Under the pieces are notes generated by a model. The model saw only the letters and a program-made list of their open reading frames with translations, searched no databases and was not told where the DNA came from. Shown piece after piece: positions 1-64,000 of a stretch of 64,000 nucleotides of DNA. The DNA lies in NCBI GenBank assembly GCA_016931185.1, contig JAFGFI010000018.1:1135-65134 (forward strand). The letters run 5' to 3'. Within the stretch, counting starts at the first letter, position 1. Every line of letters starts with the position of its first letter. The stretch is from Anaerolineae bacterium. Lineage in GTDB: Bacteria; Chloroflexota; Anaerolineae; B4-G1; SLSP01. Position numbers and translations under genes: made by a program.

Positions 1-192
1 TGACAACGTACATTTTCTTCCCAGAAAGCTGCTACATCCAGGTCTTGCGTCAAGGTCATAAAATCTTGTTCTATAATCGGCATCTTTTCTTCCTCTTTTA
101 GCGATAGCTCTATCATAACACAATTTCAGCCGTTATCAGCCCGACCCGGTCATAACGAAAATAATCGTTTTTGTTCCACGCGATTGTTTCAT

Positions 193-849
193 TTAATGAC
201 CTCCTGGCTTTAGTTTGTGTAGACACTCCGGGCAAATACCGTGGGTAAATGTCGCTTTAGAATGAGCCTCAATATAATGTTCAACTTCAATCCATTGTCC
301 CTGTTCATCTTGGATTTTACGCCCACACCAAGCGCAGATCGGCACCAAGTCACTCAGGGTTTTGATTGTTTCCAAGGCTGCCTGTAACTCAGTGTTGCGC
401 ACCTGCAATTCACGATTCTGCACGGCCAATTTAATGTTGGCTTCTTCCAAATCTATTTGTAGTTTACGCAAGTACAGATGAGTCCCAACCCGCGCCAATA
501 CTTCCTCCAATTGAAAGGGCTTGGTTACATAATCCACACCGCCGGCCGTAAAAGCCCTAACTTTATCTAGTGGTTCATCCAATGCACTGATGAAAATGAC
601 GGGAATTTCCCTCGTCTTGGGCTGTAATTTCAAACGGGTGCATACTTCATACCCATTTAGACCCGGCATCATAATATCCAACAGGATCAAGTCCGGTGGA
701 TTCAATTCAATCGCTGCCAGCGCGCGTTCACCATCCGTCACAGCTCGTACTTTATAGCCACTCTGCCCCAACATTTGTGAGAGCAAACGCAAATTTGCAG
801 GCGTATCATCTATGATGAGGATATTTTCTCTCTCGGTTGATGTTTCCAT
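193..849 (-). CDS. Response regulator: REC domain, coiled-coil linker, C-terminal four-Cys zinc-ribbon-like output module
   Basis: ORF 193..873. REC motifs ILIIDD, LLDIMMPGLNG (phospho-acceptor Asp) and YVTKPF. C-terminus PICAWCGRK...HGICPEC. The track start at 873 is TTG. ATG at 849 has GGGAGAG about 7 nt upstream and is preferred. Confidence 0.85.
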   Translation of the reverse strand: METSTERENILIIDDTPANLRLLSQMLGQSGYKVRAVTDGERALAAIELNPPDLILLDIMMPGLNGYEVCTRLKLQPKTREIPVIFISALDEPLDKVRAFTAGGVDYVTKPFQLEEVLARVGTHLYLRKLQIDLEEANIKLAVQNRELQVRNTELQAALETIKTLSDLVPICAWCGRKIQDEQGQWIEVEHYIEAHSKATFTHGICPECLHKLKPGGH

Positions 850-868
850 TGATTCTCTCCCAATATAG

Positions 869-915
869 GGCAAGGTTCGGAAATCTTGCCTTTTACCCTT
901 ACACTTTATGCCCTC
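869..915. repeat. Copy 1 of an approx. 45-nt intergenic element (GGCAAGGTTCrGAAAyCTTGC hairpin plus TTTTACnnTTACACTTT tail)
   Basis: GGCAAGGTTCGGAAATCTTGCCTTTTACCCTTACACTTTATGC. Compare with 17512-17555. Confidence 0.6.
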
Positions 916-961
916 TCAAACGTAAAAGTGTAAAGGTAACTTGAACCATCCCCAATATAGA

Positions 962-3900
962 TTATAAATTATTTCCTGGCAGAATAAGCTCCAAAATCTT
1001 AGTATATTCAAAATTATAAAGCCATTGTGTCAATTGTCCGGCTAATTGCGGCATCTGCGATTTTATTTGTACAATCAGAGTTTCCATCCATTCCAAATCA
1101 CCCTCCAGGATCGCCTGGTGTATCTCTTCAATCCACGCGGGATTGAGGGCTTTGATTTGCGCTTCAATAATATCGGAATCCAACTTATCATTTCCGGGCC
1201 ATACCTTCTCAGCGTGAGTTGTTAAGCTTGCTGTTTCCGCTTCCACCGAGGCATGGATAAAACGCAACCCCAAATGGCGCGTCAGAACTTCAAAAATCGC
1301 AGATTCTCGGAATGGCTTACGCACAAAATCATCACAGCCTTCAGCAAGAATACCTTCCCGTTCCTCTTCGAACGCGCTGGCCGTTAACGCGACAATAATG
1401 GGATACTGATGGCTCGATTTGTTGATTCTGGACTTGATCCGCCTCGTTGCCTCGTACCCGTCCATCCTTGGCATCCGCATATCCATAAAGATAAGATGTG
1501 GTTGCCATCTTTCCGATATAGCAACAGCTTCTTCACCATTGACGGCCTCACAAACGTCAAATCCAAGTGGTGTTAATAATTTTACCAACAACACGCGGCT
1601 GGCTTCATCATCCTCTACAATAAGGATGCGATAAACCGGTTGCCCTGGTTCGAGTCCGATAACCCGGCGCGCAGTGCGAGCATCTACTTCCCTAGCCACG
1701 TCTACAACTTCCGCCTGGATATCAAATGAGAATACGGAACCAACCCCAACCTCGCTTTGCACTGTCAAATCCCCACCCATTAACCGCACATATTCGCGGC
1801 TGATGGGTACCCCCAGTCCTGTACCCTGCCGCGATAGCTGTCCACTTTCGGTTTGTACAAAGGCTTCAAAAACTTTGTCTATCTCATCCGGTGCGATGCC
1901 AACGCCAGTATCCTTCACCTCGAAATGCAACTGAATGGGGGGAGGAGTATCAAGAATAGAAAATGAAGAATGAAAATCAGTTCCTTGATTCTCATCGCTC
2001 ACTTCCTGATTTCCAGTCTGTGACTTTCGCTCCTCGGTTCTCCATTCTCTATTCTCAACTTTCATCGTAATCCCTCCCTTTCTGGTAAACTTGACTGCAT
2101 TTCCCAAAAGGTTAATAAGAATTTGCCGGAGTTTGCCTTGATCGGCATAAATATGGCGCGGCACACTTGATGCAAAGTCAAATACCATAGTCAGTCCCCC
2201 TTGTTCCGCACGCAGGCTGAACATTTCCCCCAATCCTAAAAGCATCTCGTGTAAATCAAAAACTTCTGGCTGCAAAGTTTCCCGTCCAGCCTCAATCTTC
2301 GAGAGATCAAGCACATCATTGATAAGTGCAAGCAAGTGTGCGCCACTGCGTTCAATGATGTCTAAATTTTCACGTTGTTCCTGTGTCAAATTAGGAGCAT
2401 GGCTTATCAATTCGCTAAACCCCAAGACCGCATTGAGCGGTGTACGCAATTCATGGCTCATATTTGCCAAGAATACACTCTTAGCACGGTTGGCAGCTTC
2501 GGCATTTTCTTTAGCTTGAATCAATTCAGCTTCCATTCGCTTGCGCTCCGTGATATCATGAACGATGGAGTAGAGCAACTGTTGCTCCCCCATCTGGATT
2601 GGACCACTATACACCTCCACATCCCGCACCTCACCACTTGCCAGACGATGACGGAAAAAAAAGTGGCGGCGAGCTTCGCTTTTGGCCTGCTGCATTTCTT
2701 CGTAGACCTGTGCTGCGGACAATATGTTAATCTCAGTAATAAGCCGCGTCGTGAGTTCCGCACGCGTATAACCATAGTACGCGGATGCGGCCAAGTTCGC
2801 ATCTACAATACGCCCCGTTTCCGGGTCAATCAACAGCATCACTGCATAGTTATTATTAAACATACTGTGGTAACGTTCTTCACTCTCGCGCAATACACGG
2901 TTGATGGCTTCAATGCGCCGGGCCATATCATAAGCGCGCTCTTCGCTGGCACGGAAATTTTGCTCACGGGCTATAATTGCCCGCACCATAGTCTGAAAGC
3001 GGGTATGGATGCTGGTAAGTTCATCAAAACGGTAATGAATGCTCTCATCAGTATCAGGAAGACGTCCATTTTCTAACGCTTCTAATTTATGCGTCAATTG
3101 GGAGATAGGCAGAAGAACAGAGCGCGCAATCTGACGATTTTTGATACCCGCCAGGAGCATCAATCCCCCCAACAGCCCTGACAGGAAAAGAACCAGCAAC
3201 CGCTGCAAGGTCATAGGCAAATCTGTAGGAATTAGAAGCAATACATTGGCACCCACAGCCCGCTCTTCGGCAATGAGAGGTATCCAATGCCGTCCGCCCA
3301 CAATTAGGGTGCGGCGCATAGAGACCGGCCCTGTCCATTTTTTTAAGTCGAAGGAATACAAATTCAATTCAGGATCCGAAGAGACTATCACAAGGCCATC
3401 TTGCGAAATTAACATCACGGGGGTGCCAGAAAATCGGGAGTGTTGCACTATCAATTCCTGGATATATGCAAGGTTCATACGGCCTAGATACAAAGTTTCG
3501 TTATGCCGGTAAGCATAATAAATACTAGGAGTATCATCCTCATATCCTCGCATAATATCAGAAAAAAGATCTTTCCCTACCCCTCTGTTTAAATAACTCC
3601 CCAATTTTCCCCCAGAAAAGGAAAAACCAGGAAATACCAAACTACCCGGCACAGCCTTGTAAACTTGCACTACTCGGAATTCTGTATCTAACTGGTAGAG
3701 ATCAGAATAATCCGTGAACATACTTTGGGCAATGGTCAGTCGCTCCGCTTCGGGCAGGGTCGCCAAAAGGTCAAGTTTTCGACTCGCCTCGGTAAGCTGA
3801 CTTTTCAGGAAGAATGTCACTTTGTCTGCATCGGCCAGATGCAATTCCAAGTAACTACGATTGACCCATTCAAGTGTAATCCAGATGCCGGCCGACAGAA

Positions 3901-3982
3901 TAATGGCTGTCAGGATAAGCGCGCTAACTTCTAGTAATAGGAAGTAAGTATAAAAAGTTTTTCGACGCCCGCGCTTTACCAA
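962..3982 (-). CDS. Hybrid sensor histidine kinase (two TM helices around an extracytoplasmic domain, PAS, DHp, HATPase_c with insertion, REC, C-terminal helical domain)
   Basis: 1006-aa ORF with TTG start. H-box MSHELRTPLN, N-box NLLGNAVKFT, G1 DTGVGI, G2 GTGLGV. Receiver ILIVEDD...FMDMRMPRMDG...FVRKPF. PAS-like ERYHSMFNNNYAVMLLIDPETGRIVDAN. Confidence 0.9.
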   Translation of the reverse strand: MVKRGRRKTFYTYFLLLEVSALILTAIILSAGIWITLEWVNRSYLELHLADADKVTFFLKSQLTEASRKLDLLATLPEAERLTIAQSMFTDYSDLYQLDTEFRVVQVYKAVPGSLVFPGFSFSGGKLGSYLNRGVGKDLFSDIMRGYEDDTPSIYYAYRHNETLYLGRMNLAYIQELIVQHSRFSGTPVMLISQDGLVIVSSDPELNLYSFDLKKWTGPVSMRRTLIVGGRHWIPLIAEERAVGANVLLLIPTDLPMTLQRLLVLFLSGLLGGLMLLAGIKNRQIARSVLLPISQLTHKLEALENGRLPDTDESIHYRFDELTSIHTRFQTMVRAIIAREQNFRASEERAYDMARRIEAINRVLRESEERYHSMFNNNYAVMLLIDPETGRIVDANLAASAYYGYTRAELTTRLITEINILSAAQVYEEMQQAKSEARRHFFFRHRLASGEVRDVEVYSGPIQMGEQQLLYSIVHDITERKRMEAELIQAKENAEAANRAKSVFLANMSHELRTPLNAVLGFSELISHAPNLTQEQRENLDIIERSGAHLLALINDVLDLSKIEAGRETLQPEVFDLHEMLLGLGEMFSLRAEQGGLTMVFDFASSVPRHIYADQGKLRQILINLLGNAVKFTRKGGITMKVENREWRTEERKSQTGNQEVSDENQGTDFHSSFSILDTPPPIQLHFEVKDTGVGIAPDEIDKVFEAFVQTESGQLSRQGTGLGVPISREYVRLMGGDLTVQSEVGVGSVFSFDIQAEVVDVAREVDARTARRVIGLEPGQPVYRILIVEDDEASRVLLVKLLTPLGFDVCEAVNGEEAVAISERWQPHLIFMDMRMPRMDGYEATRRIKSRINKSSHQYPIIVALTASAFEEEREGILAEGCDDFVRKPFRESAIFEVLTRHLGLRFIHASVEAETASLTTHAEKVWPGNDKLDSDIIEAQIKALNPAWIEEIHQAILEGDLEWMETLIVQIKSQMPQLAGQLTQWLYNFEYTKILELILPGNNL

Positions 3983-3987
3983 AGCTC

Positions 3988-6591
3988 CTACTCCATATTT
4001 GAAGGCGTGACGGTTACCCGCAGAGTGATTCCGCCTTTATCCGTGAATTTGATCGCATTGCTGAGCAAATTGATGAGTACTTGGCGCAACTTGCCCACGT
4101 CCGCACGGATATAACGGGGGACATCCGGTGTGAGATCAAAGACCACAGTCAATCCCTTCTGTTGAGCGCGCAAGCTGAACATCTCACCTAACCCCAGAAG
4201 CATTTCGTGCAGATCGAAGACTTCCGGTTGTAACTCAATCCGCCCGGCCTCAATCTTGGACAGGTCAAGAACATCATTGATGAGTGCAAGCAGATGTTCT
4301 CCACTGCGCTCAATGATTTCCAGATTTTCACGCTGTGTCTGAATGAGATTCGGATCACGCGTCATTAATTCACTGAAGCCCAGAACCGCATTGAGGGGGG
4401 TGCGCAATTCGTGGCTCATATTTGCCAAGAACTCACTTTTGGCACGGTTGGCAGCTTCGGCTAGACGCAACGCAGTTTCCGCGGCTTGAGTGCGTTCTTC
4501 AGCGAAAGCTTTAGCCTGTTGTAAAATTTCTTCTGTTTGTTTACGCGCGGTGATGTCGCTCACAATTCCACAAGCGTACTCTTGCCCCTGGAATTGTACA
4601 TAATTGGTGCGCACTTCCACCGGATAAATGATACCATCTTTCTTTTTGTACAAACTTTCAAAAATCAATGCTCCTTGCTGCTTAAGTCTCTGCCAAAGTA
4701 CAGACCATAGTGCATCAGTATAATCGGAAACTAAGTCGGTAACACCTAACGTCAGCAATTCCTCGTGCGTATACCCCATACACCGGCAAGCCGCTTCATT
4801 GACGTAAACGACATGTCCATCGGCAGTCACCCAATATGCAGCGTCGACCATGTGATCCACAACAAATTGTGTAAAACGCAAAGCCTCTTCAATCCGCACT
4901 TGTTCTGTCACATCCGTAGAAATGCCTACCATACCGGTAGGATTCCCCTCTGCATCATATACCACCCAAGTACGTGTATCCAGGATAAATTCTTGATGCT
5001 GGCGATTGTAGTTGATCACCCGCACCTGCCATGCCCCATGTTGAAGGGTCTGATAAACAATATCATCCTGGATGACACTTCTATCCGGATTTTCACCCAG
5101 AATATGCACTGTTGTACCGAGTAATTCCTCGTGTGACCGTCCGGTTTGTTGAATAACAGCATCATTAACATAGGTAATCCGGCCTTCCAAATCTGTGGCA
5201 ATGATCAAGTCTTTAATTTGTTCTAATAACATAGCCTGAAAACGCAACTGCTCTGCGATCTGTGTGCGTTCTGCGATTTCCTGTTCCAGACGGCGATTGC
5301 TCCGGCGCAGGTCAGTGGTACGCACTCGTACCTGGAACTCCAAATCGGCATTGAGTTCCATCAAATCCTGACGTACCAGATGTAACCGTCGCGTCTGCCG
5401 GGTCAAAATGATCACTAATCCCAACAATACACCAAATCCGAATATGACACTGATAATCTGCCATCGGTAAAGTTCCCAAGTGGAATACTGCCGGTTTTTG
5501 ATAATACTTTCTGGCGGTAGGGTAGATAGTGGAATACGGTAACGTTGTAAGGCCAGATGATCGAAAATGAAGCGATCACCATTTTCGGTTAGGACCGGAA
5601 TGGCACTCGCGGACTCGCCGCGCAGGATACGCAATCCCAATCGCGTGGCTGCACGGGCTTGTTGCTCAATACTATACATATACCCGCCCACCGTCCCGGT
5701 ACCGATGAACTGATCGTAACTACTTAATACCGGTACGGATGAAACCATCGCCAGTTCACGCAGTGCATCAATGGGACGGTAAGTAATACCGGCTGCATCT
5801 TCAAACATCAAACGATACATTATTACTGATGTTTGGGGTAACATCGCTGCGCGCCGTTTGATCTCCGTAAGTGGTAAATCAGACCAATCCGTTACTTGCA
5901 CCTGATCCTGTAATGCCGCCTTTAAATCTGCTGCTGGCACCAGGTAACTGCGATCCGCGGCGCCCACTCCATATACGAGAATAACTTCAGTGATGCCGGG
6001 GAATGCATGTAGGATCCACTGCACAGATAGCTGATTATCTACAATCCCTGTGACTCCCGTGACATCGGAGGGAAGCTGCCACGTCGCTATCTGTTCGGTG
6101 GCAATGTCATAGAAAATGACTGGCGTATCCGGAAGAATGTCCGCGCGCTGCGCCAACCATAAATTTAGCATACGCTCACTACTAACCAGCACCAAGTCTA
6201 TCGGCCTATCGCGGTATTTGCGTGTATACAGTGCGAAAAGTTCTTGCTGATAGGTCTCATCGCTGAAACGGGCAAGATCTAAATACTCATAGTATAGATC
6301 GAGAGCTAAATCATCTGCCTGACCCAATTCTTCCCGAATCGCTTGCAATGCTAACGTATAAGATGGCAAATCAAATTGATAAGGGAATAGCAGCAAAACG
6401 GCCTTTTGCGTGGGTAACTCTATTTCCCGCAATGTAACTGCTGTTAATGTGCCGGTTGGCATTTGACTGAGCAACAACAGACTTAACAGTAATAGCCAAC
6501 GCCAAGGGGAAATCGTTAAGATATTCTCCATTGAATTCGGAAAGTCAAAAAATCGCAAATTCCAAACCGGACGATTATGAACTTCCCCCAT
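3988..6591 (-). CDS. Sensor histidine kinase paralog (periplasmic solute-binding-like sensor, TM, two PAS, DHp) with truncated ATP-binding domain
   Basis: 867-aa ORF. AAGGGG lies upstream of ATG 6591. Hydrophobic WRWLLLLSLLLLSQ and TM ISVIFGFGVLLGLVIILT. H-box MSHELRTPLN and N-box NLLSNAIKFT are present, but the ORF stops 17 aa later with no DxGxG or GxGLG boxes. Confidence 0.8.
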   Translation of the reverse strand: MGEVHNRPVWNLRFFDFPNSMENILTISPWRWLLLLSLLLLSQMPTGTLTAVTLREIELPTQKAVLLLFPYQFDLPSYTLALQAIREELGQADDLALDLYYEYLDLARFSDETYQQELFALYTRKYRDRPIDLVLVSSERMLNLWLAQRADILPDTPVIFYDIATEQIATWQLPSDVTGVTGIVDNQLSVQWILHAFPGITEVILVYGVGAADRSYLVPAADLKAALQDQVQVTDWSDLPLTEIKRRAAMLPQTSVIMYRLMFEDAAGITYRPIDALRELAMVSSVPVLSSYDQFIGTGTVGGYMYSIEQQARAATRLGLRILRGESASAIPVLTENGDRFIFDHLALQRYRIPLSTLPPESIIKNRQYSTWELYRWQIISVIFGFGVLLGLVIILTRQTRRLHLVRQDLMELNADLEFQVRVRTTDLRRSNRRLEQEIAERTQIAEQLRFQAMLLEQIKDLIIATDLEGRITYVNDAVIQQTGRSHEELLGTTVHILGENPDRSVIQDDIVYQTLQHGAWQVRVINYNRQHQEFILDTRTWVVYDAEGNPTGMVGISTDVTEQVRIEEALRFTQFVVDHMVDAAYWVTADGHVVYVNEAACRCMGYTHEELLTLGVTDLVSDYTDALWSVLWQRLKQQGALIFESLYKKKDGIIYPVEVRTNYVQFQGQEYACGIVSDITARKQTEEILQQAKAFAEERTQAAETALRLAEAANRAKSEFLANMSHELRTPLNAVLGFSELMTRDPNLIQTQRENLEIIERSGEHLLALINDVLDLSKIEAGRIELQPEVFDLHEMLLGLGEMFSLRAQQKGLTVVFDLTPDVPRYIRADVGKLRQVLINLLSNAIKFTDKGGITLRVTVTPSNME

Positions 6592-6609
6592 GCTTTTTCC
6601 CCTTATACT

Positions 6610-8733
6610 TTACAAATGACTCAACTTCAATATAACCGGCAGATACATCTGATGTCCCATCCGTAACACAATGATGCCGTCCAGCGGCGGAAGCACAACT
6701 TGTGTGACAATATGACCGTTGTTCACATCCGGAACCTGTGTTCCCCGGAGCTTGTGGTACGTACCGCCTAAAGGCACAGTTTGTACACTCGCGGTAGCAT
6801 TGGACAACGCCACCCCGCCCGTATAATCACGCCGCCATACATCGCGCCCGCCAGTTTGCAAACGCACATCATCAAACCAGACAGATCCCGTAGTTGCTCC
6901 CACCTCCAGGTGAAACACTGCTGCCGGGTCACTACCAGCCGCGACCCCACTGAATTCATACATCTGCCACGTCGTACTCAGCGCGATGCTCTCAAACCCA
7001 AGATACTCGTTCCATGGAGATGTATTCTGTTGCACTGCTGCCGCAATAGTCCACGCACCATTGGCTTTGGCCCAGAAGGAAAGTGTATATTCTGTGCCGG
7101 AGATAATGTTAACCGGGGATTTGGAAAACTCCACCTCCCAGTCAGTTCCCTGACTCTGCGTTACATCCACTCTAACAGAGGCATTTCCCTCTGCCGCGGT
7201 GCTTGCATCCGTCGTGAATGTGGCCGTATAGCTTTCAGCCGCCCATAGGTCCCACTCGCCCAGCCCCTGCTCGAACGTGCCATCCCCCAATAAGTTAGAC
7301 GTGGTCAGAGCCGGTAAAGCCTGACGGGCCGGACCGAGCGGTTGGCCCAAATATCCCCGACCGAGTCCTGCGCCGTCATATTCATCAAACCAGAGCAAAC
7401 AGAGTGCCCCGTGGCCGTTCGTATTGATCTCATAACTGAAGAAGCCATCGTTAAGCAGGGCGGTTGTCAGACCAAAGCGTAACTTCCGGTAGTTGGGAAC
7501 AAAGCCCGGGTCATCGCAGGGATTATCATAACTGCCATCATCTGTAGGATCAGGGCCACTGTCGTCCTCATAAGTCTCGATCATGGTCAAATTAGGGGAT
7601 TGTGCCTGCGCCATCCACTCAAAATAGCTACCACCATCCACCGGGCCGAAGACCGTCTGTTTCCAGGACACACCGTATGCGGTGCCATCCTCCATCGGAA
7701 AGCCTTCAAAATTGTTGCCATTGAGTACCTCATAATTGGCCATGCCCCAGTTGACAAAAATGATCTTGCCCACTCCAATAGCCTCACGAATAACCTGCTC
7801 ATAGTGGCGTAGGCCTGCATTCCAGGCTGCATCGAAGTCATCATAATTAGTGAGTAGTGTATTCGATTGATCGGGGTCCAGGGTGCGGGCAGTAGAATTG
7901 CCGATAAGCCAACTCTCATCGGCATCACTGCGGTCCAACAAAATACCATCCCAACTCTCACCCGGACTCGCGGTTCCGGCATTAACTAAGGCTATGGCGC
8001 GGCGGGCATTATAATCGGGCCAGATTTCCGGGCCAATTGTAGGGCTGATGATAGCTTGGGGGGATAGTGTGCTCACATTAAGCACCCACGAGTCGGGCCA
8101 GAAGGTCACGTGAGCCGCGATACGTGTACCGGCAGCATGAGTTCCTGCCGGGCGGACATAACCGCGCTGTACGGTGAGGGTTTTGTTGACAGCATCCACC
8201 GCCTCAATGTAGACGCTTTCACTTTCGATTAACGCGGTATCCCCTTCCACAAACAGTGCGTAAGTCTCCGCGCCATCGGTCGCCGTAACAGCGGTCACAT
8301 GAAATAATGTCTCGTTCGCATCCACAGCCTGGGTTAACTCAGAACCGACCTGTGTCAAGAACCACGCTGCCGGAATTTTGATCACTTCCTCATTCTGAGC
8401 TATCTCCCATGGCTCTAAATTTGATCCGGGATAATAACTCAGCTCGCAGGCATTGGTAGCGTTGAGCAACAGGATATCAGGGTTACGCGCGCGCAGGTCG
8501 GGAATAAACTGTTCTGTGCCCGGCCACAGCGCGACCCAATCGTAACGCGCGATATCGTCCAGGGATTGTGTCCATAGATCGGGCCACCACATACCCAGTC
8601 GGGGAAAGCCCGATGGAAGTTGCACCATCCCGGTGACGGGTATAGAGGTAGTATATATGGGAGCAGAATTTATTGCGATAGCGTCATTCGCAGTCAGTAG
8701 ATAAATTATGATAACGATAAGATAGCCTATCAC
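6610..8733 (-). CDS. Secreted glycan-active-like protein with C-terminal CBM4/9-like carbohydrate-binding module
   Basis: 707-aa ORF. GTG start overlaps the upstream stop (GTGA). Signal-like MIGYLIVIIIYLLTANDAIA. C-terminal beta-sandwich-like GTFEQGLGEWDLW...SVWFDDVRLQ. The N-terminal catalytic family was not recognised. Confidence 0.5.
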   Translation of the reverse strand: MIGYLIVIIIYLLTANDAIAINSAPIYTTSIPVTGMVQLPSGFPRLGMWWPDLWTQSLDDIARYDWVALWPGTEQFIPDLRARNPDILLLNATNACELSYYPGSNLEPWEIAQNEEVIKIPAAWFLTQVGSELTQAVDANETLFHVTAVTATDGAETYALFVEGDTALIESESVYIEAVDAVNKTLTVQRGYVRPAGTHAAGTRIAAHVTFWPDSWVLNVSTLSPQAIISPTIGPEIWPDYNARRAIALVNAGTASPGESWDGILLDRSDADESWLIGNSTARTLDPDQSNTLLTNYDDFDAAWNAGLRHYEQVIREAIGVGKIIFVNWGMANYEVLNGNNFEGFPMEDGTAYGVSWKQTVFGPVDGGSYFEWMAQAQSPNLTMIETYEDDSGPDPTDDGSYDNPCDDPGFVPNYRKLRFGLTTALLNDGFFSYEINTNGHGALCLLWFDEYDGAGLGRGYLGQPLGPARQALPALTTSNLLGDGTFEQGLGEWDLWAAESYTATFTTDASTAAEGNASVRVDVTQSQGTDWEVEFSKSPVNIISGTEYTLSFWAKANGAWTIAAAVQQNTSPWNEYLGFESIALSTTWQMYEFSGVAAGSDPAAVFHLEVGATTGSVWFDDVRLQTGGRDVWRRDYTGGVALSNATASVQTVPLGGTYHKLRGTQVPDVNNGHIVTQVVLPPLDGIIVLRMGHQMYLPVILKLSHL

Positions 8734-9815
8734 ATGTTTATAGCCTCCATATCTTCAGCGGTAAGAATTACGTTAATGGCTCCAACATTATCCTCTAAAT
8801 GTGCCATCTTGGTCACACCCGCGATAACCGATGTCGTTACATCATGTGCCAATAACCAGGCGATAGCGAGTTGGGCCAACGTACACTCTTTGCGCTCGGC
8901 AATAACGACCAAGTTCTCCACCCGCTCAAGGTTATCCTCGGTGAGAAATTCTTTAGCCCAGCTTTCTTCCATCAATCGCCCCGCATTATCCAGATTGCCC
9001 TTGCGATAGCGCCCTGTGAGCAATCCTACAGCCAGGGGAATGTAAGGGATCAGGCCAATTTGATTTTCAGCTAAGTAAGTGAGAAAATCTGCTTCATCCG
9101 CCAGGGTGGCTCCTGTTTGAGCCGCCACTCTCGGACGTTGCAACACATTATACGCATTTTGCACCCCGATGATGCGCCGCGAGGGATTGACGGCAACTGC
9201 GGCCAGCGCACTACTCTCGACGGCCAGTTGCGCGCTAGTGCGATTGGAGACGGCTAAATAACGCACTTTACCTTGTGAGACTAAGGTATTCAGCGCGTCC
9301 CAGGTTTCATCCAACGGCGTTTCCCAGGAAGCATCAGGCAATAGCGCCGGCGCGTGATGGTAAAGGAGATCGATAGTACCGGTTTGCAGACGGCGCAAGG
9401 AATCTTCCACTGCCCGGATAATATATTTGCGTGACGCGCCACTCTCGTTAGGTGAGAAATCGCGTGCCAGTTCGTGTTCATCACGCACCGAGTTACGGAC
9501 TTTGGTGGCTAACACCACGCTATCCCGCGCACGCCCCCCCCGGCTTTTGAAATAGCGACCTAACATGCGTTCACTGTTGCCCGATCCCGCGTTGTAGGAA
9601 TTCGCAGTATCCCAATGCGTCACACCTAATTCCAATGCACGGTCAAGTATCTGGAACCCTTCATGTTCACCGACGCGAGAGCCGTCATAAACGGGATCCC
9701 CCCATTTCCACAATCCCAGGCCCACCTCCGACAACCACAAGCCAGACTTACCCAATCGCCGGTATTTCATGCCTCTAAACGTCTTTGTATGTAACACTAT
9801 ATCTTCCTTTCTCAT
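8730..9815 (-). CDS. Aldo/keto reductase family oxidoreductase
   Basis: MKYRRLGKSGLWLSEVGLGLW and DTANSYN motifs. GGAGG lies 10 nt upstream of ATG 9815. An alternative start at 9770 (MKYRRLG) is possible. Confidence 0.85.
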   Translation of the reverse strand: MRKEDIVLHTKTFRGMKYRRLGKSGLWLSEVGLGLWKWGDPVYDGSRVGEHEGFQILDRALELGVTHWDTANSYNAGSGNSERMLGRYFKSRGGRARDSVVLATKVRNSVRDEHELARDFSPNESGASRKYIIRAVEDSLRRLQTGTIDLLYHHAPALLPDASWETPLDETWDALNTLVSQGKVRYLAVSNRTSAQLAVESSALAAVAVNPSRRIIGVQNAYNVLQRPRVAAQTGATLADEADFLTYLAENQIGLIPYIPLAVGLLTGRYRKGNLDNAGRLMEESWAKEFLTEDNLERVENLVVIAERKECTLAQLAIAWLLAHDVTTSVIAGVTKMAHLEDNVGAINVILTAEDMEAINM

Positions 9816-9851
9816 AATGGTATACCCTCCAATTAAGATAACCCCAATGAT

Positions 9852-10733
9852 TTATTTCTCGTAAATCATATTATCCGGCAACCGTAGTAGATATTCACCG
9901 TATTCATTTCCTTTAAGGGTTTCCGCTAATTTATAAAGTTGCACTTTATCAATGAAACCACGCCGGTAGGCAATCTCTTCTGGGCACGAGATCATCATAC
10001 CCTGCCGCTTTTGCACCGCGTGGACGAAGTTAGATGCTTCCAGCAACGACTCATGGGTTCCCGCATCCAACCAAGCCACCCCACGACCGAGGATATCTAC
10101 ACGCAATTCTCCCATCCGCAGGTAGGTGAGATTGACATCGGTAATTTCTAATTCACCGCGCGCTGAAGGTTTGAGATTCTCGGCAATCTCAACCACCCGG
10201 TTGTCATAGAAATAGATGCCCGGCACGGCGAAGTGAGAACGGGGCTGTTTGGGTTTTTCTTCAATGCTCAAGGCTGTACCATTTTCATCGAACTCAACCA
10301 CACCATAGCGCTCCGGGTCACTGACCGGGTAGGCGAAAACCAACGCGCCTGTTTCAAGTTGCGCAGCAGCGCGAAGCTTGTCCGGCAGTCCATGCCCATA
10401 GAAGATATTATCGCCCAGGATCAAGCATACAGGGTTATTGCCGATAAAGGCCTTATCCAACAAAAACGCTTGTGCAATGCCTTTTGGTTCGGCTTGCGCG
10501 CAGTAGGTAAAGTTCAACCCCCACTGGTCACCCTCCTTAAGCAGTGATTGAAACTGCGGCAGTGCTTGCGGGGTACTGATAACAAGAATATCGCGAATAT
10601 TTGCCAGCATCAACATCGAGAGTGGGTAGTAAATCATGGGTTTATCATAAACCGGCTGCATTTGTTTACTTGTGCTCAATGTAATAGGATACAAACGTGT
10701 GCCATGTCCTCCAGCTAAGATGATACCTTTCAT
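9852..10733 (-). CDS. rfbA: Glucose-1-phosphate thymidylyltransferase
   Basis: [18 protein letters not shown] nucleotidyltransferase signature. The 293-aa length is typical of RmlA/RfbA. Confidence 0.9.
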
Positions 10734-10851
10734 TATTTCGTAAGCTCCTTTCAGTTTAGTTTTAATGCGTGAAACATGATGGGTGAAATGTAATGCGTAG
10801 ATACTTCAACGTTTAGGCGTGTTACATAAAACCTAAGCGGATCCTTACATT

Positions 10852-13110
10852 TTACGCTAGTATAGTTTCTAACTGAGATGCAATATACCCTTTACGATTC
10901 ACGTCAGTGATGACAATCTCTTGTCCCGCCTCCATCTTAAATTCTAATACAGGGCACTCCGCATCCTTCCAGGAATTTGCCAGGAGGAAGGTACCGCTGC
11001 TTTCGCTGTAGACGCGGACTTCGCGCAGGATGCCGTTTTCACGCGTTGCACTGACAAGGAACGCGCCTTCGGTGCGGATGCCTTTAAAAGTCACATTAGC
11101 CCAGCGCGCTGGTACACCAGCGAAAATGTAATTAACACCACGCCGTGTGTGGAGCAGCATATCGAGGATAGCAGCAGTCGCCCCCATTCCCGCATCCATC
11201 TGCATCTTCTCCTGGGGGAAGGTCCTCCAAGCAGGCACTATCGCGGGTGTACCGATGAGCGTGAACCCAGGGAAGACACAGTCATGGAGTGTACCGTGTC
11301 CTTCGTTGGTGTAGACACGATCCCAGATTTCAAGCAATAATTCGGCCATCTCGCCATTATCAAAACGGCTGTGCAACATCGCCGCCCAGGGCACACACCA
11401 TCCCGACCACATTCCCATCCCTTGTTTAATCCAAGTGCGCAAACTGCGTTCGTAAATGGCGGACCACATTTCATCAGCAGGGTCGAGTACATCAAAGGGC
11501 ACTATCCCGGCCAGGTGTGAATGATGGCGATGACTTTCTTCTAAAGGTGTCTCCTCCCACAACGCGATCTCTTCGCCACCGGCAGAGCCGATGAGGGCGG
11601 CGCGAGGTAGATTTTGGCGAATATCCTCCCAGAGGGGATCGGGAATTTCACCCAATACAGTGGCGGCCTTTTGCAAATGTTCACACAACCAATGAATACA
11701 GGCCAATTGGAAGCTGGCATTGCGTCCCCAGGCGTTCATCGCTGCGCCGCGATATTCCGGTGATACGCCAACCGGCAACACCCAGGCATCTCCTTCGCGT
11801 TCCAACATCGCTTCATAGACGCGCATCGCGCCAAGCATGAACGGGTAGACGGTCTCACGCAAGAAATCCACATCGCCGGAATAGATGTAGTAGCGATACA
11901 TCATTTCCGAAACCCAGGCCGTGCAGCCGTGATCCACCGAACCTGTCCAGAAACCGCCCATACAAGTACAACGATCATCCACAGCATGAGGTAGCATTAC
12001 GCCATTTCTGAATGGCACGTCTCCGTTGAATGTCGGAGCATCCACAAAGATACGAGCATTTTGGCGCAACTGTGGTTGCCAGGATGCAATCATCTCGAAA
12101 AGTGGCATGAGATGCGCCAACCGGTTGCCGCGATAGGCGGGCCAGTAGCACATTTGCACGTTGATATTGAAGTGGTAGTCACCCGACCACGGTGGCATAT
12201 TGGTTTCCTCGATCCACGGGCCTTGCAGTCCGGCGGGAATACCTTCGGGATGGGTCAGTCCCGCAAATTTGAACATCCCGTAAGTGTAGAGGAAATCAAG
12301 TGTGGCGTTGGGTAAGTCAAGGCAGGGAACATCGTGCCAATAGGTATCCCACCACACAGCGGTGGCAGCGTGGTGTGCGTCAGCTCCAGCAGTGATGGCG
12401 GGCAATAGGGTGGCATAGGCATTGGCTTGCGCGCCGGCAGCATCTTCGCCATAGGACAGCGTGAGCCACAGATTTGCGTCGTCAACACGGTAGCCCACAC
12501 ACAATGGCGGGTCAACCGGACGGGATTGTACCCAGCCGGAAAGCGCGTCACTATCAAAGTATTGCGGTTCCTCGAAAGAAATCTCGCGCAAATATTCACC
12601 AACGTAATCCCAGGACGTAACGCGCTTAACAATGATACTGCCCGGCGCGACATGATCAGAGAAGGCGATATGTAGAACCGGAGCGTCCATAGAGAGAGAA
12701 AGTGTAAATATCTGTGGGCCACTTGGCCCCTCCGCACAGACGGCCACTTGCCCTGTACGCATATCGAGTGTACCGGTGGTGAGATGCATTTCAGAGGCCA
12801 GTACCAACTCAATGCGGCCCAGCGGCAAGAGACTGGGACGGCGAGGTACACCGGGCGTGCTTTCACCCTCTTCAAAAAGCGCGCGCAGCCCGGTTTCGTC
12901 ACCCGCTTCGAGCAAGTGACGGATGTTGGTGTAACTCATCCCCTCAACCCAGGGTTTACCACCACGATGATCCCAGAAGTCGCCTCGATTCAACGTGACG
13001 CGCAGCACGTTGTCTGCGCCCCAGATCATCACCCCCATCACGCCGTTACCGAGCAACATGCCCGTGTGCGTGCGCCGGAGGGGAAAGTGCCATTGTTCTG
13101 TGAAGTGCAT
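10852..13110 (-). CDS. GH95-like glycoside hydrolase (alpha-L-fucosidase-type fold)
   Basis: 752 aa. The N-terminus LLGNGVMGVMIWG...LNRGDFWDHRGG resembles the GH65N_2 / GH95 N-terminal signature. Confidence 0.65.
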   Translation of the reverse strand: MHFTEQWHFPLRRTHTGMLLGNGVMGVMIWGADNVLRVTLNRGDFWDHRGGKPWVEGMSYTNIRHLLEAGDETGLRALFEEGESTPGVPRRPSLLPLGRIELVLASEMHLTTGTLDMRTGQVAVCAEGPSGPQIFTLSLSMDAPVLHIAFSDHVAPGSIIVKRVTSWDYVGEYLREISFEEPQYFDSDALSGWVQSRPVDPPLCVGYRVDDANLWLTLSYGEDAAGAQANAYATLLPAITAGADAHHAATAVWWDTYWHDVPCLDLPNATLDFLYTYGMFKFAGLTHPEGIPAGLQGPWIEETNMPPWSGDYHFNINVQMCYWPAYRGNRLAHLMPLFEMIASWQPQLRQNARIFVDAPTFNGDVPFRNGVMLPHAVDDRCTCMGGFWTGSVDHGCTAWVSEMMYRYYIYSGDVDFLRETVYPFMLGAMRVYEAMLEREGDAWVLPVGVSPEYRGAAMNAWGRNASFQLACIHWLCEHLQKAATVLGEIPDPLWEDIRQNLPRAALIGSAGGEEIALWEETPLEESHRHHSHLAGIVPFDVLDPADEMWSAIYERSLRTWIKQGMGMWSGWCVPWAAMLHSRFDNGEMAELLLEIWDRVYTNEGHGTLHDCVFPGFTLIGTPAIVPAWRTFPQEKMQMDAGMGATAAILDMLLHTRRGVNYIFAGVPARWANVTFKGIRTEGAFLVSATRENGILREVRVYSESSGTFLLANSWKDAECPVLEFKMEAGQEIVITDVNRKGYIASQLETILA

Positions 13111-13133
13111 AATTAGGCTCCTTATTTTATAAA

Positions 13134-14531
13134 TTATAGATCGGGTTTTTCTGCAGAAACGGTGAATTCTCCGATAGTCGATAAAATTGTACTTGGTTGC
13201 ATTACAGAAGAAAGTTGTTGCAGTTGCTTTAAAATGGCCTGCCCCGGCGCTACCTTTCGTCCAATTTGTGTATAAAACTCATTCCGCTCCCGCCGGGCAG
13301 GAAAATGAAACTTGGCCCAATCACTCTGATACCCCAACCTTAGTGTACGTTGTAACACCGTGTGCCCGTAGATAAAGTATGCCCCATCCAAAAACGCCTC
13401 GCGCACAGGTTCCAATTCTGGTACATCGAAGTCATCCACCAACTTGAGGCCGTACTTGTTCATCTCTGTACCCACATTAAGCGGCAGGTCGAGGCGTTGG
13501 GCTAATTCCACCACTTTGTACAAATTTGCCACCTTACGTGCTTTGGTTTCCGGGTCCGCGATATTCCAGTTACGATCGGGGATAATGTTGAGAGCGACAA
13601 TGCCCTTACCGATGAGCAAATCCAACAATTCTTCAATAGCCTGCTCGCCTGCCGATGTGCCATCCAGCCAGGTGGCACATGGGAGTGCGCCGGCAGCAAT
13701 GATGACGGTGTTCACTTCTTCCACACTGGGGAAGGTATCTGGGCTAGGCTGGACATAGCCCACTCCACCGCGCTTCATAAGCTTGCTGCGCACCAGGTCT
13801 TGAATTTTTGGGCCGTCGTCGAGAATAGTAATAATTTGTTCTCTTGCTACCTTGAGCTTATCTGCCCAGAACCCCGCAAGGTCGGTGACCGTGTCACGCG
13901 CGAGATTGACATAAGCAGCGCAGATGTGCCGTTCCGTCGCATTACCTGCCGGTGTGAGCAGTAATACATCGCAGTCATAATCCAATCTTACCGGGTCGAG
14001 GTAAGCGTTCACCTGTTTAATAACACCCCGATTCCGCTGCCCCGCTCGCTCGCGCATACTCTTAAGAATCGCTGTCGCTTTTGTTCCATTCCGATCCATA
14101 GCGTCAGTTGAGACAAAGCCAATGCCCATATAATAGAATATCCCTGGTTCTCCTGGGGAGTTGATCTCGCGGCTGGCAAATTCCGGGATAAAAACACGCG
14201 TTTCCAACCCCGCGCTGCCTCGCACTCCAACGAGATCACAGGCATTGAGAAACTCCTCTACCCCATCTAGCACATCAAAGTCTACGATACCCATCAACTT
14301 GTAGCCTTGCTTCTTTGCCAGCCACGCCAGCGCGCTTGGTGAGTAGCCATAACCATTATAAGAAAAAAAGGTATGGCAGTGCATATTAGCGACTTCTTTC
14401 TCCGGTTCCAGAGGGATTTGTCCGGTTTCGGCGAGATGCACCAGACTCATCAAGGCATCAGCCCTGACTTCGGGATCAAAATCATTAAGTAAGAGTTGTT
14501 GGGTTTCAATTTCTGAAATTTTATCCTTCAT
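13134..14531 (-). CDS. PHP-domain metal-dependent phosphoesterase-like protein
   Basis: HCHTFFSYNGYGYSP...GIVDFD motif typical of PHP domains. 465 aa. Confidence 0.55.
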   Translation of the reverse strand: MKDKISEIETQQLLLNDFDPEVRADALMSLVHLAETGQIPLEPEKEVANMHCHTFFSYNGYGYSPSALAWLAKKQGYKLMGIVDFDVLDGVEEFLNACDLVGVRGSAGLETRVFIPEFASREINSPGEPGIFYYMGIGFVSTDAMDRNGTKATAILKSMRERAGQRNRGVIKQVNAYLDPVRLDYDCDVLLLTPAGNATERHICAAYVNLARDTVTDLAGFWADKLKVAREQIITILDDGPKIQDLVRSKLMKRGGVGYVQPSPDTFPSVEEVNTVIIAAGALPCATWLDGTSAGEQAIEELLDLLIGKGIVALNIIPDRNWNIADPETKARKVANLYKVVELAQRLDLPLNVGTEMNKYGLKLVDDFDVPELEPVREAFLDGAYFIYGHTVLQRTLRLGYQSDWAKFHFPARRERNEFYTQIGRKVAPGQAILKQLQQLSSVMQPSTILSTIGEFTVSAEKPDL

Positions 14532-14558
14532 ATTTCACCTTTAGGTTAAAAGAGGATG

Positions 14559-14578
14559 GCAAGGTTCAGAAACCTTGC
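14559..14578. repeat. Copy 2 of the GCAAGGTT-CAGA-AACCTTGC hairpin
   Basis: Identical hairpin to copy 3, located 28 nt upstream of the PHP-gene start on the minus strand. Confidence 0.6.
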
Positions 14579-14650
14579 TTATCAGATTGACATTTCTAGG
14601 CTAAACAAGGGGAAAGTGTCAATCTAACTTAAACCATGCCAAGAGGATAC

Positions 14651-14686
14651 GTTTACATTTTTAGACACAGACCCAAAAATGTAAAC
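14651..14686. repeat. 12-bp perfect hairpin GTTTACATTTTT / AAAAATGTAAAC
   Basis: 12-nt loop. Followed on the plus strand by atatc TTTTTT. Confidence 0.5.
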
Positions 14687-14749
14687 ATATCTTTTTTGGC
14701 CTTTAGACCGTTAAAACACCGTAAATCTAAACCAGCATTTTATAATATG

Positions 14750-14799
14750 AAACGTGAACCGTGAATGCCTTGTTCGAAATTTCATCACGTTTCACGTTT
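14750..14799. repeat. Inverted repeat AAACGTGAACCGTGA / TCACGTTTCACGTTT
   Basis: 14 of 15 positions complementary. Located downstream of the APH-like gene stop. Confidence 0.5.
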
Positions 14800-14836
14800 T
14801 ATATTTATTGTACTATGGAATATCCGAGATGCCTAT

Positions 14837-15862
14837 TTAAAAGGGCTGTATAAATATTTCCCGCATCTCCGCAAACCGGTTCTCGAATTTTACGCGCATC
14901 GCGGCCATCCACGGTGGATCAAGCGCTGGGTCGGCAGGAACAAGAGCGTTCATATCCCGTGCCATTTTGAAAATGTACATAAACTTAACAAAGCGCGGGA
15001 TCTCATTCAACCAGGAGGTGATAGCCGGGCGGACGGTACGATATCCACTCAGAAAAGTTTCCATAATATGATCGCGCCGGGCCGGGGAAAGATCAAATAC
15101 ATCATCAAGACCAAAAGCCAGATCGGCCACATACCAAAAGTAGGCCGCGTCATCAAAATCGAAGATGTGGTAATGACCTGCTGTACCGTTACCGCTATAC
15201 CAGGCCAGATTATCAATACAAAAATCCCAGTGGATGAGACCATAATCCTCAGGCCCGGTAGGGAGTCCCGCGAGCCAGGTAGCAGCTTGGCCTAAAAAGC
15301 GTCGTCCGTCGTGCTCATGTGATGGTAACCAGGTAGCAACCATTTTGATAATGTCCTGCCACGCAGGTCGCCGACAATCCTCTGGAGGCTGGTATACTTC
15401 CGATGCTTTGTGGACTTTGGCTACTATTTGACCCCAAGCGGCAATTTGTACATCGTCCAGAGTATCAACTTCCAGGTATGGATTGCCCGGGGCCTTCTCA
15501 AAAACAGAAGCATAGAACCCGGCATACGGGCTATTCACTGTCTCTATGTAGGTTCCAGATTCGGAGGGAAGCGCCCGCATTGCAGGAATATCTTGTCGGG
15601 CCAGGTATTTGATAAATTCCAGCTCTGCCTGGATATGCTCATAGGTACGGCCATTTATGCCGTCACCGGCATGGACTAACCGCAAAATGCGCGGCACACC
15701 CTGCTGTTCAAAAGTATAAATCGCATTCGCGCTATACCGTAAATGTTGGAGTGTGCCGACATCGTAATCCCAATGCGCCAATGCTGCGTGTGCCGTGGGC
15801 ATATCTTTTGCTCCTATCTCCGCCTCCGCAACAAGTTGACGCATTACATTTAAATTCATCAT
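14837..15862 (-). CDS. Aminoglycoside-phosphotransferase-fold (APH/ChoK-like) kinase
   Basis: Catalytic loop LIHWDFCIDNLAW (HxDxxxxN) and IFDFDDAAY (DFD metal-binding motif). Confidence 0.7.
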   Translation of the reverse strand: MMNLNVMRQLVAEAEIGAKDMPTAHAALAHWDYDVGTLQHLRYSANAIYTFEQQGVPRILRLVHAGDGINGRTYEHIQAELEFIKYLARQDIPAMRALPSESGTYIETVNSPYAGFYASVFEKAPGNPYLEVDTLDDVQIAAWGQIVAKVHKASEVYQPPEDCRRPAWQDIIKMVATWLPSHEHDGRRFLGQAATWLAGLPTGPEDYGLIHWDFCIDNLAWYSGNGTAGHYHIFDFDDAAYFWYVADLAFGLDDVFDLSPARRDHIMETFLSGYRTVRPAITSWLNEIPRFVKFMYIFKMARDMNALVPADPALDPPWMAAMRVKFENRFAEMREIFIQPF

Positions 15863-15983
15863 AGGCAGTCCCCTGATCGCAAATCAATAAACTGGCTACC
15901 GGACACTTTTTATTAGGATGACGTATCTATCCCAAAAATTACCCTTTGAGCCGGATTGCACGGCTAAAGCCGCCGGAAAAGAG

Positions 15984-16023
15984 GGTATTTTTGATTTCGA
16001 GCTACCTCGAAATCAAAAATACC
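15984..16023 (-). terminator. 18-bp perfect hairpin downstream of the URO-D-like gene
   Basis: GGTATTTTTGATTTCGAG ctac CTCGAAATCAAAAATACC. On the minus strand it is followed by CTCTTTTCC. Confidence 0.4.
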
Positions 16024-16232
16024 TACTTAAAAACGATTTTAGTCGCAAAATCCGACATAATTGCGGCTAAATATCCTACTGTGAAAAAGTGTCTGGTAGC
16101 TAGATCAATAAATCACAAAACCCGCAAAACCTTTACGGACTTTGTAGTATCGCAGGTCATTCGGAAATGAGGCGTCATTCAGAAATGACGTGGGATTTTT
16201 CATCCTTCATTCTTCTTCGCCGGCATCCAATT

Positions 16233-17405
16233 TTACCCAAATGTTTCTCGCATTTTCTCACAATAATATTGTACGTTTTCCCATTTCCCATCCGGTGCGA
16301 TACGGTGATCGGGACAAGGAATGTAACCTCCCAACTCAACCAGGGGCTTGAGGCGTTCGATTTCGGCATCTATGGCAGCATAATCACGGCTAAAGACAAC
16401 CTTATCCATACCACCAACACCGAGCAAGGATTTGCCATATTTCTCACGCCACGGTGCAATACTGGACCGCCACGTACCGACCTCGATAGGAAACATGGTG
16501 TTCACACCATTATCAAGCCAAACGGGCACAAGTTTGGTCACATCACCGTCGCTATCCAGTGAAACAATATCAATGCCATAATGGTTGACCAGTTCAGTGA
16601 TACGCTTGTAGTGCGGGCCTACCATCCTGCGGAATGTTCGCGGACTGATCAGGGGGCCGCTCTTGAAGGAGATATCCTCCCAAAAATGAGCAAAGTCAAA
16701 GGGTGCCGGGCCTCCATCCGGGCAGACCAGTTCCAATGTGGCTTTCGCGGATTGATAACAAAGCTCAGCGACCGTATCTACAATCTCCTGCAACAGGTCA
16801 GGATCATCCGCTAACATATAGGATAGAGGAACTATCCCTAACCAGTTGCGGATCACACCAAAGAGACTGCCGACATGAATGCCATACGGGTTGATCCACA
16901 CACCTTGCCGCAGATAGTCCAAACCGCCCTGGTCAAAACGTACCATTGTACCCTCTACGTTGACCCAAGCGCGGGTGACGCGCTCAATATGATACTGTAA
17001 TTTAGGCCTAAAAACCTCTTCCCACGAAGCACGATCTTTAAGCGTGTGGGATATCTCTTTCGGAATAGATGTGGCATCATCCTTTTCTAGGACAATCACC
17101 CCATCTTCATCCAACACATGGCGCGATCCATCAGGAAATACCTCGATCACTTTACGGCGTATCGGCGGTATCAGCCGCGTTGCCGGAGCATAACACGTGT
17201 TCCAGTTAAAATCAAATCCCAGACGCGCACCAATCTTAGCATCGGTGGGATTCCCATCGCCCCAGGCGCGAGCTTCCTCTTCAGTAATGTGCCCCTCTGC
17301 CGCCCATTTGTCCAGAGTCTCATTCCAATAACCAAAATGGACGACAGGCATCCGGTCATAAGATTCATAATGCAAAATGGCGTGTGTACGTTCTCGATTG
17401 TTCAT
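16233..17405 (-). CDS. Uroporphyrinogen decarboxylase (URO-D) family protein, non-heme context
   Basis: 390-aa ORF with overall URO-D/MtaA-like TIM-barrel sequence character. No neighbouring heme genes. Confidence 0.6.
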   Translation of the reverse strand: MNNRERTHAILHYESYDRMPVVHFGYWNETLDKWAAEGHITEEEARAWGDGNPTDAKIGARLGFDFNWNTCYAPATRLIPPIRRKVIEVFPDGSRHVLDEDGVIVLEKDDATSIPKEISHTLKDRASWEEVFRPKLQYHIERVTRAWVNVEGTMVRFDQGGLDYLRQGVWINPYGIHVGSLFGVIRNWLGIVPLSYMLADDPDLLQEIVDTVAELCYQSAKATLELVCPDGGPAPFDFAHFWEDISFKSGPLISPRTFRRMVGPHYKRITELVNHYGIDIVSLDSDGDVTKLVPVWLDNGVNTMFPIEVGTWRSSIAPWREKYGKSLLGVGGMDKVVFSRDYAAIDAEIERLKPLVELGGYIPCPDHRIAPDGKWENVQYYCEKMRETFG

Positions 17406-17511
17406 AGTATCTCCTTACATAAATAGATGCGTTACACTTTCCGAAATGCGATACACCTGTTTCCATCCATTAACGGTGAACCCCGCTCATGGAAATTTCT
17501 TAAGGCTTTCA

Positions 17512-17555
17512 GGCAAGGTTCAGAAACCTTGCTTTTTACTTTTACACTTTTACGC
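17512..17555. repeat. Copy 3 of the approx. 45-nt element, abutting the stop codon of the GAF/PAS kinase gene
   Basis: GGCAAGGTTCAGAAACCTTGCTTTTTACTTTTACACTTTTACGC. Confidence 0.6.
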
Positions 17556-20500
17556 TATTTTAATGCCTGCGCGACAACCGCAGCAAGTTTCTCCAAACTA
17601 ATAGGCTTAAGCAACCAGTCAACCAATAGTGTGTTGGATTGACTACGTAAATTTTCCAACTCTTCTTTGAGGGGATGTCCCGTCAATAAAATAACACCCG
17701 TTTGGTAACCACGTTCCTGCATAGCACGGAGTAGTGCCATTCCTCCCATTTTAGGCATAACGACATCGCTCAACACCAATACAATGTGTGCATTTTCCGG
17801 GGGAGATTCTAATAAAGAGAGTGCTTCCTGTCCATTTTGAGCTGTAAGCACCTGGTAGTTGAGGCTGTTCAATCCTTCGACCAGTGCAGATTGCGTAGTA
17901 GGATTATCCTCAACCACAAGAACAAACTCACCGTGACCCAGGAATAATTCTGCTGTTGGTAGTAATAAGGGGGGGGAAACCGGCAGTGAGAGGGCCGGCA
18001 AATAGAGGATGAAGGTTGTACCTGCTCCCAAACGCGTATTCACATCAATGTAGCCTTCATGGACCCCAATGATGCCATAAACTTGCGCTAAACCTAACCC
18101 AGATCCTTGTCCGGGCAACTTGGTAGAAAAAAAAGGAGCGAAAATATGAGGTAGCGCATCGGGGGCAATTCCTGTGCCATTATCGGAAACACTGATCCTG
18201 ATCCAATCGCCCGGATTCATTTCAGGAAAAGGCGGAGCGTCCATTTCGGTAATTTGAAAACGTTCTAACTCAAAGCACAGAAGACCTCCCTCAGGCATAG
18301 CATCACGGGCATTGATAGCCAAATTCATAAAGACCTGTTGTAAACGTGCTGGATCGCCACTTATGGTGTAATTTTCCGACCCATAAACCAACTTAACATC
18401 AATATTCTCTGGAAGCGTGCGTTGTAGAATTTGGATATGTTCTTTAAGCAATGGCAACAAATCAAGTGCGCTACGGTCCAACACTGCACGACGACTGAAG
18501 TCGAGAATTTGTGCAATGAGGCGGGTCGCATAATGTGCTTGCTGCGAGATCGTCGTCATACGTTCATGGTCCAACGCTGACAATGATGGAGACCGCGCGG
18601 TCATCTGCGCATAAAGAATAATAGTTGACATGATATTGTTAAAATCATGGGCAATACCGGCTGCCAATTGTCCGACAGAAGCCAATCGCTCTTGGAGTTG
18701 CGTCCGGCGCTGATTTTCGCGTTGCCAGGTGAGATCGCGGATAACCAATACCCAGCTTTTAAAGATCCCCTCGGTTGTAATAGGGCGAGCAATAATCTGG
18801 TAAACGCGATTTTGAACTTCAATTTCGTGCCATAAGTTTTTTGTAGGATAAGTTAAAAATTCACTCAGCGGGCGCCCACCCAAATGTGTGAGTGTTTCCC
18901 CTACTTTAACCCCAGCTAATATAGCCACATCATTGGCTCCCAGTGGATTGACCAGGGCGATACGCCACTTATCCTGCGCCGCGTCGCTGGCAGTCTCTAA
19001 CAGGATAACGCCTTCGGGCACAGTATCCATAATGCGTTGTATTTGTTCGGTCTGCTCCTGAAGTTGTTTTAACAAATACTCTCGTTGAGTTTCTGCATGT
19101 TTGCGGGTCAGTGCATGGGCAAAAATCTCACTGATCAAACGAACGCGTTGAACAATCTCATCGGACCAGGTATATTGGGTCCGATAAGTTGTTACACCAA
19201 GTGCGCCTATAACATTCCCACCCACGCTGAGTGGCACAGATAAGTTAGATTTAATATCCTCTTCGAGACTAACTGCCCTTTCTCGCCATACTGGATCAGA
19301 TAGACTTTCAGGTTGTTCCATAATAATGATTTCCCCATTTCGCAGTTTTTCTATATACAAATCCAGTATATCCATAGATATTTTTGAAGGAAAAGGAACA
19401 ATACCATCAGCCGCATAAGAATGGGAAAGATAAGGTTCAGTTTGTTGTCTCGTAAATTCAAAAATGGTGGCGCGATCTACATCCAGAAAATGGACAAGTG
19501 ATTTGAGCCCGTGGATAATTTGTATATCGATTTGTTTAACCGGCAGATTAATAAACTGGCTGGAAAGATCAGCGAGAAAGGATTCAAAACGCAATCGTTC
19601 CTCCATCTCAATCTGCATCTGCATACGTTGGCTGATATCGCGCGTAATGGCAACGATTTCTTTTGCCACTCCCGTTTCAGGATCGCGCAGGACCTTACTT
19701 GTAGTTTCCATCCAGAGATAGGAACCATCTTTGCGACGCACACGACAGTTTATCAAATGCACAATAGGTTGGTCAAGTACAGTCATGTGGGCGACCCGGA
19801 GAGCCTCTATATCATCAGGATGAAAAAAATCATAAGCACTATGTCCAATCAACTCTTCCGGTTCGTAGCCGAGTAACTGGCGACACAAAGAAGAAACATA
19901 AATATAGATACCCTCAGGATCGTGCCGGGAGATCATATCGGTCGCATTATCCACCAATATCCGGTAACGCGCCTCACTTTCACGGAGTGCTGTCTCTGTC
20001 CGTTTCTTTTGAATCAGTCGCCACATCCCATTCATAATAAGCGTAAGTTGTTGCACATCTGTATCTGTGTAGGGAGTTTGCTTATTTCCCACCCCAGCCA
20101 CCAGCACAATTTTGCCATTATCTATAAGTGGAATATTAAGATGACGCTTGATGGGGATATGCCCTACTGGATACCCGTGTTTCCAGTGATCGAGCTGTTC
20201 ATAATCATTGGTGATAATCGGCTGTCGTTGGCGCACAGTTTCTCCCCATAATCCCATTTTATCAACCGGGTAACAGATGGCAGGGTCAGGAATTTCACAC
20301 GTCTCCATCACGCTTTTAGACCAAGCATGGACCGTAAGTATAGTTTCATCTTCGTTCATAAAGAAGATATAACCGACACTACTGCCCGTCATCTGCACAC
20401 CGGCCTCAAGTGCGAAATCCTTAATAACCTGCTCTGACTGGTCAATCATTTGGGATAGCTGATAAAGCGTTTCAAAGCGCGCCTGTTCTGATTCTGACAT
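17555..20500 (-). CDS. GAF-PAS-GAF hybrid sensor histidine kinase with C-terminal REC
   Basis: 981 aa. H-box AAGIAHDFNNIM, N-box NLAINARDAM, G1 DNGTGI, G2 GSGLGL. Receiver VLVVEDNP...LSDVVMPKMGG...WLLKPI. PAS ESEARYRILVDNATDMISRHD. Confidence 0.9.
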   Translation of the reverse strand: MSESEQARFETLYQLSQMIDQSEQVIKDFALEAGVQMTGSSVGYIFFMNEDETILTVHAWSKSVMETCEIPDPAICYPVDKMGLWGETVRQRQPIITNDYEQLDHWKHGYPVGHIPIKRHLNIPLIDNGKIVLVAGVGNKQTPYTDTDVQQLTLIMNGMWRLIQKKRTETALRESEARYRILVDNATDMISRHDPEGIYIYVSSLCRQLLGYEPEELIGHSAYDFFHPDDIEALRVAHMTVLDQPIVHLINCRVRRKDGSYLWMETTSKVLRDPETGVAKEIVAITRDISQRMQMQIEMEERLRFESFLADLSSQFINLPVKQIDIQIIHGLKSLVHFLDVDRATIFEFTRQQTEPYLSHSYAADGIVPFPSKISMDILDLYIEKLRNGEIIIMEQPESLSDPVWRERAVSLEEDIKSNLSVPLSVGGNVIGALGVTTYRTQYTWSDEIVQRVRLISEIFAHALTRKHAETQREYLLKQLQEQTEQIQRIMDTVPEGVILLETASDAAQDKWRIALVNPLGANDVAILAGVKVGETLTHLGGRPLSEFLTYPTKNLWHEIEVQNRVYQIIARPITTEGIFKSWVLVIRDLTWQRENQRRTQLQERLASVGQLAAGIAHDFNNIMSTIILYAQMTARSPSLSALDHERMTTISQQAHYATRLIAQILDFSRRAVLDRSALDLLPLLKEHIQILQRTLPENIDVKLVYGSENYTISGDPARLQQVFMNLAINARDAMPEGGLLCFELERFQITEMDAPPFPEMNPGDWIRISVSDNGTGIAPDALPHIFAPFFSTKLPGQGSGLGLAQVYGIIGVHEGYIDVNTRLGAGTTFILYLPALSLPVSPPLLLPTAELFLGHGEFVLVVEDNPTTQSALVEGLNSLNYQVLTAQNGQEALSLLESPPENAHIVLVLSDVVMPKMGGMALLRAMQERGYQTGVILLTGHPLKEELENLRSQSNTLLVDWLLKPISLEKLAAVVAQALK

Positions 20501-20580
20501 ACCCTAACTCACACTATCATTTAGATAAGGCAAGTATACTACCTAGAAGTAATGAAGCAACCGTTGGTTTTAAACTGTTG

Positions 20581-20609
20581 TTGACACTGAAAAAAAACTA
20601 GCCTATACT
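20581..20609 (+). promoter_or_regulatory. Sigma70-like promoter TTGACA-17-TATACT upstream of the MBL hydrolase gene
   Basis: TTGACA at 20581-20586, 17-nt spacer, TATACT at 20604-20609. Confidence 0.5.
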
Positions 20610-20730
20610 GATGTATAAGGATTAGGAGTTTTGCTCTTTTCATCTGGAAGTGACTATCAAAAGTTTAGCTGAATGTTATCGTTGAGTTGCTTGCCGATGA
20701 TACAAGTTTTATTTAAAGGTAGCAAAAAAG

Positions 20731-21585
20731 ATGATCATTACTTTTCTCGGGACTGCCGCTGCCAATGCTTTTCCAGAAGCCTTTTGCAAGTGCAAGAATT
20801 GCGAACAGGCACGGCTACTTGGCGGTACAAGTTTGCGAAAACGGTCTGCTCTGTTAGTCAATGATGATTTGCTCATCGACCTCGGCCCTGATATTATGGC
20901 GGCCTCACAAATGCATGGGTGTTCTTTAACCAATGTGAGTTATTGTCTTCAGACGCATCCCCATGCAGACCATTTAGATCTATCTCACCTTCTCTCCCGT
21001 AGTCCGGGATTTGGTGTAATGGGCGCTCCTCTCTTGAATTTTTACGCATCTTCCGAGACATTAAAACGCGCCGCAGAAACTTTTGAAAGAGACCTTGCCG
21101 GTTACGACCTATTATCTTCTGATAGCGAGAGGACTCTCAATCTCAAAATTCACCCCATCGAGCCGCTACACCCTTTCACAGTAGGGCGTTATTCTGTAAT
21201 TGCCTTTCCTGCCAATCATGCTCCCACGATGGGCGCGATGTTGTATGCAGTTGAAGCCAACGGGCGTACCGTTTTTTATGGCACAGATACGGCCACTTTG
21301 CTTGAACAGACTTGGCAGGCGTTTCACCAACATCAATTGCAATTTGATGTTGTCATACTCGACCATACATACGGGCCAAATCAACCAGGGAATGATCATT
21401 TGAGTGCCCATCAGGTCATTGAGCATGTAAAACGTATGCGGGATGAAGGTTTATTACGTCCGAATGCCCGTGCCTTTGCGACGCATATTGCCCATGAAGG
21501 TAACCCTGCACATCCAGAACTGGCAAAATTCGCCGTGCAGAATGGTTACGAAGTTGCATACGATGGGCTTGTTCTTGAAATCTAA
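20731..21585 (+). CDS. MBL-fold metallo-hydrolase (PhnP-like)
   Basis: HPHADH (HxHxDH) motif. N-terminal CKCKNC Cys cluster as in PhnP-type proteins. Confidence 0.8.
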   Translation: MIITFLGTAAANAFPEAFCKCKNCEQARLLGGTSLRKRSALLVNDDLLIDLGPDIMAASQMHGCSLTNVSYCLQTHPHADHLDLSHLLSRSPGFGVMGAPLLNFYASSETLKRAAETFERDLAGYDLLSSDSERTLNLKIHPIEPLHPFTVGRYSVIAFPANHAPTMGAMLYAVEANGRTVFYGTDTATLLEQTWQAFHQHQLQFDVVILDHTYGPNQPGNDHLSAHQVIEHVKRMRDEGLLRPNARAFATHIAHEGNPAHPELAKFAVQNGYEVAYDGLVLEI

Positions 21586-21596
21586 ATGCAACCCAC

Positions 21597-21624
21597 TTGA
21601 CAACTCCCTAAATCCCTGTACAAT
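21597..21624 (+). promoter_or_regulatory. Sigma70-like promoter TTGACA-16-TACAAT upstream of the ROK regulator
   Basis: TTGACA at 21597-21602 and TACAAT at 21619-21624. Confidence 0.5.
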
Positions 21625-21636
21625 ACTTATGTAAGT

Positions 21637-21648
21637 TAAGTTAACTTA
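21637..21648. promoter_or_regulatory. AT-rich palindrome TAAGTTAACTTA, candidate ROK-repressor operator
   Basis: Perfect 12-bp palindrome starting 13 nt downstream of the -10 element, inside a wider TAAGTTAAGTTAACTTATTAAG repeat context. Confidence 0.35.
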
Positions 21649-21787
21649 TTAAGTAACCCAAATCGCTATCCGCAGACCTGAAAGATATTAGGTCCGGTAT
21701 AACTAAAAACACAGGGTTTCCGTAAGCACTAGTTCGATAAATAGGATCTAATCTCGCCTATGGTAGCAACTTGAGTGAAGTAAAGCC

Positions 21788-22981
21788 ATGAAAACACAGA
21801 AAGCGACGCGCAAGCAGACGAAGTTCCATAACCAACGGCTCATCCTTAAGACGATTTATATATATGACCGGATCAGCCGGGCCGATGTGGCGCGCGCTAC
21901 ACATCTGACCCGTCCAACAGTTTCCGGCGCGGTGGCAGAGTTGATAGAAGAAGGGTTGGTTGAAGAAGTCGGGCAGGGACAATCGGAGGGTGGCAAGCCG
22001 CCCATTCTGCTCAGTGTAGCAGATGATGCTCGCCATCTTATCGGTATAGATCTGGCCGAGGGCGAATTTCGCGGGGGTATTGTGGATTTACGGGGCAGGG
22101 TAGTTGCTCACGCGAGTCTGCCGGTCGAGGATCTTAATGGCTCATTGGCACTGGAGCAGGTGTATGCACTCTTGGACACGTTGGTGGCTGCAACGTCCCG
22201 GCCTTTATTGGGCATCGGTATCGGCGCGCCAGGACTAATTGATGCGCGGCACGGGCTTGTGCGCTATGCCGTCAACTTGGATTGGCAAAACTTAGCTTTG
22301 CGTGACCTTTTGACCACACGGTATGCACTGCCCGTCTACGTGGCGAACGATTGCCACGTAGCGGCCCTGGGTGAGTATACCTTCGGACTCCATCCCATAA
22401 CTTCAAACCTGATCGTGATCAAAGTGGGACGCGGCATTGCAGCGGGGATAGTCCTAAACGGCCATTTGTATTACGGCGACGGGTCTGGCGCCGGAGAAAT
22501 CGGCCATGTGCGGGTGGTCGAAGAAGGGATACAGTGCCAATGCGGTCACATCGGCTGCCTGGAAACGGTGGCCAGCGCGCGGGCTATTGTCAAACAAGCT
22601 CAACTGTTAGTCCAGGAGGATACACATAGCGCTCTACATTCATTGGCAGCAACTGTAGATGCCATTAATCTGAATACTGTCTATCATGCCTGGCAAGCCG
22701 GGGATGCCGCGGTGCAAGCGCTCGTCGAAACCGCGGGACGGCATTTGGGCCGCGCGGTAGCCAACCTGATCGGTGCACTGAATATCCACCAGATTGTCCT
22801 GGCGGGCGACCTCACCTGCTTTGGTGATGCGTTGCTCATTCCCATCCGTGAAGAAATGCAACTGCGCGCGATGGAGCCATTAGCCGCGAAGACCCAGATC
22901 AACTTAAGCCAGCTTGCGGGCGATATTGTAATCCAGGGAGCAGCGGCATTGTTGTTGGCAAATGAATTGGGTTTGGTGTAA
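21788..22981 (+). CDS. ROK-family transcriptional regulator (NagC/XylR-like)
   Basis: N-terminal wHTH ISRADVARATHLTRPTVSGAVAELIEEGLV. ROK zinc motif CQCGHIGCLE. Confidence 0.85.
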   Translation: MKTQKATRKQTKFHNQRLILKTIYIYDRISRADVARATHLTRPTVSGAVAELIEEGLVEEVGQGQSEGGKPPILLSVADDARHLIGIDLAEGEFRGGIVDLRGRVVAHASLPVEDLNGSLALEQVYALLDTLVAATSRPLLGIGIGAPGLIDARHGLVRYAVNLDWQNLALRDLLTTRYALPVYVANDCHVAALGEYTFGLHPITSNLIVIKVGRGIAAGIVLNGHLYYGDGSGAGEIGHVRVVEEGIQCQCGHIGCLETVASARAIVKQAQLLVQEDTHSALHSLAATVDAINLNTVYHAWQAGDAAVQALVETAGRHLGRAVANLIGALNIHQIVLAGDLTCFGDALLIPIREEMQLRAMEPLAAKTQINLSQLAGDIVIQGAAALLLANELGLV

Positions 22982-23000
22982 ATAAATTGGAGGTAGAAGT

Positions 23001-24413
23001 ATGGCACAGCCTTTTAAACTGATTCGACCTAAACACGTTCCATCGCTGGACCCGGGATTCCGTCCGGCGGTGTTAGCAAATCGCGCGTTCCAGGAAGATG
23101 TCAGAGCATCGGGGGAAGGGGTGCCACTGGTGTTGGGACTGGAACGGACAAACGACGTTCTCTCTCGATTTGAGACTACGGTATTCCCCGCAGATCATCC
23201 CCAGGCCGGGGCCAATTTTATGTATGTGGAACGCCTGGTGAAGTTTTTGCTCTGGCAACAGGGGGCGTGGAAGATCTACGTAGGCGGATCGCGTGACATT
23301 GGCGACGCTATCGCAGCCACTTATGCTCCGGATGGTGCGCGCGCGTTCGATGCATTCTTTATGGGAAAACAGGTTTATGAGCATCCCTTCACGGTGGTAC
23401 CTTGTGCGGCGGACGAAGTCCCCCCCACGCGGGAAATCAGCCAGCCACTGGGCCGGCACCTCGAGGGCTATCGCATCGGTTTCGATCTAGGCGCGTCGGA
23501 TCGCAAAGTTTCGGCGGTGGTAAACGGCGAGGCTATTTATAGCGAGGAGGTCATTTGGCAGCCTCGAGAAAACGCCGATCCCAACTATCACTATCATGAG
23601 ATTCTAACAGCCTTAAAGACGGCAGCTTCCAAGCTGTCCCGGGTAGATGCTATCGGCGGCAGTTCAGCCGGCATCTATGTAAACAATCGCCCGATGATAG
23701 CCTCTTTGTTCCGGGGCGTACCAGATGAACGCTATGGCGAAATTCGGAATACATTCCAACGACTCCAGGCAGAGTTTAACGTGCCGTTTGAGATTATCAA
23801 TGACGGCGACGTGACCGCGCTGGCAGGGTCAATGTCGCTGGGCGTAAATAGCGTGCTAGGAATCGCGCTCGGTTCAAGTGAAGCGGCAGGATATGTGGAT
23901 CACGAAGGCAATATCACCGGATGGCTTAACGAGTTAGCCTTCGCGCCGGTGGACTACAATCCTGATGCCTCGGTAGATGAATGGTCCTATGATAGGGGTT
24001 GTGGCGTAACTTATTTCTCACAGCAGGCCGTCTTCCGGCTCGCACCAAAGGTAGGTATTAATATTCCGGCAGAGATGACCGATGCTGAGAAACTCAAATT
24101 TGTGCAACATAGGCTGGAGATGGGGGATGCAGGCGCGATCCAGATCTGGCAGAATATCGGCATCTATATGGGCTATGCCCTAGCCCACTATGCCGATTTC
24201 TACGATCTGGCGCATGTCTTAATCCTGGGACGCTGCACATCCGGACGTGGTGGGGCTTTGATTATGGAAGGCGCAAACATGGTGTTGGCATCGGAATTCC
24301 CGGAATTGGCCACCAGGCTTACGCTGCATCTGCCAGATGAACAGAGCCGCCGTGTTGGGCAGTCTATTGCCGCCGCCAGTTTGCCGCAGATTGGAGATCG
24401 GGTAACAAAATGA
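23001..24413 (+). CDS. ASKHA-fold (ROK-like) sugar kinase with N-terminal extension
   Basis: GFDLGASDRKVSAV phosphate-1 motif and INDGDVTALAG. GGAGG lies upstream of the ATG. 470 aa. Confidence 0.55.
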   Translation: MAQPFKLIRPKHVPSLDPGFRPAVLANRAFQEDVRASGEGVPLVLGLERTNDVLSRFETTVFPADHPQAGANFMYVERLVKFLLWQQGAWKIYVGGSRDIGDAIAATYAPDGARAFDAFFMGKQVYEHPFTVVPCAADEVPPTREISQPLGRHLEGYRIGFDLGASDRKVSAVVNGEAIYSEEVIWQPRENADPNYHYHEILTALKTAASKLSRVDAIGGSSAGIYVNNRPMIASLFRGVPDERYGEIRNTFQRLQAEFNVPFEIINDGDVTALAGSMSLGVNSVLGIALGSSEAAGYVDHEGNITGWLNELAFAPVDYNPDASVDEWSYDRGCGVTYFSQQAVFRLAPKVGINIPAEMTDAEKLKFVQHRLEMGDAGAIQIWQNIGIYMGYALAHYADFYDLAHVLILGRCTSGRGGALIMEGANMVLASEFPELATRLTLHLPDEQSRRVGQSIAAASLPQIGDRVTK

Positions 24414-24600
24414 CCTGGGGAAGGCATAGCCTGGGATATGATCGGAGAATTTCTCATTGATGGCTGATGGTTCACCGGCAGGTGGATATAAATTTACAGT
24501 CTGAAGGCCGGAGCATAAGGTTTTTTGCGGATATTGTCTCAATTTGCAAATAATATCTTTAATCTGCCGCTTTAGCGGCTTATTTTCTAAGGAAGAAAAA

Positions 24601-25464
24601 ATGAAATTCAACCAATACAGTGCGCAGGTTTTTGTTCCTGATGGACGCCCAGTACAGGATGCGTTAGCAAGTACAACACATCTAGCGATTGGCGCGCATC
24701 AGGATGATCTTGAAATTATGGCTATAGATGGTATTCTCGCTTGTTTTCAAAATCCGCACAAGGCATTTACTGGGGTAGTAGTTGCAGACGGTCGGGGAAC
24801 CCCCCGGGCAGGATTATATGGCGAGTGTACCGATGATCAGATGTGGACTATTCGCAACAAGGAACAGAAGAAAGCTGCCGTCTTGGGCGAATATGCGGCC
24901 CTGGTATTGTTAGATTACCCGAGCCGCGTGGTAAAGGATAGTGGCAATGTGCAGCCTATCGAGGACCTGGTGCAAGTGTTGCAGTTAGCGAGACCGGAGG
25001 TGGTGTACGCACATAATCTCGCCGACAAACACCCCACCCATGTCGCGGTAACGCTCCGGGTAATCACGGCAATCCGCCAACTGCCGCCGGAGGAACGTCC
25101 TCAACATCTCTATGGTTGTGAAGTCTGGCGTGATCTGGATTGGATGGTGGATACCGACAAGGTAGCCTTTGACTGCTCAACACACGAGGGATTACAAGCC
25201 GCGCTGGTGGGTGTTTTTGATTCGCAGGTGGTAGGCGGCAAGCGTTATGATCTGGCGACAACGGGCCGCCGTCGCGCCAATGCCACGTATTATGAATCCC
25301 ACGCCACCGATGTAAGCACTGGCTTGAGCTTCGCGATGGATCTTTCTCCGTTGATTCAAGAGGAATCCCTTGATCCCGCGGATTACGTCCAGGCGCGTAT
25401 CCAGAATTTCGCGGAGGATGTGAGGCAACGGATTGCAGAATTAAGAACCCCGGTTTTTTCTTAA
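24601..25464 (+). CDS. PIG-L/LmbE-family N-acetylglucosaminyl deacetylase
   Basis: HLAIGAHQDDLEIMA motif. AAGGAAG lies upstream of ATG 24601. The track ORF starts earlier, at 24544. Confidence 0.75.
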   Translation: MKFNQYSAQVFVPDGRPVQDALASTTHLAIGAHQDDLEIMAIDGILACFQNPHKAFTGVVVADGRGTPRAGLYGECTDDQMWTIRNKEQKKAAVLGEYAALVLLDYPSRVVKDSGNVQPIEDLVQVLQLARPEVVYAHNLADKHPTHVAVTLRVITAIRQLPPEERPQHLYGCEVWRDLDWMVDTDKVAFDCSTHEGLQAALVGVFDSQVVGGKRYDLATTGRRRANATYYESHATDVSTGLSFAMDLSPLIQEESLDPADYVQARIQNFAEDVRQRIAELRTPVFS

Positions 25465-25495
25465 AGACTAGCTTTCTAAAAATAAGGAGCTTGAT

Positions 25496-26548
25496 ATGAC
25501 GGACCTTACACATTCTCATCTTTACCAAGAAATCCACCAGCAACCGCAGGTGTTAGCGCGGTTGCTGGATGAGGGAAAGGAAAGTATTCAGGCGTTAGCC
25601 AATGCAATCCAGGAACGGCAAATTTCGCATGTGGTGATCGCAGCCCGTGGGACAAGTGACAATGCGGGCCGGTATGCTAAATACCTGTTGGGTGCGGTGA
25701 ATCATTTACCCGTAGGATTGGCAACCCCTAGCCTCTTTTCTGTTTACGAGCAACCGCCGACATTTGGCAACGCGCTGGTACTAGGAATCAGCCAGAGCGG
25801 GAAAAGTCCCGACATTGTCTCGGTATTGGCCGAGGCGCAACGTCAGGGCGCGTTGACGGCAACGCTTACGAACTTCCCTGGGTCTAATTTGGGAAAAGTG
25901 GCGGATTATGTGATTGATTTGCGCGCAGGTGAAGAAAAGGCCGTTGCGGCGACCAAGACCTACACCAGTGAGCTGGCCGCGATTGCGCTGTTGAGCAGCG
26001 CGCTGTGCGGAGATGCCTGTATCACAAACGCACTGGAAACGATCCCAGAAAAGGTAGCTGCAACGCTGAAATTGCATACCCAAATTGCACAGGTTGCAGA
26101 ACGTTACCGCTATATGCAGACGTGCGTAACCATTGGTCGAGGGTATAATTATGCAACGGCGTTTGAGTTATCGTTGAAGCTCAAAGAACTGACGTACACG
26201 GTTGTAGAACCTTACAGTAGTGCGGATTTCATGCACGGACCACTGGCCTTGATCGAACATGGCTTCCCGGTCATTGTGATCGCGCCATCAGGAAGATTAT
26301 TGCCAGAGATGAAAACGTTTATCCATACCCTGAAAGTTCGTGAGGCAGAAGTGATTGTCATCAGCGATGATGCGGAAGCGTTGTCAATAGCGCGCGTGCC
26401 ATTAGCTCTACCAGAAGGCGTGCCGGAGTGGCTCTCCCCTCTTACCGCCATTGTGCCAGGCCAGCTTTTTGCAATGTACCTGGCCCACGCGAAAGACTAC
26501 GATCCTGATCATCCGCGCGGGCTGCTGAAAGTGACGGAAACGCGGTAG
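25496..26548 (+). CDS. Double-SIS-domain sugar-phosphate isomerase/deaminase (NagB-II / AgaS-like)
   Basis: [13 protein letters not shown] signature. 350 aa, consistent with two SIS domains. Confidence 0.75.
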
Positions 26549-26629
26549 AAAGGGTAAGGACAATCAAGGTTGCCCTAGATTAAAAATTACGCATCATGTT
26601 TCACCCTAAGTACAATTAGGAGATAGCTA

Positions 26630-27922
26630 ATGAAGGTTACAACGATTGGTGGCGGGTCAACGTATACACCGGAGTTGGTGCAGGGGTTTATCGAACGCTA
26701 TGAATCCCTGGGGCTGCGGGAATTATGGTTAATGGATATTGACGCAGAGCGGCTGGGTATCGTGGGTGGGTTTGTACAACGGATGGTGGCCGCGGCCGGC
26801 GCGCCATTCAAGATTCACCTGACCACTGACCGCCGTGAAGCTATCGCGGGCGCGGACTTTGTCACTACACAAATCCGGGTGGGGGGTATGGCAGCCCGCC
26901 GTGAAGATGAATACCTGGGCCGCCGCTGGAACCTGGTCGGACAGGAAACGACGGGTATCGGAGGTATGGCGAAGGCCCTGCGCACCGTGCCCGTGATGCT
27001 CTCCATCGCCGAGGAGATGCGCGAACTCTGCCCTGACGCCTGGCTGGTCAACTTCACCAACCCATCAGGCCTGGTGACGGAGGCTCTGCAACGGTACGCG
27101 CCAGGGATGCGCTCGGTGGGGTTGTGTAATGGGCCTATCGGCTATCAAATGCACATTGCAAAGGAAGTGGGCATTGACGATCCCTTTGCCGTACATCTGG
27201 ATTATCTGGGGCTAAATCACCTGGCATGGATCCGGGGGGCAAGGGTGACTAAAGCCCCTATGAAAGATCAGGATATCTGGCCTGAACTGTTAGCGAAAAC
27301 TATCACTTGGACAAAAGAAACCGATAGCGATCCCCTACCTGCCGAAGTGTTAGAACGGGTAGGTATACTCAGCAATTACTACCTGCGATATTATTACCGC
27401 ACGCAGAGTGTGTTGGCAGATCAGGCGCAGGGGAAACTATCCCGTGCGGAGCAGGTGATGGAAATTGAGAAGACACTGCTGGCGAAGTATACCGATCCTA
27501 CACTGGATACAATGCCACCGGAGTTAATGCAGCGCGGCGGAGCATACTACTCCACTGTCGCCGTCCAATTGATCGCGGCCATTGCCCTTGACCTGGACCA
27601 GGAGCATATTGTTAATACCCGCCAGGAGGGGGCCGTACCGGGCATCCCGGCAGATTGGGTCATGGAATTGCCCTGCCGAGTAAATGCGCAGGGACTCCAT
27701 CCACTGCCGGCAGAACCATTACCGCTCTTTGTAGACGGTCTACTGCGCACCGTCAAAGCGTATGAATTGCTCACGGCAGAGGCAGCGGTAACGGGCAACC
27801 GTGACCTGGCGCTCCAGGCTCTCATCGTCCACCCTCTCGGTCCCGATGTAGACAAAGCGATGGCAGTATTAGAAGATATGATTGACACGCATGAAGCATA
27901 TTTGGGATATTTGAGGGCGTGA
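26630..27922 (+). CDS. Family 4 glycoside hydrolase (6-phospho-glycosidase type)
   Basis: MKVTTIGGGSTYTPELV NAD-binding N-terminus and LVNFTNPSG GH4 signature. Confidence 0.85.
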   Translation: MKVTTIGGGSTYTPELVQGFIERYESLGLRELWLMDIDAERLGIVGGFVQRMVAAAGAPFKIHLTTDRREAIAGADFVTTQIRVGGMAARREDEYLGRRWNLVGQETTGIGGMAKALRTVPVMLSIAEEMRELCPDAWLVNFTNPSGLVTEALQRYAPGMRSVGLCNGPIGYQMHIAKEVGIDDPFAVHLDYLGLNHLAWIRGARVTKAPMKDQDIWPELLAKTITWTKETDSDPLPAEVLERVGILSNYYLRYYYRTQSVLADQAQGKLSRAEQVMEIEKTLLAKYTDPTLDTMPPELMQRGGAYYSTVAVQLIAAIALDLDQEHIVNTRQEGAVPGIPADWVMELPCRVNAQGLHPLPAEPLPLFVDGLLRTVKAYELLTAEAAVTGNRDLALQALIVHPLGPDVDKAMAVLEDMIDTHEAYLGYLRA

Positions 27923-28022
27923 AGCGTAAAACGTAATTTGAAGGAATTTCCATACAATGAATGAAAACAGGTGCATCGCACTTCGGAAAGTGCGACTCAC
28001 CGATTTGTGAAGGAGCGCGCTC

Positions 28023-28988
28023 ATGATCTTCTTAGGCATTGATGTTGGCGCGAGTAAAACGCACGCGGTGTTGGCCGATGAAAGCGGGTTTGTACTCGGT
28101 GTGGGACGCGCGGGATGTGCAAATTGGGAAGTCGTGGGATTGGATGGCGCGGGCGCGGCGTTAAAAACTTCCATTGATCAAGCGTTGGAAGCCGCCAATG
28201 CAACACCCGCGAGGATCACAGCCAGCGGCTATGGCCTGGCAGGTCTGGACTGGCCCAGCGATGAGACACGACTTGGCCCGGTGGTGGATGCCCTGGCGCT
28301 ACATGGCCCTTATACAATGGTCAATGACGCAGTTTTGCCATTGCGCGCGGGCACGGTAGATGGTGTGGGTCTGGCGGCTATCGCCGGGTCAGGGACAACC
28401 GTGGTGGGGCGCAACCGGGCAGGACAGATGGCGCGCAGTTTTGGCGCGGGCTACCCCTTCACCGATTGGGGCGGCGCGGGAGATATTGTAATGGCGGCAG
28501 TCAACGCGGTTGCGGCGGAGTATAAGGGCCTGGGACCGAAGACATCGCTTTCGGCGCGGATGTTGGCGGTCACGGGCTGCACAGAATTGGGGGAATTTCT
28601 CGAGAAGTTGATGCGGTGGCAGGTAAAAATGGATGGAACATTTGCCCCCCAAGTCTTTGCCGCTGCCCACGAAGGCGACGCTGCCGCGCTTGAAATTGTA
28701 CAGCGTGTAGGGTATGCGATTGGTGCAAATGTAGTTGCCGTAGCTCGCCGTCTGGATATGTTGAACACAAACTTTGATCTGGTCACAGCCGGTGGAGTTT
28801 TCTCCAGCCGCAGTAACTTACTCTATGATAGTCTGCGGGACACTGTAAGAGCAGAAGCTCCGGGAATTACAATTGTTCATTTGCAGGCACAACCCGTAGT
28901 TGGCGCGCTGCTGTTGGCAGCGGATTTAGTTAAACAGCCGGTGGATAAGGATGTTTTAGCAGGGCAAGTAGTTAAAGCGCTGGCCTAA
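28023..28988 (+). CDS. BadF/BadG/BcrA/BcrD-type ATPase (N-acetylglucosamine kinase-like)
   Basis: FLGIDVGASKTHAVLADESG ASKHA phosphate-1 motif. 321 aa. Confidence 0.75.
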   Translation: MIFLGIDVGASKTHAVLADESGFVLGVGRAGCANWEVVGLDGAGAALKTSIDQALEAANATPARITASGYGLAGLDWPSDETRLGPVVDALALHGPYTMVNDAVLPLRAGTVDGVGLAAIAGSGTTVVGRNRAGQMARSFGAGYPFTDWGGAGDIVMAAVNAVAAEYKGLGPKTSLSARMLAVTGCTELGEFLEKLMRWQVKMDGTFAPQVFAAAHEGDAAALEIVQRVGYAIGANVVAVARRLDMLNTNFDLVTAGGVFSSRSNLLYDSLRDTVRAEAPGITIVHLQAQPVVGALLLAADLVKQPVDKDVLAGQVVKALA

Positions 28989-28993
28989 AGTTT

Positions 28994-29629
28994 ATGACAA
29001 AAATACAGAAGCCGGGAATCGAGGCGGAAGCACAATTTTGGGCGCAAGGATGGATTCACGTGGCCGGGATAGATGAGGCTGGGCGAGGAGCATGGGCAGG
29101 ACCGGTGTATGCGGGCGCAGTTGTCCTGCCCCCACAGATGGAGATCTTAGATATGCTGGCTGGGGTGCGTGATTCTAAGACCCTGTCCGCACGCCAACGG
29201 GAGCAGCTATACCAGCGTATCCAGGAGGTCGCACTGGCTGTCGGCATAGGATGGGCCACCGCTAGGGAAATCGACATTCAGGGAATTGTGCCCGCTACGC
29301 GATTAGCTATGCACCGTGCCCTGGATACATTGACAGTTTCTCCCCAAGCGCTGGTCATTGATGCATTGTCATTACCCGACACTCCCTTGCCACAGCAAGC
29401 CTTTCCGTATGCTGACGCGCTTTCGCTTTCCGTAGCGGCGGCAGGCATTGTAGCGAAAGTCAACCGCGACCGTTGGCTAATCACCGAAGCCGACCTCTCC
29501 TATCCAGGATACGGCTTTGCTACCCATAAAGGCTATGGCACGCGGCAACACCAGACTGCCCTGGATACATTGGGAATTTGTCCACTTCACCGGCGCAGCT
29601 TTCGCCCCGTCAAGGCACGGCTGAAATGA
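28994..29629 (+). CDS. rnhB: Ribonuclease HII
   Basis: VAGIDEAGRGAWAGPV catalytic motif. 211 aa. Confidence 0.9.
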   Translation: MTKIQKPGIEAEAQFWAQGWIHVAGIDEAGRGAWAGPVYAGAVVLPPQMEILDMLAGVRDSKTLSARQREQLYQRIQEVALAVGIGWATAREIDIQGIVPATRLAMHRALDTLTVSPQALVIDALSLPDTPLPQQAFPYADALSLSVAAAGIVAKVNRDRWLITEADLSYPGYGFATHKGYGTRQHQTALDTLGICPLHRRSFRPVKARLK

Positions 29630-29631
29630 TA

Positions 29632-29675
29632 GTCAAACGTCAGATGTTAAGATGTTCTGACGCATGACGTTTGAC
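29632..29675. repeat. ACGT-core palindromic element with two mutually exclusive pairings
   Basis: GTCAAACGTCA(G) can pair with CTGACG (29657-29662) or with TGACGTTTGAC (29665-29675). Confidence 0.55.
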
Positions 29676-29712
29676 ACATTTACTTGCTCCTTTCATTCAC
29701 AATGTACCGGTT

Positions 29713-30909
29713 ATGAACATCGTAATGATTGGCCCCTTCGGCCTGTATCCACGAATGACGATGCGGGTACGCGCGCTGCCGCTAGCGCGCGCGTTAGTCG
29801 CGCGCGGACATAATGTGACCCTTTTGCTTCCCCCATGGCAAAATCCACGGGACGCTGGACATTGCTGGATAGATGAAGGGGTACATATTGAAAATATGCC
29901 ACTGCCTACCGGCGTACCAGGTTGGTTTCATTGGCGGCTGACGGCAGCGTTAGCACATCGCGCGCGCACGTTAGCTCCAGATGTGGTCCACGTCTTTAAA
30001 CCCAAAGCCTATGCCGGGCTGGCACACCTGGCACTGGCACGTCATTTACCGGTGGTGGTAGATGCCGACGATTGGGAAGGTCCGGGGGGCTGGAACGACC
30101 TTTCTCCCTACCCTACGTTGCTCAAGCAATTCTTCACCTGGCAAGAACACTGGGGTCTGACCCACGCCGGCGCGGTGACGGTCGCCAGCCGCGCGCTGCA
30201 AACCCTGGTTTGGGCTACCGGGCGGGCAGTCGAGAGTGTGTTCTATCTACCCAATGGCTTTATCCAACGTGAATCGGCCCCAGGAACAAAGCAAACTGTC
30301 ACAGATACTGGCAATGTACGGCCAACGTTGCTGCTCTACACCCGCTTTTTCGAATTTGATCTGGAAAGGTTATGGCGCGTGGTTCAGGGAGTACGAGGCC
30401 ATTATCCTGATACGCGGCTGCTTGTTATAGGCAAAGGTTTTTTCGAAGAAGAAAAGCGTCTGCTGGCTTTAGCCCGCGAAGCAGATTGGTCTGTAGTGGA
30501 GACAGACACGCTTGTTGCCGATACAGACCTGGTGTACACCGGCTTTGTCCCTCCAGAAACATTGCCTGACTACTTTTCACAAGCCACAGTAGCCCTTTAT
30601 CCCTTTGATGATACGCTGCTTAACCGCACTAAATGCCCTGTAAAGTTAATGGATTTATTGGCGGCAGGTGTGCCTGTAGTGGGCGAAGCAGTGGGGCAGA
30701 TTGTTGAAGATATACGTAGTGGAGAAAGCGGAATTTTGGTCATGCCGGGAGATGAACAGGCCTTCATTGCAGCGGTATTGAAACTCATAGATAATGCTGT
30801 CTATCGTCGTGAACTAGGAAACCATGCTATTGAAGATATGCGCGCGCGCTTCACATGGGGACGGTTGGTTTCTGTCGCTGAAGCGGCCTACAAATATGTT
30901 ACGTATTGA
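29713..30909 (+). CDS. GT4-family (GT-B) glycosyltransferase
   Basis: MNIVMIGPFG start typical of GT4. C-terminal EGxG-type region GESGILVMPGDEQA. The track start at 29671 is TTG inside a hairpin element, so ATG 29713 is preferred. Confidence 0.8.
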   Translation: MNIVMIGPFGLYPRMTMRVRALPLARALVARGHNVTLLLPPWQNPRDAGHCWIDEGVHIENMPLPTGVPGWFHWRLTAALAHRARTLAPDVVHVFKPKAYAGLAHLALARHLPVVVDADDWEGPGGWNDLSPYPTLLKQFFTWQEHWGLTHAGAVTVASRALQTLVWATGRAVESVFYLPNGFIQRESAPGTKQTVTDTGNVRPTLLLYTRFFEFDLERLWRVVQGVRGHYPDTRLLVIGKGFFEEEKRLLALAREADWSVVETDTLVADTDLVYTGFVPPETLPDYFSQATVALYPFDDTLLNRTKCPVKLMDLLAAGVPVVGEAVGQIVEDIRSGESGILVMPGDEQAFIAAVLKLIDNAVYRRELGNHAIEDMRARFTWGRLVSVAEAAYKYVTY

Positions 30910-30934
30910 CAACTTGATCGTATGATTCTATAAT
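30906..30934 (+). promoter_or_regulatory. Perfect-consensus sigma70 promoter TTGACA-17-TATAAT upstream of the aldolase gene
   Basis: TTGACA at 30906-30911 overlaps the TGA stop of the glycosyltransferase gene. TATAAT at 30929-30934. Confidence 0.6.
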
Positions 30935-30975
30935 GCTCAGGTATTTTGATTATTTTATACTAAGGAGAAATAGAT

Positions 30976-31893
30976 ATGCCGTTAGTGACAACACGAGAAA
31001 TGCTTCAAGCTGCCCTGAAAGGGCACTTTGCGGTTGGCGCGTTCAATGCCAACAATATGGAGATGGTTCAGGCCATCGTCGAGGCGGCAACCGAAGAGCG
31101 CGCGCCCGTGATCTTGCAGGTCAGTCAGGGGGCGATCCGCTACGCAGGACTGCCCTTTGCCGCAGGGCTGGTCAAGATCGCCGCAGAGAATACCGATATT
31201 CCTGTCGCCTTGCATCTTGATCATGGCACCGATTTTGACCAAAATGTACTCTGCCTGCGCGCAGGATTCACTTCACTAATGTTCGATGGGTCAAGTCTAC
31301 CCCTGGAAGAAAATATTGTAATCAGCAAGCGTGTCTGTGACATCGCCCACATTTGCGGTATTCCTGTTGAGACGGAGCTGGGCAAAGTACTCAAACGTGG
31401 AGCGACGCCGGAAGAAGTTAAAGATGCTATGGCCAAGCCCGAAGATGCCAAGCGCTTTATTGAAGAGACCGGGGCGGATTCATTAGCCGTCGCTGTAGGA
31501 TCCATCCACGCATTGCTTTCCAAAACTGCACTGCTTGACATAGAACGACTGGAAGAAATCCACCAGATTATTCCTGAGATCCCCCTGGTGTTGCATGGAT
31601 CATCGGGCGTAATCGAAGATAGCGTGGTTGAAGCGCTGGATCATGGGGTTGCTAAAGTCAATGTTGCCACCTATCTATCACAGGTATTCACGTTTACACT
31701 GTTTGAGCAACTAAAGCAGCATCCAACAGTTGAGGATCCGCGCAAGCATTTAGTTCCGGCCCGCGATGCCGCCAAAGAGCGTGTGCGCGAGAAGATTCGC
31801 CTTTTCCGCTCCAATGGCACTGTCACCAGCAGTGGTTCATTCAAAAGTCCGCCAACTCAACACCGTGTCGCCGACATCGGTGAACCAGAATGA
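30976..31893 (+). CDS. Class II fructose/tagatose-bisphosphate aldolase
   Basis: AVGAFNANNMEMVQAIVEAA and ALHLDHG motifs. AAGGAG lies upstream of the ATG. Confidence 0.85.
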   Translation: MPLVTTREMLQAALKGHFAVGAFNANNMEMVQAIVEAATEERAPVILQVSQGAIRYAGLPFAAGLVKIAAENTDIPVALHLDHGTDFDQNVLCLRAGFTSLMFDGSSLPLEENIVISKRVCDIAHICGIPVETELGKVLKRGATPEEVKDAMAKPEDAKRFIEETGADSLAVAVGSIHALLSKTALLDIERLEEIHQIIPEIPLVLHGSSGVIEDSVVEALDHGVAKVNVATYLSQVFTFTLFEQLKQHPTVEDPRKHLVPARDAAKERVREKIRLFRSNGTVTSSGSFKSPPTQHRVADIGEPE

Positions 31894-31902
31894 TCATGTA
31901 AT

Positions 31903-33042
31903 ATGGTAACCGTCTCCAATCAAGACAAAGCGGCCATCTGGAAGGCTTTTAATGCCGGCCATCCGGTGCGCGTGCCTGTTACCCTGATAACCAACCCACG
32001 CATCATTTTGCTCGATCCGCGTCTCAATCCAAAAGGGATCACGTTCGAGCAATACTTCGTCGATCCGGCAACAATGGTCGAAGTACAATTGCAGCACGCG
32101 CTCTACCGTGCCCAGGTCATCAACCGTTACTGTGATGAACCTGCCGGTCTGCCTGAATACTGGACGGTCTACGTCGATTACCAGAACACATACGAGGCTG
32201 CTTTTTTTGGAGCGGAAATTATCTATCGTCCAGGACAAGTCCCCGATGTGCGGCCACCCTACACCGGTGAACGCCGTGAGGCAATCTTTGACATAGATAT
32301 TGACCGTCCATTGAGCCAGGGTATTTTCCGTCAAGGGTTAGAAACTTACGCGCGTATGGTTGAGTTGACCGACAAGATGACATTTAAGGATCGTCCGGTC
32401 AAGATCACCCCCTATTTTGTCGGCGGGACCGATGGGCCGGTAACAGTGGCGATGAACGTGCGAGGAACCGAGTTCATGACCGATTTAGCACTTAATCCAG
32501 ACTATGCCCAACGGCTGATGGCGTGGATTACCGGCGCCGCCATTACGCGCGTCCGCGCGTTCCGTGCTTATTGGGATCAACCGGATGTGGGTGGGGGGCT
32601 GGCCGACGATTCTATTCAACTTATCAGCGCGCGGATGTATCGCGAGATGGTATTACCTCACCACCGTCGTTACTTGGACGCGCTGTGCCCAGGTCAGGCA
32701 CGTGGCATTCACCTCTGCGGGGATGCCACGCGCCATTTCAAAACTATCCACGACGCACTCAATGTATGGGATTTTGATACCGGTTTCCCGGTAAACTTTA
32801 GTAGGTTACGGCAGGAACTTGGTCCTGATACCACCATTCGTGGCGGGGTTGAGGTCACGTTACTGCTACATGGCACACCAGAAGCCGTTTACGCGCGGAC
32901 GAAAGATATTTTACAATCTGGAATTAAACAAGGGGGGAAATTCATCTTGCGCGAGGCCAACAACCTCCCCCCCCGCGTACCGGAAGGAAATCTAGCCGCG
33001 ATGTATCAGGCTTGCCTGGATTATGGAAATTATGAGGCGTAA
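31903..33042 (+). CDS. URO-D family protein (second paralog, sugar-gene context)
   Basis: 379-aa ORF with URO-D-like sequence character, tightly packed between the aldolase and the 678-aa protein. Confidence 0.55.
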   Translation: MVTVSNQDKAAIWKAFNAGHPVRVPVTLITNPRIILLDPRLNPKGITFEQYFVDPATMVEVQLQHALYRAQVINRYCDEPAGLPEYWTVYVDYQNTYEAAFFGAEIIYRPGQVPDVRPPYTGERREAIFDIDIDRPLSQGIFRQGLETYARMVELTDKMTFKDRPVKITPYFVGGTDGPVTVAMNVRGTEFMTDLALNPDYAQRLMAWITGAAITRVRAFRAYWDQPDVGGGLADDSIQLISARMYREMVLPHHRRYLDALCPGQARGIHLCGDATRHFKTIHDALNVWDFDTGFPVNFSRLRQELGPDTTIRGGVEVTLLLHGTPEAVYARTKDILQSGIKQGGKFILREANNLPPRVPEGNLAAMYQACLDYGNYEA

Positions 33043-33045
33043 GAT

Positions 33046-35082
33046 ATGAGCGAACTACGACTTGAAGATTGGATGATGCCCGCGGCGGACCTCGGTCCGG
33101 AAAACCCGTTTCCCCCGCTACAAACGACACGCGATATCCATACCCAAACACAGCAAGAAATACCCGGTATTCCTGCCGAAATGCTGCGAAATATGGCTTA
33201 TGGGCATGTTCCCAATATTTTGCCCTATACTATCCAGGACGGCTACACGCGCGAGCGCAAGCCTCGCGCATTTCGAACCGCAGTGCTGGAGAATGAATAT
33301 CTGCGCGCGACTTTTCTCCTGGAATTCGGCGGGCGGCTTTGGTCATTGCTGCACAAACCCTCCGGGCGAGAACTCCTGGATACTAACCCTGTCTTCCAAC
33401 CGGCAAACCTGGCACTGCGCAACGCCTGGTTCAGCGGGGGAGTAGAGTGGAATATCGGCATCATCGGTCACTCACCGTTTACGTGCTCTCCATTGTTTGC
33501 CGCGCAACTGCACACACCGGACGGAACGCCGGTGCTGCGCCTGTACGAATGGGAACGGATTCGCCAGGTACCTTTTCAAATTGATGCTTACCTGCCCGAT
33601 GTCTCGCCGGTACTTTTCGTGCGAGTGCAAATCCTTAATCCCCATAACCATGAAGTGCCTATGTACTGGTGGTCCAATATCGCTGTGCCTGAGACTTCCC
33701 ACACGCGCGTCTTGGTTCCTGCAGACAAAGCCTACTCATTCGGTTACGGCGGGCCCGGGTTAGATGTTGCCTCCATCCCCGTGGTAGATGGTATTGACAT
33801 CACCTACACCACCAACATCAGTCGTTCTGCCGATTTCTTCTTTCACATCCCTGATGGGCAGCGGCACTGGATCACGGCACTGGACGAAAATGGGCGTGGC
33901 TTGATTCAAACCTCAACCGCGCAGTTGCAGGGACGGAAATTGTTCCTCTGGGGAATGGGAGCCGGCGGACGGCGATGGCAAACGTTCCTTTCACAACCTG
34001 GACAGGCGTACATCGAAATTCAGGCCGGCTTGGCGCGCACACAAAAAGAGCACCTGCCAATGCCGGCAGGCGCAGAATGGATGTGGCTTGAGGCTTACGG
34101 GATGATGGAGACCGATCCGGCAGCCGTACATAACCAAGATTGGTCATTGGCTCGCCAGGTGGTAGCCGATCGTCTGGAACAACTTATTCCTCGTGAAGCA
34201 CTTGACGCCGAGTTTGCGCGCAGTGCGGCATTTGCCGACCGTCCGCCCGAAACGATCTTACAGCATGGCTCAGGATGGGGCACGCTGGAACGTCTCCGCC
34301 GCGAGATAGCGGGGGAACCCCCTTTCTGCTCTACAGCACTGGACTTCGATACGGCATCGCTAGGGGAAGCACAAACGCCCTGGCTCGCGTTGCTCAATGA
34401 TGGCGTGCTGCCTGCCCTCGATCCCCACATAGAACCACGCGCCTTTATCGTGCAGAAAGAGTGGCGCACATTGCTTGAAAGGGCGATTTCTGTTGAAGAA
34501 AACGGAAATTGGTTAGCCTGGCTGTACCTGGGTGTGATGCGTTACCAGGATGGGGAGCGCGACGGCGCGCGACAAGCCTGGGAAAGGTCACAAGCACAGA
34601 CCGCGACCCCGTGGGCTGCGCGGAATCTCGCGTTGCTTGCCTGGGAAGAGCAGCGATTCGATGATGCAACCGTCCTGTATACGGCTGCATTGCGCCTGCG
34701 CCCAGACCTCCCGCAGCTCGCAATAGAATGTGGGCGGATGTTGCTAGAAATGGAACGGCCTCGCGAATGGTTAAATTTACTCGCGGAGTTGCCCGAGGGA
34801 TCCCGTACGCTGGGCCGTGTACGGTTGTTGGAAGGGCAAGCAGCACTAGCAGTGGGTGACTTTGCACGTGTCGCCTCCCTGTTTTCCGAATCTCTGACCA
34901 TTGAGGATCTGCGCGAAGGAGAAAGATCGCTTTCCCATCTCTGGTTTGCATATCACGAGCAGCGTTTGAGCGTCGCGGAAAATGTGCCCATTGACGAGGG
35001 ACTCCGTGCCCGCGTGCGCCGGGAATTCCCTGTGCCAGAGGCTATTGACTTCCGTATGTCAAGCGATACCCCTACGGTATAG
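33046..35082 (+). CDS. DUF5107-like protein with C-terminal TPR-like repeats
   Basis: 678 aa. The motif region FQPANLALRNAWFSGGVEWNIGIIGHSPFT resembles DUF5107 proteins as I recall them. C-terminal helical repeats (LALLAWEEQRFDDATVLYTAALRLRPD). Confidence 0.45.
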   Translation: MSELRLEDWMMPAADLGPENPFPPLQTTRDIHTQTQQEIPGIPAEMLRNMAYGHVPNILPYTIQDGYTRERKPRAFRTAVLENEYLRATFLLEFGGRLWSLLHKPSGRELLDTNPVFQPANLALRNAWFSGGVEWNIGIIGHSPFTCSPLFAAQLHTPDGTPVLRLYEWERIRQVPFQIDAYLPDVSPVLFVRVQILNPHNHEVPMYWWSNIAVPETSHTRVLVPADKAYSFGYGGPGLDVASIPVVDGIDITYTTNISRSADFFFHIPDGQRHWITALDENGRGLIQTSTAQLQGRKLFLWGMGAGGRRWQTFLSQPGQAYIEIQAGLARTQKEHLPMPAGAEWMWLEAYGMMETDPAAVHNQDWSLARQVVADRLEQLIPREALDAEFARSAAFADRPPETILQHGSGWGTLERLRREIAGEPPFCSTALDFDTASLGEAQTPWLALLNDGVLPALDPHIEPRAFIVQKEWRTLLERAISVEENGNWLAWLYLGVMRYQDGERDGARQAWERSQAQTATPWAARNLALLAWEEQRFDDATVLYTAALRLRPDLPQLAIECGRMLLEMERPREWLNLLAELPEGSRTLGRVRLLEGQAALAVGDFARVASLFSESLTIEDLREGERSLSHLWFAYHEQRLSVAENVPIDEGLRARVRREFPVPEAIDFRMSSDTPTV

Positions 35083-35094
35083 AGCCAAGAAAAA

Positions 35095-35130
35095 AGCGAC
35101 GCCTCTCTATTGTAGAGAAGCGTCGCTTTC
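35095..35130 (+). terminator. Hairpin terminator after the 678-aa gene
   Basis: AGCGACGCCTCTC / GAGAAGCGTCGCT arms (one mismatch), 7-nt loop, A-run before and a short T-run after. Confidence 0.55.
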
Positions 35131-35444
35131 CAATACCCCCTAATCAAGGCCATTTCGAACCCCTAGATTCCTTAATACGGATTCAAAAAACACCCTCAAA
35201 CCCTCGTTTCTGTCTGGAGCAGGTGACAGAAAACGATAATCACTCACAAAACTAAACGGTTACATTTTGGATAAAGAGCCATTAGAGAATCCAAATTTGA
35301 GTCGGAATCTGTGATAAAATCTACGGTAGTCATAAGATTCTTCTTTATGCTGCGGGTTACCCGTCATTCATACCTTGAAGAAACACTAACAGCAAAGTTT
35401 ATGTAGATGTACATTTATTCTTAAGGAGAATCAGGTATCGGCGG

Positions 35445-36434
35445 ATGAGGTCATCTGATAAGTATATGTGGATAGAACGTGAATTGAAATACTTTGCAAG
35501 TTTATCTTATATGAGTAAAAGCATAGATGCATCTATATCCAGTGGTGTAACGATTGGGGCGTTTGATGGTGTGCATCTTGGACATCAGGCTCTGATTCAT
35601 TCTGTGGTTGAGAACGCACACGGAATGGGGGTACAGGCAGTGGCGGTAACTTTTGACCCTCTTCCACGCCAAGTGTTGGGACGTGCAGTACACACGATGC
35701 TTTCCGATATTGAAGAACGCGTTGACCTGTTAGGTCATTTAGGATTAGATGGCGTGATTGTGTTGCCATTTAACCAGCAGATGGTGTCAATGCCGGCTCA
35801 GGCCTTTGTCGAATTCTTAGTTCACCGCTTAGGGATGCGCCATTTGTGGGCCGGTGCGGATTTTGCGTTAGGGCATCGGCGTGAGGGGGATATCGCATAT
35901 CTGACTACAGCCGGGCGGGAAAAAGGCTTCACCGTCCATCTTTTTGACAAGGTGGTGCAATGGCAAGGCGTGCCAGTGCGCAGCAGTCGCGTGCGTCAAG
36001 CATTACAAAACGGTAACCTAGATGAAGCTAATGGGTGTTTGGGGCGCCCTTATCGCCTTTCTGGTGTAGTGGGATATGGGGATAGACGAGGGCATACGTT
36101 GGGATTTCCAACGGCGAACCTGGATTTACCGGAGGCACGGCTGCGCCCCGCTAATGGCGTGTATATTTGTCGCGCACATCTGACGATGGGAAGTTTTAAT
36201 GCACTTACCAATGTCGGGACCCGTCCTACCTTCAACAATCGTCCTCCCACAGTAGAAGCTCACTTGTTGAACTTCTCCGCGAATATTTATGGTGAGCAGA
36301 TAAAATTAGATTTTCTACATTATTTACGCCCAGAGATAAAGTTTTCCTCCGTAGATGTGCTGGTTAAACAGATGCAGCAAGATGAGCTAATGGCAAGGGA
36401 TTGGCTGGATGGCAGGATCAAACCATTACCATAG
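35445..36434 (+). CDS. ribF: Bifunctional riboflavin kinase / FAD synthetase
   Basis: GAFDGVHLGHQALI nucleotidyltransferase motif and C-terminal riboflavin kinase region GFPTANL. Start uncertain (35445, 35466 or 35511). Confidence 0.85.
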   Translation: MRSSDKYMWIERELKYFASLSYMSKSIDASISSGVTIGAFDGVHLGHQALIHSVVENAHGMGVQAVAVTFDPLPRQVLGRAVHTMLSDIEERVDLLGHLGLDGVIVLPFNQQMVSMPAQAFVEFLVHRLGMRHLWAGADFALGHRREGDIAYLTTAGREKGFTVHLFDKVVQWQGVPVRSSRVRQALQNGNLDEANGCLGRPYRLSGVVGYGDRRGHTLGFPTANLDLPEARLRPANGVYICRAHLTMGSFNALTNVGTRPTFNNRPPTVEAHLLNFSANIYGEQIKLDFLHYLRPEIKFSSVDVLVKQMQQDELMARDWLDGRIKPLP

Positions 36435-36496
36435 TGTTATTGGTGCAGGATCACGCTAGATCGAAGAGATGTATTAGCATTATAAATGAGTGAATA

Positions 36497-37312
36497 ATGA
36501 ACAAAAAATTAAAAATTGAAAGTCAAAGGAAAGATACATTTTGCCAACAATTGCGGGAACTACCCGCATTCCGTGCACTGTTACGCGCGGTGGAAGCGGA
36601 TTTTTATACAGATTTGCCATTGCCCCATCCTATTCTCGATCTGGGATGTGGCGATGGACACTTTGCGTCGGTGGCTTTCACCGAGAAACTAGATATGGGG
36701 TGTGACCCCTGGTGGTCGCCGCTCCAGGAGGCACAGAAGCGAGCGAGGTATCGCGTGTTGTCGCGTGCCAGCGGGGCCGGGTTGCCTTTTCCTGATGCCA
36801 GCTTTGCTACAGTTATCAGTAATTCTGTATTGGAACATATTCCCGCTGTTGAGCCGGTGATCCACGAGGTAGCGCGTGTGCTTAAGCCCGAGGGCTGGTT
36901 CCATTTCTGTGTTCCAGGGCCAAATTTTCGACGATTTCTCTCTGTAGCACGTGGTTTGGAGGCAATTGGATTGAGGGGATTGGCAGAAAGTTATCGGAAG
37001 CTCTTTGATCGCATCTCACGCCATTACTATTACGACACACCGGAAGCGTGGCAGGCACGGCTTGAGCGCGCCGGATTGCAGTTAGAGCGATGGTGGAGCT
37101 ATTTTTCACCCGGGGCATTAGCAGCTTTGGAATGGGGACATCCACTAGGATTGCCCTCGGTAATAGTGAAAAAACTCAGCGGACGATGGTTGTTGGTGCC
37201 ACAACGTTGGAATCTCGCGTTGACCGAGGCATTACTGCGTCGTTATTATGAAGAACCCTTACCTGAAGAGGGAGCCTATCTATTTTTTGTGGCTAAAAAA
37301 CCCGGTTTTTAA
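36497..37312 (+). CDS. Class I SAM-dependent methyltransferase
   Basis: ILDLGCGDGH motif I. 271 aa. Confidence 0.75.
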   Translation: MNKKLKIESQRKDTFCQQLRELPAFRALLRAVEADFYTDLPLPHPILDLGCGDGHFASVAFTEKLDMGCDPWWSPLQEAQKRARYRVLSRASGAGLPFPDASFATVISNSVLEHIPAVEPVIHEVARVLKPEGWFHFCVPGPNFRRFLSVARGLEAIGLRGLAESYRKLFDRISRHYYYDTPEAWQARLERAGLQLERWWSYFSPGALAALEWGHPLGLPSVIVKKLSGRWLLVPQRWNLALTEALLRRYYEEPLPEEGAYLFFVAKKPGF

Positions 37313-37329
37313 GAAAAACCGGGTTTTTT
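37296..37329. terminator. Bidirectional palindromic terminator spanning the overlapping stops of two convergent methyltransferase genes
   Basis: AAAAACCCGGTTTTT aag AAAAACCGGGTTTTT(T), with both TAA stops in the centre. Confidence 0.6.
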
Positions 37330-38553
37330 CTGTATAACGAGTAAACTGCTACCCTTATTACGCTTGCGTTTGACCACGCGCAGCGACTTCTCTGCATCCA
37401 CCTGTTTCTGGAAACGCGTGATTGTAGTGGAGGTTGCAGCCACGAGAACTATTCCCCCTACAGCCAGGCAAGCCAACATCTGTTGCAACGTGTGCGCGAG
37501 CGTTTGCAGCGTATGTTCTGTTCTAAGTATCCCCATAACGAGAGTTACCGGCTGATGTTCTGAGATCCGCAGGTCTACTTGATGCACTGCCGTAATCTGT
37601 TCTGCCGGGCATCCGTTCTGGATTAAATTGTACTCGGCATAACGTAAGCTTAAAAGATCGCGATCTGCCAGGATGAGGGCGTTGGGATGGCTATGTATCC
37701 ACAATGCCACGGGGATATGCCCCTGTCCTGGATTAAAGATTAGAGTACGTTCAACTGCACCCGTAACATGTGCGAGCATCCCATGCAAGAGCAATTCGCT
37801 TTGATAACTTAGCGTGTCAAATTCCGGTAGGCCATACGCAGTTTGAAGTGTGTAGGTGATATTTTTAAAGTTTAGATGTAGCTCTTCCCGCAGGTAGATA
37901 CCCTTATGGATGGAATTTTCTACAGATCCAGGAGTGTTGTCATCAGTTCTAGGAACGGATGTCCGCCACCGGTAATGAAATACGGTGTGGTCAGAACGTG
38001 TTTCTCGCAGCAATACCTCAATATCGGAAGAAGCCAGTACTGTATCCACATAGGTCGCCAACGGATTGACAATGACAATGGCAACCTGTCCTTCTGGATT
38101 GAGATAGTGACGGGCATCCAACAGCAATGCGGTGATAACACTTTCCCCGGCTTTGCCTGGAATATTGGAGACTATAAGATCAAAATCCTGTACCGGTACG
38201 TCATCGTAACCCAGACTGCCGTATACTTCTACATCGGGAATTCCATTCAAATCCGCATTTTGGCGCGCATAGGCTACAGCCAGGGCGTCGCGATCCACCA
38301 GGTGAACTATACGTGTGGGATCTTGCTTTTTGAGCGTCAGACCGATGGGACCATAACCACACCCTAAATCTAAAATTTTTTGTGTGTTTTGGGGCAAATC
38401 CTCCAGGGTACTAAGCAGAAAGCGTGTACCTACATCGATTTGGTGACTGCTGAACAAGTCCTGCGAGACCCGGAACTGTAAGCCAAAACGCACATCCTGT
38501 CCACTGTACCAAAAATCAATCACCTTCTTAAAATATATATCGGGTTCTGTCAT
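37309..38553 (-). CDS. Two-lobed methyltransferase (RsmC/RlmG-like small-domain methyltransferase)
   Basis: ILDLGCGYGPIGL motif I and SNIPG (NPPxH-like position). A second degenerate lobe is present. 414 aa. Confidence 0.6.
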   Translation of the reverse strand: MTEPDIYFKKVIDFWYSGQDVRFGLQFRVSQDLFSSHQIDVGTRFLLSTLEDLPQNTQKILDLGCGYGPIGLTLKKQDPTRIVHLVDRDALAVAYARQNADLNGIPDVEVYGSLGYDDVPVQDFDLIVSNIPGKAGESVITALLLDARHYLNPEGQVAIVIVNPLATYVDTVLASSDIEVLLRETRSDHTVFHYRWRTSVPRTDDNTPGSVENSIHKGIYLREELHLNFKNITYTLQTAYGLPEFDTLSYQSELLLHGMLAHVTGAVERTLIFNPGQGHIPVALWIHSHPNALILADRDLLSLRYAEYNLIQNGCPAEQITAVHQVDLRISEHQPVTLVMGILRTEHTLQTLAHTLQQMLACLAVGGIVLVAATSTTITRFQKQVDAEKSLRVVKRKRNKGSSLLVIQKKPGFS

Positions 38554-38618
38554 TGTTTCACATTGCTTCTGGAATAGATCATCGTATGAGTTTTTATCTC
38601 AATTGGAGAGTACACTAT

Positions 38619-38729
38619 CGTAAAACGTAAGGCAGTAAGCTACAAGTTGCGAGTTAGGAGTTAAGAAGATTCTCGCGGATAGCGCAAATCTCGCTAAGTA
38701 ACAGTGTAAAGAACTGCTTACGTTTTACG
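38619..38729. repeat. Long-range inverted repeat CGTAAAACGTAAGGCAGT / ACTGCTTACGTTTTACG
   Basis: Arms at 38619-38636 and 38713-38729 (one bulged G), about 76 nt apart, in the intergenic region between two minus-strand genes. Confidence 0.55.
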
Positions 38730-38739
38730 CTTCATTGTG

Positions 38740-39741
38740 TTATTCACACTTGATGGGCATACCCCCCTGCGCCGCCGATGCCTTAATTGCATCGTAGAGA
38801 CGAGCCATACGCAGGCCGACTTCGGGCGGGCTAGGATTAGGGAAATCGCCGTTGCGCACAGCGAGAAATTGCTCCCACGCGCCCAGTGAGGGGGGCAGTT
38901 CTACCGGCACAAAATCCGGTTCCCCATCACGTTGTACCTCAAGCCAGCGCCCCCACGCGCCGGTATGGACGATCCCCTCGGTGCAGAAGACGCGGATATC
39001 AGATTTACAGGTACGCACGGTCTCACCACAGCCGTGCAAGGTGACGAGCGCGCCAGAAGCCAGCCGTCCGATGACAACAGCTAACGTTTCCACGGGACGC
39101 CCGTAGTCATTGGTCCAAGCGGCTACCTCCACAAACTCCTCCCCTGCCAGGTCCGCGACGGTATTGAGCAGGTGCGCGCCGGTATCGAACATAAAGCCAC
39201 CGCCGGAAATCTCCGGCACCTGCCGCCACTTGCCTGCCGTGCCCGGCCCCCAGCGCTGCCAGATGGTGCCACTGATGCTGAGCAGCTTACCCAACTCGCC
39301 AGAGCGCAGCAGGTACACTGCTTCCCGGATTTCCGGCGATAGGCTGCCATTGAAGGCCACGACTAATAACCTGCCCGTCCGGTCACGGGTCTCAATAAGA
39401 CTGCGAGCTTCTTCTGCATTCATCACCATCGGCTTTTCGAGCAACACATCTACCCCCGCTTCCAGACACATCTTCGCTTGGTCGTGGTGATAAGCGTGGG
39501 GCGTGATAATAAAGACCGCGTCAGGTTTGTACGTTGCCAGCAATTTATCCAGGTCCGGCTCATTGGGCGGTACCTCAAAGCCTGCTTCCTCAAACACTGC
39601 CGCCGTCGCCTCTAACGCATCCGGAGCAGGTTCGCACAGTGCGACAATCTCCGTCTTTTCCGTCATCTGCAATATTCCGCGCAAATGATGACGCGCCATT
39701 CCACCACAGCCGATCAGGGCCATTTTCACTTGTTGTGTCAT
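38740..39741 (-). CDS. Gfo/Idh/MocA-family NAD(P)-dependent oxidoreductase
   Basis: [15 protein letters not shown] Rossmann N-terminus and LLEKPM motif. Confidence 0.85.
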
Positions 39742-39765
39742 GAAAATTCCTCCATACCTAAAAGA

Positions 39766-41025
39766 TTACTGGATTTCCAGCAACTCTACTTCAAAAATCA
39801 GTGTAGCATTAGGCGGGATAATGTCACCCGCGCCGGTAGCGCCATATCCTAACTCGGCAGGGACAACGAGTTGGCGCAGGCCACCGACTTTCATCGTTGC
39901 CATGCCTTCTTCCCAACCATCGATTACCTCGCCTGCACCTAGCGCAAAGGTAAAAGGTTCACCGTATAACAGAGAACTATCAAACTGTAAGCCATCGGTC
40001 AGCCAGCCGGTGTAGTGAACACTCACGAGTTGCCCAGTTTCCGGCGTGAGGCCGTCGCCTACCTCAAGATCATAATATTTGAGGCCGCTCTCGGTGGTCT
40101 CGTACAGTTCCTCACGGATTTCCTTTGGGGAAGCAGGTGGCCCTTCACGCGTGTCAAGCAATTCAACCTCAAAAATCAGCGTCGTGTTGGGCGGGATGAA
40201 GTCGCCCAGTCCTTCTTCGCCATAGCCCAATTCCGGCGGAACGACTAACTGGCGCTGTCCACCCACTTGCATCGAGACAATACCCTCTTCCCAACCGGGG
40301 ATAATATGGTTGGCGCCAATCTGGAAGACCAACGGTTCCCCACGATCTATCGAGCTATCAAGCTTGGTGCCATCTTCCAACCAGACCGTGAAATCCGAAG
40401 TCACAATATCACCCAGAGAGGGTATATCGCCAGAACCCTCAATGAAGTCGTAATACTTGAGGCCACTATCCGCTAAAACATAATCCTTCTCCTCTACAAC
40501 AGTGGGATCGGCCGGAGAACCGGCTTTGACCGCTACCAACTCAACCTCGAAAATAAGCGTGGCATCGGGTGGAATCACCTCGCCCGCGCCCGCTTCACCA
40601 TAAGCTAATTCCGGTGGAATGATGAGCTTAGCCTGTCCGCCCACGGCCATCATAGCGATACCCTCATCCCATCCCTCAATGACCTGCCCCTGTCCAAGCG
40701 AAAATTGCAGGGGCTCACCGCGATTATACGAACTGTCAAATATCGTCCCATCCTCCAGCATACCTGTATAGTGTACGGACACGATTTCGCCAACCTGGGG
40801 ATGCGCGCCGGTCCCCGCTTGCACTTCGATATATTGCAATCCACTGGCTGTGACCGTCGCTTCTGGGTCTACGCCCGATGTGGCATTGGTAGCAACGGTC
40901 GCAGTTGGGGCCGGCGTTGGCGTATAAGTGGGGGTCGCCGTCGGCTCCGGGGTAGCCGTAGCACACGCGCTCACCATCATTAAAGTCAACATCACACTTA
41001 CAATCCTGCATAATATTTGCTTCAT
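39766..41025 (-). CDS. Lipoprotein with three tandem FKBP-type peptidyl-prolyl isomerase domains
   Basis: Lipobox-like LMMVSAC. The motif G(Q/E)VI(E/P/D)GW(D/E)EG...M.VGG...L..PPEL(A/G)YG occurs three times. Confidence 0.85.
   Translation of the reverse strand: MKQILCRIVSVMLTLMMVSACATATPEPTATPTYTPTPAPTATVATNATSGVDPEATVTASGLQYIEVQAGTGAHPQVGEIVSVHYTGMLEDGTIFDSSYNRGEPLQFSLGQGQVIEGWDEGIAMMAVGGQAKLIIPPELAYGEAGAGEVIPPDATLIFEVELVAVKAGSPADPTVVEEKDYVLADSGLKYYDFIEGSGDIPSLGDIVTSDFTVWLEDGTKLDSSIDRGEPLVFQIGANHIIPGWEEGIVSMQVGGQRQLVVPPELGYGEEGLGDFIPPNTTLIFEVELLDTREGPPASPKEIREELYETTESGLKYYDLEVGDGLTPETGQLVSVHYTGWLTDGLQFDSSLLYGEPFTFALGAGEVIDGWEEGMATMKVGGLRQLVVPAELGYGATGAGDIIPPNATLIFEVELLEIQ
39769..40870 (-). 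repeat. Intragenic triplication of an FKBP domain-coding unit
   Basis: Three consecutive units of about 115-125 codons share the same motif order in the translated protein. Confidence 0.7.
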
Positions 41026-41096
41026 CTCAAAATCCTTTTTTAAAATTTTACCTAACGAAAGATATTATACCACCATCACACTGTTCTATTTGTCTA

Positions 41097-41125
41097 TTTA
41101 CAAAGATAAAAATCTGTTTTATAAT
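41097..41125 (+). promoter_or_regulatory. Sigma70-like promoter TTTACA-17-TATAAT upstream of yeeE-like/msrPQ genes
   Basis: TTTACA at 41097-41102 and TATAAT at 41120-41125. Confidence 0.5.
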
Positions 41126-41140
41126 AAATAATAAACATAT

Positions 41141-41183
41141 CTTCCAGGAAGTTTCTGTTAGTGGACAGTCAGCTTCCTGGAAA
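41141..41183. promoter_or_regulatory. Pair of CTTCCWGGAAG palindromic sites (candidate operators)
   Basis: CTTCCAGGAAG at 41141-41151 and CTTCCTGGAAa at 41173-41183. Centres are 32 bp apart, between the promoter-like element and the RBS. Confidence 0.4.
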
Positions 41184-41205
41184 ATCTTAGGAGGTAACAA
41201 CAATT

Positions 41206-41724
41206 GTGTTTACGATGACATATTGGTCGCCCTATTGGGTCGGGATAGGAATAGGAATTTTAAGCTGGTTGACGTTTTTGTTATCCGATAAGCCCATTGG
41301 GTGTTCTACAGCGTTCAGTCGCTTCAGTGGGATGATTGAGCAAAGGATACGCGGAAAGGGAGCAGTTATGAAAAAGCCCTACTACCAGAAGGTCACCCCC
41401 GTCATCACTTGGGATGTAATGTTGGTAGTAGGAATTCTGATCGGTTCCTTGCTCTCTGCCCGGCTTTCCGGCGAGTTTGCGTTGCGTTGGACACCTGAGA
41501 TGTGGGCCACGACCTTTAGCAGCAGTCCACTGCTCCGTGTATTTGTCGCCTTCGTGGGTGGCATCTTGATGGGGATAGGCTCTCGTTGGGCGGGTGGTTG
41601 CACCAGCGGGCACGGGATCAGTGGCACACTCCAACTTGCGGTAAGCAGTTGGCTCGCAGTAATGTGCTTTTTTGTGGGTGGCATTGTCACAGCGATGCTC
41701 ATTTTCCGCGTGTTTGCAGGCTGA
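41206..41724 (+). CDS. YeeE/YedE-family sulfur-compound transporter half
   Basis: Multi-TM protein with GGCTSGHG motif. GTG start. Confidence 0.7.
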   Translation: MFTMTYWSPYWVGIGIGILSWLTFLLSDKPIGCSTAFSRFSGMIEQRIRGKGAVMKKPYYQKVTPVITWDVMLVVGILIGSLLSARLSGEFALRWTPEMWATTFSSSPLLRVFVAFVGGILMGIGSRWAGGCTSGHGISGTLQLAVSSWLAVMCFFVGGIVTAMLIFRVFAG

Positions 41725-41956
41725 ATTAGGACAGACATCCCTGTCCATCCGGTAAACTGAGTCATGAATAGATAATGGATGAAAACAGATGCATCGCACA
41801 GCGGAAAATGCAACGCACCTATGTACAGAGGAATTACTCATTAACACGGTGCGTTCACCAACAGTAGAATAAAAGTTTAAGACAAAACCAAGTTTTCAAG
41901 GGTTTTCACAATTTACCAATTTTAAATTTGCCAATTTGCGATTTTCAAGGGAGAAT

Positions 41957-42517
41957 ATGATGTTGGAGAAAATACACTCAAATCAACGGTTACAGTTAGG
42001 CCTGGGACTGGCAGCGGGCGTTGTGTTTGGATTCTTGCTACAAAAAGGGGGCGTGTCTTCTTACGATGTAATCCTGGGCCAGTTATTACTCACCGATTTC
42101 ACTGTAGTCAAGGTAATGCTCACTGCTGTAATTACGGGAATGTTAGGGATTCACGTATTGAAGAGTTTGGGCTGGGTTCACCTGCACCCCAAACCCGGTT
42201 CAGTAGGGACCACCGTTGTCGGGGGGCTGATCTTCGGAGTAGGATTTGCCGTCCTGGGCTACTGCCCCGGCACTATTGTAGGGGCAATCGGACAAGGTTC
42301 ACTAGATGCGCTGACCGGTGGCTTGCTCGGCATTCTGATCGGCGCGTGGGGCTTTGCCACCTTCTCTCCCAAACTAGAAAAGCCCATCCTGATCAAAGGT
42401 AACTTCGGTACCCTCACCTTGCCGGAATTGCTCAAGGTGAAGCCGTGGTTCGTTGTCATCCCGCTGGCGATGGGGTTGACCTTACTGCTGGTTGGATTGG
42501 AGATAGGGGGACTGTAA
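41957..42517 (+). CDS. YeeE/YedE-family transporter second half
   Basis: Multi-TM protein with LGYCPGT motif. AAGGGAG lies upstream of ATG 41957. The track start at 41936 is a non-ATG codon. Confidence 0.7.
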
Positions 42518-42554
42518 GGGGCGAAGGATAAAAGAACTATCTGTTGGAGGTACG

Positions 42555-43562
42555 ATGATTAAGATTAAATCTTCAGAGATTACGCCGGAGCACGTGTATC
42601 TCTCGCGGCGCAAGTTTTTACAAGCAATGGGTATGATAACCGGGCACGCATTATTGACAGCGTGCCGTGGTCCGGGACAGTCTACAAGCATGCCAGCAGC
42701 GGATGTGGTTGCGCCGGTTACGTCTGTACCGCATGAAACACAAGGCGCGCAAGTGGCGACCAAAGCCGAGAGCTTACCAACCGCGAGTGCGGCGGCTGAC
42801 GAGTTAGGCAATGCACTCACACCTCTTGAGGCGATTGCCAATTATACAAACTACTACGAGTTTTCGGTGAGGAAAGAGGCCGTAGCCGGACTGGTAGGCG
42901 ATTTCGAGACCTCGCCCTGGAGCATCCAGGTTGGTGGCCTGGTAGAGAAACCCAGGCGATTCGATCTCGATGACCTGCGCAAGTTTGAGTCAGAGGAACG
43001 TATCTACCGGATGCGTTGTGTTGAAGCGTGGTCGATGGTGATCCCGTGGCTCGGATTTCCACTGGCAAAGCTGTTGAAGGTAGTTGAACCGCAATCCAAC
43101 GCTAAGTACGTACGATTTGAGACGTTCTACGATCCCAACCAGATGCCGGGCACTAAATCCATGTCACTGCCCTGGCCTTATGTTGAAGGGCTGCGATTGG
43201 ATGAAGCACTGCACGATCTCACATTGCTGGCTACCGGTCTGTATGGTAACCCTTTGCCCGTGCAGAACGGCGCGCCCGCGCGCCTGGTAGTGCCCTGGAA
43301 ATACGGGTTTAAAAGCATCAAGTCTATCGTCAAGATTGAATTGGTGGAGTACATGCCCACCTCACTTTGGATGGCGTCAGGGCCAAACGAATATGGCTTC
43401 TGGGCTAACGTCAACCCAGATGTACCGCATCCGCGCTGGTCCCAGGCGACCGAACGTCTCATTGGGGAAAATAAACGTCGCGCGACGTTGTTGTTCAACG
43501 GTTATGCAGAAGAAGTGGCGGAGCTTTATCCGGATCTTGATGACCGGCAGTGGTATTACTGA
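42555..43562 (+). CDS. msrP: Protein-methionine-sulfoxide reductase, molybdopterin catalytic subunit
   Basis: Tat-like [30 protein letters not shown] closely resembles the YedY/MsrP core. Confidence 0.85.
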
Positions 43563-44176
43563 TGTTAAATCGAACATGGTGGAAGCGACACGGGTTCCTA
43601 ATTGCCGTTCATATTGGCGCACTGTTGCCGTTGGGCTTACTCGTGCTGGATTATGCGCAACAACGATTCCTGGTTGATCCGGTGCGGGAGATTATGACCC
43701 GCACCGGTAGAATTGCGTTAACGGTGCTGTTGCTTTCTCTGACTTGCACGCCCGTTTATGTGCTTTTCCGCTTCAAGCCTGTACTGCGCGCGCGCCGTCC
43801 TTTAGGATTATATGCCTTTCTCTACGCTATGATCCACTTCTTAACATTTGCCGGATGGGATTACGGCTTTAACCTACGCCTTCTTTGGCAAGCCATCACT
43901 TATCAGCGTTTTATCATTGCCGGTGCTATCGCTCTCATCATCTTATTGCTCCTGGCAGTCACATCCACCCAGGAGTGGCAACACCGGTTGGGCAAACACT
44001 GGCAACGGTTGCATCGTACCGTCTACCTGGCGGCCATGCTGGTCATCCTCCACTTTTTCTGGCTGGCAAAAACTCCAGACCGTCCCATGCGTTATGCGCT
44101 GTTGCTAGGGGGACTCCTTATGCTGCGCTTGCCGCAAATAAAACAGGTGGTTACTAACATTCGAAAGGGAAAGTAA
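43562..44176 (+). CDS. msrQ: Protein-methionine-sulfoxide reductase heme-binding membrane subunit
   Basis: Six-TM ferric-reductase-like protein with conserved His residues. ATG 43562 overlaps the msrP stop as TGATG. The track start at 43550 is GTG. Confidence 0.8.
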   Translation: MLNRTWWKRHGFLIAVHIGALLPLGLLVLDYAQQRFLVDPVREIMTRTGRIALTVLLLSLTCTPVYVLFRFKPVLRARRPLGLYAFLYAMIHFLTFAGWDYGFNLRLLWQAITYQRFIIAGAIALIILLLLAVTSTQEWQHRLGKHWQRLHRTVYLAAMLVILHFFWLAKTPDRPMRYALLLGGLLMLRLPQIKQVVTNIRKGK

Positions 44177-44178
44177 AC

Positions 44179-44191
44179 CTTCCAGGAAGTT
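44179..44191. promoter_or_regulatory. Third CTTCCAGGAAG(TT) site directly after the msrQ stop
   Basis: The 13-mer CTTCCAGGAAGTT is identical to 41141-41153. Confidence 0.4.
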
Positions 44192-44332
44192 ATGTGCGTA
44201 TTACACAAACTAAAATCGTGGAATAATGCAAAGTCTCTGCACTTACTATGCCATCTTAAGCGCACCCAGATACGCGACAAGAATGTCGCGGCTACATCTT
44301 CCCCATGATTTGTCCTATACCTTCTAAGCAGG

Positions 44333-44361
44333 TTGACAAAGTCCCATGTCTGATGTAAAAA
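44333..44361 (+). promoter_or_regulatory. Sigma70-like promoter TTGACA-17-TAAAAA
   Basis: TTGACA at 44333-44338 and TAAAAA(T) at 44356-44361, about 30 nt upstream of ATG 44393. Confidence 0.4.
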
Positions 44362-44392
44362 TATCCTACCTATATACTAGGAGGTAAGCTCT

Positions 44393-44812
44393 ATGAAACA
44401 TGTCGCAGTTTTTGAAGGGCTTGTGGTGGATGAATTTGACAATCCTTTAGCCGTCACCTACATAGGAGATGTGCCTCACTATGTTGTGGACGATGCCGGT
44501 TTCCTGCGTCACATTCCCTCGGAAAAGGTCGATCGTCAAGTTTTAGAGCAAATGCAGGAAAATGTTCTCGCCAATCGCGACCTGGTGGTAGATGGAATGA
44601 TGAATTTTATGGGAAAGGATGATCTATTTACGAAAGCCGCGGTAGAAACCTCTATCGCTCAAATGAATGAACATATAGAGCAGTTATTCCAAACAGGCAT
44701 CCCAGAGGATGCGCGCGCCTGGCTGGGTATGATGGGATTTTCAATCGTCATCAATTATCATGGAGATGTGATTACAATCAATATGCCCGAAGCTGTAGAT
44801 TATGATGAGTAA
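44393..44812 (+). CDS. Hypothetical acidic protein
   Basis: 139-aa ORF with AGGAGG upstream, its own promoter-like element and a downstream terminator. Confidence 0.5.
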   Translation: MKHVAVFEGLVVDEFDNPLAVTYIGDVPHYVVDDAGFLRHIPSEKVDRQVLEQMQENVLANRDLVVDGMMNFMGKDDLFTKAAVETSIAQMNEHIEQLFQTGIPEDARAWLGMMGFSIVINYHGDVITINMPEAVDYDE

Positions 44813-44852
44813 AACAACTTATATAAACCTGCAAAGTATACATAATATACTG

Positions 44853-44885
44853 ACGTATAAAAGCCAAGTTTTTATACGTTTTTTC
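44853..44885 (+). terminator. Rho-independent terminator
   Basis: ACGTATAAAA / TTTTATACGT 10-bp stem, 7-nt loop, then TTTTT. Confidence 0.7.
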
Positions 44886-44993
44886 AGTGGAGTCACAACT
44901 TGTCCTTAACCTTTAACGTATAGTAGGATGGGAGTGTTTCTTACATATCCCATCTATATTCAACAATAAATATCACGCAACAGGAGTGTTACC

Positions 44994-45257
44994 ATGACAA
45001 AGCATGAACTTAAATCAAAAGAAGCAGCGGATCAACTGGGATTTTTCCTTACTCCACTGTCCTTGCGGGGAATTCCGGTCTGGCTAACATATTTGGCCGG
45101 CCTGGTCGGGTTACTCTATGTCCTTAATCCAACCGCCGGTGTGATAGAAGCTATCCCCGACAATCTCCCCTTTATAGGCAACCTGGATGAGGGTGTCGCT
45201 TTCACCCTGCTCTGGTATAGCTTGGTAGAACTTTTCGAGGGACATAAGTATCGTTAA
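44994..45257 (+). CDS. Small membrane protein, DUF1232 (YkvA)-like
   Basis: IPDNLPFIGNLDEGVAFTLL motif typical of DUF1232. Confidence 0.5.
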   Translation: MTKHELKSKEAADQLGFFLTPLSLRGIPVWLTYLAGLVGLLYVLNPTAGVIEAIPDNLPFIGNLDEGVAFTLLWYSLVELFEGHKYR

Positions 45258-45335
45258 TGGATAGGTGTGTTTCATCACCAGTAATTATTAGCGTCTGCGC
45301 ACCAATTTCTGGTATAATAGTATTGGAGGTAGTGT

Positions 45336-45641
45336 ATGGCAATGCAGATGACTCTTCGAGAACAAATTCTGATGCGTCTGGTAGAAGTCATTGACCCGGA
45401 GACGGGTGTGGACGTATTACGTATGCGCTTAGTGCAGGACCTGGATGTGGAAGAAGGTACCGGCAAAGCCACGTATACCTTTAGACCCTCTTCTCCTCTC
45501 TGTCCCCTGGCACACAGCCTCGCAGTAGATATCAAACATGCTGTCGCCAGTGTTGATGGTATCACGCAACAAACTATCACGGTGACGGATTACGTCAACG
45601 CGGCGGAATTGACCGAGATTATCAACAGCGATGATGTATAG
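45336..45641 (+). CDS. DUF59 / MIP18-family Fe-S assembly-related protein
   Basis: LVEVIDPETGVDVLRMRLV motif and a conserved Cys in SSPLCPLA. Confidence 0.7.
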   Translation: MAMQMTLREQILMRLVEVIDPETGVDVLRMRLVQDLDVEEGTGKATYTFRPSSPLCPLAHSLAVDIKHAVASVDGITQQTITVTDYVNAAELTEIINSDDV

Positions 45642-45666
45642 AAAAACTATTTAGGAGAAAGAAACT

Positions 45667-45900
45667 ATGCCGATTTATGAATATCGTTGTCAGGAATGTG
45701 GTACCCCATTTGAAGCACGCCGCTCTATGCGCGATGCAGACACGCCTATCGCGTGCCCTAAATGCGGCAGCACGCACGCCAAACGCGGGCTGTCACTGTT
45801 TTTTGCCTCTGGCAGTAGTGGTGTCATTAAAGGGGCCAGCGGTGGCAGTTCATGCAGTTCGTGCGGTGGAGGTTCCTGTGCCTCATGTGGTGGGCACTAA
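45667..45900 (+). CDS. FmdB-family zinc-ribbon protein
   Basis: MPIYEYRCQECG...CPKCGS and a C-terminal Gly/Ser/Cys tail. Confidence 0.8.
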   Translation: MPIYEYRCQECGTPFEARRSMRDADTPIACPKCGSTHAKRGLSLFFASGSSGVIKGASGGSSCSSCGGGSCASCGGH

Positions 45901-45924
45901 TCGCAATCATATATTCCCATCAAA

Positions 45925-45956
45925 AAGCCGCTACCCTCGCCGGATAGCGGCTTTTT
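45925..45956 (+). terminator. Rho-independent terminator after the FmdB-like gene
   Basis: AAGCCGCTA / TAGCGGCTT stem, 11-nt loop, T-run. Confidence 0.7.
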
Positions 45957-45982
45957 GTGTCATTCTTTAAGTTTCGCACGGA

Positions 45983-46078
45983 AGACTACAAAAGTCTCAG
46001 CAGACACTTGGTTGCTGAGTGGTGTCCGTTCAACGAAGTGACCGATCTATAAAGTCACTCGTAAGACTTTTGCAGTCT
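45983..46078. repeat. Long-range inverted repeat AGACTACAAAAGTCT / AGACTTTTGCAGTCT
   Basis: 14 of 15 positions complementary, arms about 66 nt apart. An internal CTCAGCA/TGCTGAG hairpin is present. Confidence 0.45.
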
Positions 46079-46101
46079 GGGGTTATACAAAAACCCTCAA
46101 C

Positions 46102-46130
46102 TTGAAAAACATGTAAGTTATTGTTAAAAT
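46102..46130 (+). promoter_or_regulatory. Sigma70-like promoter TTGAAA-17-TAAAAT
   Basis: TTGAAA at 46102-46107 and TAAAAT at 46125-46130, upstream of the methyltransferase ATG 46153. Confidence 0.45.
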
Positions 46131-46152
46131 ATGTTTAGCATCATTTCAATTT

Positions 46153-46869
46153 ATGGAATCATTAGATCGTCTTGAATATTATCGCCGCCGGTATGCGCTG
46201 CTACGTCCAGGATGGCAACCGGGAACAGCACGCTACGAACGGCAGGTTGCACGGCATCTTACTGCCACAACCCGGGTCCTGGATCTGGGATGTGGTCGGG
46301 GGGGCATTGTGGAACGCTTAATGAATCAGGGGCAATGGATTGGACAAGACCCGGATTGGGCATCGGTGCAAACACACCGCTGTCCCGATTTGCCGCGTTT
46401 GCAAGCGATTTCGGAACGGCTCCCCTTCGCCCCCGCGTCCTTCGATATCGTGGTCTGCTCCTGGGTATTGGAGCATGTCCCCGATCCTGCCGCGATATTT
46501 AAAGAAATTACACGTGTGTTGCGGCCTGGAGGACGGTTTATCTTTCTCACTCCCAACGCTCGCCATCCTATTCCCTATCTCAGCCGGGTATTAGCGCGCC
46601 TGATCCAGTTACAGCGCTATGTCGTCTCCCGTACTTATCGCCGCAGTATCAAGGACACGTTTCCTGTGTATTACCGGGCCAATACCCCGGAAATCATCGA
46701 TCAAGCGGCGGTTTGCGCCGGTTTGCGCCTGGTACATCTCACCCTTGTGGATGACCCGGCCTATTTTTCTTGGAATGAGGTTACATTTCAACTTGCAGCG
46801 CGTATGGAAACGCTGCTGCCTGTTACCTGGAAAGTGCATTTAATCGGTGAGTACAGGTTAGCTGTATAG
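46153..46869 (+). CDS. Class I SAM-dependent methyltransferase
   Basis: VLDLGCGRGG motif I and LRPGGRFIFLTPN. Confidence 0.75.
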   Translation: MESLDRLEYYRRRYALLRPGWQPGTARYERQVARHLTATTRVLDLGCGRGGIVERLMNQGQWIGQDPDWASVQTHRCPDLPRLQAISERLPFAPASFDIVVCSWVLEHVPDPAAIFKEITRVLRPGGRFIFLTPNARHPIPYLSRVLARLIQLQRYVVSRTYRRSIKDTFPVYYRANTPEIIDQAAVCAGLRLVHLTLVDDPAYFSWNEVTFQLAARMETLLPVTWKVHLIGEYRLAV

Positions 46870-46885
46870 GAAAGGAACTATACGT

Positions 46886-47722
46886 ATGAGAGACCCCACC
46901 CTTATCAGTAGTTCAGGTAGTTTTCCCGTTGAGCTGATTTTGCTGTTATTTGTCCTCCTCGGTATTATTGGATTGACCATCTGGATCACGCGTTATTTCA
47001 ATCAACAACGCTCAAAACCCAATGTTGAAAATCAAGAACCCCAGGGGGAATTATCCAACCCGGCGTACACACCCTCACTATTGTTGACCCTGGACCATTC
47101 TGCAGCAGAGCAATGGGATATCCTCATCCAGGGAAAGCGCTATCGCACACTTGAAGAAGTCCCAGATGATACGGTACGGCGCGAGGTTGTGGCCGGGTTG
47201 CGCCAGTTGGCCGGGTTTGCCCGGGGCTATTTGCGCTCGCAACAGGCTGCAACTGCCACCGGGCAAGCTGAGCTGGCACAGGAAGAACGCGCGGTTGTCC
47301 CACAATCCGCACCCTTCCCGCCGCGCCCGGCGCCAGTAGGAAACACAGCCCCTACATCTCCACCGATCCAAGAGTCTGTATCCGGCAGATTGCCGATACA
47401 GTCTATTGCTCAGCGCATCTCCGCACAGACGGGGACATTATCTACCCAGCGATTTGATGAACAAGACCGGCTGCGGACCCCTAACCGGCCTGCCGATTTA
47501 ATGCCCACCATCGACCTGGCAAGAGAGATCGGGGACATCGTCAATGAAATGATCGCGCTCAAACCCGAACTGGCCGGGCGATCTATTCGCTTACAAAATG
47601 CTCCTGGCGGCGGCATCAATTTTGCCATTGATGGGCAAGTATACGCAGATGTAGACCATATTCCTGATCCTAACATCCAAGCTTTGATCCGCGCGGCTAC
47701 CAAGGAGTGGGAACGGAGATAA
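46886..47722 (+). CDS. Hypothetical membrane-anchored Pro/Gln-rich protein
   Basis: 278-aa ORF with one N-terminal TM (VELILLLFVLLGIIGLTIWI). No recognised domain. Confidence 0.45.
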   Translation: MRDPTLISSSGSFPVELILLLFVLLGIIGLTIWITRYFNQQRSKPNVENQEPQGELSNPAYTPSLLLTLDHSAAEQWDILIQGKRYRTLEEVPDDTVRREVVAGLRQLAGFARGYLRSQQAATATGQAELAQEERAVVPQSAPFPPRPAPVGNTAPTSPPIQESVSGRLPIQSIAQRISAQTGTLSTQRFDEQDRLRTPNRPADLMPTIDLAREIGDIVNEMIALKPELAGRSIRLQNAPGGGINFAIDGQVYADVDHIPDPNIQALIRAATKEWERR

Positions 47723-47723
47723 A

Positions 47724-49139
47724 TTGTCACGTAAACAGTATCATATTTGGACGATTGGCTGTCAAATGAATGTAGCCGACTCACAACGTGTAGCGGCGGG
47801 ATTGGAACGATTGGGCTATACGCCCGCAACACGCATTAAAGATGCGGACATTATCATTCTTAATACCTGTGTCGTGCGCCAACAACCGGAAGATAAGGCT
47901 GTGGGACGATTAACACAGCTCAAACCCTGGAAAGAGCGTCATCCCGAGGGTATCCTAGCCTTGATGGGATGCATGGTAGGCACGCGAGAGGCCAATACGC
48001 TCCGGGAGCGCTTCCCATGGGTAGATCTCTTCCTTCCGCCCTCCGATCCTACAGAACTGTGGGCCACGTTGGCCGAGCAAGGCCATCTTAGTGAGGCTGA
48101 AACTCTGATCGCCGATGCGGAAGCGCGCCGCCTGGCCTTAAGCCGGGTAGACACCGTGCTACCTCTATCTGAAGAAGGACAGGTCGTCAGCACTTACATC
48201 CCCATTGTGTTAGGTTGCTCTCACGCCTGTACCTATTGCGTAATTCCTTACCGTCGGGGCGCGGAGCGGAGCCGCCCTCCTGACGTAATCCTGGCAGAAG
48301 CCGCGCAAATGGCCGCGCAGGGCGTCAAAGAAATCACATTGCTAGGGCAGATCGTGGATCGTTACGGTTATGATCTGCCAATGTTTGAGAATACCAAGGA
48401 ACCTCCCCTCGTCACCCTTCTGCGCGATATTCATGTTATTGACGGCCTGGAACGCATCCGTTTCCTCACCAGCCATCCTAACTGGATGCGCGACGATCTG
48501 TTGTGTGCCGTCGCGGACCTGCCCAAAGTCTGCGAGCATATCGAAGTTCCCATCCAAGCCGGGGATGATGAGGTATTGGCCAGGATGCGGCGCGGTTACA
48601 CCGTTGCTGACTATCGCCAATTGGTGGCGCGCATCCGCGAGTTTATCCCCGGCGCGTCCATTGCGACGGACATTATTGTAGGATTCCCCGGTGAAACCGA
48701 ACGTCAATTCCGGCACACCTATGACTTACTGGCAGAGCTGCGGCTGGATAAAGCCCACATCGCGCGCTACTCCTCGCGCCCGCGCACCGTTGCCACGCGC
48801 CAGTTCCAAGATGATGTCCCCGAAGCAGAAAAAGAACGCCGCCGCAAAGCCCTGGATGAACTACAATCCGGCATCTTAGCCGGCCTGAACGCGCGGTACC
48901 TGGATCAAACCGTACCTGTGCTGGTGGAGGGCAAACACACGCGGAAGGACCGGTGGTTCGGACGCACCCGTACCGACCGGCTGGTGTTCTTCGCTTCTGA
49001 GGACAACTGGCTCGGATATACAGCGCGCGTGCGTATCACTTGGACCGGGCCGTGGTCTCTGATCGGTGAATTGGATACTGAAGACCAGGGGCAAGATTCC
49101 GGTTCGCTGATGAGTGCTTGTAGTTCTGAAGCACTGTAA
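47724..49139 (+). CDS. miaB: tRNA-2-methylthio-N6-dimethylallyladenosine synthase
   Basis: TIGCQMNVADS N-terminus and radical-SAM CSHACTYCVIPYRRG. TTG start preceded by GGAG. Confidence 0.9.
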   Translation: MSRKQYHIWTIGCQMNVADSQRVAAGLERLGYTPATRIKDADIIILNTCVVRQQPEDKAVGRLTQLKPWKERHPEGILALMGCMVGTREANTLRERFPWVDLFLPPSDPTELWATLAEQGHLSEAETLIADAEARRLALSRVDTVLPLSEEGQVVSTYIPIVLGCSHACTYCVIPYRRGAERSRPPDVILAEAAQMAAQGVKEITLLGQIVDRYGYDLPMFENTKEPPLVTLLRDIHVIDGLERIRFLTSHPNWMRDDLLCAVADLPKVCEHIEVPIQAGDDEVLARMRRGYTVADYRQLVARIREFIPGASIATDIIVGFPGETERQFRHTYDLLAELRLDKAHIARYSSRPRTVATRQFQDDVPEAEKERRRKALDELQSGILAGLNARYLDQTVPVLVEGKHTRKDRWFGRTRTDRLVFFASEDNWLGYTARVRITWTGPWSLIGELDTEDQGQDSGSLMSACSSEAL

Positions 49140-49200
49140 AGACAGGATATCCCAGGCGGTAACTGCTTCCGTCAAAACCCGGGCAAAAGAGTCATTACAG

Positions 49201-49238
49201 GTCAAACGTCAAACTTCAAGTTTGACGTTTGACGTTTC
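49201..49238 (+). terminator. Perfect 14-bp hairpin downstream of miaB (member of the ACGT-core repeat family)
   Basis: GTCAAACGTCAAAC ttcaa GTTTGACGTTTGAC followed by GTTTC. Confidence 0.5.
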
Positions 49239-49290
49239 ATTCCGTGGTATACTATGCCTATTGATAACATCTATGCAAGGAGCATATCCA

Positions 49291-50646
49291 ATGAATACTG
49301 CCCCAATGAACATTGGCCCAATGAATATTGGCATAGTCGGTGCAGGCGTGACCGGCTTAACCGCCGCTTATGATTTACTCAAAATGGGACACAGTGTAAC
49401 CGTCTACGAAGCCCGCCCCTACGTCGGCGGGTTGGCTGCCGGTTTCAAGGACCCGGCCTGGGAGTGGCCTTTGGAACGTTTCTACCATCACATCTTCGCC
49501 AGTGATAAGGATATTATCGGCTTACTCAACGAACTCGGTATCGGTGACCGGCTTTACTTTCCCAGTTCTATAACTTCCATCTACTACAAGGGTGAAATCT
49601 ACCCCATGACGCGGGAGCAGGGCGGGTTGATGGGGATTGTCCTGCAGGTGTTATCGTTTAAACCCCTATCCTTCTTCAACCGGCTGCGCTTTGGCGCAGT
49701 GAGCGCGTATATCCGCTATACCCCTTTCTGGAAGTCCCTGGAGCGCGTCACCGCGCACGAGTGGCTGCAAAAGATGGTGGGGAAACAAGCTTACGAAGTC
49801 TCCTGGCAACCGCTCTTAGAGGGTAAATTTGGCCCCTACTATAAGCAGGTGAATATGGCGTGGTTCTGGGCGCGCCTGGCTGCCCGCACTCCCCAATTAG
49901 GCTATTTTGAGGGGGGCTTCCAGGGTATCCTGGATTCGCTGGCGGATAAGGTGCGTATTATGGGCGGTGAGATTCGATTGGAAACTCATGTCCGGGGAAT
50001 TCACCCGGAGGGAGGGACAGCCGGAGACCGTGCCCAGACTGGCATCCGCCTCGAACTGGGGACGGGCAATGTAGTCCATGATCGCGTGCTGGCGACATGC
50101 TCCCCCGAAATGTTGAAAGAGCGCACGCCCGCGCTGCCTGCTTCCTACACGGCAGGATTGGATAAACTTAAGTCAATGGGCGCGGTAGTATTGGTACTCG
50201 CGGTCAAGCAATCGGTGACCGGCGGGCACTACTGGATTAATATTCCCAAGCGCGAGGGGTTCCCTTTCCTGGCCTTTGTGGAACATACCAACTATGTGGA
50301 TAAGCAACACTATGGAGGCGATACTATTATTTTCTGCGGTGATTATTTGCCCCAGGGACACGCTTACTTTGATATGTCGCCGGAGGAGATACTCGACGCC
50401 TTCCTCCCAGGTATCCAACGGCTGAATCCCGCCTTTGACCGTTCCTGGATTCGCAATTACTGGAAATTCAGCGAGATCTACGCCCAGCCTGTGCCCTTTG
50501 TCAATCATTCCACCAACATCCCGCCTTTACAAACCCCGATTCCCAATTTATACATGGCAAACATGAGCCAGGTCTACCCGTGGGATCGCGGCAGCAATTA
50601 CGCGGTCGAGATGGGACGGCGCGTGGCAAGATTGATGGGACGGTAG
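49291..50646 (+). CDS. FAD-dependent amine-oxidase/desaturase-fold oxidoreductase
   Basis: IGIVGAGVTGLTAAYDL dinucleotide-binding motif. AAGGAG lies 9 nt upstream of ATG 49291. The track ORF starts at 49114 inside the miaB tail. Confidence 0.75.
   Translation: MNTAPMNIGPMNIGIVGAGVTGLTAAYDLLKMGHSVTVYEARPYVGGLAAGFKDPAWEWPLERFYHHIFASDKDIIGLLNELGIGDRLYFPSSITSIYYKGEIYPMTREQGGLMGIVLQVLSFKPLSFFNRLRFGAVSAYIRYTPFWKSLERVTAHEWLQKMVGKQAYEVSWQPLLEGKFGPYYKQVNMAWFWARLAARTPQLGYFEGGFQGILDSLADKVRIMGGEIRLETHVRGIHPEGGTAGDRAQTGIRLELGTGNVVHDRVLATCSPEMLKERTPALPASYTAGLDKLKSMGAVVLVLAVKQSVTGGHYWINIPKREGFPFLAFVEHTNYVDKQHYGGDTIIFCGDYLPQGHAYFDMSPEEILDAFLPGIQRLNPAFDRSWIRNYWKFSEIYAQPVPFVNHSTNIPPLQTPIPNLYMANMSQVYPWDRGSNYAVEMGRRVARLMGR
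49302..49331 (+). repeat. Tandem 15-nt duplication at the 5' end of the oxidoreductase gene
   Basis: CCCAATGAACATTGG CCCAATGAATATTGG, encoding PMNIG-PMNIG. Confidence 0.7.
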
Positions 50647-51044
50647 GCAGATCTGTATCTATCATCAGAGTTCGCGGATCGAACTGTTACTCCCCAATAG
50701 CCGCCGCCGATGACTGAGACGGCCCCTTGCCATTGCGGCGGAGATTACGGACCACTAATGGTCCATTGTGGAACTACTCTGGTATCACGTCCCGCAGCCG
50801 CCATGCTTGCCTAGACGGCGGGGGCGCTCTTCCCAAGCTTTCTTGGCGCTCAAAAAGCAGTGGCTGAGTTAACCATGGTTCCTGTGATACTACCAGTGAA
50901 TGCAATTTGCATTTTATTTAAATACTATCTATAATAAAAAGTAAAGTGCCCCCACCATAACGGAAGCAGTTACCCGATCAGGTGGCATCAACACCGAATC
51001 GAACCCTTAGCTATTATGGCTAAAAAACATCTAATATAATCACA

Positions 51045-51081
51045 ACACGCCGCCTGGTCAATAACGAACTAGGCGGCGTGT
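51045..51081. other. 11-bp GC-rich hairpin in the island junction
   Basis: ACACGCCGCCT (15-nt loop) AGGCGGCGTGT. No adjacent U-tail on the plus strand. An A-run lies about 17 nt upstream, which is a T-run on the minus strand. Confidence 0.35.
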
Positions 51082-51385
51082 CACATTGATAGAAGATTGT
51101 TTAATTTGATATCGTCCCATATTGTGGTTTAGACTGATATTGCACCTGAGCAAGTAAGGTAGGAAAAGATTCTCCACACTATTAAAGATAACGAGAACTA
51201 TCGGCAGATACAAGGCAAATATCCATGGTTTAGATTTCACGCACTCAATAGTTTGGCGGGGCGAGTGGCAGTGACTTGGCAACGAAGGAACGTAGGTCAT
51301 TATGTAACTCAAGCTCAAAAACTTTACTCCCCTTCCCTTTCAATGATAGGGTGACAACTTGAATTATGTATCAACAAGGAGGGAT

Positions 51386-54300
51386 ATGATGGTCAACATT
51401 AATGCAGCGAGTAAAGAACAGTTAGTTAAGCTGGCGGGAATTGGTGAGGCAAAAGCTGAAAAGATCATAACTTTTAGAGAATCTGGTGGTATCATTAACA
51501 ATATCGAAGAACTAAGGAAAATCGCTGAAGTGCAACCGCATTACTTGGCGGCACTAGAGGCAGAAATTGATTTTCATTTAGATGAAAACTCTGATAGTTT
51601 GTCTTTTATAACTGCACGGCCTTCACTTGACCTAATATCCAAACCACAAATATCTTCCGTGTTCCCAACTGATCCCTACACACCCGTAAAACCTTTGCCA
51701 TTACCTCTCTTTGGTGCCTATCAATTCACAGTGAATTTTGAGAGAATGAATAATTGCCCATTGCCCGATCTTTCAGGATATCAGTTGCTGGTAGGATATC
51801 GCATTGGTAATGTCATCACGGAATCCAAAACCCATATTCGGGAACGGACAAAAACTTATAATCTTGGTAAAAAACCTGCAATTACTATCAGTATCCCTAA
51901 ACCATTCTTGCCGGCTGCTTTTTTGGAGAATGAATTTGAACTTATTTTGTTATCTCCCGAAGAGATTACGGTATACCGTTCGTCTTTTGAGATTGATGAG
52001 GGCGATCAAGTAACAATTGGTGTCCCGCTCTATGGACAACAAACATTGGAAATTACCTGGAATAAGAATGTCGATTACAGAGGTCTCTCTTTAGAGTTAG
52101 CGTATTCGATGAATAGAGGCGCTTCAGGGATAATCGAAAGCACAAAGTCTTTTGAGTTAGGAGGAGAAGAATCTCTACAAGTTGAGTTTGATACATTTGG
52201 GCAAGTGGAAAAGCTCAGTGTTGCAGTTTACTCTAATGAAGGAATTCTTGTTTATCACAGCAAATCTACTTGGGCGGAATTGGGGGGCACAGGAAATGCA
52301 AAAAGCATAAAATGTAAGCTACCAATGCCTGAGGAAATTATATTCAATGTATCGCTTGGGCAAGGTTTATACCAAGATCATCAATTGGTGGCTAACTTTT
52401 ATATACTCGATGAAAAGACACTTTCAACCATCTGTCAGATAGAAGAAAACTATTCGATTACCTCGGAGGGGAAGTCTAAAGTTAAACTGGCTCATTACGG
52501 GCTTGTCAAAGAAATTACACTGACAGTTTATGCTCCTGCGGGGGAAGTTATTGGTAAAAAGACAATAATAAATACAGATTGGAGCGATGGAGGCACAATT
52601 ACAATTGATGCGCCACCGCGTCAACGTGCTGGGGGCAGTGGGCTTGATGAAACGCTTCCTAACCGCCCGAAAAAGACTACAGGACGGGCTATTGACGTAA
52701 GAGGGAAGAAAAAGCTTGAGGGTATTCAGATCATAATCTATGCTTCAAAAGTTCCAAACCCGCAAGAGGCAGATTATGTGCCTCTGTTAGTGCTTCAAAC
52801 CGAGACGGACGGATATTTCTTGTTTGATACGCCAATAGGGTATTATGAGAAAGCGTATGCTATGGTAGGAACACCCAAAAAGGGCGAAGCTGAGAAAGGT
52901 GTATGTAAAGTTGATATCTGTCTTGAACCGGACTTTGTAGAAAAACTCCAACAAGGTGGCCCTCCTAAGAAAGTTGAAAAAAAATTCTTCCCGGGGCGCT
53001 TGCTTTTGGTTATTGATGCTGAATCTGAGTCGCATGGCAAGGATGGGGGCGATTGCGACGATTGCAAAGACTTGAATTTTCATCGTCACAAAGCAGTCGT
53101 AGATGAATTCTCATACTATACAGTGGTTCGAACCACTGAACCTGACATTCAAGGGTATACATTGGAAGAGGATGGGGATGTAACTCTCCAAAAAGTCTTG
53201 GAAGTTGCACCTATCGTTGGGGAAGATGCGAACAGCATACCTCTTGCTATGCGATTTCAGCCAGTGCGTCGCTCCATATTGAATAAATATGTGAATGACC
53301 GGCGAGGTTTGACACTAACAACATTGAAAAAAGCATTGGCAGAAAGTAATGCACGGAAATTGCGGGAACTTATTAAGCCAACGCGCCGCCATCAAACACC
53401 AGGAAGGCACACGTTAGATTTAGATCATGCTATTGATTGGGATAAAGACCCCACTATTTATCAAGCTACAACAATCGCTCATGGCCACTTACTGCACTAT
53501 AAGCAGGAGTGGAAGAACAACGGGTTCGGCATAGGAGATTTGCTCTACAGTTTACCGCTTGCTCCCGGGCAGCAAAAACAAATTGTAGTATTTGACTGGG
53601 AACGCCGTGATTCAGCAAGCCGCAGCGAATCTCTCGATTACCAAGAGAGTCTCTACAATTCCTTAACTCGTGATCGTGATGTAAACGAGATTGTTACGGG
53701 GGTCTTGCGTGAAAGTGTGCGCGGCGGGTCAACAGCTAAAACATCGTCTCGTTCCGGGGGATTGGGTATTGCCGCCATTTCTGGCTCAGTAGGGGGGCTG
53801 TTGGGGATTGCAGGCGGTTCAAGTAAGTCTAGTTCCACTGCTTGGCAAGACTCTTCTCGCAATACAGCATTGCAGGACATGCAACAAATTCGTGACCGGA
53901 CCGTTCAGTCGGCGAACTCGGTCCGTAGTCTGCGTAGCACTGTGGTGACCACGGCAACTCAAGGTGAACGCTTCTCGGTGGAAACAGAGGTTATTGCGAA
54001 TTATAATCACTGTCATTCACTCACAATGCAATACTTCGAAGTATTGCGGCATATGCAAGTTGAAGTACGACTTTCATCAGTGCAAGAGTGTCTATTCATT
54101 CCTTTGATAATGTCGTCTTTTGATCACCAAAAGATTTTACGTTGGCGCGAACCCCTTGCCGGATACATACTTGATGAACAGCTACGCTGTGGCTTTGATG
54201 CAATAGGGCGGATCGAAAACGATTATGAGGGAAGTGACTTGCCTGAAGGTATGTATGCAGAAGATGAAATTGAATACTGGTCTGGTGATTTATATATCAA

Positions 54301-56545
54301 ATTTGATATTCCCTGCCCGGCAGATCTGGAACTCTTTGAAAAAAAGGAGGAGTTGCGTGAGGCTTTATCGCCTTTTATATTCTGGGGATCTTCCATTGAT
54401 CGGTTAATTGACAAAGTTTATGAACAAGCGGCTAACAAGCGTAATGAAGCCTTCTACCGTTTCGTAGCCCCCGAAATTGCAGCGGCAATTGCAGATAAGC
54501 TGCGATTTACAGCAGTTATTCGGCAAGAAAGTAATGAATACTCCGTAGAACTAAATGTTGATACAACACTGGTTTCACGGTTCCAAAATGGACAAAACCA
54601 TTACATCAGCGTGCGAGAACTTACTAGGCAAACTCCCATCAAGCGCATAGATATTGAGGCTATTACAATCCATATTGATGCAAGCACACAATTGAAAAGC
54701 GGCGAGAGCATTGAAGAATTTTTACCCAGTAACACACGGATCATTGTAACCTCAGGCAGTATGAACTATCGCAGTAAGCACTATTCAGGGCTTTTATTCA
54801 AGTCTTCGCGCATCAACAACGACTTAGTTGGCTATGGGGGGGTTTCTTCTAATGATTACGTACGTATCCCAACCCCACTGAGTCACGAGGAAATGCGAAA
54901 CCCCCGGAACGAGGATCTCGAATCAGCCGATCATCTGCGACAGCATTTGAATGACAATCTGGAGTACTATCACAAAATCATCTGGATGAATATGAGCCCA
55001 GAACGTCGCTTTATGTTCCTGGATGGCATTCGGATAACCGATTATTCGGAAGGGGATCGGTATCCTTCTGGCGTGATCAGAAGTGTTGCTTCAGTTGTGG
55101 AAAACAGAGTGATTGGTATTGCCGGGAATAGCTTGGTGATGCCGGTGGCCCCGGGTTTTCGATTGGATCCCAATACACGCGGCCAATATGTAGACCTTCT
55201 TTCCCTTTATCAACCATTGACTCCAGTTGAACCCATTAATATCACGATACCAACGAAAGGCGTATTTGCCGAAGCAGTCATAGGAAAATGCAATAGTTGT
55301 GAGAAAATCCAAAATGATCGCTTCTGGAAATGGGAAGAACATCCAATACCTCACGCACCGACTGAAATTGCAGCAATCGGCACTGAAAGCCGTCGTAGCG
55401 CGCCGCTTGATACTACACCTTCAAGTCTTCCTAATCCTGTGGTTAATATTCAAAATGCCCCGGCGATTCCTGATCCTACAGGGTTATCAGCCGCCGCCAA
55501 CTTGTTAGAACAGGCACGTTTTGAGGATATCACCGGCTTAACTCAGAACCAACAAAATGCCCTGGAAGCATTAAAAGCGTCGCTTAGTGCAGCTCAGGCA
55601 TTTGGTTCGAAGGCTGGCGATATGGCAGCGTTGGGAGCGCAACTTGATAGTATCAGGATCGCTAAAGAAAACAACTTGATCGGTGAAGACAAAGCGCGAG
55701 AACTGAGCGAAAAAGCAATTGAGAATGCTGCCGCCGGTGGGGGAACACCGATTACTGAAGGCTTGTCTGAGTTGAAAAAAGTTCGGGAGATGGCAAAAAA
55801 TGGCACGATTACTGGGGATGTGGAACAAACCGTTACCGACGCTGTTGTCAGTAAAATTAAGCAGGACGCTCAAGGAAAGAAAGATAGTGATATTGGTCAA
55901 ATCATAGATAGAGGCGCATCATTGGTGGGAACAGGTATGGTTACAAATATGACTGCAAAGGCCACTGAGCCGGATGGTAAAACGTCCGAATTGACGTTAG
56001 CGAGTAGCGTAGTAGCTATGCCCCCCACGCCAAAACTGATACTAAGGAGAACAGGAGTTGAGTTTGAAGTTAGCTGCCCCACTGATTTTAGCCCGATTAC
56101 AATTGGTAATTTCAGAACTGTATGTGAGAACGGGAAGCTATATTATTGGGATACTACTGAGTCAGATAAGAATCATAAAAAATTGGTAAAAGGATATCGG
56201 AGCAAGTTAATTGTAGAAAATCCAGATGGCACATCTGAAGAATTTGATGCAATTGAACGGGCTAATGGTTTTACGCATCTTAAAGAAGGCACCTATCAAG
56301 CTACCTGTGAGCCAAGGGCCAGCCATCAAGATAAAGAGGAAATATTGGTGAAGGAGGCCATCTTCATCCATGTGGCAAACTACCCATATCAATTGCATGG
56401 GTGCATTGCACCTGGAGAAATTTGGCCGGAATTTGGTGTTTCCAATTCTACAGCCACATTAGCTAGAATCAATAGCCTCTTGGGATGGGAAAGCGGAAAG
56501 AAAATCGAGCTCGTAGTGAAAGGTTACAAGGAAAAGCCTGGATGA
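51386..56545 (+). CDS. Giant multidomain protein of unknown function (HhH, 3 beta-sandwich-like repeats, CarboxypepD_reg-like, conserved core with glycine-zipper, YkuD-like HGC C-terminal domain)
   Basis: Track ORF 51359..56545 has a TTG start. AAGGAGGG lies directly upstream of ATG 51386. ComEA-like HhH NAASKEQLVKLAGIGEAKAEKI. Glycine zipper GLGIAAISGSVGGLLGIAGG. C-terminal IHVANYPYQLHGCIAPG. Confidence 0.7.
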   Translation: MMVNINAASKEQLVKLAGIGEAKAEKIITFRESGGIINNIEELRKIAEVQPHYLAALEAEIDFHLDENSDSLSFITARPSLDLISKPQISSVFPTDPYTPVKPLPLPLFGAYQFTVNFERMNNCPLPDLSGYQLLVGYRIGNVITESKTHIRERTKTYNLGKKPAITISIPKPFLPAAFLENEFELILLSPEEITVYRSSFEIDEGDQVTIGVPLYGQQTLEITWNKNVDYRGLSLELAYSMNRGASGIIESTKSFELGGEESLQVEFDTFGQVEKLSVAVYSNEGILVYHSKSTWAELGGTGNAKSIKCKLPMPEEIIFNVSLGQGLYQDHQLVANFYILDEKTLSTICQIEENYSITSEGKSKVKLAHYGLVKEITLTVYAPAGEVIGKKTIINTDWSDGGTITIDAPPRQRAGGSGLDETLPNRPKKTTGRAIDVRGKKKLEGIQIIIYASKVPNPQEADYVPLLVLQTETDGYFLFDTPIGYYEKAYAMVGTPKKGEAEKGVCKVDICLEPDFVEKLQQGGPPKKVEKKFFPGRLLLVIDAESESHGKDGGDCDDCKDLNFHRHKAVVDEFSYYTVVRTTEPDIQGYTLEEDGDVTLQKVLEVAPIVGEDANSIPLAMRFQPVRRSILNKYVNDRRGLTLTTLKKALAESNARKLRELIKPTRRHQTPGRHTLDLDHAIDWDKDPTIYQATTIAHGHLLHYKQEWKNNGFGIGDLLYSLPLAPGQQKQIVVFDWERRDSASRSESLDYQESLYNSLTRDRDVNEIVTGVLRESVRGGSTAKTSSRSGGLGIAAISGSVGGLLGIAGGSSKSSSTAWQDSSRNTALQDMQQIRDRTVQSANSVRSLRSTVVTTATQGERFSVETEVIANYNHCHSLTMQYFEVLRHMQVEVRLSSVQECLFIPLIMSSFDHQKILRWREPLAGYILDEQLRCGFDAIGRIENDYEGSDLPEGMYAEDEIEYWSGDLYIKFDIPCPADLELFEKKEELREALSPFIFWGSSIDRLIDKVYEQAANKRNEAFYRFVAPEIAAAIADKLRFTAVIRQESNEYSVELNVDTTLVSRFQNGQNHYISVRELTRQTPIKRIDIEAITIHIDASTQLKSGESIEEFLPSNTRIIVTSGSMNYRSKHYSGLLFKSSRINNDLVGYGGVSSNDYVRIPTPLSHEEMRNPRNEDLESADHLRQHLNDNLEYYHKIIWMNMSPERRFMFLDGIRITDYSEGDRYPSGVIRSVASVVENRVIGIAGNSLVMPVAPGFRLDPNTRGQYVDLLSLYQPLTPVEPINITIPTKGVFAEAVIGKCNSCEKIQNDRFWKWEEHPIPHAPTEIAAIGTESRRSAPLDTTPSSLPNPVVNIQNAPAIPDPTGLSAAANLLEQARFEDITGLTQNQQNALEALKASLSAAQAFGSKAGDMAALGAQLDSIRIAKENNLIGEDKARELSEKAIENAAAGGGTPITEGLSELKKVREMAKNGTITGDVEQTVTDAVVSKIKQDAQGKKDSDIGQIIDRGASLVGTGMVTNMTAKATEPDGKTSELTLASSVVAMPPTPKLILRRTGVEFEVSCPTDFSPITIGNFRTVCENGKLYYWDTTESDKNHKKLVKGYRSKLIVENPDGTSEEFDAIERANGFTHLKEGTYQATCEPRASHQDKEEILVKEAIFIHVANYPYQLHGCIAPGEIWPEFGVSNSTATLARINSLLGWESGKKIELVVKGYKEKPG

Positions 56546-56576
56546 GAGAACACTTAAACATTGACGGAGGTCTAAA

Positions 56577-57128
56577 ATGAATCGCATATTTAGCATCGCT
56601 CAAGGGATATCCGTTCCCGACGGAACAACCGTATATCCTTTCCTGAATTCCAAGGACGAGACTAGCGGCTTACCCTGGAGTCTCTTGGATGGTTTTAGTC
56701 TCTCGGCTGGGGTGGTTGCGCCTAAGAGTTCATCCAAGATACACATTATGCCCTTGGTGACTCAGGTGACCTTTGTCCTTGAGGGTACTATCGAAATATG
56801 GATGAAAGGCTCAGAAAATCCAGAGCCATACAAGCAGGTTTTGACCTCACGACAAGCGATTCTAACCAATCCCGGTGCTTTTTTCCAACTCGTCAATAGC
56901 TCTATGGCGGTTTGCTGGTTGCTCTACATCGTTAGCCCTGCCTATGTATTTGAACTTAGTGATGAGAACGAAGTGATATACGATGACTCAATCATTCTCA
57001 ATGAAAATTGGAAAGAATTAGAAGCAAAAAACTGGCTTTCAGCAAACCCTTGTGATGTTGAAAAGATGCGAGAAGATAGGGCAGTTGCATCTGCACGATT
57101 GGCGGCACAGTCGCGAGCGAGATCATAA
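56577..57128 (+). CDS. Cupin-like beta-barrel protein (no clear metal-binding His cluster)
   Basis: 183-aa ORF with GGAGG upstream. SKIHIMPLVTQVTFVLEGTIEIWMKG and PGAFFQLVN resemble the two cupin motifs. Confidence 0.45.
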   Translation: MNRIFSIAQGISVPDGTTVYPFLNSKDETSGLPWSLLDGFSLSAGVVAPKSSSKIHIMPLVTQVTFVLEGTIEIWMKGSENPEPYKQVLTSRQAILTNPGAFFQLVNSSMAVCWLLYIVSPAYVFELSDENEVIYDDSIILNENWKELEAKNWLSANPCDVEKMREDRAVASARLAAQSRARS

Positions 57129-57204
57129 TAATGCCAATCATTTATCTGAGTCATACTATACCTGAACGGTTGTAGTTTACTATATTTACGACGGAGATAC
57201 TATT

Positions 57205-58617
57205 ATGCCCACTCAAGCGGATTACGAAACAGATGGTATCTTACCTATCATCTATCAACAACTACGTTCTACATTGATAGACTGCGGCCCCTTCTCCAGT
57301 CACGACGAACTCAAAGCCGTTTTCGTCGACAACCGCATCCACCCTTGGCGCAAGTGGATACCTGAAGCCAAAAGCGCCAGCAGCCGCGTCGAAGCCGTTA
57401 TTGACTTTCTCTACAACCAATATACCAGTACGCAGGACAATGCTTTGGTACTGCTGTTGCATGTGTTGAGCGAACGCAAAGAAACTGGTGATGCTTGTCA
57501 TCAAAAGTTGTTCAAATTAGCTGATGATCTCAGCAAAGGATTAGAATCCCATCTTTCTCCTGATGGAACACCACTAACACCACCACCCGATATGTTGCCC
57601 CGGAAATCCTACGATCACTTCACAGGCCGTGCGAAAGAACTACAACAGTTATTGGATGCGCTCCGCAACCCAGATCAGTACCAGTTGATTGCTATATACG
57701 GGTTGGGCGGTATTGGCAAAACTGCATTGGCCCGCGAAGCGTTGGAAGATTGCCGCGATGAGAAATTATTCCAGCACATCGTTTGGATGAGTGCCAAGAC
57801 AGAGCGTTTTGAAGGGGAGGGGACCCATAGACTACCGGTTTCTTCTTTTTCTCTTGACGACATTCTGAATGAAATTGCGCGCCAGTGTCACTTGCCTCAT
57901 CTAGCAAAACTCCCGTCTACAGAAAAGGTTGCGAATATCCAACACATTCTGGCTAACCGCCCTGTGCTCATCGTATTGGACAATATGGAAACGGTCAAAG
58001 ATTGTAAGGAAGTTGTAGGACAATTGGTCGAACTTTTAACAGGGCAAACCAAGTTTTTATTGACCAGCAAACTCCATATTACAAACATCAGCGCTTTTGA
58101 AATGCGCTTGCTAGGGCTTTCACCAGAGAATGGCGAGCTTTTTATGCGTCGCGAAGGCCGCAGTCAAGGTGCATCGGAAGTTGCGGATGCACCTTCAGAC
58201 ATACTTCAGAATATCGTGGGGGTATGCGGCGGTGCTCCGTTAGCGATGAAATTGATCGTCAGCCAATTAAAGCGCCGCGCTTTACAAGATGTGCTGGATA
58301 ATCTTAAAGTGGTTACGTCTGATGGCCCCGACTACGACTTCTACCGCTTTATTTACAAAGGCTCTTGGGATTTATTGAGCTTGGATGCCAAAAAAGTGTT
58401 GGTTTCGATGTCAGTCTTTGATTTGGAGAGCGGTGGGCGCGCTGATATGATGCGCGAGGTCAGCGATGTGGCCCCAGATGCCTTTGAAGACGCGGTGGTT
58501 GAACTGGTGATGATGTCATTAACGAACCTGGTAGGGCAGTTAGGCCAACGGCGCTACACACTGCATCAATTGACCTACTATTTCATTTTATCAGACATTG
58601 TAAAGAAATGGGGGTAA
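57205..58617 (+). CDS. NB-ARC (AP-ATPase) STAND NTPase with N-terminal helical adaptor-like domain
   Basis: Walker A IYGLGGIGKTALA, Walker B VLIVLDNME, GxP motif CGGAPLAMKLI. About 140 aa of helical N-terminal extension. Confidence 0.8.
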   Translation: MPTQADYETDGILPIIYQQLRSTLIDCGPFSSHDELKAVFVDNRIHPWRKWIPEAKSASSRVEAVIDFLYNQYTSTQDNALVLLLHVLSERKETGDACHQKLFKLADDLSKGLESHLSPDGTPLTPPPDMLPRKSYDHFTGRAKELQQLLDALRNPDQYQLIAIYGLGGIGKTALAREALEDCRDEKLFQHIVWMSAKTERFEGEGTHRLPVSSFSLDDILNEIARQCHLPHLAKLPSTEKVANIQHILANRPVLIVLDNMETVKDCKEVVGQLVELLTGQTKFLLTSKLHITNISAFEMRLLGLSPENGELFMRREGRSQGASEVADAPSDILQNIVGVCGGAPLAMKLIVSQLKRRALQDVLDNLKVVTSDGPDYDFYRFIYKGSWDLLSLDAKKVLVSMSVFDLESGGRADMMREVSDVAPDAFEDAVVELVMMSLTNLVGQLGQRRYTLHQLTYYFILSDIVKKWG

Positions 58618-58620
58618 AGA

Positions 58621-59829
58621 GTGATGAGTGAAGAACCTGAATGGCTGTCATTTTATCAAGATCGGGGACGCCGGCACGCAACCCTGGCATTAGCGTTTGC
58701 AGTACAGCACGGGCAAAATACACCGGAGGCACATCAGCAGTTGGCACAGGAACTCCCCAACATGGTCAGGGCGCTAGAGTGGATGCAAACGCACACTCAC
58801 TGGCACAATATCGCACATTTGTTCTCGGCTTTGTGGGAAGAAAGCCGATTTCTACAGGATCGTGGCCCGGCTCCTGCGTACCTCATTGAGGGAAAAGGGC
58901 ATTTGCTGCCTGCTGCCGATTTGCTCCCCCTGCTGGAAATGGGTGTGCTGGCGGCACGCGAACTAAAGGATAACCATAAACTATGCATGTGTTTAAACGC
59001 ACTGGGAAGCACGTTGCGAGCAATGGGCAAGGTTGATGAGGCGCTTGCGCTACATAATGAAGCCTTGACCATAGCACAGCAATTCGAGGATGCATCTCCT
59101 GCGCGCCAGACGCTTTCTCTTTTGGGCATGGTGTGGATTGATAAAGATGTAAACCAGGCGTTACCTCACTTGCAAAAGGCACTTAACACACCAGTATCCC
59201 ACACCAATGTGGAACTGGATATTGATCTCTTTGGCGCACTTGCAACCGCTCACGCGCAACTGGGGCAAATGGCATTGTTGAACCAGCTAAGCGAGCCGGG
59301 AAAGGCGGCTTTCGAGAAGGCCGCTACCTATCTGGAAAAGGCATTAGGCTTAGCAACAAAATCCCAGGATAAGCGACGCCAGGCAGAACTATATCACCAA
59401 CGTGGGTATTTGCGCAGCGTTACAAATGACTTGGAGAATGCGCGTGCCGATTTTCAGCAGGCTGCCGACCTTAGTAAAGAAGTAGGCCATCAATGGGGAT
59501 ATGGACGAGCTTTACAGGCTTTAGGAGTTCTGCGTATACAAATCGGGCAGGTAGCGCAGAACACCAATAAAGTCGCGCTAGGTATCACCGATTTAGAAAA
59601 GGCTCTGACGTTGCTAGAACAAACCGGGGATGGAGAAATCATAGCTTCCACATTGGCAGCCTTAGGCCAGGGATATGCGCTTTTGGGGCAGTTAGATATG
59701 GCAAAAGCACATTTGGAACATGCATTGGAAGTTATCAAGGCTTTTAGTGATTTACCCAAGATCGCAGCCTTGGAACAGGCGATTTTGCCGTTATTAGCTT
59801 ATGTAAAGCAAGCGAAAGGAGAAAAGTGA
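58621..59829 (+). CDS. TPR-repeat protein (expected sensor arm of the preceding NB-ARC module)
   Basis: 402-aa ORF, same reading frame as 57205..58617, separated by TAA plus one codon. Repeated A..Y...G / L..A..I helical pairs (ALALHNEALTIAQQFED, AELYHQRGYLRSVTNDLENARADF). Confidence 0.75.
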   Translation: MMSEEPEWLSFYQDRGRRHATLALAFAVQHGQNTPEAHQQLAQELPNMVRALEWMQTHTHWHNIAHLFSALWEESRFLQDRGPAPAYLIEGKGHLLPAADLLPLLEMGVLAARELKDNHKLCMCLNALGSTLRAMGKVDEALALHNEALTIAQQFEDASPARQTLSLLGMVWIDKDVNQALPHLQKALNTPVSHTNVELDIDLFGALATAHAQLGQMALLNQLSEPGKAAFEKAATYLEKALGLATKSQDKRRQAELYHQRGYLRSVTNDLENARADFQQAADLSKEVGHQWGYGRALQALGVLRIQIGQVAQNTNKVALGITDLEKALTLLEQTGDGEIIASTLAALGQGYALLGQLDMAKAHLEHALEVIKAFSDLPKIAALEQAILPLLAYVKQAKGEK

Positions 59830-59830
59830 G

Positions 59831-60892
59831 ATGGTTATACCAGCTTTGATGATCGGATTGTTAATTGCTAAAGGACTGACGGTGGTCGGACCAAAGCACG
59901 AATACCTGGAAAAACATGATCCAAATCTCCCCTTCTACGAAGAAGACACTTTTCCTACCTTGTTGGAGAAAATAGCGCCTTACACACATTCGAGGTTTCA
60001 GCTACACATAAATCGTTCGGCCGATCTTTTTGCTCAATTACACACAATGTTGATGCTTTTGCAAGGGGCAACTATGGATTTCGCAAAGGGTAGGATTGAT
60101 CATTCCAACATGCAGCCAGGGTATCAGTATGATAATTACGAAACTATTCTTGTGAATGCTTATAGTAATGAGGAGGACAAAAAGATAATTGACGGCAAAC
60201 TAAACGCAATTTCCAAAGTATCTGATGAGAGCTTTGGTGAGTATATTATTGATCATTACCAAGATATGGCGAAGTGTTTGGTGGGATATTTGGATATAGC
60301 ATCGAAATTAACAAACGGTTTTGACATTTCGGGCTGCTTAAATGAATGTCAAAATACCATAGGGAAGTTACCACCCGGTGACTCTATTAAAAAGACATGC
60401 ATGACTGAGTTCCTGGCATTAACGCGCCTTCTGTTTTCTGGGGTAGATTTAAAGAAGGTGCTGGACTTAGCTACTAACTTAAATCTAAATGTTCCTCCTC
60501 ACGAATGGCTTGATCAACAATTATCAGCGGGTACCCTATGGCAGGACGTGGTAAATTATTATGCTTCTCCTGCCGCTACATCTAAGGCAAAACTTACCCT
60601 GAGTCATATCTATGTGATGTTGGAAGAAAGTTATTGGTTTTACAATAGAATTCGCTATAAAGACCCTCATAATCCGGAGATGAGCAACAATCGATTAGGC
60701 ATAGATTTTAAATGCGCGATCGGATTTGATGATGAAGGAAAGTGTGACAATCTAAATACAGGCCAACTTCCTGCTGGATACCAAGCCACATGGGAGAAGT
60801 TGCGTCTGGCGTTACATGGCGCAGTCGCGTGGTATATGTATTGCCTCTGCGCTTATGCAGTAAATGAGATTAAAGCTGCGTTAACCCCGTGA
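59831..60892 (+). CDS. Orphan protein with N-terminal hydrophobic helix
   Basis: 353-aa ORF. Its ATG lies 1 nt after the TPR stop, which suggests translational coupling. N-terminal MVIPALMIGLLIAKGLTVVG. No recognised domain. Confidence 0.5.
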   Translation: MVIPALMIGLLIAKGLTVVGPKHEYLEKHDPNLPFYEEDTFPTLLEKIAPYTHSRFQLHINRSADLFAQLHTMLMLLQGATMDFAKGRIDHSNMQPGYQYDNYETILVNAYSNEEDKKIIDGKLNAISKVSDESFGEYIIDHYQDMAKCLVGYLDIASKLTNGFDISGCLNECQNTIGKLPPGDSIKKTCMTEFLALTRLLFSGVDLKKVLDLATNLNLNVPPHEWLDQQLSAGTLWQDVVNYYASPAATSKAKLTLSHIYVMLEESYWFYNRIRYKDPHNPEMSNNRLGIDFKCAIGFDDEGKCDNLNTGQLPAGYQATWEKLRLALHGAVAWYMYCLCAYAVNEIKAALTP

Positions 60893-60983
60893 TCTCTACT
60901 CGCGGGCGGTTGCGTGAGTGTGGGCAGAACCGTGTAAATGTCGGTTCTACTCTACATATCACTTGTTATAAGGAGAGTGAGCA

Positions 60984-63900
60984 ATGACTGAGCAATCCAC
61001 GTATCAGGATTTTGATGTATTCCTAGACTGTAAATTGGATGCGAACAATAATTTCCAAAACATCACACTTAAAGATGCTGAGGGTAACAAATGTACAGTT
61101 CATTACAACTTTTCAAAACCTGTTGGGAGGATTAAAAAAGCGATGGCAATGGCCAAGCACACTACAGAATCTTCTCAATGGCTAGACGAATTAGGCGCGG
61201 AACTTCAAGGGCTTTTCTTTCCCAATACCGGTGAAGGCCGCAACTTAACTGATAAATTCTGCGGGTTTCTAAAAAAGTTGGGAAACTCAGGCAAGGCGCG
61301 GCTCCGGTTATTTTATCCCAACGATGTGAATAAAATTATTGCGTTGCTGGGTGTTCCCTGGGAGTATCTCTATCTAGACTCGCAGTGTACTGGATTAGAA
61401 AAGAGTTACTTGTGCCTCAACAAACGTTTTTCGCTGGTGCATTGTTTGATCAATAAACCAGAAGAACTTGGCAAATGCGAACACTTACCTCTTAAAGCAT
61501 CTTTCTATATGCATTTAGAGAATGTGCAATCGGTAATTAAGGAGCTTGATATAATTCAATATTTAGCTCTTGGAGAAAAAGAAAAGCTTGCATTCGCAGG
61601 GAATGACCCTCAGAGGAAAGGCGAAATAGATTTGCTTGTTCAGCGCGCTAACGATTTGGTTATTATGTACAAGGAGATAGCCTATGATCTGAAGCAGTCT
61701 GGGCGCCCTCATATTATCCAACTATCAGGATATCATGAGATGCTAGAAAAAGAACATATACAGTGGGCAACTGAGACCTTTGACATAATCCAATATTTGG
61801 CTCATGGAGATATTGACGGACTGGCGTTAGCAAACGGTGACACCTACAAGAAAGCAGAAATAATAAACGATATTCAGAAACCTAAGACTAAAGTTGTTAT
61901 TCTAGGTGTGTGTAGTAGCGCGAGTAGTTACTCAGGAGCAGCCGTGGCTTTCCATGAAGCCGGTGTCCCCATTGTCGTTGGAATGACCCAGATAACCGCT
62001 ACATCCGTAGCCAGTAGTTTCTTAGAAGCCTTGTACACGCAGTTAGCAGAACGTCTGTGTAGTGTGGAAGAAGCGGTGGCAGTCGCTCGGAGTCAGTTAT
62101 ACGAAGAGAAGGGTTGCGATCAATTTTCTTTGCATTGGGGAATACCGCGCCTCTTTATGCGCAGTACTCATAGCGACCTCATTGACCGACAATCCTTGTA
62201 TGAACGTGTCTATAACATATCCACTTGCAAAGAAATCAGAGAAAAAATCCTGCCACCGGAACAATCGATAGATATTCAATCTTTTGTTCGTTGGTCAAAA
62301 ACTTTGAGAGAATGGATTGATAGCGAGAAAGTAGGCATGCTTTATCTTTATGGCCGGGATGGGAGTGCCAAAAGTACCGAGGTGGCGCGCTTGTTACACG
62401 AGTACGATGGACAGAACAATAAACCTAAGCTGTTAGGCCACTTTTGCCGTAATGATGATCATCAAACTTCTAATCCTCTCATATTCGTTCGCGACTCGCT
62501 GTACCCCCAGCTTGAAGATTACTATGGGGCTGACTTTTATCGAGGATACTTGAGAGGGGTGTTTCCTAGGGCTGCTTATGACGCTAGATTTGCATTTTAC
62601 AATCTATTTCTCCTTCCCCTTAGCCGAATTCGCGAGAAAAACCCAGAGGCCCGTTTGCCTACAATTATTATCGACGCAATTGATGATGCTGTAGCGCGCT
62701 ATCCAAGCGAGTCTATTCTTGATCTGTTAATTGACCACCAACATGCGATCACCCAAGTTGCTCGCGTGATCATTACCGGTAACTACTCAGAAGAACCTGA
62801 TTCTCCTCATCAACGCATTCGCGTGGAACTGGAACCGGAGATTATTAGCATATCAGAAGATATTATATCTTGTGGACAACTACCAACCATCAAAGAGACT
62901 GATATTGAAGAAAAGATACCAGATGCATCGCTGCGAGCGCTCACTTTTAAGCACATAAACGAAATTTGTGAACCGGAGCAAAAAATGCAATTGTGGCGCT
63001 TCTTGTCGGATTGTGGTGCTGATCTGCGCAAAGTCTTATGTGGGATAAGCAAGTCGGACAAAAAACCGCTTCCATTGGAAAACTACTATCAAGCGTATTT
63101 GGATATTGTGAAGAGTAAGAATGAATATGCTGAAGACTTGCTACGCGTGTTGCTTGTTGCATATAGACCGCTCTCGGCAAAGTTTTTGAAACAACTTTTT
63201 CAAGAAGTAGAAATCTTGAATGTTTCAAAGGTTATGGACGAGATGCCGGCATTTATTCATAGTACGGATAGTGTTTACACATGTCACAGCAGTATCAGAC
63301 GCTTTCTAAATGAAAAACTTTTCTTTTGCCCCGATCCTAACAAAATCATAAAACCCCCGCGTGATGAAAGTCTTAAGCCGAATTATAGCGCCAGGTCAGA
63401 TGCTCATGGTTTTTTTATGAATTTATATGCCGGGGAGGAGATGGTCAAATTGCAAAATTGGTATGAATTGAATGAAAAATGGGGGAACTATGTTCAAAAT
63501 TACCTACCTTTGCATGCCTACAAGTGTTATCAGTATGCCTGTTATGGTTATATGGAAATATCAAATGAAATTGATGATCCTGCGGAACTTTGGGATCACT
63601 TTTCCCAAGAGTATGACCAAGGAATCAGAGATGGTGAATATTATACGCGGTCTAGTCTGGGAAATTTAAATTATGTAGACGGGCAGTCTTGGAATAGGCG
63701 TTCTCTTAGTGCAATGGCATTTCTACACCTTATCAGCCAACCTTCTTTTCGCGAATTCCGTATGTACACAGAAGGCACAGAGGCAGTTGTTGACGATATG
63801 CTTTTTGGTTTAAGAGTTACTTTGTTTGAACACATGTTGAACCTTTCAATTATGCTTGCTCCCAATTATGGATCAAAAGAATACAGTAAACATAGACAAG

Positions 63901-64000
63901 GTTTTGCTCGCTTGATAACAGCTTACGAGCATATTCTGGACATTTTAACGGAGGATAAAGAGAAGGAGTTGATCGGCCTCGAACGAAAAGTACGAGGGGT
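60984..64000 (+). CDS. CHAT (caspase-fold) protease fused to a P-loop STAND-like NTPase; 3' partial
   Basis: Not in the ORF track because no stop occurs before the window end. My hand translation from ATG 60984 (AGGAGAG upstream) stays open to 64000. LRLFYPNDV...LGVPWEYLYLD. His in QYLAHGD (codon about 61803-61805). Cys in VVILGVCSSASS (codon about 61911-61913). P-loop-like LYLYGRDGSAKST and Walker-B-like PTIIIDAIDDA. Confidence 0.75.
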   Translation, partial: MTEQSTYQDFDVFLDCKLDANNNFQNITLKDAEGNKCTVHYNFSKPVGRIKKAMAMAKHTTESSQWLDELGAELQGLFFPNTGEGRNLTDKFCGFLKKLGNSGKARLRLFYPNDVNKIIALLGVPWEYLYLDSQCTGLEKSYLCLNKRFSLVHCLINKPEELGKCEHLPLKASFYMHLENVQSVIKELDIIQYLALGEKEKLAFAGNDPQRKGEIDLLVQRANDLVIMYKEIAYDLKQSGRPHIIQLSGYHEMLEKEHIQWATETFDIIQYLAHGDIDGLALANGDTYKKAEIINDIQKPKTKVVILGVCSSASSYSGAAVAFHEAGVPIVVGMTQITATSVASSFLEALYTQLAERLCSVEEAVAVARSQLYEEKGCDQFSLHWGIPRLFMRSTHSDLIDRQSLYERVYNISTCKEIREKILPPEQSIDIQSFVRWSKTLREWIDSEKVGMLYLYGRDGSAKSTEVARLLHEYDGQNNKPKLLGHFCRNDDHQTSNPLIFVRDSLYPQLEDYYGADFYRGYLRGVFPRAAYDARFAFYNLFLLPLSRIREKNPEARLPTIIIDAIDDAVARYPSESILDLLIDHQHAITQVARVIITGNYSEEPDSPHQRIRVELEPEIISISEDIISCGQLPTIKETDIEEKIPDASLRALTFKHINEICEPEQKMQLWRFLSDCGADLRKVLCGISKSDKKPLPLENYYQAYLDIVKSKNEYAEDLLRVLLVAYRPLSAKFLKQLFQEVEILNVSKVMDEMPAFIHSTDSVYTCHSSIRRFLNEKLFFCPDPNKIIKPPRDESLKPNYSARSDAHGFFMNLYAGEEMVKLQNWYELNEKWGNYVQNYLPLHAYKCYQYACYGYMEISNEIDDPAELWDHFSQEYDQGIRDGEYYTRSSLGNLNYVDGQSWNRRSLSAMAFLHLISQPSFREFRMYTEGTEAVVDDMLFGLRVTLFEHMLNLSIMLAPNYGSKEYSKHRQGFARLITAYEHILDILTEDKEKELIGLERKVRG

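What the first reader, a model, noticed from the sequence alone, without database searches (positions are those of the whole stretch)
60984..64000. CHAT-protease / P-loop NTPase fusion that the ORF track does not list
No plus-strand ORF is listed between 60893 and 62061. Even so, the frame starting at ATG 60984 (AGGAGAG upstream) stays open to the last base of the window, so the gene was omitted only because it has no stop inside the window. The translation shows a CHAT domain with a His (QYLAHGD) and Cys (LGVCSSASS) dyad. It is followed by a P-loop-like GRDGSAKST, a Walker-B-like IIIDAIDDA, and a long helical region. Protease-STAND fusions are typical signal-activated executioners.
Basis: partly seen in the sequence, partly recalled or inferred. 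Interest (0 to 1): 0.65.

Follow-up and report, generated by a model that had tools for sequence, protein, structure and literature searches.

The report
Caspase-like protease–NTPase in four-gene cassette
The open frame is a real gene for a caspase-like (CHAT) protease fused to an NLR-type ATPase, a known kind of bacterial cell-death or immunity protein, and it is always the last gene of a rare, apparently undescribed four-gene cassette that also encodes a second, different NLR-type ATPase.

Summary
ATG 60984 opens a frame with no stop for 1005 codons to the window end. An identical public contig shows the gene ends 114 nt later (1043 aa), so no large C-terminal sensor is missing. Pfam CHAT and NPHP3_N (a NACHT-like NTPase) both pass their curated cut-offs. 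His274 and Cys310 are invariant in 30 relatives, the Walker A Lys and a NACHT-type Walker B (IIDAIDD) are conserved, and an AlphaFold model matches STAND NTPases (Apaf-1, MalT, NOD2, Avs4) and separase. NCBI already annotates the protein as "CHAT domain-containing protein" from an Anaerolineae MAG. Caspase–STAND fusions are a described class, so the fusion alone is ordinary. The new point is context. In 7 of 7 informative contigs, at only ~25% identity, the gene is the last of a conserved cassette: adaptor–NB-ARC ATPase (bDLD1 here), a separate TPR protein, an uncharacterised ~350-aa helical protein, then the CHAT–NTPase. I read this as an inflammasome-like, two-STAND conflict system in which NB-ARC/TPR senses and the CHAT–NTPase executes by proteolysis. 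That mechanism is inferred, not shown. The family is rare: about 32 clusters among 1.84 billion representatives.

The parts
57205..58617 (+). Cassette gene 1: 470-aa STAND NTPase with an N-terminal bacterial Death-like domain 1 (aa 12-104) and an NB-ARC/AP-ATPase module (aa 144-360)
   Evidence: Pfam bDLD1 PF20689 36.9 bits (cut-off 25) and NB-ARC PF00931 61.6 bits. The NB-ARC core is 45-49% identical to the gene at the same position in L016, L019, L020 and L021, while the N-terminal ~120 aa do not align.
58621..59829 (+). Cassette gene 2: separate TPR-repeat protein (402 aa from GTG 58621; the Logan gene call starts at ATG 58624, 401 aa). It is the likely sensor/repeat arm of the NB-ARC protein, encoded as a separate gene.
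   Evidence: Pfam TPR_12 67 bits plus other TPR families. It lies 2-7 nt after the NB-ARC gene in every locus and is 27-30% identical across cassettes.
59831..60892 (+). Cassette gene 3: uncharacterised 353-aa protein (NCBI JXA33_01225), predicted all-helical, with no known domain. In six of the seven loci it is tightly coupled to the CHAT gene.
   Evidence: No Pfam, NCBIfam, PADLOC or PHROG hit. It is homologous to the gene at the same position in other cassettes: BLASTP 6e-6 to L018 and 5e-4 to L016, with a full-length alignment sharing EWL..L and AW..L..A...W motifs. The AF2 model is poor (pLDDT 36.8) and only suggests helices.
60893..60983 (+). 91-nt intergenic spacer with the ribosome-binding site AGGAGAG (60971-60977). 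The gene 3 to CHAT gap is unusually long here; it is 1-25 nt in the other six loci.
   Evidence: No terminator-like site was found on the + strand in this spacer.
60984..64000 (+). Cassette gene 4: CHAT protease-NACHT-like STAND NTPase, residues 1-1005 of 1043. The stop codon lies 114 nt beyond the window.
60984..61283 (+). N-terminal alpha+beta module (aa 1-100) preceding the caspase fold; unassigned
   Evidence: AF2 secondary structure shows strands 7-40 and helices 48-99. There is no Pfam hit even at E<=5 and no similarity to the bDLD1 of gene 1.
61284..62183 (+). CHAT (caspase-fold) protease domain, aa ~101-400, with catalytic His274 (61803-61805) and Cys310 (61911-61913)
   Evidence: Pfam CHAT above cut-off. 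His and Cys are invariant in 30/30. PDB 8tl0 'CHAT domain-containing protein' aligns across the dyad (E 9e-5). Separase 5fc2/5fby appear in the Foldseek hits.
61521..61649 (+). Lineage-specific ~40-aa insertion in the CHAT domain (aa ~180-222) carrying an old internal duplicate of the His strand (DIIQYLALGE vs DIIQYLAHGD), with His replaced by Leu
   Evidence: Absent from P0002 and P0003. 42/66 nt are identical between the two copies, with no exact DNA repeat. Model confidence is low here.
62289..62798 (+). P-loop nucleotide-binding domain (aa ~436-605): Walker A GRDGSAKST (62352-62378) and NACHT-type Walker B IIIDAIDDA (62664-62690)
   Evidence: Pfam NPHP3_N above cut-off. 24/30 family members hit NPHP3_N and 6/30 hit NACHT. 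Motif table.
62799..63383 (+). Helical and winged-helix modules of the STAND core (aa ~606-800)
   Evidence: AF2 model and Foldseek matches spanning NBD-HD-WHD of 6mfv, MalT 8bob, Apaf-1 3sfz and NOD2 5irm.
63384..64000 (+). Conserved C-terminal helical domain (aa ~801-1043, truncated at aa 1005 by the window end)
   Evidence: Family-invariant Y836, H844 and L916. Mean pairwise identity is 0.34, no lower than the CHAT domain.

Best explanation
The ORF encodes a 1043-aa, probably active clan-CD (CHAT, caspase-fold) cysteine protease fused to a NACHT-like STAND NTPase and a conserved helical C-terminal domain. It is the fourth gene of a conserved cassette: (1) an adaptor-NB-ARC STAND NTPase (bDLD1 Death-like domain here, EAD7 or an unassigned helical domain elsewhere), (2) a separately encoded TPR protein, (3) an uncharacterised ~350-aa helical protein, (4) the CHAT-NTPase. 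Proposed mechanism, all of it inferred: the NB-ARC/TPR pair is the nucleotide-gated sensor. On detecting an invader or stress signal it triggers NTP-dependent oligomerisation of the CHAT-NTPase, which brings the caspase-like domains together and activates them, as in an apoptosome or inflammasome. The protease then cleaves a target, most plausibly the tightly co-encoded gene-3 protein (a pro-toxin or inhibitor) and/or host proteins, causing growth arrest or death of the infected cell. The Death-like/EAD domain on the NB-ARC protein additionally recruits effectors that carry the same adaptor and are encoded elsewhere, as with TIR-EAD7 next to one cassette. Shown here: gene integrity, domain identities, conservation of catalytic residues, and cassette conservation. 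Inferred: the trigger, the order of events, the substrate, and the defence role.
For: The ORF is intact and its full length is known. CHAT and NPHP3_N pass their Pfam cut-offs. His274 and Cys310 are invariant in 30/30, and Walker A Lys463 and Walker B Asp567 are conserved in at least 90%. The AF2 model (pLDDT 78.3) matches STAND NTPases (6mfv 7.8e-8, Apaf-1 3sfz 2e-6, MalT, NOD2, Avs4, plant NLRs) and separase, and PDB CHAT 8tl0 matches by sequence. The cassette NB-ARC -> TPR -> ~320-375-aa unknown -> CHAT-NTPase is present in 7/7 contigs with enough upstream sequence, although the CHAT-NTPases are only 24-26% identical. Gaps are 2-7 nt for NB-ARC/TPR and 1-25 nt for gene 3/CHAT in six of seven loci. 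Gene 3 is homologous across cassettes. bDLD1 sits on the NB-ARC here. EAD7-NB-ARC together with an adjacent TIR-EAD7 in the P0012 contig fits the published EAD-coupling principle (PMC7159879, PMC8195603). Published analogues exist: caspase N-terminal effectors on bacterial NACHT/NLR proteins, AP-ATPase-TPR genes linked to caspases, and experimentally validated NLR-like ATPase + CARD-protease + effector defence operons.
Against: There is no functional data for any member. No PADLOC defence model hits the window CHAT-NTPase or gene 3, and no recognised defence genes flank the cassette, whose neighbours are housekeeping or signalling genes. No relatives were found on plasmids or phages. No second bDLD1 copy exists in 64.5 kb, and no Death-like domain is detectable on the CHAT protein, so there is no identified physical link between gene 1 and gene 4. 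The window's Walker A has Ala where Gly is usual (GSAKST), and 4/30 relatives have degraded P-loops, so NTP hydrolysis may not be essential. The NB-ARC N-terminal domain in four other cassettes is not a recognised adaptor and has faint HTH-like hits, which would allow a transcriptional role. The structure of gene 3 could not be predicted.
Confidence: 0.6

Rival explanations
1. Stand-alone single-protein sensor-effector, like Avs or bNACHT. The CHAT-NTPase senses its trigger through its own C-terminal helical domain, oligomerises and proteolyses. The upstream NB-ARC/TPR genes form an independent system that merely sits next to it in a defence island.
For: The tripartite effector-NTPase-C-terminal layout matches bNACHT/Avs proteins. 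The window has a 91-nt gap with its own RBS before the gene. No shared adaptor domain links gene 1 and gene 4.
Against: The same four-gene order is retained in 7/7 informative contigs at ~25% identity of the CHAT-NTPase, which is far beyond chance adjacency. The C-terminal domain is short, conserved and not hypervariable, unlike typical sensor arms.
Confidence: 0.15
2. Not anti-phage defence. The cassette is a regulatory or developmental proteolysis module of filamentous Chloroflexota, for example programmed cell death, kin discrimination or stress signalling, in which NB-ARC/TPR acts as a MalT/AfsR-like ligand-gated switch, possibly transcriptional.
For: The family is known only from Anaerolineae MAGs and metagenomes. 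Flanking genes are housekeeping genes (gatCAB and aspS in the P0012 contig; sensor kinases and glycosidases here). There are no PADLOC hits. Four cassettes have an unassigned NB-ARC N-terminal domain with faint HTH-like similarity. NCBIfam gives weak AfsR-like matches for genes 1 and 2. The literature ties such systems to a multicellular habit (PMC7159879).
Against: Death-like/EAD adaptors and an adjacent TIR-EAD7 are hallmarks of predicted conflict systems. The variable adaptor on a conserved core and the low G+C of the locus (0.42 against ~0.50-0.55 nearby) suggest horizontal mobility and arms-race dynamics.
Confidence: 0.17
3. The NTPase module of gene 4 is a nucleotide-independent scaffold (iSTAND-like). 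The only working switch is the NB-ARC of gene 1, and the CHAT protein is a passive protease platform.
For: The Walker A has Ala in place of the second Gly in the window protein and P0002, and P-loops are degraded in P0007, P0018, P0020 and P0032 while His/Cys remain invariant. The usual sensor-1 Arg (TSR/TTR) position is not conserved. Inactive STAND modules are documented in related systems (PMC8195603).
Against: Walker A Lys and Walker B acidic residues are retained in at least 90% of members, including the window protein. The NBD is the most conserved region of the protein (0.38 mean identity).
Confidence: 0.07
4. Artefact: a chance open frame or a pseudogene fragment at the contig edge.
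For: None beyond the fact that the ORF is truncated by the window.
Against: P(no stop) is about 3e-29. The complete gene is on an identical contig. Full-length homologues exist, and catalytic residues are conserved.
Confidence: 0.01

Closest known systems
Bacterial NLR-related proteins with N-terminal caspase/CHAT effectors (bNACHT class of Kibby et al., bioRxiv 10.1101/2022.07.19.500537; 'all-in-one' CHAT-NOD proteins of Dyrka et al., bioRxiv 10.1101/2020.01.06.895854; caspase-bearing Apaf-1 orthologues, PMC13581612)
   Same: N-terminal caspase-fold protease, central NACHT-like STAND NTPase with a D[GAS]hD[DE] Walker B, and a C-terminal helical region.
   Different: No PADLOC (2023) defence model hits the window protein. 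The C-terminal region is short, with no LRR, WD40, TPR or FGS array, and is conserved rather than variable. The protein is never seen alone here but always follows NB-ARC, TPR and gene 3.
CARD-like domain / NLR-like ATPase / protease / effector operons, i.e. bacterial gasdermin type II systems and relatives (Wein et al., PMC10312443)
   Same: A multi-gene operon combining a repeat-bearing STAND ATPase, a Death-fold adaptor, a protease and a variable co-encoded protein, giving inflammasome-like logic.
   Different: The protease here is caspase-fold CHAT, not trypsin-like, and is fused to its own second STAND NTPase. The Death-like domain is on the NB-ARC protein, not detectably on the protease. 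There is no gasdermin, nuclease or phospholipase; gene 3 has no known domain. The TPR arm is a separate gene.
EAD/Death-like-domain coupled conflict systems, including AP-ATPase-TPR genes linked to caspase genes (Kaur, Burroughs, Iyer, Aravind: PMC7159879, PMC8195603)
   Same: bDLD1 or EAD7 at the N-terminus of an AP-ATPase (NB-ARC), a caspase-superfamily protease in the same neighbourhood, a TIR-EAD7 partner next to one cassette, and a host lineage with multicellular (filamentous) habit.
   Different: bDLD1 was described in vWA-MoxR ternary systems, and no MoxR or vWA gene occurs in this cassette. No paired bDLD1 effector exists within 64.5 kb. I did not find this particular four-gene arrangement, with a second NACHT-like STAND fused to the caspase and a constant unknown gene, in the text of these papers. 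Their supplementary tables were not searched.
EACC1-caspase and EACC2-caspase two-gene systems (PMC7159879, PMC8195603)
   Same: A constant upstream gene tightly coupled to a downstream gene whose product starts with a constant module plus a caspase domain and can carry a STAND NTPase C-terminally. This parallels gene 3 + gene 4, which also has an N-terminal alpha+beta module before the caspase.
   Different: No EACC1 family was among the Pfam hits to gene 3, which is ~350 aa and helical rather than a small single-TM protein, and its hydrophobic N-terminus is not conserved in the family. EACC2 and TRADD-N could not be tested with a profile; no such hit appeared.
Eukaryotic apoptosome/inflammasome and paired sensor-helper NLRs (Apaf-1/caspase-9; NAIP-NLRC4; plant sensor/helper NLRs); comparison from general knowledge
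   Same: Death-fold adaptor, NB-ARC and NACHT-type NTPases, and a caspase-fold protease, with two different STAND NTPases encoded together.
   Different: The protease is covalently fused to one of the NTPases. There is no evidence yet of hetero-oligomerisation. Similarity is at the domain level only (Apaf-1 Foldseek E 2e-6, ~11% identity).

Membership tests
CHAT / clan CD caspase-fold peptidases (Pfam PF12770) | Profile match above the curated gathering score | tested here: met
   34.2 bits against a cut-off of 24, aa 256-385, covering profile positions 132-281 of 289. 27/30 family members hit CHAT.
CHAT / clan CD caspase-fold peptidases (Pfam PF12770) | Catalytic His...Cys dyad after consecutive beta-strands | tested here: met
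   His274 (in HG) and Cys310 are invariant in 30/30 and align with the dyad region of PDB 8tl0 CHAT.
CHAT / clan CD caspase-fold peptidases (Pfam PF12770) | Caspase-hemoglobinase fold | tested here: met
   The AF2 model shows an alpha/beta domain at aa ~104-400 with high pLDDT, and separase protease domains 5fc2_B (8.7e-6) and 5fby_A appear in the Foldseek hits. Only the whole model could be searched, so there is no domain-level TM-score.
CHAT / clan CD caspase-fold peptidases (Pfam PF12770) | Peptidase activity | not testable with these tools
   Requires biochemistry.
STAND NTPases | Walker A and Walker B motifs | tested here: met
   GRDGSAKST (Lys463) and IIIDAIDDA (Asp564, Asp567). Lys and Asp567 are at least 90% conserved. 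Ala462 replaces the usual Gly.
STAND NTPases | NBD-helical-winged-helix core resembling Apaf-1/MalT/NLR structures | tested here: met
   Foldseek: 6mfv 7.8e-8, 8bob 1e-6, 3sfz 2e-6, 8dgf 1e-5, 5irm 2.6e-5, plus ORC/Cdc6.
NACHT clade of STAND | Small residue after the Walker B Asp, followed two positions later by acidic residues (D[GAS]hD[DE]); NACHT-family profile match | tested here: inconclusive
   The signature is met (DAIDD; family consensus DGLD) and NPHP3_N passes its cut-off (32.4 against 24.8). However, Pfam NACHT PF05729 itself does not hit the window protein, and only 6/30 relatives hit it at E<=1e-3. The sensor-1 Arg of the TSR motif is not conserved.
Known anti-phage STAND families (Avs1-5, bNACHT and others in PADLOC-DB 2.0) | Match to a defence-system protein model | tested here: not met
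   0 PADLOC hits for the window protein at E<=0.01. A few relatives give weak, scattered hits (PDC-M16A, mad8).
EAD-coupled conflict systems (Kaur et al.) | The same adaptor (EAD/bDLD) on a core NTPase and on an effector encoded nearby | tested here: not met
   bDLD1 occurs only on gene 1. phmmer and jackhmmer of its aa 1-118 against all ORFs of window+L001 find no second copy. The feature is met in a related cassette: EAD7-NB-ARC plus TIR-EAD7 in the P0012 contig. A partner elsewhere in the genome cannot be excluded.
EACC1-caspase two-gene system | Upstream gene encoding the EACC1 single-TM domain | tested here: not met
   Gene 3 has no Pfam hit at E<=0.1, is ~350 aa, and its hydrophobic N-terminus is absent in L016, L019, L020 and L021.
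Bacterial gasdermin-protease systems | Adjacent gasdermin gene | tested here: not met
   No gasdermin family hit for gene 3 or other neighbours. Gene 3 is predicted all-helical.
Conserved four-gene cassette defined here (NB-ARC / TPR / gene 3 / CHAT-NTPase) | All four genes in this order on one strand | tested here: met
   Window 57205-64000(+114). The same order occurs in the P0012 contig, L016, L018 (gene 1 cut), L019, L020 and L021.

The most novel reading that the evidence does not exclude
The cassette is a bacterial sensor-helper pair of NLR-type proteins. A ligand-bound NB-ARC/TPR STAND (gene 1 + gene 2) nucleates hetero-oligomerisation of a different, NACHT-like STAND that carries a caspase-fold protease (gene 4). 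That protease then cleaves the constant, previously unknown gene-3 protein to release a new kind of cell-killing effector. This would be a prokaryotic counterpart of NAIP-NLRC4 or plant sensor/helper NLR pairs, with a built-in caspase.
Probability: 0.15. Interest if true: 0.75.

Novelty: new variant of a known kind. Interest (0 to 1): 0.45.

Why it matters
Caspase-STAND fusions are already catalogued, so the gene alone adds little. What stands out is that two different STAND NTPases are strictly co-inherited with a constant protein of unknown fold. One is an NB-ARC with a Death-like adaptor and a split-off TPR arm, and the other is NACHT-like with a fused caspase-fold protease. If the two NTPases signal to each other, the cassette would be a compact bacterial model for sensor-helper NLR pairing and for apoptosome-style caspase activation. 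Gene 3 would then be a candidate new protease-activated effector or regulator. The cassette also gives the little-studied bDLD1 adaptor a context outside the vWA-MoxR systems in which it was described.

Tried and rejected
1. A large missing C-terminal sensor: rejected, since the gene ends 38 aa past the window.
2. A Death-like adaptor on the CHAT protein or gene 3 that pairs with the bDLD1 of gene 1: no sequence similarity and no Pfam hit at permissive thresholds.
3. Gene 3 as an EACC1-like membrane protein, a gasdermin, or a Bell/HeLo-like pore former: there are no profile hits. The N-terminal hydrophobic helix appears only in the window protein and P0005, with a shorter stretch in L018. The AF2 model was too poor (pLDDT 36.8) to run a fold search.
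4. Linking the P0005 (gene-3 homologue) contig L013 to the P0002 (CHAT) contig L002: no overlap, so untestable.
5. The third homologous-protein search, with the 30-sequence profile, returned only the same three proteins. The related-loci scans of genome and metagenome collections returned only distant CHAT domains at 23-29% identity.
6. A recent tandem DNA duplication as the source of the DIIQYLA repeat: no exact repeat, only 64% nt identity, so it is old.
7. Recent duplication as the origin of the two NTPases: hhalign aligns only the P-loop (probability 5%).
8. Plasmid or phage carriage: no tblastn hits.
9. The small Cys/Gly-rich peptide gene seen in the extended loci: absent from the window.


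Full report
OBSERVATION. Translating window 60984-64000 on the + strand gives 1005 codons with no stop. ATG 60984 is the first start codon after an in-frame TGA that ends at 60980. AGGAGAG lies at 60971-60977, with 8 nt between AGGAG and the ATG. With the local base composition, the probability of 1005 stop-free codons is about 3e-29. The ORF listing omits the gene because it does not list ORFs that run off the source.

FULL LENGTH AND IDENTITY. Looking up the neighbouring complete gene (59831-60892) returned a Logan contig, L001. It is identical to window 52525-64000 (0 mismatches in 11,476 nt) and extends 525 nt further. On that contig the gene is complete at 1043 aa, with its stop 114 nt beyond the window. 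The exact protein is in NCBI as [quoted passage not shown] on a 65,659-nt contig. It is therefore already annotated, though only generically.

DOMAINS. Pfam CHAT (34.2 bits, cut-off 24; aa 256-385) and NPHP3_N, a NACHT-like P-loop domain (32.4 bits, cut-off 24.8; aa 439-598), both pass their gathering scores. An exhaustive profile search of 1.84 billion representative proteins found 32 clusters at E<=1e-30, nearly all 870-1150 aa (two shorter, at 588 and 439 aa), most of which cover both the CHAT and NTPase regions. It also found about 1,500 weaker matches, those listed being mostly to the CHAT region alone. In a 30-member alignment, His274 and Cys310 are invariant. Gly457, Lys463 (Walker A) and Asp567 (Walker B) are conserved in at least 90% of members. 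The family's Walker B consensus, IIIDGLD, has the NACHT-type small residue after the Asp; the window protein has IIIDAIDD. The window's Walker A, GRDGSAKST, has Ala where Gly is usual. Four relatives have degraded P-loops while keeping His and Cys. An AlphaFold2 model built with the family alignment has mean pLDDT 78.3 and pTM 0.63. Foldseek against the PDB returns STAND and ORC/Cdc6 proteins (6mfv, MalT 8bob, Apaf-1 3sfz, Avs4 8dgf, NOD2 5irm, plant NLRs) and the caspase-fold protease separase (5fc2, 5fby). By sequence, the closest solved structure is 8tl0, "CHAT domain-containing protein", aligned across the catalytic dyad. From the model, the layout is: alpha+beta module (aa 1-100), CHAT (aa ~101-400), NBD (aa ~436-605), helical/winged-helix (aa ~606-800), and a conserved helical domain (aa ~801-1043). 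The C-terminal domain is as conserved as the protease (mean pairwise identity 0.34 against 0.33), so it does not behave like a fast-evolving sensor.

CONTEXT, THE MAIN NEW RESULT. Three genes lie immediately upstream on the same strand. The first is a 470-aa protein with bacterial Death-like domain 1 (bDLD1, 36.9 bits) and NB-ARC (61.6 bits). The second is a 402-aa TPR protein. The third is a 353-aa protein with no hit in Pfam, NCBIfam, PADLOC or PHROGs. Genomic look-ups of distant family members, 24-26% identical to the window protein, show the same order: NB-ARC, TPR, unannotated protein of 320-375 aa, then CHAT-NTPase. This holds in every contig with enough upstream sequence: the window, the P0012 contig, L016, L018, L019, L020 and L021. 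L017 is essentially the same locus as L016 and also shows gene 3 upstream. The contig carrying P0003 has a + strand gene of at least 320 aa ending 35 nt before the CHAT gene. L002 and L014 are too short to judge, and L015 shows only a non-significant trace. The gene-3 proteins are homologous across cassettes (BLASTP 6e-6 and 5e-4, with a full-length alignment sharing motifs). Conservation is uneven: the NB-ARC core is 45-49% identical, TPR 27-30%, CHAT-NTPase 24-26% and gene 3 about 20%. Spacing divides the cassette into two tight modules. NB-ARC/TPR gaps are 2-7 nt everywhere. Gene 3/CHAT gaps are 1-25 nt in six of seven loci and 91 nt in this window. L019, L020 and L021 carry a second NB-ARC/TPR pair upstream. 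The N-terminal ~120 aa of the NB-ARC protein vary: bDLD1 here, EAD7 in the P0012 contig, and an unassigned helical domain in four others. In the P0012 contig a TIR-EAD7 protein is encoded right after the cassette. That is the adaptor pairing predicted by the published "EAD principle" (PMC7159879, PMC8195603). In the window, no second bDLD1 exists in 64.5 kb, and the CHAT protein and gene 3 show no similarity to it. Profile-profile comparison aligns the two NTPases only at the P-loop (probability 5%), so they belong to different STAND clades and are not recent duplicates.

MECHANISM (INFERRED). The best-supported reading is an inflammasome-like, two-STAND conflict system. NB-ARC together with its split TPR arm acts as the nucleotide-gated sensor. 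The CHAT-NTPase is the executioner, and oligomerisation brings its caspase-fold domains together to activate them. The tightly coupled gene-3 protein is the most plausible substrate or partner. The Death-like/EAD domain on the NB-ARC protein can recruit further effectors that carry the same adaptor. The grounds are the domain identities, the invariant catalytic residues, the strict gene linkage, and published analogues. Those analogues are caspase effectors on bacterial NACHT/NLR proteins, AP-ATPase-TPR genes linked to caspases, and experimentally validated operons of an NLR-like ATPase, a CARD-bearing protease and an effector (PMC10312443). Not shown: the trigger, any contact between the two NTPases, the substrate, or a defence phenotype. 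Points against a defence role are the absence of PADLOC hits, the housekeeping flanks, and the absence from plasmids and phages. The locus does have lower G+C (0.42) than most of the window. The rivals are a stand-alone Avs-like protein, a developmental or regulatory module of filamentous Chloroflexota, and an NTPase-dead scaffold. They are weighed in the structured fields.

COMPARISON AND NOVELTY. As a single protein, this is a new member of a known kind: a caspase/CHAT-NACHT-like STAND fusion, already generically annotated. Some membership tests are not met. There is no PADLOC defence family, no EACC1 or gasdermin partner, and no paired adaptor in the window. NACHT-clade membership is only partly supported: the Walker B signature and NPHP3_N are met, but Pfam NACHT itself is not. 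The four-gene cassette has a split NB-ARC/TPR, a constant unknown protein and a second STAND fused to the protease. I did not find it described in the papers I could search, although supplementary tables were not searched. I rate it a new variant of a known kind. It is rare, at about 32 clusters at 50% identity, and the only named sources are Anaerolineae MAGs.

LIMITS. The context evidence rests on seven loci. Domain-level fold searches were not possible. All functional statements are inferences.

Noticed in passing
window 61521-61649 (aa ~180-222 of the CHAT protein), compared with 61782-61847: A lineage-specific insertion in the CHAT domain contains an old duplicate of the catalytic His strand (DIIQYLALGEKEKLAFAGND vs DIIQYLAHGDIDGLALANGD; 42/66 nt identical), with His replaced by Leu. 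It is absent from the 49%-identical homologues P0002 and P0003. Its role is unknown; it could be a decoy strand or a regulatory insert.
   Followed up: partly
L016 667-822 (-), L019 3674-3832 (-), L020 3477-3632 (-), L021 3414-3569 (-): A conserved 51-52-aa ORF on the opposite strand sits between the two NB-ARC/TPR pairs of the extended cassettes. It has a hydrophobic leader (MFKQRIIKVV..LAVVTGS) and an invariant C-terminal C....GGSxGGGC, resembling a secreted or RiPP-like peptide precursor. It is not present in the window.
   Followed up: partly
window 51359-56545 (+): A 1728-aa ORF directly upstream of the cassette region has an N-terminal ComEA-like helix-hairpin-helix (HHH_3, 51 bits) and a C-terminal weak DUF5675 / phrog_1501 match, with nothing recognisable in the ~1,550 aa between. 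It lies in the low-G+C part of the window and is followed by a 183-aa weakly cupin-like ORF (56577-57128).
   Followed up: no
JGI 3300075153 contig carrying P0012 (no DNA held), genes at 3495-4826 and 9893-10762: In this related cassette the NB-ARC protein carries EAD7 instead of bDLD1, and a TIR-EAD7 protein is encoded immediately downstream on the opposite strand. This is a textbook adaptor pair, and the cassette sits between gatCAB and an aspartyl/asparaginyl-tRNA synthetase gene.
   Followed up: partly
L016 1091-1510, L019 4099-4518, L020 4056-4475, L021 3817-4266: Four cassettes share a conserved, unassigned ~120-aa helical N-terminal domain on the NB-ARC protein (EKEQLVQLVGRWRERSHLTIKQIVARIQ...) in place of bDLD1. 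It has only faint HTH-like hits (HTH_32 E 0.098; Mu Gp27 E 0.005), so it could be a new adaptor or a DNA-binding domain.
   Followed up: partly
family alignment A2 (P0007, P0018, P0020, P0032): Four of 30 CHAT-NTPase relatives have degraded Walker A motifs while keeping the His/Cys dyad, which suggests the NTPase module has become nucleotide-independent in some lineages.
   Followed up: no
L021 11017-17195; L019 11310-12473: Further peptidase genes lie downstream of related cassettes: Peptidase_C1, Peptidase_C14 (a second caspase-family gene) and a transglutaminase-like gene in L021, and an astacin/M10 metallopeptidase in L019.
   Followed up: no
window 60001-64000 compared with the rest of the window: G+C falls to 0.42 over the CHAT gene and to ~0.45 over 50-58 kb, against 0.50-0.56 for much of 22-50 kb. 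This is consistent with horizontally acquired DNA.
   Followed up: no
window 60925-60952: A 7-bp inverted repeat (AGAACCG ... CGGTTCT, 9-nt loop) lies in the unusually long 91-nt spacer between gene 3 and the CHAT gene. No T-tract follows and the terminator scan did not call it.
   Followed up: no
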